Assembly (NCBI GenBank): GCA_904063045.1
Contig: CAJFCJ010000019.1
Span: 1,441,700-1,505,699 of the forward strand
DNA from: Dimorphilus gyrociliatus
Lineage: Eukaryota > Animalia > Annelida
Direction of reading: 5' to 3'
DNA length: 64,000 nucleotides
Shown piece by piece: positions 1 through 64,000 of the stretch; within the stretch, counting starts at the first letter, position 1; each line of letters begins with the position of its first letter. The notes beneath the pieces were generated by a model. The model searched no databases, was not told the origin of the DNA, and worked only from the letters and a program-made list of their open reading frames with translations. The position numbers and the translations under genes were made by a program.

Positions 1-472
1 GATAGCTGTTTTATACCTCTGGGTATCTCAGTATTTTATAACGGTTTTTGTGAAATAGAATCTATTACTAATAGTCATTTAAGCGTCTTCTAGAAGGAAA
101 ATTCCAAACAAAAAATTTATTTGTTCAGTTTCTTTTACTTTTTAATAGATGTACAGATGTAGAAAAAAAGGCATTTTCACATCAAAAGTTCTCCTCATTT
201 ATTAAATAAAAAATATTAATATGAACAGAAAGAAGTATTTGTATCATACGTAAAATCACTACCATGCTATAATCATTGTAAACTAGACATCTCTCAAGAG
301 ATAGAGCAAAAAATATTAAATAATAATGAGTAGATAGTAGAGTATGAGTTTCGGAGAGGTAAAGATAGATAGAGAGAAGAAAGAAAAAGCAAATAAAAAT
401 AGGAAAAAAAGATACCAAAACCTTTTTATGCTGCTCTGTTGCTGCCACATTAAACTCAATGAACTATAACTT

Positions 473-590
473 GAGAGAGAGAGATAGAAATAGAGATAGA
501 TAGACAGAAAAAGAGAGAGAGGGGTATATATATATGTATATATATTATATGCTGAGAGAGAGAGAGAGAGAGATAGAGAAAGAGAAAATA
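473..590. repeat. (GA)n/(GATA)n/(TA)n microsatellite cluster
   Basis: Runs such as gagagagagagagagagaga, gatagatagacag and tatatatatgtatata are read directly. They explain the low-complexity L/S/F-rich ORFs 182..448 and 316..609. Confidence 0.9.
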
Positions 591-705
591 AGACAAGATA
601 CTCTATCATCTAAGTAGTATAAAGATTCAGATGAAATTTTTTTCGCGCTCTTTTTTGTCGCATTTATTTTTTTATAATTGATTATGAGATATCGTTTTCA
701 TTTTT

Positions 706-3700
706 CTAGCACCTTCTCTTAGATGCTGCATGTAGTCTAGGAAACTTGTTATTATTAACGCCGTCAGGTAGATCATCTGTTTGAAAAATATAATAATTAA
801 TTAACCATGGCTCCTTTAGGTAGTAACTAATTTGACTCAGTTTTCTTTGGTAATTTGATAAATATTATTTATAAATTATGATATAAATTAATATTCCATT
901 GATTAGTCATAAAATAGTGAATCAATAAAAGATATCCTACCTAGACACCTGTAGCTCAACTGCGAAAATATAACCTTTTCTTGTGAAAATACTAGAAGAC
1001 CTAGACTACCTCCGATAAATGTTGTATCCTTTAAGTGACCAGAATCTATTATTCTAACGCTACCGTCGAAAATTTGTAATCTAATATAACCAAAGTCTGG
1101 TCTATGCTGTAATTTCCATTTATAAGATCTTCGCATTTTCCATGAGATACCATTTGAATCTTTCCATAGAGTTGTTGTTTGCCCAGGAACACTAAAACTA
1201 TGCCATAATGAATTTCTCATCATAGGTCCCGGTCCAGTTCCTGAGTGAACAACTTTAATATGAACACCTGGTTCAGCAACTGCTCTAAAAGGAGTGTTTT
1301 CCCAATAGGTCTGTTTTCCTCTCTTCCACATAACAGCGTAGAAGTGACTGCTATTTGTATAGCCAAATACAAGACCGGCATAATCATTGTCAACTTTAGA
1401 GTCAACGTAGAATGTTCCATCAAAGTCAACGCCAGCAAAACGATGATATCCGACAAACAAACCAGGGTCACTGTTAATATGCTGTATAACTTCGGCTCCG
1501 TTATCCCTAATATCCCAATCTGGATCATCTTGGGAGTCCTCTGTAGGAATAGATTAAATCAGTTTGAAAAATTAAGACAAATCGTCAGGAATAAAGGATA
1601 ACCTTTAGGATCAAGCATAATCTGGGTATAATTTCTAAAATCAGTATCAAATATTTCTTTATTTCTGTAGCAAACGTCCAAATGGTCTGGCTGATTGTCA
1701 CCGTCACAATCCTTGTCACAAGCATCACCTTGACCGTCGTTATCGGCATCGCGTTGGTCCGGGTTATATACTAAACGGCAATTGTCGTTATCATCTAGAA
1801 TTTTATCGTTATCATCATCAGGATCACACTCATCGCCCATTCCGTCTCCATCCGTATCCAATTGATCTGGATTTCTGTGATCTGGACAATTATCATTTCT
1901 ATCTGGTATGCCGTCTCTATCCCTATCTGAAAAGCCTTCACAAGCGTCTCCAATCCTATTTTTATTATTATCTGCTTGATCTTTATTAGGTTCATCAGGG
2001 CAGTTATCACAGGCGTCACCGATGCTGTCTTTGTCTCTATCCAATTGGTGCCGATTTTTCACATAAGGACAGTTATCATTTTCATTAAGTATTCCATCAT
2101 TATCGATATCGCTATCGCACGCATCACCTACGCCGTCACGATCCATATCATTTTGATTTTTATTTGCTTTGAATTTACAATTGTCGCAAACGTCGCCTAT
2201 TCCATCTTTATCCTAACATTTCATTGCAAACTAGACTTATTTTTTAAATCTTATTTAAATCGTACCTGATCTCTTTGATCCTTATTGGGGATATATGGAC
2301 AATTATCGTCCGCATTACGTATACCATCATTGTCTGAGTCATCTTCACATGCGTCACCCACACCGTTATTATTTACATCTTCCTGACCACTATTTGGGAC
2401 TGTGGGGCAATTGTCCCTTCTACAGTTGGCTTCTGGACATTGTAAGGAAGTGTCGGGGAAGCCATCTTCGTCAGTATCAAGTCCGCAAATTTTGCCATTA
2501 CCAGCATAGCCCGGCTTACAACGACACATATAGCCGCTCTGTCCGTACATTAGAACGCATTCTGCGTTACTTCCGCAAATAACTTTACCATCAGGACATA
2601 GTCCCTCTTTCCTTTTACAACCGTATAATTGATTTCCTTCGTAGCCAAATTTACACTCTCCACACCTGGATGATCCAGGTGTGTTTATACACTCGGAATT
2701 GGCCGTACAACCACCATTGTTTATCATGCACTCATTAATATCTGTGCAAATTTGTTTTTTTCTTCTTGCATCAACTGATAAAAAGATATACAGTATCATA
2801 AGACAAACTTCTAGTACTGATTTGAAAAGAATTGAAAAACCTACGTATGCCTATTCCCTGAAACGCTGAACCTGTATAACCGCTAGGACATTCCGTGCAT
2901 CGATAACCAGGCTGTAAATTAATACAAGTCGTTAACCTGTCGCAAGGTTGTTCCTCTCGGCACTCATCAATATCAATACAATTAACGCCGTCTCCCTTTG
3001 TTCCTAATGGACAGTCGTCACAAACATATCCATTAGCTGTGTCCCGGCATTTAACCCCAGAGGCACAAGGATTCTCAGCACATCTGATAGGTCGACATAT
3101 TTTACCATCGCCACTAAATCTTTTTGGACACTTTTGACATTCATAACCGTTAGGAGTGTCGATGCATTTCATTCCATTTGGACAACGATGAGTCTCGCAT
3201 TTAATAGGTATACAACGCCTAGTAGGATCACCAGTAAATTTGTCTGGACAGGATCCACATATTGGTCCATTAGGTGTATTAGTGCAAGTAACTCGGTAGT
3301 CACACGGGGGTCTATTGCTTGGGTAGTTTTCGCAGGTGATTTGTTTACAGTTTCGACCATCTCCCCAATAACCTCGAGGACAATCTCCGCACCTCGGACC
3401 ATATAGAGTATCTTCACACTCCACATTATGATAGCAGGGTTTAGGAGCATCAGAACATTTTCTTAATCGACAAACTATACCATCTCCAATTAATCCGGCC
3501 GGACACTTTCCACAAACTGGCCCATGTTCAGTATCCCGACAATCAACTCGTAAGTCACAAGGTGGTCTTTGACTAGGATAGTCGTTACATCTGATTTTGC
3601 GACAATCTCTTCCGTCTCCCCAGTACCCTCTAGGACATGAGCCACACTTTGGCCCAAAATCAGAATCTCTGCATTCAACACCAGAAAAGCAGGGTGAAGG

Positions 3701-5097
3701 AGAGTCGTTACATCTTCGGGCTCTACACACTTCGCCATCACCAACTAATCCAGGAGGACAAGATCCACATCTGTAGCCTGAAGATAGATCTTCGCAGCGA
3801 ACATCCAAGAAGCATGGATTGTCTCTACAACTTATTGGCCTACAACCATTGGGTCCAATACCATGACCAGTATAGCCAGTAGGACAGGGTCCACACCTTG
3901 GACCACTAGCCTCATTGTAGCAAACAACCCCCCGGTAACAGAATGTGTCATCGTCACAAGTAACTTTACGGCACCCGCCTCTTCCAATAGCATCTCCAGT
4001 AAATCCCATCGGACATGGCCCACATTTGAAAAATCCTCGTCTTTTATCTAAATCAGTGCAAGTTGTGTCAGGATAGCAAGGTCTATCCCGACAAGTCCTC
4101 ATTCTTTCACATCCTCTTGGACCAACACCGTCTCCGACATATCCATCTGGACATCTTCCACACATAAAACCTCCACTGACTAGTTCAAAACAGCGAACTC
4201 TATTATAACATGGGCTACTCTCGCAGGCGGTGTTCCGTTGACAGACTCGACCGTTACCAACATAACCATCAGGACATGGCTCACATTCAAAGAGTCCGTC
4301 TTCTTTATTATAACATTTACCAAAGCAAGGATGATCATCGCAAGGACGGTACCTGTAACATTCTCGACCATTTCCAGAATAACCTCTAGGACAGGGTCCA
4401 CATTCGTATCGTCCATCACTAAGATCTCTACATTCAACACCTTTGAAGCATGGATTTCGTGCACAGGCTGACATTGGTTGACAGTTTACACCATTTCCCT
4501 CATATCCATCCGGACATCTTCCACATCTATATTCTCCATTATCTAAATCTTCGCATACAACGCCGTCAAAGCAAGGACGTTTGCGGCATGCTCTTTCAGG
4601 AACTTCTATACAAACTATACCATTGCCATAATAACCTCTAGGGCATGGACCACATTCATAGCGGCCACCATCTAAATTCCTACACCTAACCCGTCGATCA
4701 CAAGGATTACTATCGCAACCCCGAATTTCGCGACAATCTCTTCCGTCTCCATGATAGCCCTCTGGACATCTACCACACACAAAACCTCCATCGTCTCTAT
4801 CTTCGCAAGCTACCCCATGAAAGCAAGGTCGTCTAGAGCATGGTCTAATACGTTCGCATTCTTTTCCATTTCCCACAAAGCCTGAAGGACAATCGCCACA
4901 TGTATATGATCCGTCATCATGATCCTCGCATGTAACACCGGGAAAGCACGGCCTTTGAGAAGCACAAGGACTAGCGTCTTTACATAAGTCGCATTTGGAT
5001 AGCAGTAATCTCAAATTTCTAGTCTCAACTGCTTGGTTCCTCATATCTGCTTGAAGATCTCTCAACGCTCTTACAAGATCGTTAGAGTTAACTTGAG
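706..5097 (-). CDS. Thrombospondin (subgroup B/COMP-like): coiled coil + CxxC, 19 EGF-like domains, type-3 Ca-binding repeats, C-terminal L-lectin domain
   Basis: Exons (minus): 5097-2845, 2774-2266, 2212-1603, 1540-941, 776-706, all with GT-AG boundaries and consistent phases. Motifs: DLVRALRDLQADMRNQAVETRNLRLLLSKCDLC (pentamerising coil + CxxC), DxDxDGxGDACD type-3 repeats, DSQDDPDWDIRDNGAEVIQHINSDPGL and DNDYAGLVFGY...FYAVMWK (TSP C-terminal domain). The signal-peptide exon lies upstream and is uncertain. Confidence 0.95.
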
Positions 5098-5539
5098 CTG
5101 TGTAAATGAATAGCTTGTTAATATTAATTAATTCAAATTAGTATCAAATTAATAGAAAGAAAATACAATTAAAACAAGGTGAAGGAAACTTGAATTTTTT
5201 TATATGAGTTAAAAAACTCTAATTATATGTTTGTTATTAATGTAATATAATGTATTCTTATTGCAGATATACAGCAAATAACTGACAGATTGAAGAGGAT
5301 AGAGAGGGGTGAGAAAAAAAACGAAGCCAACTTTTTAATCTAACCATAACGCAGCTATTTTTCATAGATTCGAGTTGGTGTTGAAAGTTTTAGAACTAGG
5401 TTTTTGTTGCATAGGGAAACTAAATTGCTAGTCTATTTTTAAAACTGTACAATTTGCTTTAGCTGAAAGCATATTTTCTATCATGTTTTTCTTTGCCAAT
5501 GGCAAAAACTATTACAAACAAAATTTACTTGTACTTAAC

Positions 5540-5726
5540 CTGCTGAAGAGCGTCTACGTTCATCTTCAACCATCATATCCGTCAGCTTACATCCAAACTG
5601 TCTCAATACCCTCCTTTCGTCGACTCGTTTGTAGAGTTTTACGCCCTCGCTGGTGTTCTAGATTGATAAACAAATATATTGTGTTTAGTACCGTACTAAT
5701 ACAAACAAGAAGTGTATACAATACAT
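5540..5726 (-). CDS. Candidate 5' exons of the thrombospondin (signal peptide + short linker)
   Basis: ATG at 5726 gives MYCIHFLFVL. A 39-nt gt..ag intron follows, then exon 5657-5540 (NTSEGVKLYKRVDERRVLRQFGCKLTDMMVEDERRRSSA) ending at a phase-1 gttaag donor that matches the phase-1 acceptor at 5097. The intron is short for this locus, so the model is tentative. Confidence 0.4.
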
Positions 5727-8062
5727 AGCCAAACTTCAACACGCACTCAACAGCTGTTCAACATTACGCAGTTATTACCATTATCATAATTCTTTTATCA
5801 TATCTTTATAATTTAATGTCAAGGACATCTTTAATAAGCTTTTTAAAAAAGTCTACTGTTGAGTTGTATGTTTTCTTTCAATATAACCAAGTGTTGAAAC
5901 ACGTGGTAAAAACTTAGTAGCAGATTTATATAATTAAGCGCACATTCACTTGTTAGAAATAAAAAAAAAGAGAAGAAAAAAGTTTTTAATCGGTTATTTA
6001 AAGCTTTTTTGTTTTGTTTTTTTTTTAATAAAGTTATAAAAAACACTTTTTTTTAATAAAAAAAAAAGGTAAGAAAAATTCAGTTAATTGTTAATATTAC
6101 TATAATTTTAAAATCATATTTGGATGATTATGCTGAGTTCTCTTTTAAATTAACTTATAAATCGTACTGTATGGGTGGAAATATCCAATCGGTCGCACCA
6201 TTTTACTGGTACTGTTTTCTTTTCAACCACTACACAATTCTTGAATAGACGAAATATACAAATTTTCTTAGGCCTATAAGCGTGATGAAAATGTAGAAGG
6301 AAGTTTCTTAGTGGAATGTGAGCTAGGTAGACGTCCCTTCTCCCATGTTCGTGTAAGAATACTAATATTGGATGATATAAACAAATAGAAATTGATGTTA
6401 TTCTCACTCCATTTTATTATGATAATACGTTTTAATTCATTTTTTAATTATGATAAATTTTATCTAAGAAAAGTTTGTAATGCGTTACCTCCTGAATAAC
6501 TTTGTTGTATACTGGATTTGCCTTCCAATTTGATTAAAATTGGTTTGCGGTGATCCGATTTAATGGAAAGGAAGACGCCGTGTCCTTTTATATTAATTGA
6601 TTATTTGTATTAAAGTCTCTCGTAGTTCTCATTTTCAATATGACAACTTTAAAAGAATTTTTACCTCGAACAGTTCCAAAAACAGCAAAAAGGAAGAGCA
6701 AGAGCTGCATATCCTTTATAGAAAAGCGTAATTTAGGATATTGTATACAGCTGTTGTGTGTAGAGTGAAGATGCAGGCGGCTATGCCGGCTTTTTCATCT
6801 ACATCTGCTGGGAGCAGTCAAAACAACTACTCCTCCCATTAGTAATTTGATGAGTAAGCCGTTTGGACTTGTATAGTTTCTGTTAAATTTTTTTGAATAT
6901 GATAATGAATTTAGCTAATTATCTTTTTCATAAAAAAGTAGCGTGACTTTAAAAATTATCTTAAAGTTTCCATATCGAAATATGTAAATGAACCCTCCAC
7001 CCCTTCTATATACCTTCTATGCGTTGCTCATTTCCTTATCCTTTCCTCATCTCTTCCTATATAACTTTGGTTAATGGCATTCTTAAAATTATTCCCCGGG
7101 GTATAGGCTAACGCTGATTTATCACTTTTTACACCTTATTCAACTCATAAATAAACAGTCTTATCAAATACTTTTAGCAAGTTCTTTATCGATGAATAAG
7201 ATATTTGGAAGGAGAAAGAAGAGAAGATTAGAGTATTTTATTTATTTTATTTATATATATATATAATACACATAGTATATTTAGCCTGTACTTTCTTATG
7301 ACACATTATACATTTAAACATACTATGTATATGTGTATCGGCATGTATAAATCATGAGCAGAAGGCGGATATAGAGCCACCTACAGAGCATACCCTTCCG
7401 AGCAAGAAAATCAACACGTCCTGGTTGGTGTTATTCTATCCTGTGATGACATAACAAACTCTATTTTTAATATCAAAGAAAATAAGATAAAAGACCAAGA
7501 TAATTATGAAAGAAAGATTGGAAAAGTATTGAAATTACCTTAATATTTCCTTGTTCTTTCTAAAACGGCTTTCTACTAAGAAACAAAGAAAAAAAGAGAT
7601 ACAGAATAAAGTTTGTACAAAATTTAAAATGTATTTTTAGGCGAATTTGACAAACAAGAATAACTTTTTGCCAGATGTATTAAACAATGTAATAATATAC
7701 AATACGAGTGTATACATGTATAATATCAAAAGTTTTGAAGGACGGAAATGATAGGTTTTATATGTATTTATCTTAATATAGAATGATAGAGCGTTTGCTT
7801 CGGTAAATATTATCTTTCTCTTATAATCGGGCTTGTATACTTTCTTATAAAAGTATTATATATACTAATATATATATAAATTTATATATATATATACAGT
7901 ATATGTATTTTTCTCAATATAGACCACACCGATACAATTGATGCATATATGCAAGGTATATGTTCTTATTTGATTGTTTATTTACAATATCTTATATAAT
8001 ATAGACACAAGATAAAGCAGGCTTAAAATGATTAATTAATAATGGATAAAATTTATGTTTTT

Positions 8063-11000
8063 TTATTTAACTGTCTCTTGCTCTAGTTTCTTTGCCTGCA
8101 TAAAGAACCGATTAACATTCTCTGCAAGAGCCATCGCTCCTACGTTCTTCTCTCTTTCGCGGCACTCTTTCTTATTACAATTAACGATCCAATTTTCCAT
8201 GATATCCCTCTTCAAGTTGATAAATTTTGTTCTAATTATACTCCAGAAGGTATTCGACTATATATAATCATACAATAATACTATAAGATAAATTTTGCTA
8301 AATTGGAAGAAAAGAAAATTATCTTACATTTTTGCCACTTGTTTTCTTGTAAATAATGTCTAGTACCCATTCCAAAATTACTATACCGAAAGCTGTTCCG
8401 CATCCAATGAATAATATCCAAAAAGCCCCATAAATTGATGGAACGCCAATTTTTACGGTATTTGAACTTATATCTCCATTGGATTTATCAAGACAGATTG
8501 AAGTTTTAGAAATCCATCTGTCCCCTATCGCATCTACTTCACCACTCTCTCTGATATTATATATACTAATTGTTAATTCTTCAACATATGGAGAATCTTT
8601 TGGTAAGGCTATACCGTAACCCATATTTTCAAATCCACTTTCGACAACTTTTAAACTGCATTCTTGTCCTAATGTATAAAATATAATAAGAAACACTATC
8701 TGTATTTACTCTATATAGCATTTAATAAAATATTTATAACTACCTTTCCAGTATTGAATGGAAGGCATATCGTAAATGAACGCGAACGACCCATTCTCAT
8801 GGATAGCTTTGTCAACACACTCCTTTGCACTTTTACAATAATTGTTCTTCTCCCTCATTCTCTTACTCATTTTTCTGACATGTATAAATAATTTATATCA
8901 CACTATTTTTTCAAATTTATCCTATTCATATTACTTTTTACGTACTTGTATGGTTCTCTAGCTGATGAATCAAAAAATGATTGGACGTGATGGCCTGAAA
9001 CCGTTCCATAATTGACATCGCCTCTATTTGCTAACTCGGAAATCGCTTTTATTTCATCAGCCGATGATTTGACGGTTAAAAAGGCTGCTAAATTAGCCGT
9101 GTAAGACTGGATGATAATTAGGGCACCAAGCCACCATGCTCCGGCTACTATTTTACTAGATATAGATCTTGGGTGCCTTTCACCTCCCTGTTCGAACAAG
9201 GATGCTAAGCTCCATAGAACAGCATTATGAACACTCATTGTATTCTTATCTTCTAACCACTCTCTTTCTTCCCAATAATCAATTGTGCCATCCTCATTCT
9301 TATCCATAGCTTCCAGTTCACCATCATTCATAACTTGAGATTTTCTACCTAAACAATAGAGTAAACAGTCGATTAAAAATTTATAAACAACACAAATTTA
9401 ATTCAAGGGATTTACCATGATGCCCATAAGGGCTAACTTTTTCAATCAAACTAATGACAAGTCCAAGAATAATTGCAGTAAGGAGAGTTAATACCCAAAG
9501 CCTATTCGTGAAAGGGTTTAAAAAAGACCAAGGATCGTAAGACGTTTCTTTACTTGAACCCAGAAGTATACCCATTTGAAGGTCTCTAAAAGGCTTTGTA
9601 AATTCAATATGTTGCTGTCTTTCATATGTTATACTAATCGCTCCTATTCCCATATCAGCTTTCTATATATAATGGTAAACGAAAGGAAAATTGAGACTTT
9701 TAACGGAAATAGATCACCTACGGCTTTTCCACTGTCGTCAACTATTAATTCACCCATAAGGCCATCCCATTTTTCCGTTTTTCGGTCAAAAACCCCATAA
9801 TAAGAAGCTTCATGCAGAACATAATTAAATGAGTGTATCTTGGATAATTCATTTAATAAATCGATTGCGAAGCCAGTGAAGCATTCGTTTCCGGTACATG
9901 TCGATTTTGTGGTGTTATTTGGTCGAGTAATGAATATAAATGGCGGATCCTTTAAAAGTTTGATAATTAATCTCTCTTACTATTACTATTTTTATTACTA
10001 TCTCTATTTTTAGTTTTAAAATCAAACCTCCACAACTGCAACCCTTAAAGTTCGATTAACTAATTCTCCCACGTAGTCTCTTATATCCATCAAAGGTGTT
10101 CCACCAGAAACCGTGACTCCAGTAGCATTAATTTTCATTACCTCGTTATTATCATTGTTCTTTGGTGACGTCCATTCACCAAACTTTTAAAAAAAGATAA
10201 TCTAGAACAACTATTTATACCATAATTTGATATAAGAAACCTTTTCCCACCCTTCCTCTCTTAAGAAGACATAATCGTACGATGAACTGTATGGTGATCC
10301 ATTCGAATTAAATCTAATACGTTTCTTGGAAACTCCAGGAATATCTGTCTGCAATTTTTTTTCCAGAAAACCGTTAATTAAATCTATTTTAAGCTGTTTA
10401 AATAGTTATTATTACTTTTTTCAAAGCGTCTAACATCTTTTCCCCAAATTCCCATTGTTTAGCAGGTATTTCAAAACAATCTAATTTGGCAGTTGTTAAA
10501 TTTTCACTTTCAACTTCTAAGAGTCGGTGTAAAGCATTTGCTAATACGTATACTGAATCATAGAAAGCTGCGGCGTATCCCTTCAAAGAAAAGTATAATA
10601 ATAGAATCTATTTGACATAAAAAAGAAAGCTTCTTAAACATACAGAGAGAAAAGAATCATTTCCCAAGTGAAATTTCTCTTGTAAAAATATAGATTTTTC
10701 CGGTAATGCCGGTCTTAAGCCAACTAGACCTTTAAATTCTCTCCTATCCAGTCCTTTGAAAATATCCTAAGAAGAGAATACCTTTGTTTATGCTTATATA
10801 TTATCAGGAAAAAAAACCATACGAACCGATTCAGTTACTCCATCTGTGCCTATCCAAAGCCACCCTTTCGCCAACATGTTCAATTTCTGAGCTTGAACGA
10901 TTATTTCAACAGCATGATCCGGCAAACAGTGTAAAATGACAACTTTCGCACCTATCATTAAATAGTAGAATACTCGAAATTGTGTATATAATTGAGTTAA

Positions 11001-11844
11001 AACCTGAATTTTTAATTTGTTGTAATTGAGCAATTACACTTATTTTCATCAGTTTAGTGTTGAATCTTTGAACAGTTATAATTTTCCACTTTCTTGTTGC
11101 AGCCATGGATTGAAACGCTGATAACCCATTTATACCTTAAAAACGAAAGAAAAATTTACGGCTGTTGTTAATTAGCCTATCTTTGATAAGAAAAAAATCT
11201 TATTCACCATAGTCAGTATTATCAGTTAACATAGCCATGGTATCCCATCTAAAATAACTAATGAAATCTACTAGTGCAGCACTTTGCTTATTATCCGGAG
11301 ATGCCATTCGTAATAGGTATTTGTAAGCTGCCGTATTCTATTCAATAGAATAAATATTAGATTGTAGTTGTAAAGAATATAATTATTTATACTCGAAGCA
11401 TTGGATCGGTTGCGCTAGGTGATATCATGGGCATGTGTAAGCCTAAACACAGGGGATGAGAAGACTTAACGGTTGTGGTTGTCATTGGTCCTAAAATGCT
11501 GACAATTTCCATCTTCATCAATTCGCAGACAGATTCAATGGCTTCGTATTTAGAAAGCATTGAACTATTAACCCCAAGCATTTCAAGTTTATAATTAGGT
11601 AGCAAGCTTGTATCGTTATTTAAATGTTTTACAGCTATGTCTAAAACTGATTTATAAAAGGGATCTTCTTCAGGTAAAACAGCTCCTAATAAAAAAAATA
11701 TGTAAATATTATATAATAATCTTTTCTAATCAAGAAAATACGTAAATAAAAATTTATAGGTATAAATTACGAACCAAACTTTATGGTTTTCTCTCCAAAA
11801 ACCCCATTTAGAAAAGTAAGTGTAATTAGAAAAATATTTATCAT
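8063..11844 (-). CDS. Ionotropic glutamate receptor family subunit (AMPA/kainate/delta-like architecture with amino-terminal domain)
   Basis: Signal peptide MINIFLITLTFLNGVFG (ATG 11844). LIVBP-like ATD (GAVLPEEDP..., SILGPMTT, SPSATDPML). S1 GAISITYERQQHIEFTKPF. M2 WSLASLFEQGGERHPRSISSKIVAGAWW. M3 SYTANLAAFLT. S2 FAFIYDMPSIQY...GYGIALPKDSPY. M4 IYGAFWILFIGCG. Last exon ends ...EQETVK* at 8063. Confidence 0.95.
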
Positions 11845-12871
11845 TATTCTTATACTTAAGGATGACAAGTGAAATGCTCAATATAACAGTAAAAGTAGGA
11901 ATGAATTAAAAAACATTTTCTATTACTCCTTTTATGATGGATTATGGATCACGTGAGTCACTTATAAACAGCTATTCCGTGTTATTTTGAATGGCTAATT
12001 ACCGGTGTTAAGTGCTGCTATTGACTTTCTGAATAATGAATATGTATAATAATTTGTAAAAATAAAATGAGAACTTTGTTAAAAGTTGATTTAAATGGAA
12101 GGAAATGAATCTATTAATGACTTAAGTTAAAAAACATTCTTATATATTGTATTTGTATATCACTATTTTTGAAAAAAGCCTACTTTGATAGTAAAGTATA
12201 GATATAAACAGTTTGATACATTTACATAAATATTTATTACTTCTTATTGGGGGTTTTGAAATAATAAAAACGCTGCTAATGCATATCCTTAGAAAGAGCT
12301 ATAAATTTAAAACAACAGTTCTAGTAGTAATAGGAGCGTAACTTTTATCTAGAATTTCTATCTTCTGATGTTTAGCGCATTCATTTACTATTTTCTTCTA
12401 ATTATTTCAATTAATTATCTTGTCCTTCACCCGCATACCATATTTCATTTGCCTTGAAATTTTATATTAGGAAGGGGAAGCCGCTCTTTTGTCTATAATT
12501 TGATGCTGAAATTATTAAAGTTCCTCCCGTTAAAACCTTGAAACTGCTTTAGGCCTAGTTTTTCTTTGTAACTAAACTGGTATATTTCATGCGAATACTT
12601 CGCTTCTTCAAATTTCACTGCTACTTTTATTTCAAAAGTACCTTATTCAATTATAAATTACTGAGTTTATATCACAAATTGCTACATTATTTCATTGCAG
12701 AGTAGAAACTTTAAATATTGTCAATTGATAAAGTAACAGATCTTAACTTTCAAACAAAAGTATCCATCTCGCAAAATCTCGTTTGGAATCACGTATAAGC
12801 ATTATTGTTTATCTTCTGAGGTAGTATTCTTATTGCCTACAAATAGTCATTACCGAGACTGAAAGTTAAAA

Positions 12872-14092
12872 ATGAAATGGAAATCGGCTAAGTATCTATA
12901 TATGCATCCATCGTTCAGCGGTATGGTTGTTGGACTATTATCAGGCATAATTGGTTACAAAACTTTGTGCGCCAAACCTCATATAGAATATGAGGAATTA
13001 CCAGGTAAGCTAAAATACCACAAAGCCTGTTTGTAATTACTCCTTCATGCCAAAATTGCTTTTTAAGATAAAAAGAGAAGGGGTAAGGAAATACTAAAGT
13101 ATGGCATACCAGAAAGACCAGGAGATCTTATGTTCTATAAAAACCACGTGCTGAGCTATAATGCCGCTTCAAGAATTCCATTTTGGGTTGCAGAGCACCT
13201 AACTAAGGATTCCTTATCTGGTATTATTTGACAATCCTGCTTTATTTCTTTATTAGAAATAACATGTTTTATTCGAATAGGTAAAGCTAACAGAAAATTC
13301 TCAGATTTCAAACCTGACCCATCAATTGAAAATTTATTTATGTCTGAAAATTCTGATTACTGGAATAGTGGCTGGTCAAGAGGTCATATGGCACCTGCTG
13401 GCGACAATAAGCATGACCAAGTATATTAATACTTACTAATCTTTATAAAAAGTTCTTATAATATAGATTTTCATTAGGAAGCAATGGATGAATCATTTTT
13501 GTTAACCAATATTGTCCCGCAAGATCTAAGTAACAATGCTGGTTTTTGGAATAGATTGGAAATGTACTGTAGAAAGTTAGTAAAAAATTACGACGACGTA
13601 AGGATATTTTCTGGGCCCGTGATGGTTCCAGAAACAGACCAGGATGGTAATATATACGTAAAATATCGAGTTATTGGAAAGAACCATGTAGCCGTACCAA
13701 CCCATTTGTTTAAAGTGATTGTTGCTGATTCAGCAGATTCCAATCAATTTGTTGCAGCATTCTTAGTACCAAATAAACCTATCACTTTCGAACGAAAATT
13801 GCGGGATTATCAAGTTGATGTGAGCCGAATAGAATCTTTAATTGGGTTTAGACTATTACCCAATTTAAAAGCTAAAAGTATGAAAAATCTGTGCAATAAT
13901 GAAGGATGTAATTTAATTTCCAAAGAGGAATTTGAAAAAATATTTTTGACTAGTCGAATTAAAAACTCCCGAAATATTAAGGATTTGGAAATGCAATGGA
14001 AATCTGCTACAGAACAATTGGATGGAAAACCTTCAAAACATTTAAAAGAAGCCTATAATGAGGCAAAACAGACATTGCAAGCAAGAAATTAG
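12872..14092 (+). CDS. EXOG: Mitochondrial endo/exonuclease EXOG (EndoG-like)
   Basis: Four exons. N-terminal hydrophobic anchor, active-site SGWSRGHMAPAGDNK (SRGH as in EXOG rather than DRGH of EndoG), LTNIVPQDLSNNAGFWNRLEMYCR, and a C-terminal extension after the nuclease core. Confidence 0.93.
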
Positions 14093-14288
14093 ATTACCTA
14101 TCTTATTTTTAGTTTTGTCTCGTAATTACTTTGTTAACTGTTTTGTCTAAAAAGAGTAGAGTTATAAAAGTTATTTAAGTTTTACATTTTTATTAATTAT
14201 ATCAAAAATGCTTTGTGTTGAAATCCAGCTATATTTGTCTTTCAAAACAAGCAAAATCAAGTTCAGAGTATAAAGAAGTCTTCTTATT

Positions 14289-15323
14289 TTATTTCTTACA
14301 ATTACCATTCGGACATTGACTCCTTTCTGGCCCAGCCAAAGGGACATCCCTCTCGTCCCAAACTGTCACACCATCGCAAGCACAAATTCTTTTAGTATTT
14401 TCAAATAAACCTGACGAACGTGCAATAATTCCGCAAACCTGACTAAAAATATTGACAATTTTTAAATTAAATAGTTAGATAGTTGATATTCTGTTTACCG
14501 ATTTTTCGCAGAATCGTGTAAGACTAGTGAACGACCAATGAGGCTATATATAGGGAATTTATCTTTTTCCACTCGAAATTCAAGTCGACCATTATTCGAA
14601 GACTCAGCTTCAACAACTGGGTAAAAGCTTTTTTGATTTTTTTGAAATATATCTCCACAACTAAGAATTAACAGCATTTCTAATTTATTTGTACAATAGA
14701 AAAGAGTATTATTTTTATCATTACCTTTGACACCCTTCGGATAAATCTCCAAGTTCGTGAACAAATAGTTTATGCATTGTTTTTGGTCTTAAACCATCAA
14801 TTGTTCCTTCAATAATACAGCTTTCGTTTTCCATCTGAACCAATCGAGTAACACCTTTACTATTAGCATTTGACATCATACAGACAGCAGCAGAGTTTAT
14901 TTCTGAAAGAATAGAAAAGAATTATATTTAAATAAATAAGAGAGAGAGTAAAGTACTTACTTTTGTCACCAAGACCCTGTAAAACTGCTCTTTTGCCTGT
15001 ACTTTCGATTGTTTGCAACACTTTTGTTGAAGGTAGTGATGAGCTTACAACTAATCGTTGATATTTTAAATCGACACTTAATATGTCTATATTATCTAAC
15101 TTAGAGAGAGCATTTCGAATAGATGTTTCGCAACTTTCACACTTCATTTCAACAACAAATTCCATCTAAAATCAAAATAACTCTTTATCGCTCAGTCATT
15201 TTATATGTCCATTGATTATATAAAATTTTGTGAAATTACTTGTTAAAATTTTTGAATAAACACAAAACAAGTGTTATTTATTGAATATATAATCAAGATA
15301 TTACTTACTGTTGCTTTTGCCAT
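14289..15323 (-). CDS. CCS: Copper chaperone for superoxide dismutase
   Basis: MAKAT|MEFVVEMKCESC (ATX1-like MxCxxC), SOD-like domain II (IEGTIDGL...VHELGDLSEGCQSCG, LIGRSLVL, CGIIARS), domain III KRICACDGVTVWDER (CxC). Confidence 0.93.
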
Positions 15324-15809
15324 GATTCAAAATTTAGAAAAGAACTTAGTCCTGGAAATGCTAGTTGGAGGTCGGCTTATATAATACTGAAAAGAGCAAA
15401 AAGTGAGTGAAATTGTTGTTTATAACAGAAACTTTTTAAAGTCAATTTAAGATATTTCAGTAATTCTATAAAACCGGAAATATTTATATTATTAGGTATG
15501 ACACTATAGAAAGTTACTTTTTTGAATTTGTTATTTTAAATATTCGAGAAGGTGTAGAAATCTTGGCAATTAAACTAATGAAAAAATTAAGATTTTTTAG
15601 TATTCAATATTTACTTGTCGTAATATAAAAGATGAATGATTTTTTTCACGAATTAAATTTGATCAGTTTAGAAAAATGCGAACCTGATTCTAGACGAACC
15701 GTGATATTTTGAAACTATTTCCGGTTCCGTTTTCATTTTACTACAGAAGAATCGAATAATAATTCTTTTCTCTTAGTGAACACAAAAGCCCACAGCTGTT
15801 AACAACGCT

Positions 15810-16544
15810 ATGCGTTATCTTAATTGGTAATAAAAGCAAACCCTTCTTAATTCATATCTGATTTTATTCTCTTGCAGTGTATATACCCTTTTACCCATCT
15901 TTCTCTGTTATCGTTCCGCTAAAGCTGCAGAAAAAGACTTAAATATCGTTTCTGGACCACTCCTCTGTCCCAGTAATTCAGACTGCGAAAAATTAGGAGG
16001 AGAGTGTATTGATTGTAAATTTCCAAAATGCAATTATGGTGAGGTTGTGAGCGTTACTTGTACTGCTAAAAAAAGTGTCAAGTGCAATGGAAATCCAACA
16101 TTTAACAGAACAGGAAATTGTAATTATTGCTTTCAAGAAAATGTCCATTATTGCTCAGCTACTAAAGATTGTGACGTAGTGAAAGCTCCGAAGCAACGAT
16201 ATCGTGCTAATTGCACAGTCAAATCTAACGTAATTTGCAAAGGATCTCGTCTATTTTATAAATATCGCGAATGCAATTGGTCTTTTAGGTGCAAATGGTC
16301 TACAGCTTTAATTCTAAGGTAAATTTCTCCTATACTCTATTTTATATTATGAATGCTAATAATACCAATATTTACCAGTATTACCCTTGGAGGGTTTGGA
16401 GCAGATCGCTTTTACTTGGGTCTCTGGAGAGCAGGAATCGGAAAGCTATTCAGCTTTGGTGGTTTAGGAGTATGGACACTAGTAGACGTCATTTTAATTG
16501 CAACAGAATATGTTAAACCGGCAGATGGATCTTACTATTTATGA
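15810..16544 (+). CDS. TM2D3: TM2 domain-containing protein 3 (almondex orthologue)
   Basis: Three exons. Signal peptide, Cys-rich ectodomain (CEKLGGECIDC...FYKYRECNW), TM2 domain KWSTALILSITLGGFGADRFYLG...GKLFSFGGLGVWTLVD, ends YVKPADGSYYL*. Confidence 0.92.
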
Positions 16545-16930
16545 CAGAATGTACATTCACACTATTGTTTTCTGATGTAGAGAAAAAACGTTCTTAAAAA
16601 CTATTGCATTTTTTGATTTTTTCCGTCTGACTTGAAATGTTAAAACTTTGTACTTTGCTAAAGCTAACAAAAAAAAAAGAAATAAGAAAGAAGCAGACCA
16701 ATGCATTCGTTATTTATTATTGTTAGAACATTTATAAAAACGAAAAGAAACAAGAAAATTATCTATATTAAAGGAAATTGAAAATCTTTACAAAAGCGTT
16801 TTTTAAAACTAAAAGTTAATTTTTAAAGAATTATTTTTACTAATTAAGTAATTAAATACTTTCATATATTTTTTAAATATAACATACATCAGTTTGGAAA
16901 GATTAAAGTCTTTCGTCAAACTAAGATATA

Positions 16931-19900
16931 ATGAAGGATGTACCCTATAAAAAGAGACATGTTTTTATCTTACTTTTAAAAATGATATCGATGGAATACC
17001 AAGGTTAAATCGTAAAATTTTGATGTTATTAGTATTAACTAAACAACCTTCTACATTCCATATATATTTTTTTCAACATATAAATAGTCAAATGTGACAA
17101 ACTAGATAAAATTCTAGGAAATTATGAGATTATTCCATATTTTCCATTACTAGACTGCTATAAAAGTAATAGGATAGCTTGGAATTTTTACGCTTTTGAT
17201 AGGTTTGTATACTTTTTTTAATAGAGATTTTAAATATAAAATATTTGATCATTTTTCCAGGAAATTTCAAATTATCTTATTCCAAAATGAAGAGAATTTC
17301 TCATCTTCTCATGTAGATATTATTATCAGTAGCCAAAATACTAATTCGAATGTTTTTACAACGGATTATCAATCATCTATCAATAGCTATACAGGATTTA
17401 TCGTTGGTTTGTAATCTTATCAGTCATTTTATTATAATTAATAAATAATTTATCTTCCGTTTGTATAGATGACGTCAACTCTAAAGTTGACGGTTTTATT
17501 ATTAATTGCTATTTTGAGGGAAACATAAAAACTTCAAGCGAAATTTATATGATTGAATCGGCTTTAAAATATTTTAATAATTCAAATAATAATACAAACA
17601 AAGCAATTATTTATAAAAAAAGTGAACATCTTACTCTAAATCAAACGTACAATGCAATTTATTATAAATAATTATAGTCCTATATATAAAAAATTAATAT
17701 AATCTATATTAAAGACAGGAAATTTTTAATTCAAAGTTTTGCACTACAAAAGATGTTGATTTAAATGAGTCTGACAGTAAAGTAAAACCATTAGTTTTGT
17801 TTCTACTTTTCTATTCTAATTAGTTAATTAATTAACATTCTTAGAATTCTATTAGAAATCGAAGTAAAAGATATACAACAAAAATTAAGCAAAGAGTTTG
17901 TACACTTGGTATTATAGCTGATCATAAACTATGGCAATATTACAAGCTAAACTTCATGGATGATAGTGTAACTTATAATCGACTTCTAAATTCAATTAAT
18001 CTTATTGTTGAAATGGTCGCTTATTTTTTTATTAATTATTAAATTAATTAATCATATTTTATAATAATAATTTATATAAGACTAGAGATATTTATAGAAC
18101 AACTGAATTTGAAACGTCTGATGGTACGAAAATTTTTGACGGAATAGATTTCGAAATAAGAAAACTTGAGATTATTGATGATTGCTCGAAAGTAACGAAA
18201 AAGTATCAGATTGAATTATGTAAGGAAGATAGGACACCTGACAATATATTAGAAATTATTGGTTCGGAAAGGGATATCTGTATGGAATACTGCGTTGTTT
18301 TCGTCTTTACTCATAGGGTATTCGCTGAAGGTTTACTTGGATATGCTCACGTAGGCCAACTTTCAAGTAAGCTATTTATCAATTAGAGAAATAACTTCAA
18401 CATTGATGATTACTATTCCTGAAGGAGATGGAGGACCTTGTCCAAATTCTGTACGGAAGTTTTTTCCTTAATTAACAAGATATTCTTGTAATTCATTTAT
18501 CTTCGTAGAGATCTGAATATTGTTATAACGTTGGATTGGTAACATCTTTAAATCATTACATCCCAGTAACAAATTACCAGCTGTCTTTAGTTTTGGCTCA
18601 CGAAATAGGTCATATATTCTCATCTGGTGTAATTGTTCAACATTTTCCATTCAATTAAAATTATAAAAATAACTAATTTTAGCACGACGAACGCTATAAA
18701 AATTCAATTTGTACTCCAAATGGCCAAAGTGGACAATATTTAATGTACTCATTCGCGAGGAGTGGTAATAAAGCAAACCATAGAAAGTTTAGTCCGTGCA
18801 GGTTTTATTTTCAAATATTATTTTCTTTTCTGCCCGAAAAAAATAAAATAACGTTTATTTTTACAGTAAAAGAAAAATAGCGGACATGCTAAATTTTATC
18901 TATAATACAAAAAAAGATTGCTTTTTAAGTTAGTATCATCTATCTTCTTATTTTTCACCTTAACGTTATCCAATAACAAGTATATTCCTGTTATTGGAAA
19001 ATAGATTTATATTAGTAGGCCTAGTAGTACTATATCTCTTTTTTACTTTTCTTCCATAGAGAAACATATTGGATTTTGTGGTAATAATATTATTGAATTT
19101 GATAGATTTAAGAACGAAGAATGCGATTGTGGTCTTGCAAGGAGAAATTGTAAATGTTGTAATTATCATAAGGATAGATTTCCTTGTAGATTAAAATATA
19201 GTCCATCGAAAAAGATTGAATGCGAGTAATTATTGAATATATTTTTACACTTAGACTAAAACTTACTTATTAATGATTTCATCGAAATGTAAGCTTATCT
19301 CAAGGCCCTTGCTGCAAGAATTGTATCATTCGAAAAGATGGCTCTTGTCAAAGTGAAACTGAATGTTCTTATTCATCAAATTGCACGTATGAGATTGTAC
19401 GCTTAAGCATTAAATATTTATTAACCCGCACAAAATTTTCGAACCAGGTTAGGTACAGTAAAATGCCCTAAACCAGATCCAAAACCAGATGGTACTTTAT
19501 GTTTATATGGTACAAAATTATGTAGTGACGGTGTAGATAGAAAATAACTTTTATATTTACTCTAATTAGAGGATAAAGAAAAAAAACTATATATTACATA
19601 CAGAGATGTTCAAAGACTGTTTGTGAACGTTTAAAATCTTTTAAAAGTTGCGTAAAAGACGAAAAGACTTATCCAAAGGGAAAATATCCAAAGTATTTTT
19701 GCCTTCTTGCTTGCTCTCGTAAGATAAGGAGATAATTACGTTTAACGATACATTCCTTAATGATAATATTCTCATCTTAATCAGATTTTAAGTCAAATTT
19801 TTGCGTAAACATTGCTGATACGAATTTATCAAATGACAAACTATTTAAGAACTTATTCTCCGATAAAATGTTCTATAATTCATCTATCAATGTAACCTTA

Positions 19901-20798
19901 CCACCTGGCTAGTTTTTATAAAAGATATTAAAGTTATAAAACTTCTATTTAGCATTTATTTAACCTTTTTCTAGGTTCAATTTGCAATGGAGATAAAGGT
20001 TATTGTGATTATTTAAACAATTGTAGAGATTTTCTACTAGACGGACCTTTAAAACAGATAGGAAGGAAATTTTATAACAGTCTTAAAGTTAAGAATTTAA
20101 GGGAATTATTTAAGGTTATATTTATTATTATTTAATTATTTATAGATTATAAATTGATTTAAACCTTTAAATTATTGATTAAGAAATACTATTGGTCCAT
20201 TATATTAATAATTGCTATTGTTATATCATTAAATTTTGCATTTATATACGGATTCGATCCATCTTGTCAATATACTGAAATATGGCTGGTAAGTGCTATA
20301 TACTAATACTTTATTGTTTTATTCGTATTTATATTCTCAACATAATCCACTTCTTTTAGGATTTGTACAAACATGTTAGAGTTAAAAGAGGTTCTCTTTA
20401 AATTTTTTCCCATTACATTCTGAAATTATATATCTACTTTTAAAGCACAAACGAGACAGGATGTAGAGGAGTTAATGTTTAAAGAAATACGCCGGATTCT
20501 ACGTAGGAGGTCGACAGTTCTTAAGGAAAACTTACAAAGTGGTAGAAAAGGATTTTCTGCAATTAACTTACGTCAACCAGTTGATTTTGACGAAATTTCT
20601 TTAAAAGCCGAAGAAAAGACATTTGAAAGACAAGCTCAGAGTACTGATCCTCGTAGAGAAAGACTGTCGGTTATCTTCAAGTCTGGACCTTATTTAACAA
20701 GTGAGAAAACCTTACATGATTCTCAGTCGGATAATGAAAATACGGATAATGAAATTAAGATAAACTTGAATGAGGAAGAAGATAATTTTGCTGATTAA
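16931..20798 (+). CDS. Divergent ADAM10/Kuzbanian-like metalloprotease-disintegrin
   Basis: Many short introns. Prodomain; VFTHRVFAEGLLGYAHVG (ADAM10-like); zinc motif HEIGHIFSSG|HD and Met-turn YLMY; disintegrin CGNNIIE...EECDCG...SQGPCC; Cys-rich domain; TM YYWSIILIIAIVISLNFAFI; cytoplasmic tail ending at 20798. The start codon (16931) is tentative. Confidence 0.85.
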
Positions 20799-21107
20799 TC
20801 TCTTTCCAATATTTGAACTATACGAAAACAGTGGTTTCTTTTTTTTAAACATTTAAGGTTTACTTTATTAATAATAAAAAGCTTAAATGCCAAAAGTCTT
20901 CGTTTAAATTGATATAAATAACAGCTTTTGATACATCTTTCTCAAATATTACTATTTTATTATATGTCTGCTGTATTAATTTCTGTTTTGTTCACAACAT
21001 CTATAAATATAACACGAATACATTTAATTGAATCCAAGAGGAATGACTACCTTATGGAAACAGTAATTTTCTAGATAGGACAGAAATTTACTAAATATAT
21101 TCATTTT

Positions 21108-24100
21108 TTAGCCTTCAAGATTAGTTGAGGTAATCTCTAATATGGCTTCAAATGAAAAGGGAACAAATAAATGACCAGCCCCTTGATAAAATTTTGACTG
21201 AAATTCGATCCAATGCAGACGCAAAGCGTGAAGGAAAGCCGAGAGTCCCTCCATAATTAATAAAACTCCCACGGTAAGCAGTGCAAAGGTTGGAAATATT
21301 GCAGAGAGCATTATTGCTCCAGCATATCCTGGTATCATTGAGAATCCCATTCTCAAAACCATAGACCATAGAACTTCTGATAGTTGAGCATGGGCCAAGG
21401 ATAAAGCCCACAATCGTAGATAGGAAGCGGTGTGGCTTACGCAATTAAGGAAATATTCTATACTGTGGATTGCTTGATGAACAAGAATATCCCCAAGTTC
21501 GAACTGAAGAAATAAAAAAAGGTAATTAGAATTGTTACAGTAATTGAATTGAAATTGAAGGCAAAAGCTTGAAAAAAAAACAACAAATCAGAGATTCAAC
21601 AAACACAATTTTATCATAGATTAACAAACAAGATGAGAACAACTGTGCATATCTATCAGGATAAAAACCAAGGAAAAGCAAAAAAATTTGTCATAAATTC
21701 TCTTTCGACTCTCCAAATACTATTAGAAGTCATATTACATAGGCAAAATAAAACTATTACTTGAAAAAGATGTTGAAAGAGCGTTTATAAATAGCTAGAC
21801 AATCTTGGTTCTATTACAATATACTAGTTGATACATGCAAACTATTCAGTGCAAATAACAAAATATATTTCCTGCTTCCCGAAAGTTTTACTATATCTTT
21901 TTTATAAAAACTTTTTGCTCACTTTAAGAAACAAAGATGAACTTTTATTCTTAAAGCCAATTAGCTTTCTCAAAAGCGACTAGTATAGATGCAAGCTTAA
22001 AAAAAGTAAATTTTCCTATTCTCTATTAAGGAAGCAGAAAAGAAAAACAACAAAAGTTAGGAGAGTATGACAGATTGAAACCAATCGGAGGCATCTATCA
22101 CCTCTTTTTCAACCGTTTCTTCGTTGTTCATCTGCTCGTCATGTTCGCCACTCATTTCAACGTTATCGCCTGTAACTAAATCGCCAGAATTGACGCTTAA
22201 GTGAGCTTGATCTCTCTTTCCTATTCTTCCGCCGGTCCATTGTGAGATTGCTTCTTCAAACTTTTTCAGCCAATTTAAATAAGCAGAACAGGAAAAAGCA
22301 AAAGCATTAAAAATTTTAAACTGTCACTCTGATTCTACATATAAATTTTTTCCGAACTATAAAAAAAGAGATGCACACACAGAATTCTTTTTTTTTTTCT
22401 AAAAAAAATTTAATCTTGCAGGTTCAGAGTGTCAGGTCACCTTTTCTTCTTCTGTCGTATGATTTTCAAGTAATGGAGCGTCAGATTCGTCGTGATGAAT
22501 TAGAGCAGCTTCGTCATCGTCTGTATCGTTGGCTACTGTTCTTGCTACATGGGTAACTGGAGCCCTACGCTTCTGCTTTTATATAATTTAATTTATTATA
22601 AACTTCGATGAGAAATTCTAAACTGATCATCAATACAAGGCTTGTGTGCTATTAATGACCTTTTATCTGACTACTTAGTGGATATATTCTTATTTGAAAT
22701 GTTGGAAAATAAGAAATTAAAACTAGAAATTTACTCACATCAAATTTTCCTTTGTGTTTCATGTAGAGTAAAATTGGTTTCAAACACAAATGCCATGGAA
22801 TGCATAATCCAGCTAAAATAACTAAGAACGACTCTAAGCCTTGCTGTCCAGGATACCAAGGTACGACAGCGCAAAGAGTCTTGTTTTTATCCAACTTCTG
22901 ATATTTAAACATTACCATATTAATTAAGCCAATCAACAATGATGGAGCACATGCAGAGTCCGCTGGTGTAATGTAAATCCATTTGGCCATAATAATACAC
23001 ACCAAATAAAGAAAGATTGCACTTAAGAATAAAACTTGGGGAATAAATTCACAGAAAATATTCAAAGTGTTTCCAAAATATCTATGATTTGAAAGTGATA
23101 ATATTACACCAGAAAACATATGAATAATTCCCAAAATAACTGATGTCTTCATTTTGAAAGTGTTCAAAAATGATATTTTATTTAGCGACATTTGCCAAAC
23201 AGGATCCATTCCATACCAATATGGTGATCCAGACCATTCAGTAGTATTTGGATCTAAAGCTCTAGTGCCTGTACTATTTGTAAAATCATTAACTGTCCAC
23301 CCTGACCCAAATACGTTGACAGATTTTGAAAAGAAGTCGTTATAGACAAATCCAGTGTACATAGAGAAGATACCCATAAGCATAATCATATATCTTCCGC
23401 TAAAAAACATTCCAAACATTTCATCTTCGTGTGCTTTTTTGGCAATAAGCTGTCTTTCGCGCAGAATCATCCAGATGGCAAAACATAGCATTATAAGTCC
23501 ATGGCCAAAGTCTCCAAACATGACAGCAAATAAGAATGGAAAAGTAATTATTGTAAACGGAGCTGGATTAACTTCTCGATAGACAGCCACTCCGTATGCA
23601 TCGACAATTGACTGAAAGCCGCTTGTAAATTTATTTGTTCTGTTGTAAGTTGGAGGACTCTCTCTAGTTGCCATCCTGTTCAAAATACTTGGAACTGAAG
23701 AACCAGATGCTTCTGTTCCTCGTCGTAAACCTAACTGAATTCGATCCAAATCTGCTACAGGACACCAACACTCAGCAATTAAGCATTTCTGAGTTACGTC
23801 CAAATTAAATAGATTTAAAGTCATATAAATAGCTTTGATTTTTCGAACTTTTATCAGCCACGATCTCATATTCTTGGCAGCAGCAACAAGAACTCTATGT
23901 CTATGATCCCTGGTTTGCTGAAGGACTGTGTTCAAATCTTCAATTCTTGTCATTACTCCGATTGCCATCTCTCTTCTTTCAGCAGGTGTTTCGGGACAAG
24001 GATACAAAGTTGCCCGAAATCCCTCGCATATTTTCTTTACTCTTGTCTTCAATTGATCCCCTTGAAAGAAGATGATAAAAACAGATTTATGTACTTGGTC

Positions 24101-25934
24101 TCCAGTTACTGGATCCTCCAATGGAACATCCATATTAGCTTGTTTCAAGAAGACATTTCCACGGCAAGCTCTCCAAAGCATTCTCTCAAATGCTGGCATT
24201 CTTTCTCTGACAATTACTCCAGCCACAAAACTGTTATTTTTTAAAATTTTAATAACAAAATTACATTAATAGTCTGCTAATATCCAATCAAAATCTTATG
24301 TAAAAATTCAAATATCCTATTAAGATAAAGCAGGAGATACTACTTTATCATTATTATTTTCTTTTATTTGAAAGTTCTTCACTTACGACAAATGACGCGA
24401 AGCTTCATGATAATTATGAGCTAAACTGGTACGAACTTCCTCAACAAGACTAACTGTTCGAGAATGAATATTCTGCAGATATAAATCTATTTTACGAAAA
24501 CACGGAGAAAATAGAAATTTCTTTCCTAACTTTCAATTGGGTTAAATGTTTTAATTTTGAATTATAATTAAAAAATTTTGCCTTGAATGAAAACTGGGAT
24601 AAAGAGGTCATGTAATATTTATTAAAGAAGCTCCGGGTTATTTGACATCACGCATTCATCATATCTTCATAGCGTATGAATATACCTACCCTAATCGTAA
24701 TGGCTGTTGACCAGTAGTTGGAGCTCTAACTTCTTCGCCTAGGAGTCCAACTGTTTCTTCTGCCATGTTAGGATCAGTCATCGCCTGGTATGGGTCAATA
24801 GTCGCATGAGCCTGTTGGTCAGAATTTTCCATCCCTCACTACACATGCCTCAAATACACACATGCTTAGCAGCTAAATAGTTTCTTTTTTTGTTTTAATT
24901 ATAGGTTCTAGTAAATTATAAATCAATAATATATAGAGAATTCAAGAATGAAGAAATGAGAAAAAAAAACAATATCTAGCATGCAAGTGTATATCTAAGG
25001 CGTGAAAAAGTGATTCTTATACTAACAACATCACCTCACAACTACTAGTTTTAAATGTTTTATAAGTAGCTTGATAATAATGAGTCACGGTAACTAAAAG
25101 TTTGTACTTTAAAAAGAAATATTAAATGAATGATATAATCAAAGCTAAAAATAGATCAAAATGAAATTATCTAAATGAATAAAAAGCATTTGAAAACTAT
25201 TCATTCCATGCATCACACACTCCATACCCCACCAAAACAAACATACCAGGTTTTTTAACAGCAATATGATACAATGTAAATGGATTAAAAGGTTTAAAAA
25301 CTACTTACCTCTTCGAAGAAACCTTGAGTTTTCCTAAGAATATGCTTTAATTCAGTTAATTCTAAGTAATTTCTCTTTAGAGCTTCAGCATTTGAATTCA
25401 CCTAAAACAATGAAATAGTACTATTATTTAATATCTCTGGAAAAATAGATCGAAATTTTTTATCAACTAAAACGAATAAATTTTATCTTACTTCTTTCAT
25501 TTCATTTTCTAATTTTTCAAAAGTAGCTTCCAAATCGATCATTTCTCTTGGAGCTGGAGCTTCCGGTAAATCTCCTGTATCAAGTTGAGGAATGTTGTCT
25601 TTCTCTAGCTCTTTTTCCAAAAATCTATTTGAGAAATCATTATTTAGAGAACAAATCGCGGAAAAATTTTTTCTGAATACAAACCGAAGCTTTCTCTCCA
25701 TTTCATCACATCTTCTAACCTCATTAACGAATTTTCGTTGAAATGCACTAACGTCCGGATTTAACTGAATTGATCGAAACTTTAAATATCTGTTAAGTTA
25801 ACAAAGTGATCCCTTACATCTCTAAATTGCACCAAGCCCAACTCTCCTAGTTCCGAAACACAAGCATAAGCTGCTTCAGACTGTAGGAAGAGCTGACACA
25901 GAGTCATTTCCTCACTTCTGTATAAGGATCCCAT
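21108..25934 (-). CDS. ATP6V0A1: V-type proton ATPase 116 kDa subunit a (a1-like)
   Basis: [102 protein letters not shown] (essential Arg), [15 protein letters not shown]. Includes alternative exons (see findings). Confidence 0.97.
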
Positions 25935-26529
25935 TTTGCAGCCTTATGAATCTATGAAAAAGTGTTTGGTTAAGATTAACAAGCCAAATTTAATTTCGAC
26001 AAATTATGAATTTACCTTTATTTTAAAAGAATATCATATGATTGACAAATATCTATTCAATATGGCTGCATCACATGACACTGAATTCTATGAAGGTATC
26101 ACTAAAAGTTATTTTCACTGGATGCGAACCATACTATTTGATTCTTGCAAAAAAACGTTTATGTTAAAGCTATTCTGAGCAAGCAACACTACCGACAACC
26201 ACAAATTTACATTTTTTTTTACTGATTAAAGTAATCAATAGTTTTTTCTAGTAGTATATTCTATTTTTTTTATATTTTGTAAATTCGTAAGAAGATATAG
26301 TAATTTAACTATATAAATATATACAGTATATAAATTTTATATAATACATATCTAAATTAACTTTGAATTTTTTTTAATGGCTATTTGATAGTTATTTTTT
26401 TATTTTTTTGTCCAGTCAGTTCCGCTACCGACCTGATTTAAGTCATACCGCCTATCAGAAAACGATCTGGTCTCTAGTATTGATCTGTACCTTTTGCATT
26501 CCTTCCCTCTTTTATTAATTTATTAAGAT

Positions 26530-27743
26530 ATGAGTTTTGTACACGAAGATTTTAATTCAGATGACGAGAGTAGCGATGAAGATTACATTCCTGGAGGTAA
26601 TATTATCTGAAAATAGTTCTTGTTTTCGACTGGTTCATTTAAACCGTTGGCAATAATTTTTTTTAAAACACTAGGTGCAAATTCAGAAGGTGAAAAATCA
26701 TTAAGTGAAGAAGATTCTGAGGTAGATGGTGATGATGTAAATACAGGAAGCAAAAGAAAAATAAAGAAAAAATCAAAGTCTTCAAAGTAAGTCGTGAACA
26801 GTATTGCGTGATTTGTAATTTTGAAAATTTCTTAAAAATAAAGATAGATAACTATTTATTTAAAGAGTTATTTTTTACGGGTAAACTTATTTAATCTTAT
26901 ATTTAGAAAATCTAAACTCGAGGAAAATGAAGAGGAAGCTACCGAAAAGAAATCCGTTGAAGATCGAAGAAAGATGGGTAGTATGCTTTTTGACCAATTT
27001 TTCAAGGGCGCAAAAGGTCAGTCAAAGAGTAAGGATAAATCTGAAGAGGAAGCAGAAAATAATTGTGTCAAGAAAACCGGTGAAAAGAAACTAGAGACTA
27101 CTTCAGTTAAAGCAGATGAAAAATTAACTGTAACTAAAGTATTCGATTTTGCCGGGGAAAAAATAACGTTTGTGTTTCTGAAGTCAGCATTCAATTGTTA
27201 AATAATCTTTCTTTTGAACTTAGCGTTAAGGAGGAAGTTAGCAAAAATTCGAAAGAGGGAAGACTTGAACAAAAGAGAATTGAAGAAGAGAAAAAAGCCG
27301 ATAACAAACCAGCCTGGTCAGTACTTAATAAACCATAATAAATTTATTTATCAGAGTAATGAATTTGTTATTTGTTAAAAAAGGATGAAAAAGACCAAAA
27401 CTAGTCTTACTGATAGGTTAACGTCCATGTCAACAAAGAAAAAAATGACAATAATCGTGAGTTACCTAAAGATTATTTTCATATTTTTAAAGCTAAAATA
27501 TTTTGCAGAATAAATCTAGTATGGACTGGAATGTCTTTAAAAGTGATTCAAAAATCGAAAGCGAACTGGAACAACATAATCGCAGTAAGAATAGGTAATT
27601 AATGGTATTAATATTTTATTAAGAACTTAAATTAATAAGTTTCTTTTCTGTTTTTCAGCTTTGTTCAGAGACAAAATTTCCTTCAAAATACTGATTTAAA
27701 ACAACATGAGTTGGATATCAACGCCAAACTATCAAAAAGATAA
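26530..27743 (+). CDS. CFDP1: Craniofacial development protein 1 (BCNT/Swc5 family)
   Basis: Acidic N-terminus MSFVHEDFNSDDESSDEDYIPG, TVTKVFDFAGEKI, and C-terminal BCNT domain (KSSMDWNVFKSDSKIESELEQHNRSKN...FVQRQNFL). About 6 introns. Confidence 0.9.
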
Positions 27744-28266
27744 TTAGCGTTTTTCTTTTAGAATATATTAACGTTAGACCATTTACCTATGACTTGAAAA
27801 AGTTTAAGATATACATATTACTTTTTGAAGAGATAAAACTATTGTATTAGTAAATTTTGTGGATATTTTTGTTGTTTCATTCATAAATTAAAACCAACGA
27901 CAATGTCAAAAGTTTCTTATATCTGGCAATTTTTCTTCACTGTATATATTTAATATCTACTATCAAGCTATGAATCAGTACAAATTGTTGCAAAATCTTC
28001 ACATTCTGATCATACTTTTTGCTCCCTATTCTTAATTATTCTGTATTTGTTGTCAAATTAACAATTCAAACATCAGTTATAAAGTACATAGACCAAATTC
28101 CAAGAATTTTCATTGACAAGCGGTTATAATCGTAGTCATGTTAAGTAAAAGTTTGTATTTAATTGCTGCCAACAGAGGATATTTCTGTATTTAACGTTAG
28201 AATAATAAACAGGTTATCGCATTTTGTCTGCATTTTTATATTTCTATAACAAACATTATTTACACA

Positions 28267-29468
28267 TTATTTCCTCATCCAATACTTTCTGTACCACATT
28301 AAGAATGTAATTGCAGATAGAGAATACCTAGGACATACAAATTAATACAAGTCAGAAGATTAATTAGTGCTCACCATGTGATTATATAAGAAAAGTGCTC
28401 ATTCCTAAGTGTCACTCTTGTTTGACCTCCAATCGGACCACCTGGTATTGTACTGCCTGTTTAGCGTGAATTGTATTTTTTTAGCTTAACTTTTCAGTGA
28501 AACTACTAACTGTGATCGGCGTCGAGAAACACTGGATCCGTATCAAGATAATAGCTCATTTCTTCTACATCTCTGTTAAACCATTGATTCATTTCTGGCT
28601 TATTCTTTGTATATTGACGCTGTTAAATGTCACTGTAGATTACATTTCTTTTCAAATTAGAAAGAAATACCTTCTCCGTTGTCCGAACGACTCCAGTAAG
28701 AGTAATCGTATTGTTAATTTGTCCTTCAGGCCTCGAGTTTGGCTTAACCTTTCCTCTGGGAACCCATCCTCTATTAATCAAAATGGTAGAGCTGAAACAT
28801 AACATTGAGAACATTGTAGAAGTTTAACATTCACAATATTTATATACTTTCTATCTTCCAAGATAAAAGGGGTAATAATATGAGCGCCTATGGTTGCTGA
28901 GCTGGAACCCAATCCACTACGCTTGCTATCATCACTCTCCAGGCGACTTCTAGGCTCGATGCATATCTCGCGACGGTGATCAAACCTGCCGGTTACTTTA
29001 ACTTTTCTATATTCCATATCTTCCAGTTCTTGAAAGCTTGAAATGAAATGAAAAAAAAATAAAGTTTTCTCTGAAATAATTTTACATACTCTACTGGTAA
29101 TTCTACTGGTTCAGCTGTTGTTCTCTTCTGAAGATCCTCAATAAGACCCAGCTTCCACTTTCTTCTCTGAACTTGCCAAGTTCCTAATGCGGCTGCCGCA
29201 AGCGGTACCACCTAAACCAGATAATATACGTATAACTTTTTAACTATTAATTCACAAAATAAATTATAATTACCAGAAGTGCATAATTACCACCTTCGGA
29301 ATGAGAGGATTGCATAGGATTTACTTTAGATGAAGAAGCATGTTTTGGATGTTGAAGAGAAAATGTTGGACGAATAAAACGTCCCTATTGAAATAATGTT
29401 ATTCAAGAAGGTCACATAGGTAGACTTACCACATGTGTTTTAGAGAATATATTCAAATTTCTTAGCAT
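28267..29468 (-). CDS. SURF1: Surfeit locus protein 1 (cytochrome c oxidase assembly)
   Basis: [66 protein letters not shown]. Confidence 0.95.
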
Positions 29469-29803
29469 TCTTGTACCTTTTACATGAGAGAATATCTATA
29501 ATTTTAAAAGATTTTCATATATTTTGAGTGAATGTTTAAATATATAGAATTTGTTTTTTTTCTTCTATAAACTGGTAACGGCGAAATAAGTAAATTTATT
29601 TAGAATCTCCGGATTTAATTAGAATTTATATAAAAATAATCGAGAAAGTGTTAAGAAAATTTTTTAAAAGGTTTTCATTGATCCAAAAAAGAAAAGTATG
29701 TACTCTTTTTTTAACTATATCACAAAATATCTACGAATTTTTATTTTTTGTATGTTTTGCCAACTGTTCAACGCAGTGCATCAAAACTTCTTGATCAAGG
29801 AAT

Positions 29804-32800
29804 ATGTGCACTCCAGAGCAAGAAATATTAAAAAATTTAACTTCTGCCATCGACCTGTCATTATCTCAAGATTGCTCTGCATCTGATAGACAAAAAGCTT
29901 ATACGGTAATTACAAAATTGTTCCAACAATGGTTGCTTGTAATATCGCTCTTTTAACAGTTTTGTGAAGACTTCAAGGCAAACTATCCCGATAGCACATA
30001 TATTGCTTTTTTACTTGCTTACAATCAAAATCAAGATACACATAGACACTTTGGGTGTCAACTAATTGAGCATACAGTTAAGTGAGTACTAATTGATTTT
30101 CTATGAAAACGTGTTTGCAATGTAATGTATAACTAAAATTTAAATCTCTAATACAGATTTAAATGGAATATTCTTTCTATCGTGGATAAAGTGGGAATTA
30201 AAGATAGGACGACATGTCTAGTATTACAAGTGAATATCTATATTTTAACACACCTCTCTAAACAAATCCTTATATTATATATACTGTATATTTATATATG
30301 ATTTTTAATAGGGTCTTAAAAATATACAAGATGAAAAGGATTACATCAAAGATGCAGTTAGTAGAATTATTGTTGAAATTATAAAGAGGGAATGGCCACA
30401 ACAATGGCCTTCTCTTATGGACGAATTAACTTCACTTTTGCATTCTGGTGTAAGTTTTAAGTTGACTTTTTCAAACTTTTTAATAAACAGTCTTTCTTTC
30501 AATCACTAGCCTGTGCAGGCTCAAGTCGTTCTTCTTGTTTTGTTACGTTTAGCCGAAGATGTTGTTGCTTTACAAACAGTTCAGAGTCAGAGACGCAAAG
30601 ATATTCTTGCTGGACTAAATTCTGAAATGGAAAATATATTCAAATTTATGTTAGCACCACTCCAAAAATATGTAGAAGTCTCGAGCGTTAGTATTTCATA
30701 TTACAATTATGAATATTTATTTAAGAATTGTTAATTCTTTTAGAACATTCCTATTAATTCTGAACAAGTTTATGTTAATACCCTAGTCGCTAGGACCACA
30801 TTGTCAACTTTATCAGGATATGTTGACTGGGTTCCTGTAGAGATTTTATTACTACAAGACAATTTGCTGCTGAAGGTATTTATTGTGTTTAAATTAAAGA
30901 TTATTTGAGAAAAGTTCTTTTTTTATTCAGCTACTGATAAGTCTACTCAAATCTGATCTCAAAGTCAAAGCGGCCGAAGTTTTTCTCTTGATAACTTCTC
31001 GAAAGGTACTGCTTTTTTAAACCATTTAAGTTTTATGTTAAAGATTTTTTTTTTGTTGAAATAAGGGAAGGACTGTCGATAAAGAAGCACTATTGTTTCT
31101 CTTTCGTGAAGAATATCTTCAAAATATTATTGATGCTGTTATGTTTGTAAAATTATCATTTTCTTGCGTTCATCACTGAGATAATTTTATTCTTTAGGTC
31201 TGTAGTGAATAAGTGTAATTTTGAAGATTTCTTTTGCTTGAAAGTACTTTGTCAATCTCTAACTGCAATTGGTATTATCCTTTTATCCTGCTGGGTATAT
31301 TTATAGGAATTTTTATTTAACTTTATCATTATTGAAAGAAATTTCAGAAAAAGGACATTGATGAGACTTATCTTATAAAAGAGTATTTACCTTGTATGCT
31401 GGGATTTTCAACTCATGAAAGTCGGGCGCTATCTTCATTAACTATTCCTTTTTGGAGTGCATTATTAAAAGAGAGCAAAGCTCGGAATATAACCGAGCAA
31501 ATATTTCAGCAATTCGTTAATGCTCTCTATACAAATCTGCGAAAAGTAACAAAGAATATTTAACTTTTACATCTTTTAAAAAACATGATGTTTTTTCACA
31601 GATTGATCAGGAGTTAAATCCTTATAGTTGCTTTGATTTTGATAACGAAATTGAATATATGCACTTTTTTAGTAGTAAGAAATTTTTAAAATCTTAATAT
31701 TTACTATCGTATTTACTCTATATCGATTGTTCCTGCAGAATTTCGAAATGATGTCACTGAATTGATAAGATTAGCTTCATCACATTGGCCTAGGGTTATG
31801 TTTACTGCTGTTGTTGAAATTTTAACAGCTAGAATGTCTCAAGTTGTCAATTATGCAAATGGTTTAAGTGAAGAATAGAAATTCTTATCAAATAATTAAA
31901 TATTATTCTTTTATAGCCAATGAAGTGAATCTAGCTTCGGTAGAATGGGATACAACATCGTGTTTTGTTGATGCTGTTTGCTCGAAGCTGACTCAATCAA
32001 ATGAAATAGATATGCATAAAATTTTACATATATTCAAACAGATGTTGGCATTCAATGTTGTGGTAAACTAATGAATTAAAAAAATATCTCTTATTTATAT
32101 TTTCTTGAAAATTTCTTTTTTTTTGCAGGAAGCTAATATCCTTTCATCTCTACTTTCTTGTATATCTGCTTTCATTCCTTACTTACAATACTGCCCAGAC
32201 GTTGTATTGCCTCTACTTGATAAAGTTAGTTTTCTTTCATACTGATATATTTAGATAATAACATAAAATTATTATATAACTATTACAGACTTTCTCAGCA
32301 GCTGTCTATAAAATAGATGGTCAAACAAAATCAACAAGAAGTAGGCCTGTAAAAAATGTCAGAAGGCATGCCTGTTCTTTGGTTGTGAAAATGTGCAAAC
32401 AATCACCTCATCTATTTTTGGTTAGTAATTTTTTATCATTAAATTCTTTAGTTTTCATTCTGAAATTCTTTAACAGCCACATTTTAATCATCTTTATGAT
32501 CACGTCAAGAGAGTGTGCGCTGATCCAGACGAACTTTCTAAAATGGAAAAATGTGCCCTCACAGAAGCCATGCTACTCTTAAGGTAAACTATATAAAAAT
32601 TTATATATATATATAATACTTGTCATACTTCATTATAAATGCTATATTAATTTCAGTAACGGATTTGAATCGTTTGAAAAACAACGTGACCTAATTGGAG
32701 AAATTCTTAAACCAGTTTACGAATTTTGGAATTCTCCTCAATATAAAGAGTAAACAACTTTTTAATCTTCCATTATTTATCAACAAAAAAGTAATAAAAA

Positions 32801-35036
32801 TTTTTATTTAAAACAATAGATTGATTTATAATCCTGACAAATTTATGGACTCGATTGGTTTAAGCAAACCAGCTGTTGATCCTAGTACAGAAGATATTTA
32901 TGGTATTTTAAGATCACAAGTAAAATATTACCTAAGTGTTTCAAGTTTGAAAAATATTTATTTCTCTCTCACTTCCTCTAGATTATTCATAGTCTCTTTA
33001 CAATTTTTGCCGTTGTTAGAAGGGTAACAATTCCAGCTGATACTAACGTAATTATTTTTTTCTTATATTGACACTATTTGTTTGAATAATAATCAATTAT
33101 TATACCCGTGTATTGAATAGGTAGCTGTAAAATGTGGATATGCTACTGTTGTAAATGGGAAACAGTATTTACAGAATCCGGCTTGCGACCATGTGAAACC
33201 ATTATTAGAAAATATTATCGGCTTACAAAAGTACTAAACTATTATATATAAACTAATACAAAAATGATTATTGTGTTTTTTTTAAAAAAAAAAGAATATA
33301 CTATCAACTCTGGCAACCAGAATATATCAAGCGTCGTCATCCTGATTTCTCAAAAGTATTCCTTTTAAGTGAAAGTGACAGGATGAATATTTTTGGTTTA
33401 TACTAAGAAAATCTCTCTAATATTTTTATATATAATTTGTTAATTTTTCAACAGGTAGACATGTTTATTTATCTACAAATGAATCCCACAATGAAAAAAA
33501 TCCCCAAGATCGTATGCAAAACTTCCTTAAGACTATTCATGATTACAGGTTCAATTTTAAATGAATTTATAGATAACAAAAAATTCATTCAATAATTTTT
33601 TCCTTAGTAATCATATTTTGGGACATTACGGAATATGCTTAGGTCGTAATTTGTATAATATTCAAGGACTATCAGAAGTGCTTGTATCATGTTTGTTTCC
33701 TGGACTAAATTTAGTCACCGATTGTCATGTTCGAAGTGTTATAAGAACTTTTCTAAAGCCTTATTTCTTGAATTGTCCAAAAGAGTATTGGTCAGAGAAT
33801 GTTTTACATATGCTTTCAAAATTTTGTCCTTTCATGTATAGCGTAAGTAATCTATACAATTCTTTGACTTTAACATTCACTTTGAAAATTTCATAATTTA
33901 CAGAGATTGGAAGTTAGATGGCAGAGGATTGATGATTATTCGGAGGCAATGTAAAAATGCTATTTTTTCAAAAATTATAAGCATTATTTATCAAAATTAT
34001 CATATTTTGCAGCAGTGAATGCGAGACAAATACTGAAAGTGAAGAAGTACTTGAGGATCAATTATTACGTTTATTGACTAGGGAATATTTGGATTTGTTA
34101 ATTGTATTATGTTTTTCAAAAAAATTAGCCTCAAATACTGAGACAGAAAGTAAAGAAATGGTAATGGATGAAACTGAAGCAATAAATACATCAAATTCGT
34201 CAAATGATTTAACTGAATGTGGATTGACAATATGCTCAAAAGAGGTTTATAAAAAGCACATATCTTATTTAATATTTTTACTTTTTTATTCTCGAAGGAT
34301 TTATTTCAATGTCTTGTTGTTACCATATTTACAATTATGGTTAAGAATGACTCATCATCTTGCGCTAAATGTGTTAATTTAGCCCAAGCTTTTGTAAAGC
34401 AGATATTCATCAATGTAATTGGAAAAACAATAAATATAGCGATGAAATATATTCTAATACAATGTTTTTTTCTGCAGAATCCCTGTTTATTATCCACTGA
34501 AAGTGTCTGTAACATGTTCAAGTGCATTTTAAATGCCTTACATGTACAGAGTAAAAGTGACGGTATAACTGCTTCACTCGTTATGTTGTCAATGCATTTT
34601 TACACAATTTTGGTATGATATAAAATATTCATTTTTATCACTGAAATTCCATTTTATATTACTTATTTCTTTGATTAGAGACCTCATCATCCTCAATTAG
34701 TTGAAGTAATGAAACAAATACCAAATATTTCAAATGAAGCCTTACTAAACTATGAGAAACATACTATGAATAGTTCTCTAACCGATAAGAAGAAAAGAAA
34801 TGCATTTAAAGTACTAATAAATGGTGCTATAGGGGTAAATAATTAATAATTGTTTGTAAATTCAATTAACTGATTAATTCATATTTTTCAATAAAAAACA
34901 GCATCATATTAGTGAAGAATATAAATTGAAAATCCGCATTGAAGATTTACCCAGACTTGTTGCAAGGAATATGAAAGTTTCTAACACTGAAGATATATCT
35001 AATCTAGGACTTTGTGAATTGTTTTCAAATAAGTAA
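29804..35036 (+). CDS. XPO5: Exportin-5
   Basis: MCTPEQEILKNLTSAIDLSLSQDCSASDRQKAYT|FCEDFK, RHFGCQLIEHTV, KDAVSRIIVEIIKREWPQQWP, LLRLAEDVVALQTVQSQRRKDI; C-terminus ...NLGLCELFSNK*. Over 20 short introns; internal boundaries not all checked. Confidence 0.92.
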
Positions 35037-36075
35037 CGACAGATTATTTATTTATGAATAATTCAACTATAAAAGTTAACAAATACAGGCTTTAAACAAT
35101 TCCTCTTTCTTACAAAATTTAAAAAAGAACTTTATTTGATTATTGATAATCATCACTTAATAATTTGTTTCACATGGAAAGAAATAAAAGAGACAGTCTA
35201 TAGTAATTACGGACCAATACTTAATTATTAATTCAGTATATAAATGCTTCAGAAGCTAGCTATTAGTTTGAAAATTGAGAAATTTAAATGGTGAAAGTTT
35301 TGGTTAGAACTGTTGGTATTTCATTTACTAATGTATTCTAATGTATTTGTTTTATATACTTCAATTAAGGTAGACTTGAAATAAATGTTATGGAAAATAA
35401 TTGACACGTACTATCGCAGAAATCAAACTGCAAATTTATTATAGATAGTTTCGAAAAAACCCAATATTATCAGATAATTTATTTGTATAAACTCAAAAAG
35501 AAACAAAATTTCAATGCTTTCCATTTTAGTAAATTAAAGAACTGATTGAATATATACTCTTTGGGACGGATCATTATCAAAACAAAGAGTATTATGTAAT
35601 ATTATGTACCAAACAAAAGTGATCGTGGATGAGACCAACAACGAAGTTAGCCATTTATAACTGTAAATGACAGAAGAATTGAATAATTATATTCAATTTA
35701 TGAGTAGTTTAAATCTGATAAATAAAATACTGTATTTTAGATTGTTAAGAAAAAAACAATATCATAAGATACCAGCCAATCTTTTTGAAAATAATTAATT
35801 ATTCTAGTAATAACACTAAGAATTTGAATTTGGCACGAATTCACTTGATATCTAGGTTTTTAACTGGCCGAACAAATTTATAACAATTTGTCATTGAGAT
35901 AGAGTTTAACAAACTCAAATGTTTCGATGTGACACTAAGTTTAAAATATGACAAATGTAAATATACTTCAAATGACATATGCAAATGACACATATAAGTG
36001 TAAATAAAATATATACATTATTAAATTTTAACTCAACGTAAAAATATAGTTTTCGATCACTAGAGATCTATTAAA

Positions 36076-37479
36076 TTATCTACTATCGTCTGTCTCCTCC
36101 AAGCATAGATTAATATCAGAATCTTCTTCATAAGTAACATGAATTTCGCTACTATTAATAGTGCCAGACTTTAATTCGTTATCACTTGCTAATTCAATCG
36201 GCGATAATTTTAATTCCTATAGAAAATTTATTTTAACGAATTGTCTTATGTTAAAGAATTCTACCTCTATGACAGGCCTGTCCTTCAAATTTTTGGGAGT
36301 ACTAGTTTTCTGAAAAAAAATATAGAATATCAGCACAATTTGGCATAGTTCCGTCTTAAATACATACTTTTGCAAAGTTTGATAAGGATTTAGCCTTAGG
36401 TGATGTATTGACACCTCCGGAATAGCCCTTAATAGCTGCTGATTTAATCTGATTGCTATTCTCTTTCTGCTGTTCACACTTTTCAAAGGCTGTCATTAAA
36501 TTTCTTCGTGGGTTAAGAGTTATATTTGAAACAACATTTTCGGAAGATAAATTAGATTCAGAAAAAGAAAAATTCTTGTTGTTGTATGAAGAGCGAACGG
36601 ATGAAACTGTCATAAATTTTTTAATTGGAAGCGGCTTTTCATCTTGAGATCTCACCCTCTTCCTCATATGTCTAATCTTTCGAGGCAAATCTTTATCAGC
36701 AATAGTTTTAAATGTCACAGGATGTAAAATAGACAATTCAACTTGAGACTCTCCGTTTGGAAAGCATCTCCTTGTTCTAACTTCAACAGCTATTATTTGT
36801 TTTTTTTTGTTTAAATGCATTATTGGCGGTTCTTCTTCGCAATAATCGAAACCTACAGAGTCATTTTGCTTCTCCGATGGTAAAACTGTTGATATAAGAT
36901 CTCGTTCAACAAATTTATCCACTTTTGTACTTTTGTTCGATGACTCTAAGCTAATAGAGTTATAGAAGGCGTCAGTGTCTGTGCAAATTAAGATATTGTA
37001 AGATTTCGATTTTCAAGAAAATATATGCGTTTTACTGATAGATGAAATGTTTTCTAAATCAACTTCTTGCAGCGGTTCTTTTGATTTCTCAAGCAGATTA
37101 TTGTTAATTTGAAAGCCATCTAAGATTGAAAAAAAAACGAGAGAAAAATATTTATTCTTTCTATATACAGTTCAAAGAGCTAAATTCATAATAACAAATA
37201 TTCTTAAATACATATATATGAAAGATATCCTTAAAGTAAATTACCGAAACTTTGTAATAAATGAAGAGAATGGAGTCTCTCTCTGGCTTTCTCGACGTCT
37301 GGTAAACTTGTTTCATTAAGTTCTCTGGTCAAATCATTTGATAGTAAACAAGTGTTTATTTCAGTTGTATTATTTTCTCACCCCTTTCTTTTCTTTTCAC
37401 CTTGATTCTGTTGTTTATTTCGCCTTGAGTAAGTCACTCTCCTTTTGCGATGTCTTGATATTTGAAACACCTCAGACAT
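36076..37479 (-). CDS. Uncharacterised ~350-aa low-complexity protein with YSR-like, KEN and S/T-P motifs
   Basis: Six exons joined by 48-125 nt GT-AG introns with consistent phases, from MSEVFQISRHRKRRVTYSRRNK to ...LEETDDSR*. No recognisable folded domain. Confidence 0.7.
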
Positions 37480-37696
37480 TGTGAGTAGATTGCTCACAAT
37501 TCGAACACGACTACAAACTCAGATTATAATGATTTACTCTTTCATTAATATGAAAATTACCTTCAAAATTTTAATAAAATGATAAATCTCTATGCTTATC
37601 AGTTTTAGATTAATAAGGAGAAAATATTGAATTGTAATAACAATCGAAAATCGAACATTCGATTTAAATGTTCGAAACTATGACGAAATACAATAA

Positions 37697-37726
37697 CCGC
37701 GAAAACGGGTATTCATTGGCGCCAAA
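37697..37726 (-). promoter_or_regulatory. Two E2F-like sites upstream of the orphan gene
   Basis: TTTTCGCGG (37697-37705) and TTTGGCGCCAA (37716-37726) on the minus strand, about 220-245 bp upstream of ATG 37479; close to the TTTSSCGC consensus. Confidence 0.4.
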
Positions 37727-38271
37727 GTGTAATTTTTAAATATTATATGTGTGAATCTTTTAGTGGCATCTTTAATTGATAGATGAGTAAGATAAAGTAT
37801 TAATTATTGACATGAAAATTATTTAGTTAAGAATTTCTTTATGTTTCACACATTTTATGCAATATCTTTCCTCTTCCGACAGTCTAGCAAAGCAGCCAAT
37901 TGAAATTTTAATTAGGGAACAACTAAGTGGGAAAAGAGGGGGAAAATATAACAAAAATAGTTAAAGAATTAATTTTTAACCCTGTTAAGGAATAATAGCA
38001 AAAGTGCTTATATATTAACTGAAATTAATTGAAAACAGAAAGAGTGAAAGATTTTTATGCCTATAATAATAAGAGAAGGTAATTTTTTATTTTAACTTTA
38101 CCCCGAAGTCTACGCCCCTAACAATTGGCAGACTGGTTAGAAAGATCCAATCAGCGGCGTTCAAAGTTTCCCAAAAAGATTTGACATCTCAAGTTCGTTT
38201 AAAACTACATCATTTAGTCAGATTGATCTCTGAGAAGACATCGCTTGGAGTCTATCATAAAAACATAAATT

Positions 38272-39268
38272 ATGAAAGTTCTTTTTAATTTTCTTATTGT
38301 GTCCGTTTACTTTTTGCAAGCGAAAGATGTGAATGCTTTACCATATCAGAAGAAAGTTTCGGCAAAGGAAAGAAGTAATTTCTTAGACGATCGTGAGTTT
38401 AGAAGACTTTTTTTAATGTTTATATAATAATTTTTCATTTAATTTATTTGCTTAATTAACAATTTTGTATATTGTGTCAGTTTTTCGAACGGATTATAGA
38501 GATGAGAAGAAAACAAAGGATGACTATTTCTTAACTGCCCGGCGGCTTTGTAAAATGACATTTAATGTCAGTCCAATGCAATTCTTAAGACGACCCGTTC
38601 AACGTGCCGAAATTAGGGTTTATAAGAACGTCCCTCGTTTCAAATTTTTTAAAAACAGGAGAAGGTAAATATATATATATTCTGTATAATGTTGTTTTTA
38701 CCCCCTCCCCTCTCTAATCTCACATCTAAAACGATATCAACATTTTTATCAGACGAAAACGATACTGGACAGCGAAATTAACCATGCACGAAAGTTCGGC
38801 CTATACTCACATTCTCAAATCTTCGTCGATTCTTGATTCTAAGTAAGTATATAATTTATATATATATATATATATATGTATCTGAGTTAGTTCTCTTTAT
38901 ATATAGGCACCTTATATTAATAATAATAATTACTCTTTCGGATATTTAGACTTGTTTCTATTAACGCTGTCGGTTGGATAAGTTTTGACATAACTCGAGC
39001 ACTAAAGAAATGGATTCGGAAACCTTCATCGAATTTGGGCCTTGAACTATGGGTTGAAGGTACAACCGTTGACAAGAAATCAGAAAAAACTGTTCGAAAG
39101 ACGAATGTCGTTTGTCAAAATCTAGAAAACCCTACAAGACGAGATCCAGTACTCTTTGTTTATCATAAGTTTTCAAAAGGTCGACGTCGGTATAAAACCT
39201 CAGTCAAAAAGTCTAAATATCGAAAAGGACACTCAAAAAACAATGAAGTGTTAAAAAGCCCAAATTAA
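38272..39268 (+). CDS. Secreted TGF-beta-family prodomain-only protein (237 aa)
   Basis: Exons 38272-38392, 38481-38664, 38753-38842, 38950-39268 (714 nt, in frame). Signal peptide MKVLFNFLIVSVYFLQAKDVNA. Propeptide arm motifs FNVS, VQRAEIRVYK, ILDSKLVSINAVGWISFDITRALKKW..PSSNLGLELWV, DPVLFVY. Stop codon before any cystine-knot domain. Confidence 0.8.
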
Positions 39269-39787
39269 ATGTTTTTCTTAGTATTTACAACTACGAGATT
39301 ATCTATTTATATTTATATTTTTTGTGTGAAGTGTTTGTAAAAATGACTGCAGATACGAGTTAAAGGAATACAGAAGTTTTCGGTAACCTGAATCACTCGT
39401 ACATCACGTCAATCATCATGTACGAAACTAATAAATAAACCAGAAATTCGTACGGATTGACATCTTGTCCGATTATTTGAGTAACGATGTGGGAGGGCGG
39501 TGAGCATAGTAATTTCCCGCCTTTTACTTATCAACTGTAGACTGTTTAATGTTTACAGTTGGTAGAATCATATCGACGACTAGGCTCGTTTGCTAATAAA
39601 CATCCGATTTCGTGATTTTAATCCAAATAGCTTTCATCGCACGCTTATTTTAACATACACGCTGACTGATTTCTTACTTATATCTATGTTCAACTATGTT
39701 AGAAATGTGTTTTAACATTATGCTCTTTCGTCGAGTCAGACCTGATGTATTTAACATTATCGATAATTAGTATCTTTAAAATATGTT

Positions 39788-41014
39788 CTAACGCAATTCC
39801 TCAGGACAGTCTGGTTGCTGAGAAGGATGTGCAGCTTGGAACTCGGGAAGCTTTTCAAGATTTTCACCAATTCTAGCGATATTTGGGTAGTTGGATGTCG
39901 GAACTTTAAATCTAAATAAATTTTTTTATAATTATTAATTATTCTTTATGATAAGAAATGGTATAGATTTAGTCAATACCTTTCGGCGTTATAAATCTGT
40001 GGTACCAAGCACAAGTCAGCAATAGTCACAACGTCGCCTACGGAATATTTTCCTGCTGTTTTTTCCAACATTTTTTCCAGATCTGACCAAGAGAAAATAC
40101 ATAAAAAATAAATCTCATGTTTTGAATATAACTTCAAGAAATACATACTATCGAATCCACGTTCTATCCAGTACTTGGCCCACTCAACTTTAGTTTCTCC
40201 AATCTTATTTAAAACTGATAAATTTTGAATAGGTTGAATACCCGAATTGATTGTTTCAGCAAGTGCTCTAGCCTAAATAATTAAGCAATCGCTATATCAA
40301 GCGCACAGAATATTTGATTAAAAAGAGAAAATCATACCTTGGCTCTCAAGACGGGATCTTTTGGCAGTAAATCAGGACCATCTGCAACGGTTTCATCAAG
40401 GTATTCGATGATAGGAATCTACAAAGAGATAAAGTTGAGAACTTTACAGCTTTTTATTTATATAAGTCATTAATAGTTTTCATATTACAGATTGAGTTAA
40501 CGTATGGCCATCAATAACCAATGAAGGCACTTGACGCATTGGATTTATCTCACGATACTCCTCTGTGTTCTATAAGATGTAAGGTTAAATGGATTTAGAG
40601 TCGATGCATGGATAATTTATAATATAGACGTACTTGAAAGCCTCCATCTTTTACTAAATGCACAGGTTTGTAGTCATAATCAATCTTCTTAAGGCTCAAC
40701 GCTAAATGAAGAACAAGTTTGCAAAATTTACAACATCATGATATTTATTTTACAAACCGATCCTAACCCTCCAGGAAGCAGAGCTTCGAAAGTAAGAATA
40801 GAGGACTGGCTGAAAACAATAGCAATGGGTTATATCTATATTATCGCTCGATATCGTGTTACTTTTAATATTGCAATCAAAAAATCTTTAAACGACAGTA
40901 GTTGTCAAAATATTACTTGAAAAATTAGTATTATGCATCTTGTTTAAGATATCATTTTGAGATAGTCGTCATTTATGAAAAAAAACGCCGGTATCAACTT
41001 ACTTTAGTTGCCAT
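39788..41014 (-). CDS. GSTZ1: Maleylacetoacetate isomerase / glutathione S-transferase zeta
   Basis: MATK|[83 protein letters not shown]. Confidence 0.95.
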
Positions 41015-41386
41015 TTTGATAGGTACAAGTATTTTCGTAGGAACTGAACATAAAGTTACTTGAAAAAGCCTAAATGAGTTTTAACAGATGTTGATATCAA
41101 TTTTAATATTCTTAAATTTTATTCGAAAATGACCTTTTGACCCTAAACAATTCACCGGAGATAATACGAAAATTCTTACTGTATTTATAGATTTTTAAAA
41201 GATTTTAACAAATGATTTACAGATCATAGTAAAAGAAGAACTATTTTATCTCATGAAGAATTAAAAAGAAATGAAAGTGCTCCATAATTTTAAAAAATCA
41301 ATTAATATTGTAAAAATAATCTACAATCGATAAAAGAGCACCATCTCTAGGTATCATCTGCGAAAAGTACAAAACATATACAAAAC

Positions 41387-44300
41387 ATGGTTAAAAGTTC
41401 AACAAAGAAATCAAAGAAAGGGATTGAACATTGTGTACAAAAACCTGCAATAAAATCGAATGAAGGAAATGAAAGTGAAGAAAGTTTATTGTGGTGGATT
41501 TCTTTTATTGGATGCATTGCTGCATCTATAGCAACACGTTTATTTAACATTCAAGTTCCTTCATGGGTTGTGTAAGGGTCCCCTTTGAAAACTAGCTTTA
41601 ATTTAAATTACAATTGTTTCAATTTGACAGATGGGATGAAACTCATTTTGGTAAAATGGCAAATTATTACGTAAACAGAAAATTCTTTTTTGACGTGCAC
41701 CCGCCTCTCGGAAAAATGCTTATCGCATTCTCCGGGTACATGAGTGGATACAATGGTTCATTTCCGTTCTTAAAACCCGGTGACGAATACGGCAATGCGA
41801 AAATTTTAGGCATGAGAATCGTTAGAAAGTTTTTATTAAAACACGAGCTTTTAATTAATGTTTGGTGTATCACAGTTTTGCGCATCACTTGGTTCGGCTC
41901 TTCCGCCTTTCGTATTCCTAATTACATGGGAAGTGAGGAAATCTCTTATGGCAGCTATTATCTCATCATTATTCGTTCTATTAGGTGAGTAGACATAATT
42001 AGTATGCGTAATTATCAAATGACAGTCCGGTTCGTTCACCCTCCAGATGTCGGATGCGTTACATTATCACAATACATCTTGTTGGATACTCCATTATTAT
42101 TTTTCCTAGCGTCTTCCGTACTATCCTATCTCAAATTTAAATCATTAGAAACTCGGTAGGGAGCGGAAATTGATAGCCTCACCTTTCGATTTAAAAACTT
42201 TACCTTTCCTATATAGTTCGTACAGCTTTTCCTGGTATTTCTGGTTAATATTAACAGGATTTTGTTTATCTTGTACTTTAGGGTTCGTTTCTTTACTTTG
42301 TAAAGAAAATTTCACTTTATTCATTTTATTACTTAATGCAACTGTTTTCAGGGTGAAATTTGTTGGTTTATTTGTTATTTTATACATAGGAAGTTTAACT
42401 GCACTCGATTTATACGAAAAGTTAGGCGATTTATCATTAACTATGGTAATTTGTTACTTTTAATGATATATTCTGATATAGAGAAATTGTTTATGCATAA
42501 TATTTATTCTAATAATTATAGCTTCAGTTCTCAAGACATCTGATTTGTCGAATAATTGGATTAATCATCTGGCCATTAATTATTTATTTGGTTATATTTG
42601 CTATACATTTTGACTTTTTATCAAAAAGGTAATACTTACTTTGTTTTTACATTTATTACGTATATGCTTTAGCATAAAATGTGCGCAGTAAAAAAAGAAT
42701 GCACTTTATACATTTTATGCATTTTTAATAACTAATGAAACAATACTGTTCATAAAAGTGGCCCAGGGGACGGCTATTATAGTTCCAGCTTTCAATCCCA
42801 GCTCGATGGAAATCCTTTACATAATTCATCATTGCCTAAAGGTAATTCCTGCTATCGTCATCTAGCAATTAGTTATTTATTCAGTGTTAACTATGCGTAA
42901 TAAATGCATGATGGCACATATCTAATGCCTAGACAATAACGACATAGCTGTCATTTCAGACTCTGTTTTACAATTGTATATCTTCGAAGGCGTAGTCGTT
43001 GCTATTGTTGCTGTTGATTTACTTTGTTTTATAGTCAATTGTTCCCATTGTTTTTTAAATATTGGGCAGCCAAGCCAAATTAATGTCGGCCATATCAAAC
43101 AAGTAATAGATATAAGTAAGGTTTCCGTATGCTTACTGTAAATTTGTACCCTCTTCTCAGTGGGAGTAAATTTGGTGATGATAAATAGGGAAAGCGGTAT
43201 CATTAAAGAAACACTCACTGAGACAAATACTACTCCCAAGTACAACGAAAATTGGCTGCTGTTGTCCTTTTGTTGTAAGAAAAGTGCTTTCTCCTCAGCA
43301 GTTGGTTTAACAGTCCGCCTTGATTTATTTATTCTTCTAAGAGACACAATAACAAATAAAATAGGAATTAAATGCCCAAAAATCAGCAGAATTAGTTGCG
43401 AATATATCTCTATTACAACTATGGGAATTTTCCCAGTTGTATAAGGTAGAATTAGTGACGGTGAAACCAAAACAACCAGACAAAGAGAGAACGTTAAAAG
43501 ATTCATGGAATAGCTAAATGCTCTAGATTTTCCAGTTTTTCCCGTTTTCCCTGTTTTCCACAAGTATAATGGTATTACCCAATTCAGCAGTAGTCGAGAA
43601 GATAGCAACAAAGGTGTCGTAACATTTCTTATATAAGTAAATACTCTATTTGATTTCTCAAACCACGGAAAAATATGTCCCAAACACGGCAAAACTTCCG
43701 ATATATATAGTAGCCAACCGATTGTTATATTGATTGCTAATATAAGCTTGAGTAGGAGTTGTTGAGGTCTTTTTATTGAACTATTCACCAAAGTAAGAAG
43801 AGTTAGGACACTAAATCCAAGAGCAAAGAGAGTAAAAACGGACGGTAAGGCTCCGCCTAAATAGGTTGTTACAAGCTTAATATCACTTTCCATTTCGTCC
43901 TTAGTTCTAGGAAAGATAGTTGTTAACCGTATCGTATCGTTATATAAGATGAGCGTTCAGCCGGTCCATTATGCAAATAAAGCGTCGCTCGTCGTTTATT
44001 GGCTGATTTTCTTGTTTGCTAAGCAGTTTACTTACGAGCGTTTTATTATTTATTGAAAGAGGTTATTTGCTAGGGAGTGTGGGTTCGAACAGGTGCAAAT
44101 TTGCTTCTTCCGTGAATTAACAACTGTCAGCTGCTCTCAGTGATTATAACTTCAACTTCTTTCTTATTCAATTTTTCAGCCTGTTCCCTTTTTTTGAAAT
44201 TCTGTAATGAAACTAATAGGAATTTAACCCCTTCAAAAAAGAGTTTGTTTGCACCGCCCATTTATAACAGCTGAATTGAAGTTTTTTTTTTTAAAACCTC

Positions 44301-47300
44301 CTGGTCAGTAAATGTTAAAGGTCAACGATGTCTGGCGGTTATTCGCTTTCGAGGCGCAAATGTCGTTCCTTTTTTTTCTTCTTTGTTCCCTACGCAAACA
44401 CGCCTTGCGGGATTTCCCCCCTCCTTTATTTCGATTTTTTTTTAAAGCTTACAAAAAGGGTATTTAAAATATTCATAACTGACAATTCGCATTGAAAATC
44501 TATGTGCTTCATAATTTTACAATGAAGGTCAACTAGCAGTGTTTTTCAAATTCGTATCTTGGTTGTTTTATTATCACTCTTAGATGTCATAAATAGATAC
44601 ATATCTTGTAATTAGAGCTATGCTGTATTTATGTGTGTAGTTATATTTATACACATACATCAGTGATATTTTAGTACATGATCGTTATGTAAAGGACGCT
44701 ATTTAATCCAAACTGGCAAAGGTTCTTGTTTATTCAGCTGCTGCGTGCGTAAGCAAACTAATTGCTAACTCGGTTTGTCAAAATTGAAGCACTACGCAAA
44801 TAAATTTATCTCCTTGTCAGAATTATTAAAGGACTTGTATCAAGATAAGAGATATATAAGACCGTACTGCAAATTCGTAAATCCATAAATCCGTCTAATG
44901 CTCGTGCTCATTAAGTATAAGACGAATTTCATCCTTTTCAGAGGTGGCTTTCGGATCTATCATTACCATCAAATCGAACGTTATTAGTGGGGGTTATTTA
45001 CATTCTCACGCCCATTTATATCCAGAAGACTACGCCCCTCATAGACAACAGCAGGTGTACAATCTTATTTATTTTCCCTGTAAATTTGTGGTATATTTTT
45101 TTACCGTGAAAGATAAAAGCAAAAAATTCCTTGCATCTAGATAACCTCATACTTCCATAAAGACACAAATAATTTCTGGAAGGTTAAGCCAAGCAATAGA
45201 GAAGAAACGGAAGAGCTAGTCATACTGAAGCACGGTGATTATATTCGTTTGGAACACACAAAGTTAGCTTGTTTACTTTAAAAGACTCTAATAATATTAA
45301 TTAACATACAATAATTGAATACTTTCCATTTTCAATTAAGCACTAGGAGAAATTTACACAGTCACAAATTAAAAGCCCCCCTAACTAAAGGGCATTTTCA
45401 AGTTTCATGCTACGGAAAGGACGGGAAAGGAGATCCCAACGATGTCTTCAGGATAGAAATTTTAGGAGGAAAGGAGGGAGATGTTATCGAGCCTATAAGA
45501 TCAAAATTTAAACTGACTCATATAAACATTGGCTGTTCTATGAGTTCACCGAAAAAACAACTTCCTAAATGGTTGAGTATAGCGACAGGTGTGATATTAG
45601 ACCTAAATGCACACAATTACTTTATGAATAACAGGGGTTTCGAACAAGGTGAAGTAACTTGCGCCCCGAATTACTTACGACCGCGTAATGTTTGGTGGAA
45701 TATAGAAGAGGTCAAAGATGATCGATGTAATATTAATTTTTCCTGCCCATTTTAACCCCTCTTTTTTATCCATAATTTATGTTCTCTAATTATAATTTTT
45801 CTTTCCTTATACAATACGCCCTACAGTATCCAAAGTTCATGTTCAGTCTTTATCCATGAACTTCTTCTCAAAGTTTTTTGAGGCTCACCGTGTCATGATT
45901 GAGGTGAGATTTTTTTTTATTTCTCTGGTATTTGAAAATTTTCAACTACTTTTTTTATTCGTACTTCTACAATAAATTACACAGGGAAACAGTAGATTAA
46001 TACCAAAGACGGGTGAAAGGACATCGCGACCATGGGAATGGCCGATTTGCTATAGAGGCCAGTTGTTCTCTGGTAAAGAAATTCGAATCTACTTATTAGG
46101 AAATCCACTAATTTGGTGGCTGGAACTGCTTTTACTCTTTTATCTTCCTTTCTTGACTTTTTATCATTTTGTAAGATTAAAGAGAGGAGTTGAAGAAGAT
46201 AAGATAACGATCGGTAAGTGTAACTGTAGATGTCAGCAACAGAATTGGGTTCACACAATTGCGCCATCTAGCCGATTCTTTTAAAAACAGAAACCCGGAA
46301 CACGGTTGTTAAATCTAGCCTTATATTATTCATTGGATGGTTTTTACATTATTTTCCATTTTGGACAATGTCAAGGGTGTTATATTATCATCATTATTTT
46401 GCCGCTTTTTTATTCTCGTCATCGATATCCGGTAAGTTTGTTAATTTGAACGTCGATTAATTTGCACGCGGCTTCGACGGTTCGTTAATCGATTAGTGGA
46501 TTTCAGGAATTTTAATAGACTACGCAATAGAAGTACTAACGGAAATGTTTGATGAATACATCAAGGTGTCGTTACGCCACGTTCTTCGTTGTTGCCTATT
46601 GTCTGGTTTGTTTTACAGGTTCGTATAGATACTTTGTATTTTAAAAATGTTTGATGTTGGCCGTCTATTAAAGACTATTCGATCCGAAACCTTCGTTCGA
46701 GTGTAACCTTACAGTATTCCATATCTGCTACTTGTCGAAGAGCTTTGATTATGACGTAATTTAATTACGTGATGCACGTAGCAATTAATTTTTGTGGTGG
46801 AGGCATTGAAATATTGTTGTCTTTTTCTCTTTCTTATATTTCTTTAACTGGTATAAACAGAAAGACTAAGAAACGTCATGCGGAGACAATCTAACAAAGA
46901 CGGAGCGTAATTAAAACGGAATATTGTTTGCCGGTATTTCTAATTACGGCGTTGTCAACGAAATCGACTGCGTGCATATGTGTGCAAAGTGTGCCGTCTA
47001 TATTTAGTAATTGACGTTAATGGGACTTCTTTGTTGTCGCGGAACGCGGACAATATCGGCGTTCCGGACCGACTTAATTGGCTCAATTAATTTTAGCTTC
47101 TTTACGCCACCTCGTACGCGGAATTAGACGTGTTTAGCGTTGATTATCGCGGCTTGTGTTTACTTTGATTTCTTTCGCCGCCTATCACACATCGAACGAA
47201 GCCGAGTGGAACAATAGATAAACGTCGAGGAACGAGTGCGTTCTTTTATTTGCGAATTTCTTTAGTTTTTTTCTTTTTGTTTCGTTTTTTCTAGCTTCTT

Positions 47301-47442
47301 TTTTTTCTTTTTTTGCTTTATTGTTTTCTTATACAGTTTCTATCTGTTCTCTCCACTCGCCTACGGAATGACTGACCCGAGGGCGGATAACGTTAATAGT
47401 CGTATATACGGACTGAAATGGTTAGACTCGTGGAACATTTAA
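41387..47442 (+). CDS. POMT2: Protein O-mannosyltransferase 2
   Basis: [33 protein letters not shown] domains ([12 protein letters not shown]...[13 protein letters not shown]), [21 protein letters not shown], last exon [12 protein letters not shown]...LKWLDSWNI*. Has unusually long introns (42842-44941 and about 46620-47336). Confidence 0.95.
42922..43893 (-). CDS. Intronless degenerate 7TM (class A GPCR-like) protein nested antisense in a POMT2 intron
   Basis: 323-codon ATG-started ORF with seven hydrophobic segments, Pro in TM5 ([10 protein letters not shown]), TM6 (LMIPLSLF) and TM7 (CLIWPTLIW), a helix-8-like PIFKKQW and a Ser/Thr-rich tail. It lies wholly within intron 42842-44941. Confidence 0.75.
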   Translation of the reverse strand: MESDIKLVTTYLGGALPSVFTLFALGFSVLTLLTLVNSSIKRPQQLLLKLILAINITIGWLLYISEVLPCLGHIFPWFEKSNRVFTYIRNVTTPLLLSSRLLLNWVIPLYLWKTGKTGKTGKSRAFSYSMNLLTFSLCLVVLVSPSLILPYTTGKIPIVVIEIYSQLILLIFGHLIPILFVIVSLRRINKSRRTVKPTAEEKALFLQQKDNSSQFSLYLGVVFVSVSVSLMIPLSLFIITKFTPTEKRVQIYSKHTETLLISITCLIWPTLIWLGCPIFKKQWEQLTIKQSKSTATIATTTPSKIYNCKTESEMTAMSLLSRH

Positions 47443-50400
47443 TTATGAAGCAAAACGGCGAATGATGGTGCAGGCGTTGACGGAGATTTCCCGCTAGTTT
47501 GTATTCCTGTCACGATCACCGGCACCAGCATTTTTTTCTTCATGCCTTTGAATGAAATAAACTAAAGGAAAATTGTACAAATATATTTATATATAGGCGA
47601 GAAAATGAGCCGAAGGCAAAACGAACATTCGGACGATGATTGGCAAAATATGGCGAATGTTGATTTGCCGCAAGCTACAAAATCTAATGAAGAAGTTTAG
47701 AGCGGCGGTCAGTGCGATTGATCAAAGCGTTCATAACAAAAGGATGTCATTGTGCTATGCTCGTTATGCCGCTCATTAGTGAGGCTTTTTCCACAAAGCT
47801 GTTTTGTCGTTTTCAAAGTGTTTGCTAAACATGTTTTTACTCGTCTCTCTATGTAATACATTTGCAGCACATATGAAAGCGATATAATTATTCTTACGTT
47901 TCCGCACGCTGCCGTTTTCCAGTCGAATGACTATATATGTACGGTGTGTCGCTAATGATTAGTTATAACTGGGGTTTTCGCCTATGTATCTACTTGTCAG
48001 ACGGTAATAATGACCGGTGCGCTCACAGGATGCACTGTCGCCACTCTTCCACAATACAGGACGAAGGCGTGACTACATACAAGCGTCCCACGATGCCTGT
48101 GACGTCATTCTGCAAGGGCACGGCGTTTTTTAGCAAAAGTTTTTATTGAAGATGTTCACTTATAACGTGGGAGACCGACCTCCAACAGGGAAAGACTCTT
48201 AGCGTTCAAGCTGAGTATTTGCGAATCGTCCTTTTTCAATGTTCAAACAGGCACACAAATTTCATTTACTTTAACTCATGCTGGGCTAAGCACTCTTGTA
48301 AGCCGTTAGGGGACGCTGTATTGAAATCTCTCCGCTCTGATTTCATCCTATATAAAACTATGTATACACTTATTTGTATATATATGTAAGTTGGAACATA
48401 ATACGTATGTAGGTCAACCGAAGCGTTCTGAAAAGCGGCGGAATGTCGTAATGAAGTAGGTAGAAAAAAAAGCGGCATCCAACACCTGCTTCTGTCCGCC
48501 GCGCTCGGATTCAGTGTTGTGTAAACTTATTTGGCAAATAAATATTTTCATGCAGAGCGATCACATTGAGCGCAGTCACGATTGGCTTAGTTATCGGCAC
48601 GCTAAGGTCTTTCGGAATCCGGAAAGAGGAAAAGGATATTTCATGTAAAAGACTGTAAAAAATAGTATATGGGGACAAAGTAAATGGAGAATATGAAAAT
48701 TAACAAACAATGTTAACTTCTCTATACACCTATATAATTAGCAACAAACATGTACAGTGTAACCTATCCTCCACTTTATAAGTTGTATATATTTTTACGC
48801 TGACAAACTAGCAGACGAACGCATTAACGGATTGTTTTATTTACGCTAAACTGCATGGTGCGAAGATGGTCCGTAATACAAACAGACAGAGAAAAATGTA
48901 CGTCTGGCTTATTTCGATCTGTCAAGGCGATAAGTGCTAGTTATATTAGTAATGCATATATAACAGTGTAGAATTTATACGGATATTTATATATGTATTA
49001 CCTTTATACTCTGCCATACATAATACATATTACACAGAACGTCTAAATGGTTAATACAGTATGTATACAATTTACATACTACAAGATGTATTTACCTTCA
49101 TAGATTTATTAAGTTGGTAAGTGTTTGAATATAAACTAGATATACTGTACTATAAGCACATTAGGCATTGTATTCTTTCAATACGCACAGCACTAACATA
49201 CGGTACATTACTGCAAATATACCACAATGACAGTACATTCTTAATGGCTAATACATAAGTATACATTATGCTGATTCAGAGATTTTAAACATTACATTTA
49301 TACTTCTATCCTCTATAAATACGCGTATTGTTATGAAAATATAATTATTATACAGCGGGTTTTAGATAGAGAATGCTGTTGTCTCTTTTCTGCACGGATT
49401 TATCTTCTCTTCGTATATTTACAGAATGTTAATAAAAGATTTTTAAAGGATATATATATACAATATATACTGTATATATGCTGTTTTTACAATATATAAA
49501 TACACCTATGTCGAACCAATAGAAAAGTTGTGTATAGGAATTAATAAAACGTCTATCGCGTCACATAACGTCAACGAAACCGGTCTAGCATGCAGTAGAC
49601 ACCTTGTTGGCCAAACAAAGCGTCTATACCGGCAACGGAGAACGGAAGTGGGTAGTTTCACGACATTAGACGCTACAATAGCTCAGCTGGTTAAATTGTA
49701 GGCGTCTATTCTACAGCATCTAGACGCTGTTTAGTAACACATGCATAATTCACTCGCGTCAACAAGGTCGATTTACGCGTCCCGCCCAATTGATTAGTTG
49801 TGTTGAGAAAGCATTGAAGAAGAGATCGCCGAGGATAGAATTCAATTAGGCGATTGAAAAGGGATTGTTGTCATCGTAAACCAAACACAAATACGACGAT
49901 TGAAAATAGGCGTTTGGCACGGGGACCACCGACTTAGTGACAATATTTTCATCATCAGCATTTGTTTACTTTGAATTGCATCTAGCTCACCTGTCTTGGT
50001 TCGCTTTATTATACAATTCGTATCGAATTTCTTTCTATTCTATTACAAGATCAACAATTGTTGGCTCGTCCTATAAAAATATGATCGGCGATAGCATTGG
50101 TATGTGAAAGGCATAGCAAAGAAAAAAACTAGCAACAGGGTGGGGGTGGTAGTTACCGATTTTGTGATAACTTAGCCGTATAAATGAGTGTCAAGCGAGT
50201 GGCCAAACACGATCTGTTATGTTTGTCAAGTTATCCTCGGTAATTGGGTCCCGGGAGTCTGTTGACAAACCGTTTTGCAATGAGTCGCGTGCTTGACGCT
50301 CCTACTCGGCTGCTTTTGCGTGTCCAACATGTGTGTCCCTTTTGTTTGTCATCTATTTTCAAACGAACATCTGTTTGTAGTCGTTATTGATAAAATGTAG

Positions 50401-50749
50401 GTCAATCAAAGCTCTTCGGTTTACGCAGCAGGCGCGCGACGAGCGAGTAATTGATTAATTGTTTATTGCCCTATAGCGCCTGTTGCGATTGTATACGTAG
50501 TCTTATTCTGTGTATCTATAAATATATTCTATTATACACTTAAATATTTTTTAAATGGAACAATTTCAATCGATATACTATATACACATAGTAGAAAAAA
50601 AGAAAATGATGAAGGAGAGAGGGAGGGACGGTGGGAGTGTTGTTGAGAGATAAATTGAAAGAGGTTGAAAGAGGAAGTTAGCAAAAGGGAAAAGAGGAAA
50701 ATGAAAAAAAAAAAAAGATACATCAGTAATTGTAAGTTAATAATCTATA

Positions 50750-50820
50750 TACAGTATATATATATAGTGTATATCTATACATTATTATACATATATATAT
50801 ATATATAAGAGATATATATA
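50750..50820. repeat. (TA)n microsatellite
   Basis: tatatatatag...catatatatatatatataagagatatatata read directly. Confidence 0.8.
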
Positions 50821-51109
50821 AATTTACAATTTATTGCCGATAAATCACATATGCAATTTTTGTGTATGAACCAAGAATAAATTACAGATAAATATGCATA
50901 CGAACTTTCTATACTATTTAAAGTTTCTATGCCTGCAAAAAATGTGCAAATCCTTACATAAAGTTATTTATAATGAAGATGCGTCAATTAAGCTTCTCCC
51001 GACGATTCAATGCTGACGTAAGCGGCAAAAAATTTGAGCATTTTTTTCACAGAAAAACGACACGTTTACATTATACAATATAATTCGCTTAATCTGACTA
51101 AATTAACCG

Positions 51110-52129
51110 TCATAAAGCCGTTGGTGGAACTAGTCCGTGTGTAGTCGAATGGGCGGCGGTGGGCGGCGGAAGGGGCCGTAAACCGGCGTACAAATCTGCA
51201 GTAAACGCCGGACGCGTTATTGTTGGAGATGTCTGTGTTGGTGGTGAGGCAGTCGTTTGAACATCAGGTGACAAGAGGCGTTCAACGGAGAAGGAAGATG
51301 GCGAAGAGACTGTCGGTCTAGGAGGTAAGTGTTGTTGTAATAAGGCGGCATGATAAGCTGCTGCCGCAGGATAAGAGGCTGCTACCGCAGCGGCTGCTGA
51401 GTAATAACGTAGAGTGGAAGAGGCGGCATGTAGAGGCCAAAAGCTAGGATGCGGAGGACCGACTAATGACCTGTGTCTCAACGCTGCTAAATGCCTTGCT
51501 CGGTGTGCAGCCGTAGATCTTCTCCTTAATTTTCCGGTTGTTCCTCCAATAAAAACATCATCTGCACTAGGATCTAACATCCAATAGTTTCCCTTTCCTG
51601 GGTCATCGTAGTGTCTAGGTACTTTGACGAAGCATTTGTTTAACGATAAATTATGTCTTATCGAGTTCTGCCAGCCTTGCTTATTGTCTTTGTAGTAAGG
51701 AAAATTTTTCATGATAAATTCGTATATACCGTTTAAGGTCAGTCGTTTCTCGGCTGAAGATCTTATTGCCATCATAATTAGAGCGTTGTATGAGAAAGGA
51801 GGTTTTTCTGGCTTTTTATTTTCTTCTTCCTTCTTATTATCTTCTTCTTTTGTATCCGTTTGTTCTGCAGATACCGGATCAATCGTCTCAACATCCAAGT
51901 CATCCTCTGCATCTCCCTCACTATCCGAAGAATTTACACGAAAATCAATCGGTCCTTCATTCTCCTCTTTACTAGAAGAAGATGGTGATCTTGTACTTGG
52001 TGGTGATATCTTTTGCCTCTCCTCTTCGTCTATAGATTCACCTACCAAATTCCGAATACTGAACGCTGTGTGTCTGCCGTCTCTCGTCATCTCTACTTGC
52101 ATGTACAAACAAGCGTCGAGTGTTGACAT
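51110..52129 (-). CDS. FOXG1: Forkhead box G (FoxG1/BF-1/sloppy-paired family), single exon
   Basis: [38 protein letters not shown]...[52 protein letters not shown] is diagnostic of FoxG. eh1 motif FSIRNLV near the N-terminus and eh1-like FSVERLL near the C-terminus. First in-frame ATG is at 52129 (the ORF track starts at a GTG). Confidence 0.97.
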
Positions 52130-52187
52130 TGCAATGATGCTAAGCTCTTGAAAAGCGCCACCTGTCACTCATGTGCTAATACTAACT

Positions 52188-52255
52188 CGTAGCCAATCAG
52201 CGCTTTCGAGAAAATTTTTGGACCCGCCTCTAGGCGGTCTCTGCGGGAGGTGGCC
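52188..52255. promoter_or_regulatory. FoxG proximal promoter-like elements (CCAAT box, GC-rich boxes)
   Basis: agccaatcag at about 52191-52200 and GC-rich gacccgcctc / gcgggaggtgg just upstream of the FoxG ATG. Confidence 0.4.
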
Positions 52256-53104
52256 TGTAAGAGAAAATAGAATGAAACTAAGCGAGAGCTAATTGAAATA
52301 GCTCTGAACAAGGAAGAGTAGCTATCTCTTTCCAAAACGGCTCTGTCAGATTGTTTAAGAGTGCGAAGAAGAGACGCCGCGGGCGTTTAGGGTGCTGACA
52401 CCGAGTCGCTCGAGACGCTCTCCCGCATTGTATAAATGTATTCGAATGTCGCCTTTGCTAATGACTACTTGTTGCTACAACAGACCAGCTGAGACTTAAC
52501 TGCGCCCTATAATATTCTAACACGCCGTTTATAAACTTTACAAAGCATAGAACAATGTGGCTTTTCAGCGTATATTTATGTCCCGCAACGCCTACTGGAG
52601 AATATGTTTTTGAACTTTTACGAACTTCCTATAAAACTTTGATATAACCTACATACACAAAAAACATATACAACGTATAATCACAAAATTGGTATAAATC
52701 GAGCGCTTAACGAATGTATTGTATTGGACAGCATGAATTCACGCTGAGATGCTACATAGTGTATAGGTGATTCGACACGGAGAGACGCTCGAAGAGAAAA
52801 AGGACGGTATTTGAGTTAATCCTCTCAACTATCTACCCATTGAGAAGAAGTATACGAATGAAAGTCAAATTCGAGCGATTGTTTTCTTTTCGGCTTTGTT
52901 TATTCCCTGTTATTATGAATTGGAACACCCTTATTTATCTATATGCGCGCGTTTAAGTTTATATAAGCTGAAGGAATCGCCTAGTTGACTTTCTCTTTTA
53001 ACGAGACTTTTCCATATTACTTTGAAACTATTGTTCATATGATACAGTCATTTATATAATTATATATTGTGATATAATAAACCCTTTATACATGAGTATT
53101 GTGT

Positions 53105-53180
53105 TCTGTATATATATATATATATTGTACACTATATATATATACTTTATATATGTATATATATATATATATATATATTT
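53105..53180. repeat. (TA)n microsatellite
   Basis: tgtatatatatatatatattg...atatatatatatatatattt read directly. Confidence 0.85.
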
Positions 53181-56100
53181 AAAAGTGCGACAAATGAAAA
53201 TGAGAAAAGAAAGAAAGAGCGAGAGAGAATGAGAGGAGGATATTGATGAAAAAGCTTTAATATTATCTTCTTCTCATTCTTATTTAGATTGTTTAATTCA
53301 ATTAAATTAAAAGTTTTTAATTGAAAACAGGTTTCTTTTTACTATAGATTCTCTTAAAAGAAAAGAGATGGTCCTTGATCATATATACAATATAGATATA
53401 GATATATATAGACAAATTCTGTGTTATACACATATAGTCCCATTATATAGATATAAGTGATGTCTAGCAGATAATATTAAGGATACAACACGGACAAACG
53501 ACACGCATGCGTTAACTCAATGGAAACATGAAACAACGAGAGGAAATTGAAAAAGCCATCATGCTCTATTTATACAATAATGGTAAACGATACATCATGA
53601 CTTGATTACCTTATTGCTGTACATGAGTATAAAATCCATAGAGGCTGTCTATACAAAATATGTATTTGTAAATGTTTAATGATAGTAAAAATGAAATTGG
53701 CAAATTGTCCCAGATCGAGCATATATATACTTTATGCTTGCTCGAATAACAAACCGTGTAAAAAGATGGCGTTCAAGAATGTTTGATCACTAGCCAAAGG
53801 CGCCAAACTATTGTATATGAACAATTAGTGGTATAGCGCATTGAAGTCGCCGTCTTACTCTCGTCTGGAAACTTTAGAACGGCTACATCTGTTAAATGAA
53901 CTTAAAACTCTTTAATATATAGTACTTTGACAGTTTACCTTGTATGTGTATGCGTCTAGTGAATGCACCTCTTTTACGCGTCGATGAGCTTTTCCGTATA
54001 ATGTGCGTGCACGTATATACACCGCGCCCATCCAATATATGCTCTACACGCAATAAATAAGAAGAGAATATCCTATTTTAAATACGGTAATCACTTCGCA
54101 CCCCTGATAGATCGACCGATACAGCTGACGTCGTCCTCGAGTCATATGTTCGATATAGAACTTTCCACATTCATGCACGTCGAGCACGCATGCAACTCAG
54201 CCCCGAGCAAACCGTCTACAGGCTAATTCAAGCAAGAGATAAGCATCGAGCGTCGCAACTATTTTTGGACAATCGGCATCTGTCGGACGTCACCGGCGTT
54301 TCCATTCAGCCGTCACCTTCGGACGGGTCAAAGGTCATAGTTAGCGGGTCGACCTGTAAATCCCGCCCACTTTTATGACTACTAAAGACGTTATCTTGTT
54401 TACCGTTGACCTCGTTAACTAACGTCGGACCATCGGTGGCGAAAGGTCGTGACCGCCCGTGGACATGTTTGTAGTAAGGAAATACAATATTTGCTTTAGC
54501 GGCCAATCGAGAAAATATAACATTTCGCTTATCGGTAGTGCATCTGCAGAGAACAGCGTAAAAAATAAACAGGTGCCTCACCGTTCTGTCTGTTCTTCTC
54601 CTCATAAGCCGACCTAGCGGGGTTTCCGTACATTGGCGTCGAATTTCGGCCCGCCTATAGTGCTTCTACATTTACCGCATTAAAGCCAACTATGGCGCCG
54701 AATCCGACTGTTATGCATTTTTTATAATGTATATGGATGCGACGCCGTTCCGGTCTGACTCTGTGGGGGGTAAACGGGAGCGAAGTATTTTTTCCTTCTT
54801 GTTTTCTTTTTTTTCTTTTTCTTTTAATATCAGAAATCTGAAAGAGATTTGGCATTTTACAGACATGCAACCGTTTATTGACAAACGAACTCTGAGGACT
54901 TAAGTTTAGGCGATAGCAATCTAATTAATTTCGGGGCGGGCCAATTACATTCCAAAGCAGATATAGGGAAGAGCGTTTATTTTAGCTAGCCTGTCAGCGT
55001 AATGAGAGCTTAATAGAGTTCTATGGTCTGGTTCTTGTCGGAGGTGAAAATCGGCGAAATGTTTTGTTTGTCCGTCTGTTCTTTTGCGTATTTGACAAAC
55101 AGCCGGTGCCGCCTGCGTAAACATTTGCTTTCTTCTTCCGCGGTATATATACAAATTAACGAGGATCGCGAAGGAGAAAACACTTTGAATGCTATTCGAA
55201 GAAAAAAAAAGTAAAAAAGAGAGAAATTTTTGGAAAAGAAAAGGCAAATGAGGGTAAAATGCGGATAAAAAAAACTGTTAGGCAAAAACATCTGTATCTC
55301 GCGCTGTTTACACTCAACTGAACACGCTTGCCAATAAGATTGAGATGAGGCATTGCAAAAACTCTGATGTAACTTTGTGTATTTACCAACTGTCAGCGTC
55401 ACATGCTACACGCCTAATTATTCGCTGTATAGAATCTCCGTTACATGTTTTATATCATGTATAAATTTGCACGCATATTCTAGTCGGAGAATGCGCAGTC
55501 ATGGAGTGTGATCTCGGTCGAGTGCAAAAGAACAGGCGCTCGTTAATTATGTTTTAATTACATACAGATCGTTGAAGAAGCTTTCCTTTTCCGTCGTTCA
55601 AAGGGGAACGATGCAGAAAATTGTAGAGGGGGCGTCTACGCGTACTCGATAGATTTCCGAGTGCGAACGAACTTTGTTCGACGGTCTGTCATCAGCTTTT
55701 AGCGATTATTACGCTTTTTATGCGGTAAAGATTCTTATCGGAAGAACCGAGTATCAAATTTTTAATGTTTTTATATGAACAACTGACACAAGACTGGAAA
55801 AAGAACGCTGCGAGTAATTATGGTGCTTCTTCTCTAATTGCATGCTGATTGTTCGTTTCTGATTATAGAAAAGTAATCGAGAAGGAGAGACGTTCGTGCA
55901 TGCAGCTGCTTCTTCTATACTAGTAAAAAAAAGGGTACACATTTAAAGCTTATATATTTCGTATTACATTGCTCTCTTTCTCCTTTCTTCTTTTTTGTTC
56001 CAAATATATTTTCGAATAGATTGTATATGCAGAGTGCGTTTATGGATATATGACCTACTTATTGGAGCGTCTATTGCGAGCGCGTGTGCACGTTCAACAC

Positions 56101-58334
56101 GCGCTCGAATGAAGCCAATCTGAAACCGCGTGCTGATTCCTTGGTGATGCCGCCGTCACCAGCTGCGACGTCAAACGTCTTTCTAGGGAAGAAGTAGGTA
56201 CATATGCATATATAAAAAAAATCAAATTAGTGGGAGGACATTAGCGGCAAAAAATGAAAATGGAAACTTATACATCCTGTATCAGGTCAAAGGTGAAAGG
56301 TGACAGGTAGTTACACAATGCGCAACGCATCAGAAGATGACCAGCGTTCTTCTTGGCACGTCCTCCGGCCGCTCGGTGCATTATTACACGCTGCTTTGTC
56401 TATAAACGCACGTCGGCCTCATTAGCAACGCGTAACATTTCCACGTCGTTTTAAATGCCGACGGCGTCTACTACGTGCGCTAAGAGAGACGCTGAATTGT
56501 CGGTAAACCGTAGACGCGTGATTGAACTAGCCGCTGGTCAGCAACAATCGACGTGCCGGGATTAGCTCGATATTCTATATAAATATTGGCGGCTAGCGAA
56601 TTACGCATCGAACGGTGTGTATACAATTATAAGTGGGTGTGGCATTGCTGGTTGTAGTCAATATTTTGTGTGTATATTCAATAAAAATTTTTTTCAATTT
56701 ATCACCAAAGAGACAGCACGGATGAGGGAACGGAAGGCATGACGTCCTCAACAGAAATAATCACGTTCCACCGAAAAATATTTTTACGTTTTGTTTGCAA
56801 CGCGTACCGTCTAGCCGCTAGAAAGAGACAATAAAAAGCGAAATTGATTGAACTAATTTGTCTTTGAAGAGCCGCCGATTTACGAAGGTAATCCGTCGTC
56901 ATAACGCGCCATCGGCCATCAAAGCGACAAAAACGGCGTCGGCTAATCGAAGCAGACCAGACGTGACTGTAAAATCGGTTTGCAGTGGCACGCTTTACCT
57001 TACGTCATACCGCAGTAAAAGTATTGTTTTCCGCGACACGCCCGTATTGTTTGCTGCCAAAGACAAACGGCTTGTGATTAGTGACTAGACAATGTCGAAT
57101 GCCCGTGGGTTAGGGTGGTGCCTCCCTTTTTCAACTGTATAGTTGCAATCGAGCGATTGCCTTAATTATCCTATAATCTATATATGTATATAAGGCATAC
57201 CCGACACAGCAAGTGTGTATAAAGAATTAATGAATATGTATACATTGTTTAGTAAGCCTATTATATGTTTAGTTTATTTTTAGAATCAAGTACTGGAAAA
57301 CTGCTTATTACGTTATACCGCTGAAATAATATATTAAAATCGGAATTGCCTTTATATGAAACATGAGAAACCTTTCGAAATGCCTAACTACTTCCCTTCA
57401 TTTAAGTAAGAGACGGGTGATGTTAGCTTTATACGCAAACCTAAGACTACAAATTAAAAGCACTTCTTTTGTTAATTTGTATATACATTTTGTGTTATAT
57501 ACCATATATATAGAGAGACGCCTGTAAATTTGATAGAGAAGAAACGTTTTATATGAAAAATTGAACGTGCCCTACGACAAAAGACGGCCGGGCGACACCA
57601 AGTACGAATTTGTCTGATGACGTCTCAACTAAAATGTCGCGTCGTATGAACTTGGTTAGTGTAACGTGATTAATAGGCAACCGCAAAAAAAGGAAAAAAA
57701 TCTTTTTTTAACGAACCTCTCTCCATCGCCCACACCTCCTACCCCCCACGGCGTCCAAAATGCAAATCAAACGATTGAGCCGACGACATTTGGTATAGCG
57801 GTAAAAGCGAAATCGAATAGCCCGACTTAAAATCGATAGTGTTTGCTACAGTTAACGAAAACGGCTTACTCTCTCCTATCTGTCACCATCTCGTTGTTGT
57901 CCCGAAATCTTAAACGCCTTGCAAGTACCTTAAGGGCGTAGCTGATTTCGGTAGGGGGGGTAAGAGTTCGCGACCTATCCTGCCGAACGACGCTCACGCG
58001 CATCCAATAATTACCGTTAAAAAATCCCCCATTACATAATTGTTAATTGGGGGGAAATTTTATGAGCGACGTCTATTAAATTTGCTAGAAAGAAGGAAAT
58101 GAAATAAGTATGGTAAGTGTATGGAAATTATAGAATAGTAACAAGACCAAGGAGATTAAAATCGAATATGTTAAAGAATGTTTTCGCTTGTTACTTCGAT
58201 CAAATTTTCAATATAGCCCCGTAATTATTTCGTTCGCCTATTTTCTATTCTGACACAGTTTAAAATGTTCTTAAAACTTAAATTGCCACCTTTAGCGACA
58301 TGAAGAACGAGAGGATTTAAAGGCAAGGTGATAA

Positions 58335-60650
58335 TTAAAACAACACTGAAGCATTCTTCCGTCCCTGCAAATGTTCCAATACACTGCGCTTTTCTTTAGG
58401 AGAAAATTCTAATATAGTCGCTATAGCATTCAACATGCGTTGGCGCGTCTCTAAGTCATTCCTTATCATGTACTGATATACAATGTTCTTCAAGTATTCT
58501 AAATTGGCTGATTCCCTCGAACGATTTCGTTCTAGTCGCCGAATCTCGTCCTTGAGCATCTGAACTTGTTCGTCGCATTGCGAACGTTCGAAAGCTTGTT
58601 GCTGCTGTAGTTGGCGAGCGGACGACTCTAAAGAGTTTTTGGTTTTCCTAAGTTGAGCAATTTCAATATCCTTGCGGGCTTGCTCATGGGAGAAGTGGAG
58701 CAGTTGTTTGTCGCCCGTCGAAGTCAAAAGTGCCGATAAAGTACTATCTGTATCCTCTTGTTTGTCGAGGTCATCAAGAGATTGTGGTAAGAACGCAGTT
58801 GGTGCTTGTGAATGTGTACTTCTGTAAGTATCTAACTCCCGTTCTTTTTCGGCAAGGAGTGACACGGTTCGCTCGCGATGTCGCTTTATTTCAAATTGTA
58901 ATTCTGCTAATTTGTGTGCGTGTTCGGCTTCTATAATACACTTTTCCCTTTCCGACTTTTCCGCCTGAACACTCAAACTTTTTCGAAGTTCTTCGATGGT
59001 TATCTTATGTTCGTCCTTTTGAGTTTCTAACGAATCCCGTAAGCATTTCACCCGCTTCCGTTGTTCCGTTAATTGATTTCGTAAAGTTTCCACTTCTTTG
59101 TTAACGCTTCCGTCCTTAGCATCCTGCCACTTATTCTTTAACACGCTTTGCGCTCTTAATTTATACCGCTCGAATTCTTCTTTCAAACCATCGTATTCTT
59201 CACGACATTTCTTGTGTATCGTCTCTTCATCGTTTATATTGTAAGAATCTTCTCGAAAAGGAAGTAAAGCTGAAACGAAGAAAAAGGAAAGCGTTTCATC
59301 AGCAAAATTTTAAATGTCTTTATTAAGTTAGATGGCGCGACCTACTGGATAAATTGACTGGCTTTTCACTCCTCTCATTTGCCTTTTTTAACAAACTCTG
59401 TAATTTAAATATTTTATTAATAACTCCTTGAACGTCTAGATTTGCGTCGTCGCTCTCCTCCTTATCCTCATCATTATGTCCCGCCGCTTTCGCCAGAACT
59501 GTATTTTCACTATCCAACTGCGTCACTCTCTCCTTCAGCCTCAATATATTTTCTTGGTCCTCAGTTCTATTCTTTTCATATGTTCCAACCACTTCCGATA
59601 ATTCCGCTAAACGACATTCTAAAGTGGCCACTCGCTGTTCGTTCTGTTCAGCCAGAACGGTCGCCCGATTTTCGGCTTGTTTGGTTTTCTTTTGTTCGGC
59701 TGTTAGGGCTACCTGGTGAGCGGCTTTCATATCTAACATTTGCCTCTGTAGTTCCAATAATAACGGCGGTGGTTTTGAAGCCGATTCTTCCGCCGCCGCC
59801 AGCCGTTTCCGAACAATATTTAATTCTTCACTTAGTTCATTTACTTTCTTTTCATATTGACCAACTTCTATCGAGCAAGGTTTTGGAACTTGTTTAAATT
59901 CTTCAGCTAGCGATTCGGCCATTTCTCGGTTATGTCTTTCTTCCCCTAATAGCTTTTGCAGTTCTTTCAATTGCATGGCGTAATTAGAATGTTCTTTCTC
60001 CCTTTCGTGCTGTTCGATTATAAGCAGTCCTTTCCACTAATAGGGAAAATAAGTGGAATATATTTTTAAATTAGCTAATATATTAAAAAGTAGGCGAACC
60101 TCTTGAGATTTTTCTTCTATTTCGCGAAACTTTCTTTTCAGTTCCTGTAATTCCGTCTCTAATGCTATAATCGCTGTTTCGTGTTCTGACTAGATAATAA
60201 AGAGATTTTTGGTAAAACAAGTTAATTGAAGGTTTTAGCTTTCAGATACCTTTAGAATTTTTTTCTCCGCCTGATAATTGCTTGCCATCTTAGTTTTCTC
60301 TTCGGTCACAGTAGATAATGACAATGTTAATGTTTTAATTTGCTTACGGAGAGTTTCTTCTTCAGATTCCTCCTTATTCTTTGCTTCATTGCTTTCACAT
60401 TCATCTTCACCACTTTTCTGGGTGGGCTCCGCTTTTCCTGCTGATAGAGCTTTAACACTAGCTTCAAGTGCTTCTTTTTCTTTTAATAAGCCTTTGTACG
60501 CTCTGACGAGATCTGAAAGCGTCAAATTTTAAGGACTTTTATTAAATTTTAAAAGCAATAAAGACCTCCAAGTTTGGATCCATATTTAGCTAATTGTTCC
60601 CTTTGAGATTCTATAGTGGTCAATAGTTCACTTCTAGATGACCTATCCAT
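58335..60650 (-). CDS. GCC1: GRIP and coiled-coil domain-containing protein 1 (GCC88)
   Basis: MDRSSRSELLTTIESQREQLAKYGSKLG|DLVRAYKGLLKEKEALEAS matches the GCC1 N-terminus; long coiled coil; C-terminal GRIP domain ANLEYLKNIVYQY...LNAIATILEFSPKE. Confidence 0.93.
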
Positions 60651-61122
60651 ATTTATCTCTTCTAGTAATTCCTTCAATATTTGATTATGAACCAATAAGA
60701 TCACTAAAGTATTCCATTGTTAATTTATTAAACACTAATAAAAAAACTCATGTCAGACCATGTAAAATGACTTGGGCTCAACGTCAGCTATTTATTTTGA
60801 CTTGAGGTCAAGGCTTTTGCAGTAACTAATCTGGTTTTGATTCCCGCCCATTTTTGCGCTAGAATTAATAGAGGTGGACATATAGGGGCAATATCGAACT
60901 TACGAATGTCAAGGTCATAAGCCATAGAAACAAGTTTCAGCACGATGTTTTTTGCTACTTTTCTGTAAAATCAAATGCATTTTTCACTTTTTTAAATATA
61001 TTGTTGTGTTAAAAGATTGGAAACATATTTTACTGGGATTTTTATGCACACACATAATTAGACTCCAAAACAATTCTCTCTTTGATTTTGTGCAGATGAT
61101 GACTTGAGGATAATCTATCAAC

Positions 61123-64000
61123 ATGTCTCTAAATATATATAGGGATAGAGGTAATAGTTCTTACACAAATATTAAATAATACTCTACTATTTATGCAATA
61201 ATTTTAGCAAGAGAACAAGCCGGTGTTCGGTACATAACTGAGGATCTAATTAAAAAAGTTTCTGGTCATGAACACCTAAGTACAATAGTCTCATTAAATC
61301 TATGCGTTTCTAAAAAAGGAGGGAAAAAAATCAGAGTAAGTGCCTTTGTTTCAAAAAAAAAGCAAAAATTTATTGAGATATCGTAAAAAAATGCATTTTT
61401 CTTTTTAACAGTTTATTGAGGGTCTTGAGGGATTAAAAAATATCCAGTCACTAAATCTGAGCTATAACGCTATTGAGAATATTGAACGCTTGGGGAAATT
61501 AAGTAACCTGAGAGAGTTGAATTTATCGTACAATAATATCTCAAGCATTCAAAATTTGGAAAGTCTCTTACAATTACAGATTCTAAATTTGGCTGGTAAC
61601 AATATACAAGTTATACCGAATTCCTTAACAAAGAAACAGAAATATTTAACATCAATTAACCTCAGCGAAAATAGAATAAATTCGGTAAAGTGGAAATAAC
61701 CTTCTTTCCTATTTCACAATTAATGTTTTAATGATAACTAACAGTTATGTTTGTATACAGATTGATGAATTTATTAAATTAAGAGCTCTTACTCATCTAA
61801 CTGATTTAAGCGCTGAAGAGAATCCTTGCTCAACTTTACCCCACTTTAAACTTTTATTAATCTTTCATCTTAGAACGCTAAATACAATTGACGAAATAGA
61901 CATAACGAATTCTGATCGAGAAAATGCTCAAAAGAGATTTTCTCTTGATGAATTGCGTAGAGCAGAATTGGAAATAGAAAAATTAGCAAACGAAAATCGT
62001 GCCTTACAAGAGATGAGGGAACAAAATGAAAAAATTATACAGCAGCAAAAGAATAAAGAAACGTCACTAAACGATGAAATTAGGCAATTAAGAAAGAACC
62101 TTTCCCGTTTAGAAAGAGAAACAAATGACAAAGAAACAGCGGTATGCAGCGAAAAAATTATTCATCCCAGCTCATTTAAACATACCATTCTCTATTTGTC
62201 TTTGTATAGATTAAGAAAAAAAATGCGGAAATAGCAAAAGCTGCTGAGAAACACTATGAATTAGAGCAAGAAGTAGCTTTTTATAAAATTGATCACAAGT
62301 TTGGAGTTTTAGGAAGAGTATCACCAGTTCCACATTATTCAACTGTAAGCCTAGAGAAACAATGTTTAATTAGTATTTAATGTGTTTTTTATACTATTTT
62401 TTTTAAGGATGAAAATGATACATTTGGAGAATCACCCTATCTAGGTAAAGGTCGATTCAAACAAGGTGAAAGGCACATTTTCAGAAGACCCGGTGATGAA
62501 GAATATGTGGATCCTGATGAACTTCAACGAATGCAAGATGAATTAGATAAACAATTGGCCGAAAAAAATGAAGCCATTGAGAAAGGTTAGTTTTTATACG
62601 ATTTTTTTTTTAATTCGATATTAATTCATCGAGGCTATTAAACATTGCTCAATGTAAACGTTTGCCTCACCAGCGATTTAGGCACGTGAGTAGTCACGTG
62701 ATAACATTACTTTTACCTTTGTTAGCTCAATTGCGTTTGCAACAACTGAATGACCAGCTGTACCAAACTGAACATAGAATAGCCAAGGCCACCTCTGAAC
62801 TAGATAATTTAGCTCAAGAGCAGAAAGCAGCTCACGAGGACCGGAAAGAGAAAGAAGTTATAAGGAACAAGCTTGCCAAAAAGATTGAAAAAGTTCGAAA
62901 ATTAAAAAAGGAAGCTGAAAAAATAGAAAAAGAGATGAAGAATACTGAGCAAGATCTTGGAGAACAGGAGAAAGACCTATTTGATATTAAAGGCAGACTG
63001 TCTCGCATGAGCTCAAGAGACTCTTTATACGTAAGTATATGGTTCTATTTATACAGTATATATGTATTTGAGAATTGCAGTACATATCTTTTAAAACTAA
63101 ATCTTAATATTCTAACAGAATGGCCTAAGGAAAGAAATGGTTGATAAACAGCAGCAACTAGAGATGACCTCAGACGAGTATGAACAGCTGCGAAATCAAT
63201 TAGAGCAAATGTTAATGATGATTGCACGTGAAACGGCGGAGATTCGCAGATTAGAGCACGAACTGAGAGATGCATGGATCTCTCAAAACGAGGAAGTTAA
63301 AGACGAATTGAATTCAGTTATCGAAGGCCTTCAAAGTTATTTAGGAAACGTTAAAAATGAACGCGCGAAAGAGCAGGAGGAACGACGGGAACTAATTCGA
63401 GATCGCGAACAATTGAAAAGAGAATTAGAAGTGGTACACGAACAAGTAGAAAAAGGAACTTCTGCGGAGAGAATACTAAAAAGAAAAGTAGATCAACTGC
63501 ACGACCAGTTAAGTACAACACAGCGAAATTTATCTGAAGCTGTCGACAAACATCGCAGGCAAACATCAGATGCTTCTGCCCAAATGCAAAAGCAGCTGGA
63601 AGTCGAAAGACAAGCCTTGAGAAAAGAAATGGAAACCAAGCAAAAAGAGAGCGATCTCTATGAACAAGAGATGCAACAGCAATTAGACGCACTTAGAAAG
63701 CATTTTAATGTATGTTTACAATTTAATCCCAATTAACTTGTATTAATTCTAGAAACCTTTCTATTCTATAGGACGAAAGGGGAAAGTATGAACAAGAGCT
63801 AAAACGCCGCGTAGATCAAAACGCTAAACGAGAAAATGAGATCGAATCAGATTTAAACAATTTACAAAACACAATAGAACATTTAAAGAAACAAATTGAA
63901 AGCGAAAGAAATCTCTTTCACTCTCAACTTCAGGAACTGTCGGCTTTAAATGAAGATAGAAATGCCGATGAAGAGGCTCTAAGGAATAAATTTGCTAAAT
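61123..64000 (+). CDS. CNTRL: Centriolin (CEP110), 5' portion; truncated by the window end
   Basis: GVRYITEDLIKK...SLNLCVSKKGGKKIR|FIEGLE, SDS22-type LRRs (LRELNLSYNNISSIQNLE, LQILNLAGNNI), LRR cap YELEQEVAFYKIDHKF, GESPYLGKGRF, then a long coiled coil that is still open at 64000. Confidence 0.9.

What the first reader, a model, noticed from the sequence alone, without database searches (positions are those of the whole stretch)
9240..9345. EF-hand-like Ca2+-binding loop inserted in the cytosolic M1-M2 linker of an iGluR
Seen: after splicing, the linker is ...EKVSPYGHHG|RKSQVMNDGELEAM-DKNEDGTIDYWE-EREWLEDKNTMSVHN. The 12-mer at 9269-9304 has D1, N3, D5, G6, I8, D9, E12, the canonical EF-hand loop, between helix-like segments. 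It misses only the hydrophobic residue at position 13 of the PROSITE pattern (E here). Established: the M1-M2 linker is intracellular next to the pore, and EF-hands are not a standard iGluR feature. Inference: together with the acidic Q/R/N site, this may be a Ca2+-permeable channel with a built-in Ca2+ feedback sensor; four single hands could pair within a tetramer.
Basis: partly seen in the sequence, partly recalled or inferred. Interest (0 to 1): 0.8.

Follow-up and report, generated by a model that had tools for sequence, protein, structure and literature searches.

The report
Calcium-sensor-like loop inside a glutamate receptor
A glutamate-gated ion channel of the tiny marine worm Dimorphilus carries, on its inner face right next to the pore, a short loop that looks like a classic calcium-binding EF-hand; other worms and a ribbon worm keep the same loop, so the channel may sense calcium directly, which I found described for no receptor of this family.

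Summary
The window is Dimorphilus gyrociliatus. The 12-mer DKNEDGTIDYWE (aa 608-619, window 9269-9304) lies in the cytoplasmic M1-M2 linker, 12 residues before the M2 pore helix.

It is not chance. The same loop occurs in orthologues from Owenia, Paralvinella and the nemertean Tubulanus, and in five unplaced genomic fragments. D1, N3, D5, G6, D9 and E12 are invariant, position 8 is I or V, and positions 2, 4, 7, 10 and 13 vary.

A profile of the linker alone finds almost only EF-hand proteins in the PDB (troponin C, E=6.5e-4). AlphaFold2 predicts a short helix, the loop, then a helix starting at loop position 10. ESM Atlas structural neighbours are mostly EF-hand families. Pfam EF-hand models score below threshold.

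The receptor is not AMPA-type. It groups with named Epsilon-subfamily receptors, which are known to carry an M1-M2 insertion. I found no paper describing an EF-hand in any iGluR.

Calcium binding, feedback on gating and pairing of hands across subunits are untested. Verdict: a real, conserved and apparently undescribed variant.

The parts
8063..11844 (-). Whole iGluR gene, 15 coding exons, product 948 aa (= CAD5123268.1, DgyrCDS11627). Signal peptide, ATD, LBD, M1-M2-M3, S2, M4, C-tail.
   Evidence: Exact exon map of P0163 on the window. Pfam ANF_receptor 37-371, Lig_chan-Glu_bd 427-544, Lig_chan 563-860.
9435..9506 (-). M1 transmembrane helix (aa 563-586).
   Evidence: Hydropathy. AlphaFold2 helix 563-586, pLDDT 86-92.
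9349..9415 (-). 67-nt phase-1 intron inside the codon of G593 (donor G|GTAAAT, acceptor TTTAG|GT).
   Evidence: Same junction as in the public protein.
8945..9348 (-). Exon 12 (aa 594-727). One exon encodes the EF-like loop, pore helix M2, M3 and the start of S2, so skipping this exon would also remove the pore.
   Evidence: In all other genomic fragments the loop and M2 also lie in one ORF. Against a relative with 87.6% nt identity: 42 synonymous and 5 non-synonymous codon differences.
9308..9319 (-). Short entering helix ELEA (aa 603-606). M607 just before the loop is invariant.
   Evidence: AlphaFold2. Alignment A1.
9269..9304 (-). 12-residue EF-hand-type loop DKNEDGTIDYWE (aa 608-619).
9245..9277 (-). 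Exiting helix (aa 617-627, starting at loop position 10), with invariant W618 and W623. A 4-residue turn follows, then M2.
   Evidence: AlphaFold2 helix 617-627, pLDDT 80-83. Invariant columns. A Trp at the W618 position is also present in Trichoplax Epsilon linkers.
9164..9232 (-). M2 pore helix and selectivity filter (aa 632-654). Q/R/N-site residue E645 is at 9191-9193, and the +4 acidic residue is E649.
   Evidence: HMMER alignment to GluA2. AlphaFold2 helix 632-643.
9062..9163 (-). M3 helix with the SYTANLAAF gating motif (aa 655-688).
8340..8444 (-). M4 helix (aa 846-880).
8186..8248 (-). Conserved basic amphipathic helix after M4 (aa 888-908, ending ...D-x-x-x-N-W). It is cytoplasmic. 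A role as partner of the linker is pure speculation.
   Evidence: Invariant D902, N906 and W907 in four orthologues. AlphaFold2 helix 888-908.

Best explanation
The segment encodes a genuine, selected, single EF-hand-type metal-binding site built into the cytoplasmic M1-M2 linker of an Epsilon-subfamily ionotropic glutamate receptor. Shown: the sequence, the splice and its position. The loop follows M1 by about 20 residues, and its exiting helix ends 4 residues before the M2 pore helix. All side-chain ligand positions (D1, N3, D5, D9, E12), G6 and the hydrophobic position 8 are kept in annelids and a nemertean. The linker resembles solved EF-hands by profile and by predicted structure. Inferred: the loop binds cytosolic Ca2+. 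The most probable source is Ca2+ entering through the receptor's own pore, whose Q/R/N site carries E or Q. Closing of the bidentate E12 on the ion would move the exiting helix, which is tethered to M2, and so change gating, conductance or block. That would make it a built-in Ca2+ feedback sensor, doing in cis what calmodulin does in trans on NMDA receptors. Because EF-hands normally work in pairs and the chain has only one, hands of neighbouring subunits may pair. The loop seems to have been assembled on a pre-existing Epsilon linker helix, because the Trp at loop position 11 is already present in placozoan Epsilon linkers.
For: Exact sequence and splice. Conservation: nine aligned linkers have invariant M-1, D1, N3, D5, G6, D9, W11, E12 and W16, with position 8 I or V, while positions 2, 4, 7, 10 and 13 vary. 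Named orthologues are Owenia, Paralvinella and Tubulanus. A Tubulanus paralogue with a same-length but degenerate loop (V1, A3, T6, D12) shows what relaxed selection looks like. Purifying selection at codon level: 42 synonymous versus 5 non-synonymous codon differences in the exon, and 9 versus 1 in aa 600-630, with none non-synonymous in the loop. A profile of the linker against 177,635 PDB sequences returns EF-hand proteins in 59 of the top 60 hits: troponin C 6.5e-4, SCaMC-1 1.4e-3, CDPKs, hippocalcin, lanmodulin. The best local match is to troponin C site IV. AlphaFold2 gives helix 603-606, the loop, then helix 617-627 starting at loop position 10, with pLDDT 66-83. For ESM Atlas structure neighbours of residues 596-632, 6 of 10 rows are EF-hand families, TM 0.50-0.63. 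The chance expectation is 3e-4 per linker. Cytoplasmic location follows from the standard iGluR topology and the domain order found. E645 aligns to the GluA2 Q/R site.
Against: No metal-binding or electrophysiological data exist. Pfam EF-hand models reach only 12-15 bits against cut-offs of 25-32. The entering helix is only about 4 residues long, and no second EF-hand exists in the chain, so an isolated hand could bind weakly. Foldseek and VIA-align on the 51-residue model found no EF-hand, and the model is too small to be decisive. Invariant W11 and W16 are not EF-hand features and point to an additional or different constraint. The ligand set D-N-D-D-E is that of troponin C site IV, a site that is constitutively occupied by Ca2+/Mg2+ rather than regulatory (textbook knowledge). 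Transcript evidence could not be obtained.
Confidence: 0.5

Rival explanations
1. It is a real metal site but a structural one. The site would be permanently occupied by Ca2+ or Mg2+ (like troponin C sites III/IV or parvalbumin) and needed for folding, tetramer assembly or ER export of the receptor, not for acute feedback on gating.
For: The ligand pattern D1-N3-D5-D9-E12, with acid pairs on two axes, equals that of troponin C site IV, which is the best local match of the profile. The site is conserved as strongly as core channel motifs.
Against: A site 12 residues from the pore helix of a channel with E or Q at the Q/R/N site is placed where Ca2+ changes most. A purely structural role does not explain why the rest of the Epsilon subfamily does without it.
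Confidence: 0.2
2. It is a conserved protein- or lipid-interaction motif that only resembles an EF-hand. An acidic turn followed by a Trp-rich amphipathic helix would dock on the inner leaflet, on the conserved post-M4 helix or on an auxiliary protein, without binding metal.
For: Invariant W618 and W623 are atypical for EF-hands. A Trp at the W618 position is shared with placozoan Epsilon linkers that lack the loop. Pfam EF-hand models are sub-threshold. The entering helix is minimal. A conserved cytoplasmic helix after M4 exists as a possible partner.
Against: It does not explain why exactly the five side-chain ligand positions, G6 and the hydrophobic position 8 are kept while the interleaved positions vary. 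It also does not explain why a profile of the linker retrieves EF-hand proteins almost exclusively, or why structure neighbours are EF-hand families.
Confidence: 0.2
3. It is a chance motif or an annotation artefact. The segment would be non-functional, or not part of the mature protein because of an internal splice site or a mis-called exon.
For: No RNA reads could be laid. The public protein is a predicted CDS.
Against: Third-position-biased divergence (42 synonymous versus 5 non-synonymous) shows in-frame coding constraint through the linker. The loop lies in the same ORF as M2 in every genome fragment found. It is conserved in two phyla. The chance expectation is 3e-4.
Confidence: 0.03

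Closest known systems
Epsilon-subfamily iGluRs (GluE; Ramos-Vicente et al. 2018, PMC6307864; Trichoplax GluE1alphaA study, PMC12226733; ctenophore receptors with a Cys-rich M1-M2 loop)
   Same: Same architecture (ATD-LBD-TMD, SYTANLAAF). The receptor groups with named Trichoplax GluE1alphaC, GluE1gamma and GluE3betaA (names from the supplement of PMC12226733). It carries the insertion in the M1-M2 intracellular loop that the eLife paper gives as the one noticeable trait of Epsilon proteins. It has an acidic residue at +4 of the Q/R/N site.
   Different: The insertion here is a canonical EF-hand-type loop. Neither paper mentions an EF-hand (0 occurrences). Other Epsilon linkers (Branchiostoma, Ptychodera, Anneissia, Trichoplax, and paralogues in Owenia and Tubulanus) lack it. 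The Q/R/N site is E in most members of this clade.
Canonical EF-hand loops, in particular troponin C site IV and calmodulin-type hands
   Same: A 12-residue loop with D1, N3, D5, G6, hydrophobic 8, D9 and E12. The exiting helix starts at position 10. There is a hydrophobic residue before position 1. The profile match has E=6.5e-4.
   Different: It is a single hand with no partner in the chain. The entering helix is about 4 residues long. Trp at positions 11 and 16 is invariant. Pfam models score below cut-off. The hand is embedded between two membrane segments of a channel. It may have arisen in situ rather than by descent from an EF-hand domain.
Ca2+-dependent inactivation of NMDA receptors through calmodulin binding to the GluN1 C0 region (textbook knowledge)
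   Same: This is the proposed logic: Ca2+ entering through an iGluR acts on EF-hands at the cytoplasmic face and feeds back on the same channel.
   Different: In NMDA receptors the sensor is a separate protein that binds the C-tail. Here the sensor would be part of the pore-forming subunit, next to M2. Function is unproven here.
Channels with EF-hands in their own chain, such as plant TPC1 and polycystin-2 (from general knowledge, not tested here)
   Same: A cytoplasmic EF-hand within the pore-forming subunit.
   Different: These are unrelated channel folds. Their hands come as pairs or lie in terminal domains or long linkers, not in a loop leading directly into a re-entrant pore helix.
AMPA receptors (nearest solved structures: GluA2, GluA1)
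   Same: They are the best PDB sequence matches for M2-M3 (E=1.5e-21), and public names are 'glutamate receptor 2-like'.
   Different: The tree places the gene outside the AMPA and kainate clades. The GluA2 linker is about 19 residues shorter, and its alignment to the query begins only after the loop.

Membership tests
EF-hand Ca2+-binding motif | 12-residue loop with oxygen ligands at positions 1, 3, 5, 9 and 12 (Glu), Gly at 6 and a hydrophobic residue at 8 | tested here: met
   DKNEDGTIDYWE in the window. The same ligand set is present in all 10 distinct loop-bearing sequences.
EF-hand Ca2+-binding motif | Full PROSITE PS00018 pattern, including a hydrophobic position 13 (pattern recalled from memory) | tested here: inconclusive
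   The window protein has E at position 13 and fails. Owenia (V), Paralvinella (L), Tubulanus (I), P0002 (I), P0003 (M) and P0029 (M) pass. P0004 and P0011 have Q.
EF-hand Ca2+-binding motif | Score above the gathering threshold of a Pfam EF-hand model | tested here: not met
   EF-hand_5, EF-hand_6 and EF-hand_STIM1 score 11.8-15.4 bits against cut-offs of 25-32. I therefore call it EF-hand-like, not a Pfam-defined member.
EF-hand Ca2+-binding motif | Helix-loop-helix, with the exiting helix starting at loop position 10 | tested here: met
   AlphaFold2 gives helices 603-606 and 617-627, and the same pattern for the linker alone. ESM Atlas neighbours are mostly EF-hand families. The entering helix is very short.
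EF-hand Ca2+-binding motif | Similarity to solved EF-hands beyond chance | tested here: met
   Linker profile against the PDB: 59 of the top 60 hits are EF-hand proteins, with a best whole-sequence E of 6.5e-4. Single-stretch E-values are weaker, 0.17.
EF-hand Ca2+-binding motif | Occurs as a pair of hands | tested here: not met
   There is only one pattern match in the 948-aa chain. Pairing between subunits cannot be tested with these tools.
EF-hand Ca2+-binding motif | Binds Ca2+ | not testable with these tools
   This needs ITC, Tb3+ luminescence or a structure.
Epsilon subfamily of iGluRs | iGluR architecture: ATD, bipartite LBD, M1-M2-M3-M4 and the SYTANLAAF motif | tested here: met
   Pfam ANF_receptor, Lig_chan-Glu_bd and Lig_chan. 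The motif is at aa 674-682.
Epsilon subfamily of iGluRs | Falls in the clade of receptors named Epsilon in the literature | tested here: met
   IQ-TREE gives a 17-row clade with SH-aLRT 100. It holds Trichoplax GluE1alphaC (P0015), TRIADDRAFT_55165 = GluE1gamma (P0032) and the GluE3betaA cluster (P0162), and it is separate from the AMPA (lamprey, bird, fish) and kainate (rat GluK5) clades. Names come from the PMC12226733 supplement. Caveat: the tree contains no NMDA or Lambda sequences.
Epsilon subfamily of iGluRs | Insertion in the M1-M2 intracellular loop | tested here: met
   The linker is about 19 residues longer than in GluA2. The trait is stated in PMC6307864.
AMPA receptors | Falls in the AMPA clade | tested here: not met
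   It lies outside the clade holding the lamprey GluA4-like, Tetraodon and bird receptors.

The most novel reading that the evidence does not exclude
This would be the first ionotropic glutamate receptor with an intrinsic Ca2+ sensor. Ca2+ entering through a pore with E or Q at the Q/R/N site binds four pore-adjacent EF-hands, which pair across subunits under the channel. Through the 4-residue tether to the M2 helix, they inactivate or potentiate the channel. This self-contained feedback device would have evolved in spiralian Epsilon receptors by building a binding loop onto an older linker helix.
Probability: 0.3. Interest if true: 0.8.

Novelty: new variant of a known kind. Interest (0 to 1): 0.66.

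Why it matters
Ca2+-dependent regulation of glutamate receptors is central to synaptic plasticity. As far as is known, it always works through separate proteins such as calmodulin, CaMKII or calcineurin. A receptor that carries its own EF-hand beside the pore would be a compact natural model for how a cytoplasmic loop couples to the iGluR pore helix. It would give a first functional handle on the M1-M2 insertion that marks the little-studied Epsilon subfamily. It would also be a clean example of a Ca2+ site assembled in place on an existing helix. The idea can be tested directly with one cDNA, two point mutants and standard patch-clamp recording.

Tried and rejected
1. RNA support. The look-up of sequencing runs gave four runs. 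So there is no read evidence.

2. Foldseek against the PDB and VIA-align wide on the 51-residue linker model returned only generic helical hairpins (E >= 5.5, Z <= 3.6). They are uninformative at this size.

3. The word search with the four-orthologue alignment was swamped by 8000 candidates and returned only distant iGluRs, so the taxonomic range could not be widened that way.

4. The metagenome scan with the loop pattern gave 287 pattern matches, none confirmed by tblastn.

5. Pfam EF-hand models score sub-threshold only.

6. AMPA, kainate and Delta-like membership was considered and rejected by the tree.

7. Exon skipping as a way to lose the loop is rejected, because the loop shares its exon with M2 and M3. 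An internal acceptor is not excluded.

8. Five full-text searches (four on EF-hand plus iGluR terms, one on Dimorphilus glutamate receptors) and term look-ups inside two key papers found no report of an EF-hand in an iGluR.

9. The organisms behind fragments P0002, P0003, P0004, P0011 and P0029 could not be named. They come from ENA and Logan assemblies without taxon labels.
Full report
**What is there.** The window has 33.5% G+C. Between 11844 and 8063 on the minus strand it carries a 15-exon gene. Its product is, residue for residue, the public Dimorphilus gyrociliatus protein CAD5123268.1 (DgyrCDS11627, P0163, 948 aa).

Pfam finds ANF_receptor (37-371), Lig_chan-Glu_bd (427-544) and Lig_chan (563-860). 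Hydropathy and AlphaFold2 place the membrane segments as follows:
- M1 at 563-586
- the M2 pore helix at 632-643
- M3 at 655-688, with SYTANLAAF at 674-682
- M4 at 846-880

The exon ending ...SPYGHH plus one base (9416) is joined over a 67-nt GT-AG intron (9349-9415) to the exon starting at 9348. This gives G593 followed by RKSQVM....

The 12-mer DKNEDGTIDYWE is aa 608-619, at 9269-9304. With the standard iGluR topology, where the N-terminal domains and S2 are outside, the M1-M2 linker is cytoplasmic. That step rests on established knowledge of the family, not on a test here.

**Is it more than chance?** A relaxed 12-position EF-loop pattern is expected 3e-4 times in a linker of this size and 0.008 times in the whole protein. 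Among 196 collected iGluR sequences it occurs 11 times, always at this homologous site and nowhere else.

The word search and the exhaustive representative search found the loop in these sequences:
- a close relative (P0001, 96% identical)
- five unlabelled genome fragments (P0002, P0003, P0004, P0011/P0164, P0029)
- three named full-length proteins: Owenia fusiformis (DKNEDGTIDHWE), Paralvinella palmiformis (DTNEDGSVDYWE) and the nemertean Tubulanus polymorphus (DTNEDGEVDEWE)

In the alignment of nine linkers, M-1, D1, N3, D5, G6, D9, W11, E12 and W16 are invariant. Position 8 is I or V. Positions 2, 4, 7, 10 and 13 and the first half of the linker vary. That is the pattern expected if the Ca2+ ligands are what selection keeps.

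A second Tubulanus gene (P0008) has a loop of the same length that has lost D1, N3 and G6 and has D at position 12. It also has a long extra insert and a changed filter. It shows what decay looks like.

Against a relative with 87.6% nucleotide identity (L004), the exon shows 42 synonymous and 5 non-synonymous codon differences. In aa 600-630 the counts are 9 and 1, with none non-synonymous in the loop. So the segment is translated in this frame and constrained. This partly replaces the RNA evidence I could not get.

**Does it look like an EF-hand to unbiased tools?** Pfam EF-hand models hit several members but only at 12-15 bits, below their cut-offs.

A profile built only from the nine linkers, searched against all 177,635 distinct PDB sequences, returned EF-hand proteins in 59 of its top 60 hits. 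These include the troponin C C-lobe (E=6.5e-4), SCaMC-1 (1.4e-3), CDPKs, hippocalcin, lanmodulin and KChIP. The one exception was a glycoside hydrolase. The best local alignment is to troponin C site IV. Single-stretch E-values are weaker (0.17), so this counts as significant but not overwhelming.

AlphaFold2 on the linker alone gives a helix, the loop, then a long helix starting at loop position 10, with pLDDT about 80 over the loop. In the full-length model (mean pLDDT 85) it gives helix 603-606, loop 607-616, helix 617-627, a 4-residue turn and then M2. pLDDT there is 66-83.

The ESM Atlas's own model of this protein, searched with residues 596-632, has EF-hand families in 6 of the 10 listed structural neighbours (TM 0.50-0.63). 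TM values mean little for such short stretches, but the enrichment is telling. Foldseek and VIA-align on my small model found nothing useful.

**What kind of receptor is it?** The nearest solved structures are AMPA receptors, and their alignment to the query starts only after the loop. The linker is about 19 residues longer than in GluA2.

Trees (FastTree, 102 rows; IQ-TREE LG+C20, 42 rows) put the five annelid and nemertean sequences in one clade (support 100). That clade sits inside a larger clade (support 100) with amphioxus, Ptychodera, the crinoid Anneissia, loop-less paralogues from Owenia and Tubulanus, and four Trichoplax proteins.

Three of those Trichoplax proteins, or their cluster mates, are named GluE1alphaC, GluE1gamma and GluE3betaA in the supplement of PMC12226733. 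AMPA (lamprey, fish, bird) and kainate (rat GluK5) receptors form separate clades. The gene is therefore an Epsilon-subfamily receptor. The caveat is that my tree holds no NMDA or Lambda sequences.

[quoted passage not shown] So the insertion is known and its EF-hand content here is not. Neither that paper nor PMC12226733 contains the word EF-hand, and the full-text searches found no report of an EF-hand in an iGluR.

An alignment of Epsilon linkers shows a Trp at the position of W618 in placozoan receptors as well. This suggests that the exiting helix is older than the loop, and that the binding loop was built onto it in a spiralian ancestor. That is an inference.

**How it most likely works.**
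- Shown: a conserved EF-type loop on the cytoplasmic side whose exiting helix is tethered by four residues to the pore helix. E645 lies at the Q/R/N site and E649 at +4. Orthologues have E or Q at that site.
- Inferred: the site binds Ca2+ that enters through the pore. Closure of E12 on the ion repositions the helix and thereby M2, giving Ca2+-dependent modulation. Lone hands of neighbouring subunits may pair. I put this at about 0.5.
- Rivals: a permanently occupied structural Ca2+/Mg2+ site (0.2; the ligand set equals troponin C site IV), a metal-free interaction motif (0.2; the invariant Trp residues, the sub-threshold Pfam scores and the very short entering helix speak for it), and chance or artefact (0.03).

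**Limits.**
- No RNA reads. 
- The taxonomic range beyond three annelid families and one nemertean is unknown, because the last word search and the metagenome scan failed.
- No coordinates of the models were available to check ligand geometry.
- The earlier notes of the scan hold nothing on this feature elsewhere.

Noticed in passing
window 9191-9193 (E645) and 9179-9181 (E649), minus strand: The Q/R/N selectivity site carries Glu and the +4 site is also Glu. Orthologues have E (Owenia, P0002, P0003, P0004, P0011) or Q (Paralvinella, Tubulanus, P0029). The Tubulanus paralogue with the decayed loop has G at this site. This is the subject of a separate first-reader note (s1-084546).
   Followed up: partly
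window 8186-8248, minus strand (aa 888-908): A conserved basic amphipathic helix follows M4 directly (invariant D902, N906, W907 in four orthologues) and is predicted helical. It could be a calmodulin-type target site or a partner for the linker. No Pfam match.
   Followed up: partly
P0006 (Anneissia japonica), P0036 (Ptychodera flava), P0139 (Owenia), P0170 (Tubulanus): Epsilon-clade receptors appear in a crinoid echinoderm, in annelids and in a nemertean. The 2018 eLife classification reported the subfamily as lost in echinoderms and protostomes, although a later paper already found it in Capitella.
   Followed up: partly
window 3002-5137, minus strand: A long, more G+C-rich open frame of Cys-rich repeats has Pfam COMP coiled-coil and EGF_3 matches, so it looks like a thrombospondin/COMP-family gene next to the iGluR.
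   Followed up: partly
window 14174-15165, minus strand: There is a small gene whose first exon is a heavy-metal-associated (HMA) domain. The following exons look SOD-like by eye, so it is probably the copper chaperone for superoxide dismutase.
   Followed up: partly
P0168-P0191 (Logan/ENA proteins of 660-780 aa): A tight group of unlabelled iGluR-like proteins has the pore motif TPQGGGEAP, long acidic M1-M2 linkers and no ATD match in the precomputed Pfam lists. They form a long-branched clade beside coral sequences in the trees. Their identity was not pursued.
   Followed up: no
L001 13274-13576, minus strand: A small EF-hand protein gene (weak EF-hand_6 and EF-hand_7 hits) lies about 5 kb from the orthologous receptor fragment P0003. 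This is probably coincidence.
   Followed up: no

Follow-up and report, generated by a model that had tools for sequence, protein, structure and literature searches.

A conserved annelid gene encodes a TGF-beta-family arm domain without a cystine knot and probably descends from a Lefty-type gene

Why would a gene encode what looks like the prodomain of a TGF-beta-family ligand and stop before the growth factor? The question is raised by a locus of the annelid Dimorphilus gyrociliatus, at positions 38272-39268 of the window (the whole 64 kb stretch of DNA that was analysed). A sequence-only reading had described it as a gene of four exons for a free prodomain, and had proposed for the product a role as an extracellular antagonist, carrier or chaperone. 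Here we examine what the gene encodes, from which family member it may have come, and which roles are compatible with its structure.

The gene is real, transcribed, spliced as read and selectively maintained. Its four exons lie on the plus strand, as do all features given below unless stated otherwise, and the three introns between them all have GT-AG borders. The coding total of 714 nt, closed by a TAA stop at 39266-39268, gives a protein of 237 aa, which in a database comparison is letter for letter the annotated, unnamed DgyrCDS11644 of D. gyrociliatus. The four exons, the 237 residues and the two cysteines of the sequence-only reading are thus borne out by the sequence, by the identity with DgyrCDS11644 and by spliced contigs. 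The 5' UTR (38148-38271), defined by a spliced contig of run X6 that starts at 38148, opens with the CCAAT-containing motif ATCCAATCAGCG, which is kept in L001, the corresponding locus of a related species. Exon 1 (38272-38392) holds the start codon, a signal-peptide-like segment (aa 1-22) and the beginning of the mature protein, and exon 2 (38481-38664) the first strands of the arm (MTFNVS, QRAEIRVYK) and the start of a basic cluster. Exon 3 (38753-38842) encodes aa 102-132 and ends at a phase-2 intron in ILDS/KLV, while exon 4 (38950-39268) carries the core of the arm to 39190 and then the tail and the stop. This arm core (38950-39190) runs through GWISFDITRALKKW, SNLGLELWVEG and PVLFVY up to KGRRR; every motif singled out before is found, and in the order given: FNVS, QRAEIRVYK, LDSKLV...GWISFDITRALKKW...SNLGLELWV, PVLFVY.

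Three RNA data sets document the transcript. The RNA-derived contig of run X6 is spliced, shows 0 mismatches and confirms all three introns. Introns 2 and 3 were also seen spliced in contigs of X1, a marine metatranscriptome, and of X3, a relative about 90% identical, whose contig has 0 differences from exon 3 in 89 nt. The contigs end at 39198 (X6, 66 nt short of the stop codon), 39124 (X3) and 39055 (X1). For 39199-39268 and the 3' UTR, which they do not reach, the gene model is supported by genome sequence, annotation and conservation, and an alternative 3' end, including splicing onward to a knot exon, stays compatible with the RNA. At the end of the X6 contig two letters are left unplaced.

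The product consists of a putative signal peptide, a TGF-beta-family arm (propeptide-fold) domain and a short basic tail, with neither a cystine knot nor an alpha1/lasso segment. In a Pfam profile search, aa 40-200 match TGFb_propeptide (PF00688) over profile positions 87-239 of 242 (E 4.5e-16; 59.7 bits vs a cut-off of 25.8), and exon 4 alone matches the same profile (E 8.9e-9, 35.8 bits); TGF_beta (PF00019) has no match in the 237 aa. The AF2 model has a pLDDT of 72 overall, above 80 in the arm and above 90 in the arm core of exon 4. A Foldseek search of the PDB with this model placed at ranks 1-40 prodomains throughout, those of BMP9, activin A, myostatin, TGF-beta1/2 and BMP10 (probability 1.0, best E 1e-5). 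In agreement with the sequence-only reading, the protein therefore matches the propeptide profile without the growth-factor profile, and its nearest structures are TGF-beta-family prodomains. The label "prodomain" holds for the fold but is otherwise a partial misnomer: the protein is Lefty-like, and in Lefty the arm belongs to the mature secreted protein, which in Lefty2 retains 291 of 368 aa (PMC6303393).

The likeness to Lefty is seen in sequence and in gene order and, in part, in gene structure. BLASTP against the amphioxus (Branchiostoma floridae) "left-right determination factor 1-like" protein gave 85.5 bits and 29% identity over 173 aa with 2 gaps, residues 32-203 of D. gyrociliatus aligning with 77-248 of amphioxus Lefty; the corresponding whole-protein scores were 50.8 bits for an insect three-prodomain protein and 27.5 bits for TGF-beta3, the best PDB prodomain. 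The two genes have in common an intron of the same position and phase (phase 2), in codon 132 of D. gyrociliatus (ILDS/KLV) and codon 177 of amphioxus Lefty (LLDS/RLI), which in both stands before the motif L-x-x-x-N-x-x-GW. Intron 1 has the same phase as that of amphioxus Lefty and lies 9 codons apart from it, and intron 2 of D. gyrociliatus is without an amphioxus counterpart. Both proteins carry a basic cluster in the loop that follows the strand AE(I/L)RV(Y/F)K. In both species a GSTZ-type gene lies convergent and immediately downstream, at 520 nt in D. gyrociliatus and at 2.9 kb in amphioxus, a neighbourhood comparison of one neighbour and one outgroup species; the last exons of the two GSTZ genes show 51% identity (tblastx). 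Among ESM-Atlas clusters the nearest is "LFTY2 factor (Fragment)" at 0.97, in a search that may favour any knot-less fragment cluster. These sequence features make it probable that the gene descends from a Lefty-type gene, an assignment that draws on 29% identity, one intron and one neighbour. A Lefty-type knot (without the dimerising Cys, pattern CCR...C.G.C) is absent from the protein, which is thus not a Lefty in the sense of the functional family but at most a Lefty derivative.

The arm could instead have come from another member of the family (TGF-beta sensu stricto, activin or myostatin). The best PDB matches by sequence are indeed the TGF-beta3 and TGF-beta2 proproteins, but the PDB contains no Lefty, and the score of amphioxus Lefty is three times higher than that of TGF-beta3. 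When exon 4 was used as the query of a HMMER search of 1.84 billion representatives, two complete ligands (propeptide plus knot) were retrieved at E 0.001 or better; at this threshold Lefty is present (amphioxus, E 1.4e-5), whereas TGF-beta, activin and BMP representatives are absent. Vertebrate, echinoderm and hemichordate Leftys fall short of E 0.001 with exon 4, and the insect three-prodomain protein, at E 9e-14, does better than amphioxus Lefty. The gene order has to be read with some care. On the human map TGFB3 sits on 14q24.3 at a distance of about 1.3 Mb from GSTZ1-POMT2, so that linkage at the regional scale cannot by itself separate a Lefty from a non-Lefty origin. The directly adjoining convergent GSTZ gene, the common intron and the basic cluster in the loop all point to Lefty, and we consider an origin from another family member unlikely, though less so than the other alternatives.

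Several features of the protein bear on its probable fate in the cell. Read directly from the sequence, the N-terminus is signal-peptide-like (MK, 13 hydrophobic residues and V-N-A); AF2 predicts a helix at residues 3-21, and the hydrophobic character of this segment is kept in L001 despite 45% identity. An N-x-S/T sequon at 38564-38572 (N69) reads NVS in D. gyrociliatus and NIT in L001, and the two cysteines of the whole protein, C64 and C187, are both kept in the related species. The sequence RRRRKR (aa 100-105), a candidate polybasic convertase-type site, is split by intron 2 (38657-38664 and 38753-38762) and is identical in L001. It is located in an inter-strand loop (pLDDT 59-71) and aligns with basic clusters of amphioxus Lefty, of P0012, a single-exon, knot-less relative of 283 aa, and of the Lefty-like locus L014. 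A second basic cluster, KGRRR (39176-39190), marks the end of the arm core. It is followed by a basic, disordered tail of aa 213-237 (39191-39268 with the TAA stop; net charge about +7, pLDDT 53-57).

What might such a protein do? The sequence-only reading likened it to the myostatin propeptide, that is, to a free prodomain that acts in trans on BMP/TGF-beta ligands, binding them and conferring latency or serving as carrier or chaperone. The fold is that of prodomains that act in this manner, the protein is secreted-looking and strongly constrained, and in the pro-complexes of known structure arm domains, too, touch the growth factor. However, in pro-TGF-beta1 and pro-myostatin it is presumably the alpha1 helix, the lasso and alpha2 that encircle and inhibit the growth factor (structures 5NTU and 5VQP). 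This N-terminal "straitjacket" is without a counterpart here: PF00688 positions 1-86 are unmatched, the alignment to Lefty begins at Lefty residue 77, and in place of the segment AF2 predicts only a short helix of low confidence at 31-41. Because the part that holds the ligand is missing, the analogy with myostatin is weak; moreover the closest relative, Lefty, is not of the latency type. Prodomains after cleavage (TGF-beta1 LAP, myostatin propeptide, BMP9/10) resemble the protein in Pfam family, in fold and in passage through the secretory pathway (predicted in our case), but they are synthesised as a single chain with their ligand, which they hold via alpha1/lasso, whereas the D. gyrociliatus gene has neither the ligand nor the segment. 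The protein is incapable of signalling, and of caging a ligand as the latent TGF-beta and myostatin propeptides do. Action in trans as a free prodomain we judge improbable, and antagonist, carrier or chaperone activity of the protein is pure conjecture.

We give a similarly low probability to a role detached from TGF-beta signalling, in which the arm, a CBM-like beta-sandwich, would belong to a matrix- or glycan-binding protein with a basic tail that binds sulfated glycosaminoglycans. Exon 4 matches bacterial and archaeal CBM96/disaggregatase-repeat proteins with E values down to 2e-15, beating almost all animal ligands; Foldseek and the Atlas find CBM96 modules, among them the chondroitin-sulfate-binding 8wab; and the tail has a net charge of +5 to +7 in each of the two species even as its sequence changes. 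Against this, the top 40 structural matches are all animal prodomains, and the likeness to CBM96 is limited to the core GW..FD.T...W. The CBM96/disaggregatase-related repeats share with the protein this core, a co-match to PF00688 and a similar beta-sandwich, but they are prokaryotic, multi-repeat, enzyme-linked carbohydrate binders, and the kinship is one of clan level that is silent on orthology. Closer in overall plan are the Drosophila Anachronism-type proteins, which are secreted and likewise have a TGFb_propeptide-type domain without a growth factor; Ana itself is a glial secreted glycoprotein. The Atlas cluster "protein anachronism" is among the nearest (0.95), 56% of its members having PF00688 and TGF_beta not being listed. 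These proteins are arthropod-only and, at about 350 aa, longer, and a relationship at the sequence level was not seen in the HMMER search.

A complete ligand could also have been mis-modelled if its knot exon lies beyond the window, is hidden by an assembly error or sits on a separately transcribed piece. The RNA contigs end before the stop codon, and a GT in the right phase is found at 39190-39191 (phase 2, in codon R212; kept in L001). The window was scanned for a cystine knot with a six-frame Cys-motif scan, with tblastn (amphioxus Lefty and insect knot queries) and with a loose regular expression, which does detect the amphioxus knot. No knot was found in the whole 64 kb, to which the search in the D. 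gyrociliatus genome was confined, and none within 25 kb on either side; as the sequence-only reading had noted, there is no Cys-rich exon between the gene and GSTZ1 (39268-39790). On the opposite strand GSTZ1 ends 520 nt downstream: the last coding exon of this convergent gene (39788-39913, minus strand) is supported by X6 spliced contigs and fits the stop read before at 39788. In the orthologous locus L001, assembled independently, the stop is the same and 17 kb of sequence hold no knot (tblastn and regular expression), and the window contains no N; an assembly artefact is rejected on these two grounds. The X6 contig passes through the GT at 39190. The tail aligns with that of L001 without any indel (48% aa and 67% nt identity, stop at the same position), in contrast to the introns, which show 36-45% identity with many gaps. 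A mis-modelled ligand is thus very improbable. The Lefty-like ORF-fragment loci L005, L007-L011 and L013-L015 suggest the same for relatives, with no knot in flanks of 0.5-10 kb, in a set that includes several short contigs and one locus with an intron of 5 kb.

The region downstream holds two candidate poly(A) signals, both read from the sequence and kept in L001: an ATTAAA variant (39264-39269) that overlaps the stop codon, and overlapping AATAAA signals at 39430-39439, at the place (about 39430) where they had been noticed before. A T/GT-rich stretch lies at about 39315-39335, 3' of the ATTAAA. A conserved block after the gene gave nothing in Rfam and tRNA scans, and its two-sequence fold was without covariation. 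A small minus-strand ORF in this block was rejected, all 5 of its 5 amino-acid differences between the two species being replacements.

Comparison with L001 shows how the gene has been maintained. Its orthologue there has exons of 121/184/90/319 nt, GT-AG borders and the TAA at the same place. Differences by codon position number 44/20/90 (p 2e-11), and dN/dS is 0.11 overall at a dS of about 1.1 and 0.04 over aa 104-212 (arm). With the frame intact and the same stop at this divergence, the gene is neither a recent truncation, for which a dN/dS near 1 had been named as the sign, nor a pseudogene, and the earlier expectation of a stand-alone gene with orthologues under purifying selection agrees with what is seen. 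A decaying, still-transcribed remnant of a lost ligand gene, which would suit the fast evolution of the tail and the severely simplified TGF-beta ligand repertoire described in the genome paper (PMC7854359), is the least probable reading of all and is rejected in view of this dN/dS, an intact ORF with the same exon lengths and stop in two species, the conservation of both Cys and of the glycosylation sequon, and spliced transcripts in three RNA data sets. For the relative P0012, a comparison of haplotigs was uninformative about selection, with 4 synonymous against 6 non-synonymous differences. Word-indexed protein searches with P0012, an alignment and DgyrCDS11644 as queries returned almost nothing besides the queries.

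Taken as a whole, the best explanation, which we hold with modest confidence, is that of a knot-less Lefty derivative that has been maintained and may act as an extracellular modulator. Its ancestor, like amphioxus Lefty, would have borne the knot on a separate last exon adjoining GSTZ. With the knot exon lost, translation would now pass the old donor (the GT at 39190) into the former intron, which would supply the basic tail and the stop that overlaps the ATTAAA signal. The tail is possibly, then, a translated former intron, and the GT might be what is left of the ancestral donor for the intron before the Lefty knot exon. Intron 3 of amphioxus Lefty interrupts codon 256 in phase 2; this codon aligns to codon 211 of D. 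gyrociliatus, and the idea of a relic donor hangs on this one-codon offset within a poorly aligned linker. Compared with Lefty, the D. gyrociliatus gene lacks the knot exon and any counterpart of Lefty residues ~20-76, which comprise alpha1/lasso and the first RXXR site. An additional intron interrupts the basic cluster, the cysteines C64 and C187 are a lineage-specific pair, and the tail stands in place of the knot.

For the function of this Lefty derivative we offer a tentative scenario, less probable than the descent itself. The protein may be secreted, N-glycosylated and cut by a furin-type protease at RRRRKR(105), and may then act as an extracellular, non-signalling modulator. The modulator role is suggested by analogy: Lefty itself is a non-signalling inhibitor, and its mature form keeps the same arm. 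Likely partners would be a ligand of the Nodal/Activin type, a co-receptor, or sulfated glycans of the matrix, the last bound via the basic tail.

Lefty is a feedback inhibitor of Nodal. Most surveys find it in deuterostomes only, yet snails and brachiopods use Nodal and Pitx to pattern their left-right asymmetry (PMC5104510, PMC10763453), and a large orthology study lists three lophotrochozoan species in a Lefty orthogroup, without domain detail (PMC7535936). Because the gene encodes the arm only, searches based on the knot miss such a Lefty derivative. A conserved, expressed, arm-only annelid gene at the position of amphioxus Lefty is thus a concrete candidate for the fate of Lefty in Spiralia. 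A bolder proposal, and to our mind a long shot, is that Spiralia kept Lefty as a knot-less, arm-only secreted protein that still restrains Nodal/Activin-type signalling, with P0012 and several knot-less Lefty-like exon sets as members of the same hidden family; if true, part of the inhibitory activity of Lefty would reside in the arm domain. The gene also offers a dissection, made by nature, of a TGF-beta-family protein. Should the arm by itself prove active, it would reveal the role of the poorly understood arm half of mature Lefty; should it be inactive in the pathway, the gene would be a clean case in which a prodomain fold has been taken up for a new extracellular role.

The gene occupies four exons on the forward strand (38272-38392, 38481-38664, 38753-38842 and 38950-39268) with GT-AG borders throughout, and its TAA stop lies at 39266-39268. 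Direct reading of 37800-40200 joins these exons into a 714-nt ORF encoding 237 amino acids with two cysteines, a product (the Dgyr protein) that is letter-identical to DgyrCDS11644, an unnamed annotated model on a 3.79 Mb scaffold of Dimorphilus gyrociliatus. The spliced ORF and this identity bear out the gene as proposed from sequence alone (four exons, 237 residues, two cysteines), and every motif quoted in that proposal is found in the translated exons in the order claimed. Sequencing run X6 contributes a 770-nt contig that aligns with 0 mismatches and joins 38148-38392, 38481-38662, 38751-38839 and 38950-39198; it corresponds to the predicted mRNA, with all three introns spliced out. In run X3, from a relative ~90% identical in DNA, a contig presents the same two downstream junctions, 39 additional letters match the end of exon 1, and 15 of the 20 differences listed within the gene fall at third codon positions. 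A marine metatranscriptome (X1) holds a nearly identical spliced fragment.

The full Dgyr protein matches Pfam TGFb_propeptide with 59.7 bits (E 4.5e-16; residues 40-200 to profile positions 87-239 of 242), exon 4 by itself exceeds the threshold (E 8.9e-9), and no TGF_beta domain is matched anywhere in the protein. The AlphaFold2 model, which rests on a shallow alignment, has a mean pLDDT of 72; the arm (the beta-sandwich part of the prodomain, about 60-205) is mostly >80 and the tail (205-237) is disordered. Prodomains (of BMP9, activin A, myostatin, TGF-beta1/2 or BMP10) account for all of the top 40 PDB matches from Foldseek, at probability 1.0. The profile and predicted-structure matches together make the propeptide fold well supported, as the sequence-only reading had proposed. 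The Dgyr protein has no counterpart of the profile's N-terminal third, where the alpha1 helix, the latency lasso and alpha2 lie.

The cystine-knot growth-factor domain (the knot) is missing from the locus. Just 520 nt separate the stop of the arm gene from the GSTZ1 stop on the other strand, and a three-frame translation of 39150-39800 contains no Cys-rich sequence. No knot was found by a motif scan of the 64 kb window in all six frames, by tblastn with the amphioxus Lefty knot and an insect ligand knot as queries, or by a loose regular expression that recovers the amphioxus knot. Translation, motif scan, tblastn and regular expression thus agree with the initial observation that no Cys-rich exon precedes the GSTZ1 stop. 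The stop codon is reached by none of the X1, X3 and X6 contigs. The X6 contig (depth about 53) runs straight through the GT at 39190 and ends at 39198 with two unaligned letters, after which X6 depth is zero until the GSTZ1 3' UTR; the break (39198-39200) shows no GT at 39199, no A-run and no obvious low complexity. An ATTAAA signal (39264-39269, forward strand) overlaps the stop and is followed by a T/GT-rich stretch, both conserved in the related species. The break may possibly reflect a very short 3' UTR together with the normal drop in read depth near the ends of transcripts.

A HMMER search with exon 4 against 1.84 billion representative proteins retrieved P0001, a 77-aa ORF on a 38 kb Logan contig (L001) of another species. 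The orthologue on L001 has four exons of equal length, GT-AG borders and an identical TAA position. The two proteins are 78% identical; the figure rises to 91% in the arm and falls to 48% in the tail. Their dN/dS is 0.11 at a dS of about 1.1 (0.04 in the arm), and differences at codon positions 1/2/3 number 44/20/90 (p 2e-11). Intron identity is 36-45%, and each intron alignment has 14-36 gap columns; every exon, the 78-nt tail included, has 0. Both cysteines, the N-x-S/T sequon (NVS versus NIT) and both basic clusters are kept. The shared gene structure, dN/dS, stop position and conserved features show that the knot-less form is old and maintained, which excludes a pseudogene (dN/dS, codon-position bias, gap-free exons) and equally a recent truncation, since the same stop is present at this dS; the ratio near 1 named beforehand as the mark of a recent truncation is not seen.

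The locus has further notable features. Exon 3 (38753-38842) has 0 differences in 89 nt from the X3 relative, against 8-11% of sites in exons 2 and 4; its synonymous sites seem constrained too, perhaps by a signal for splicing or RNA structure near the split basic cluster. The best-conserved stretch of the locus, 39376-39517 (adjacent to 39330-39375), lies between the two convergent genes and is 91% identical to L001 over 142 nt, gap-free, compared with 67-86% for exons and 36-45% for introns. It includes AATAAATAAA; searches for an Rfam family or a tRNA were negative, and the two sequences show no covariation. The block is probably non-coding, because all changes in the minus-strand ORF that covers it are amino-acid replacements; it would be either a regulatory element or an RNA of unknown kind. 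The window is AT-rich (GC ~33%, N count 0), and ordinary animal genes surround the locus: an Exportin-5 fragment, a V-ATPase a subunit, an NS-type endonuclease and a forkhead gene. Just upstream of the arm gene, a 188-aa ORF (36356-36922, minus strand) has no Pfam match; a 255-aa called gene (7379-8146, minus strand) takes the corresponding place in L001. When L001 3391-8146 is compared with window positions 22652-37000, the V-ATPase gene of L001 shares its strand with the Lefty-like gene and precedes it by 4-6 kb, and that of the window is 14 kb upstream on the opposite strand with the Exportin-5 fragment intervening. This difference in order is a local rearrangement between the two species.

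Several lines of evidence point to Lefty as the source of the gene. Only two complete ligands, with propeptide and knot, match exon 4 at E 0.001: the wasp protein P0003 and P0027, which carries the NCBI name 'left-right determination factor 1-like [Branchiostoma floridae]'. BLASTP aligns the Dgyr protein with this amphioxus Lefty at 85.5 bits (29% identity over 173 aa, 2 gaps; Dgyr 32-203 to Lefty 77-248), compared with 50.8 bits and 11% gaps for P0003 and 27.5 bits for TGF-beta3, the top-scoring prodomain in the PDB. In ESM-Atlas the closest cluster is 'LFTY2 factor (Fragment)' (0.97), from a search that may favour any knot-less fragment. The amphioxus gene structure was rebuilt exactly, and its intron 2 (codon 177, phase 2, LLDS|RLI) has the same position and phase as intron 3 of the Dgyr gene (codon 132, phase 2, ILDS|KLV). 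In amphioxus the knot occupies a last exon of its own, preceded by a phase-2 intron that falls in codon 256, the counterpart of Dgyr codon 211 in the alignment. The next Dgyr codon, R212, contains the GT at 39190, likewise in phase 2 and kept in L001. A basic cluster follows the AE(I/L)RV(Y/F)K strand in the same loop of the Dgyr protein (RRRRKR), amphioxus Lefty, and the Lefty-like sequences P0012 and L014; the second convertase site of human Lefty (RHGR) sits in this loop. Synteny agrees: a zeta-class GST gene runs convergent to the arm gene and ends at 39788. X6 contains its spliced transcript, and its last exon encodes a C-terminus (F-Q-A-A-H-P...Q-P-D) also found in human GSTZ1. In amphioxus a convergent GSTZ-like gene, with a last exon 51% identical to 39791-39913, is likewise next downstream of Lefty. 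Human LEFTY1/2 (1q42) and GSTZ1-POMT2 (14q24.3) lie in paralogous regions, which fits ancestral linkage, yet TGF-beta sensu stricto stays a regional neighbour. From similarity, gene structure, loop cluster, GSTZ synteny and the ESM-Atlas cluster, we consider descent from Lefty likely. P0003 itself (XP_044005754.1, Aphidius gifuensis, 890 aa) has an unusual architecture, with three TGFb_propeptide domains in tandem ahead of a single TGF_beta knot.

Comparable genes may exist elsewhere. A candidate is P0012, whose single-exon ORF is complete at 283 aa; it encodes a signal peptide and a Lefty-like arm, and terminates five residues past the last strand. The ORF is present on a contig of 211 kb and again on a second haplotig (L005 10001-10852 and L013 10001-10852, ENA ERZ25069859), with no knot within 10 kb on either side. 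About 170-240 nt downstream of the L005 ORF is a long, perfect-looking palindrome (L005 11013-11085) that may be a transposon end. No knot appears in the flanks of the Lefty-like exon sets L007-L011, L014 and L015, where the flanks are short or the introns long. A wider family of knot-less Lefty-like genes is suggested as a lead only.

The relation of the protein to known systems can be drawn from its borders. It begins, just after the signal peptide, at about the start of long-form mature Lefty; the RRRKR site of amphioxus Lefty ends at residue 78, and mature mouse Lefty2 comprises 291 of 368 aa (PMC6303393). It ends where the Lefty knot exon would start and corresponds in effect to mature Lefty without its knot. 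In both species the tail is basic (net +7 in Dgyr, +5 in L001), disordered and fast-evolving, and appears best explained as a translated former intron retained for its charge. In contrast to classical prodomains such as the myostatin propeptide, the Dgyr protein has no ligand-caging segment. Of the interpretation first offered, the knot-less, free prodomain-fold gene stands, and the myostatin-propeptide analogy therefore loses its structural basis; an arm-mediated interaction with a partner is possible. The protein is predicted to be secreted, glycosylated and cut by a convertase at RRRRKR, and would act extracellularly as a non-signalling modulator. Candidate partners are a Nodal/Activin-type ligand, a co-receptor or sulfated matrix. 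The matrix option is made slightly more plausible by strong matches of exon 4 to bacterial CBM96/disaggregatase repeats and by a chondroitin-sulfate-binding module among the fold matches. The 105-aa exon 4 matches many long bacterial and archaeal proteins with such repeats (P0002, P0004-P0010 and others; E as low as 2e-15), which outrank almost every animal TGF-beta-family precursor, and Pfam PF00688 itself scores these repeats, up to E 1e-51. The arthropod Anachronism cluster in ESM-Atlas provides a precedent for stand-alone propeptide-domain proteins.

The D. gyrociliatus genome paper describes a 'severely simplified' TGF-beta ligand repertoire and leaves the arm gene unmentioned (PMC7854359). 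Spiralians (PMC5104510) and scallops (PMC10763453) are described as lacking Lefty, and in Heger et al. 2020 a Lefty orthogroup, assembled in part from genomic ORFs, includes three lophotrochozoan species (PMC7535936). We found no description of a knot-less Lefty derivative in the literature. The Dgyr protein is an arm-only, predicted secreted protein under strong constraint, probably derived from Lefty, and this evolutionary reading of the gene is well grounded and directly testable.
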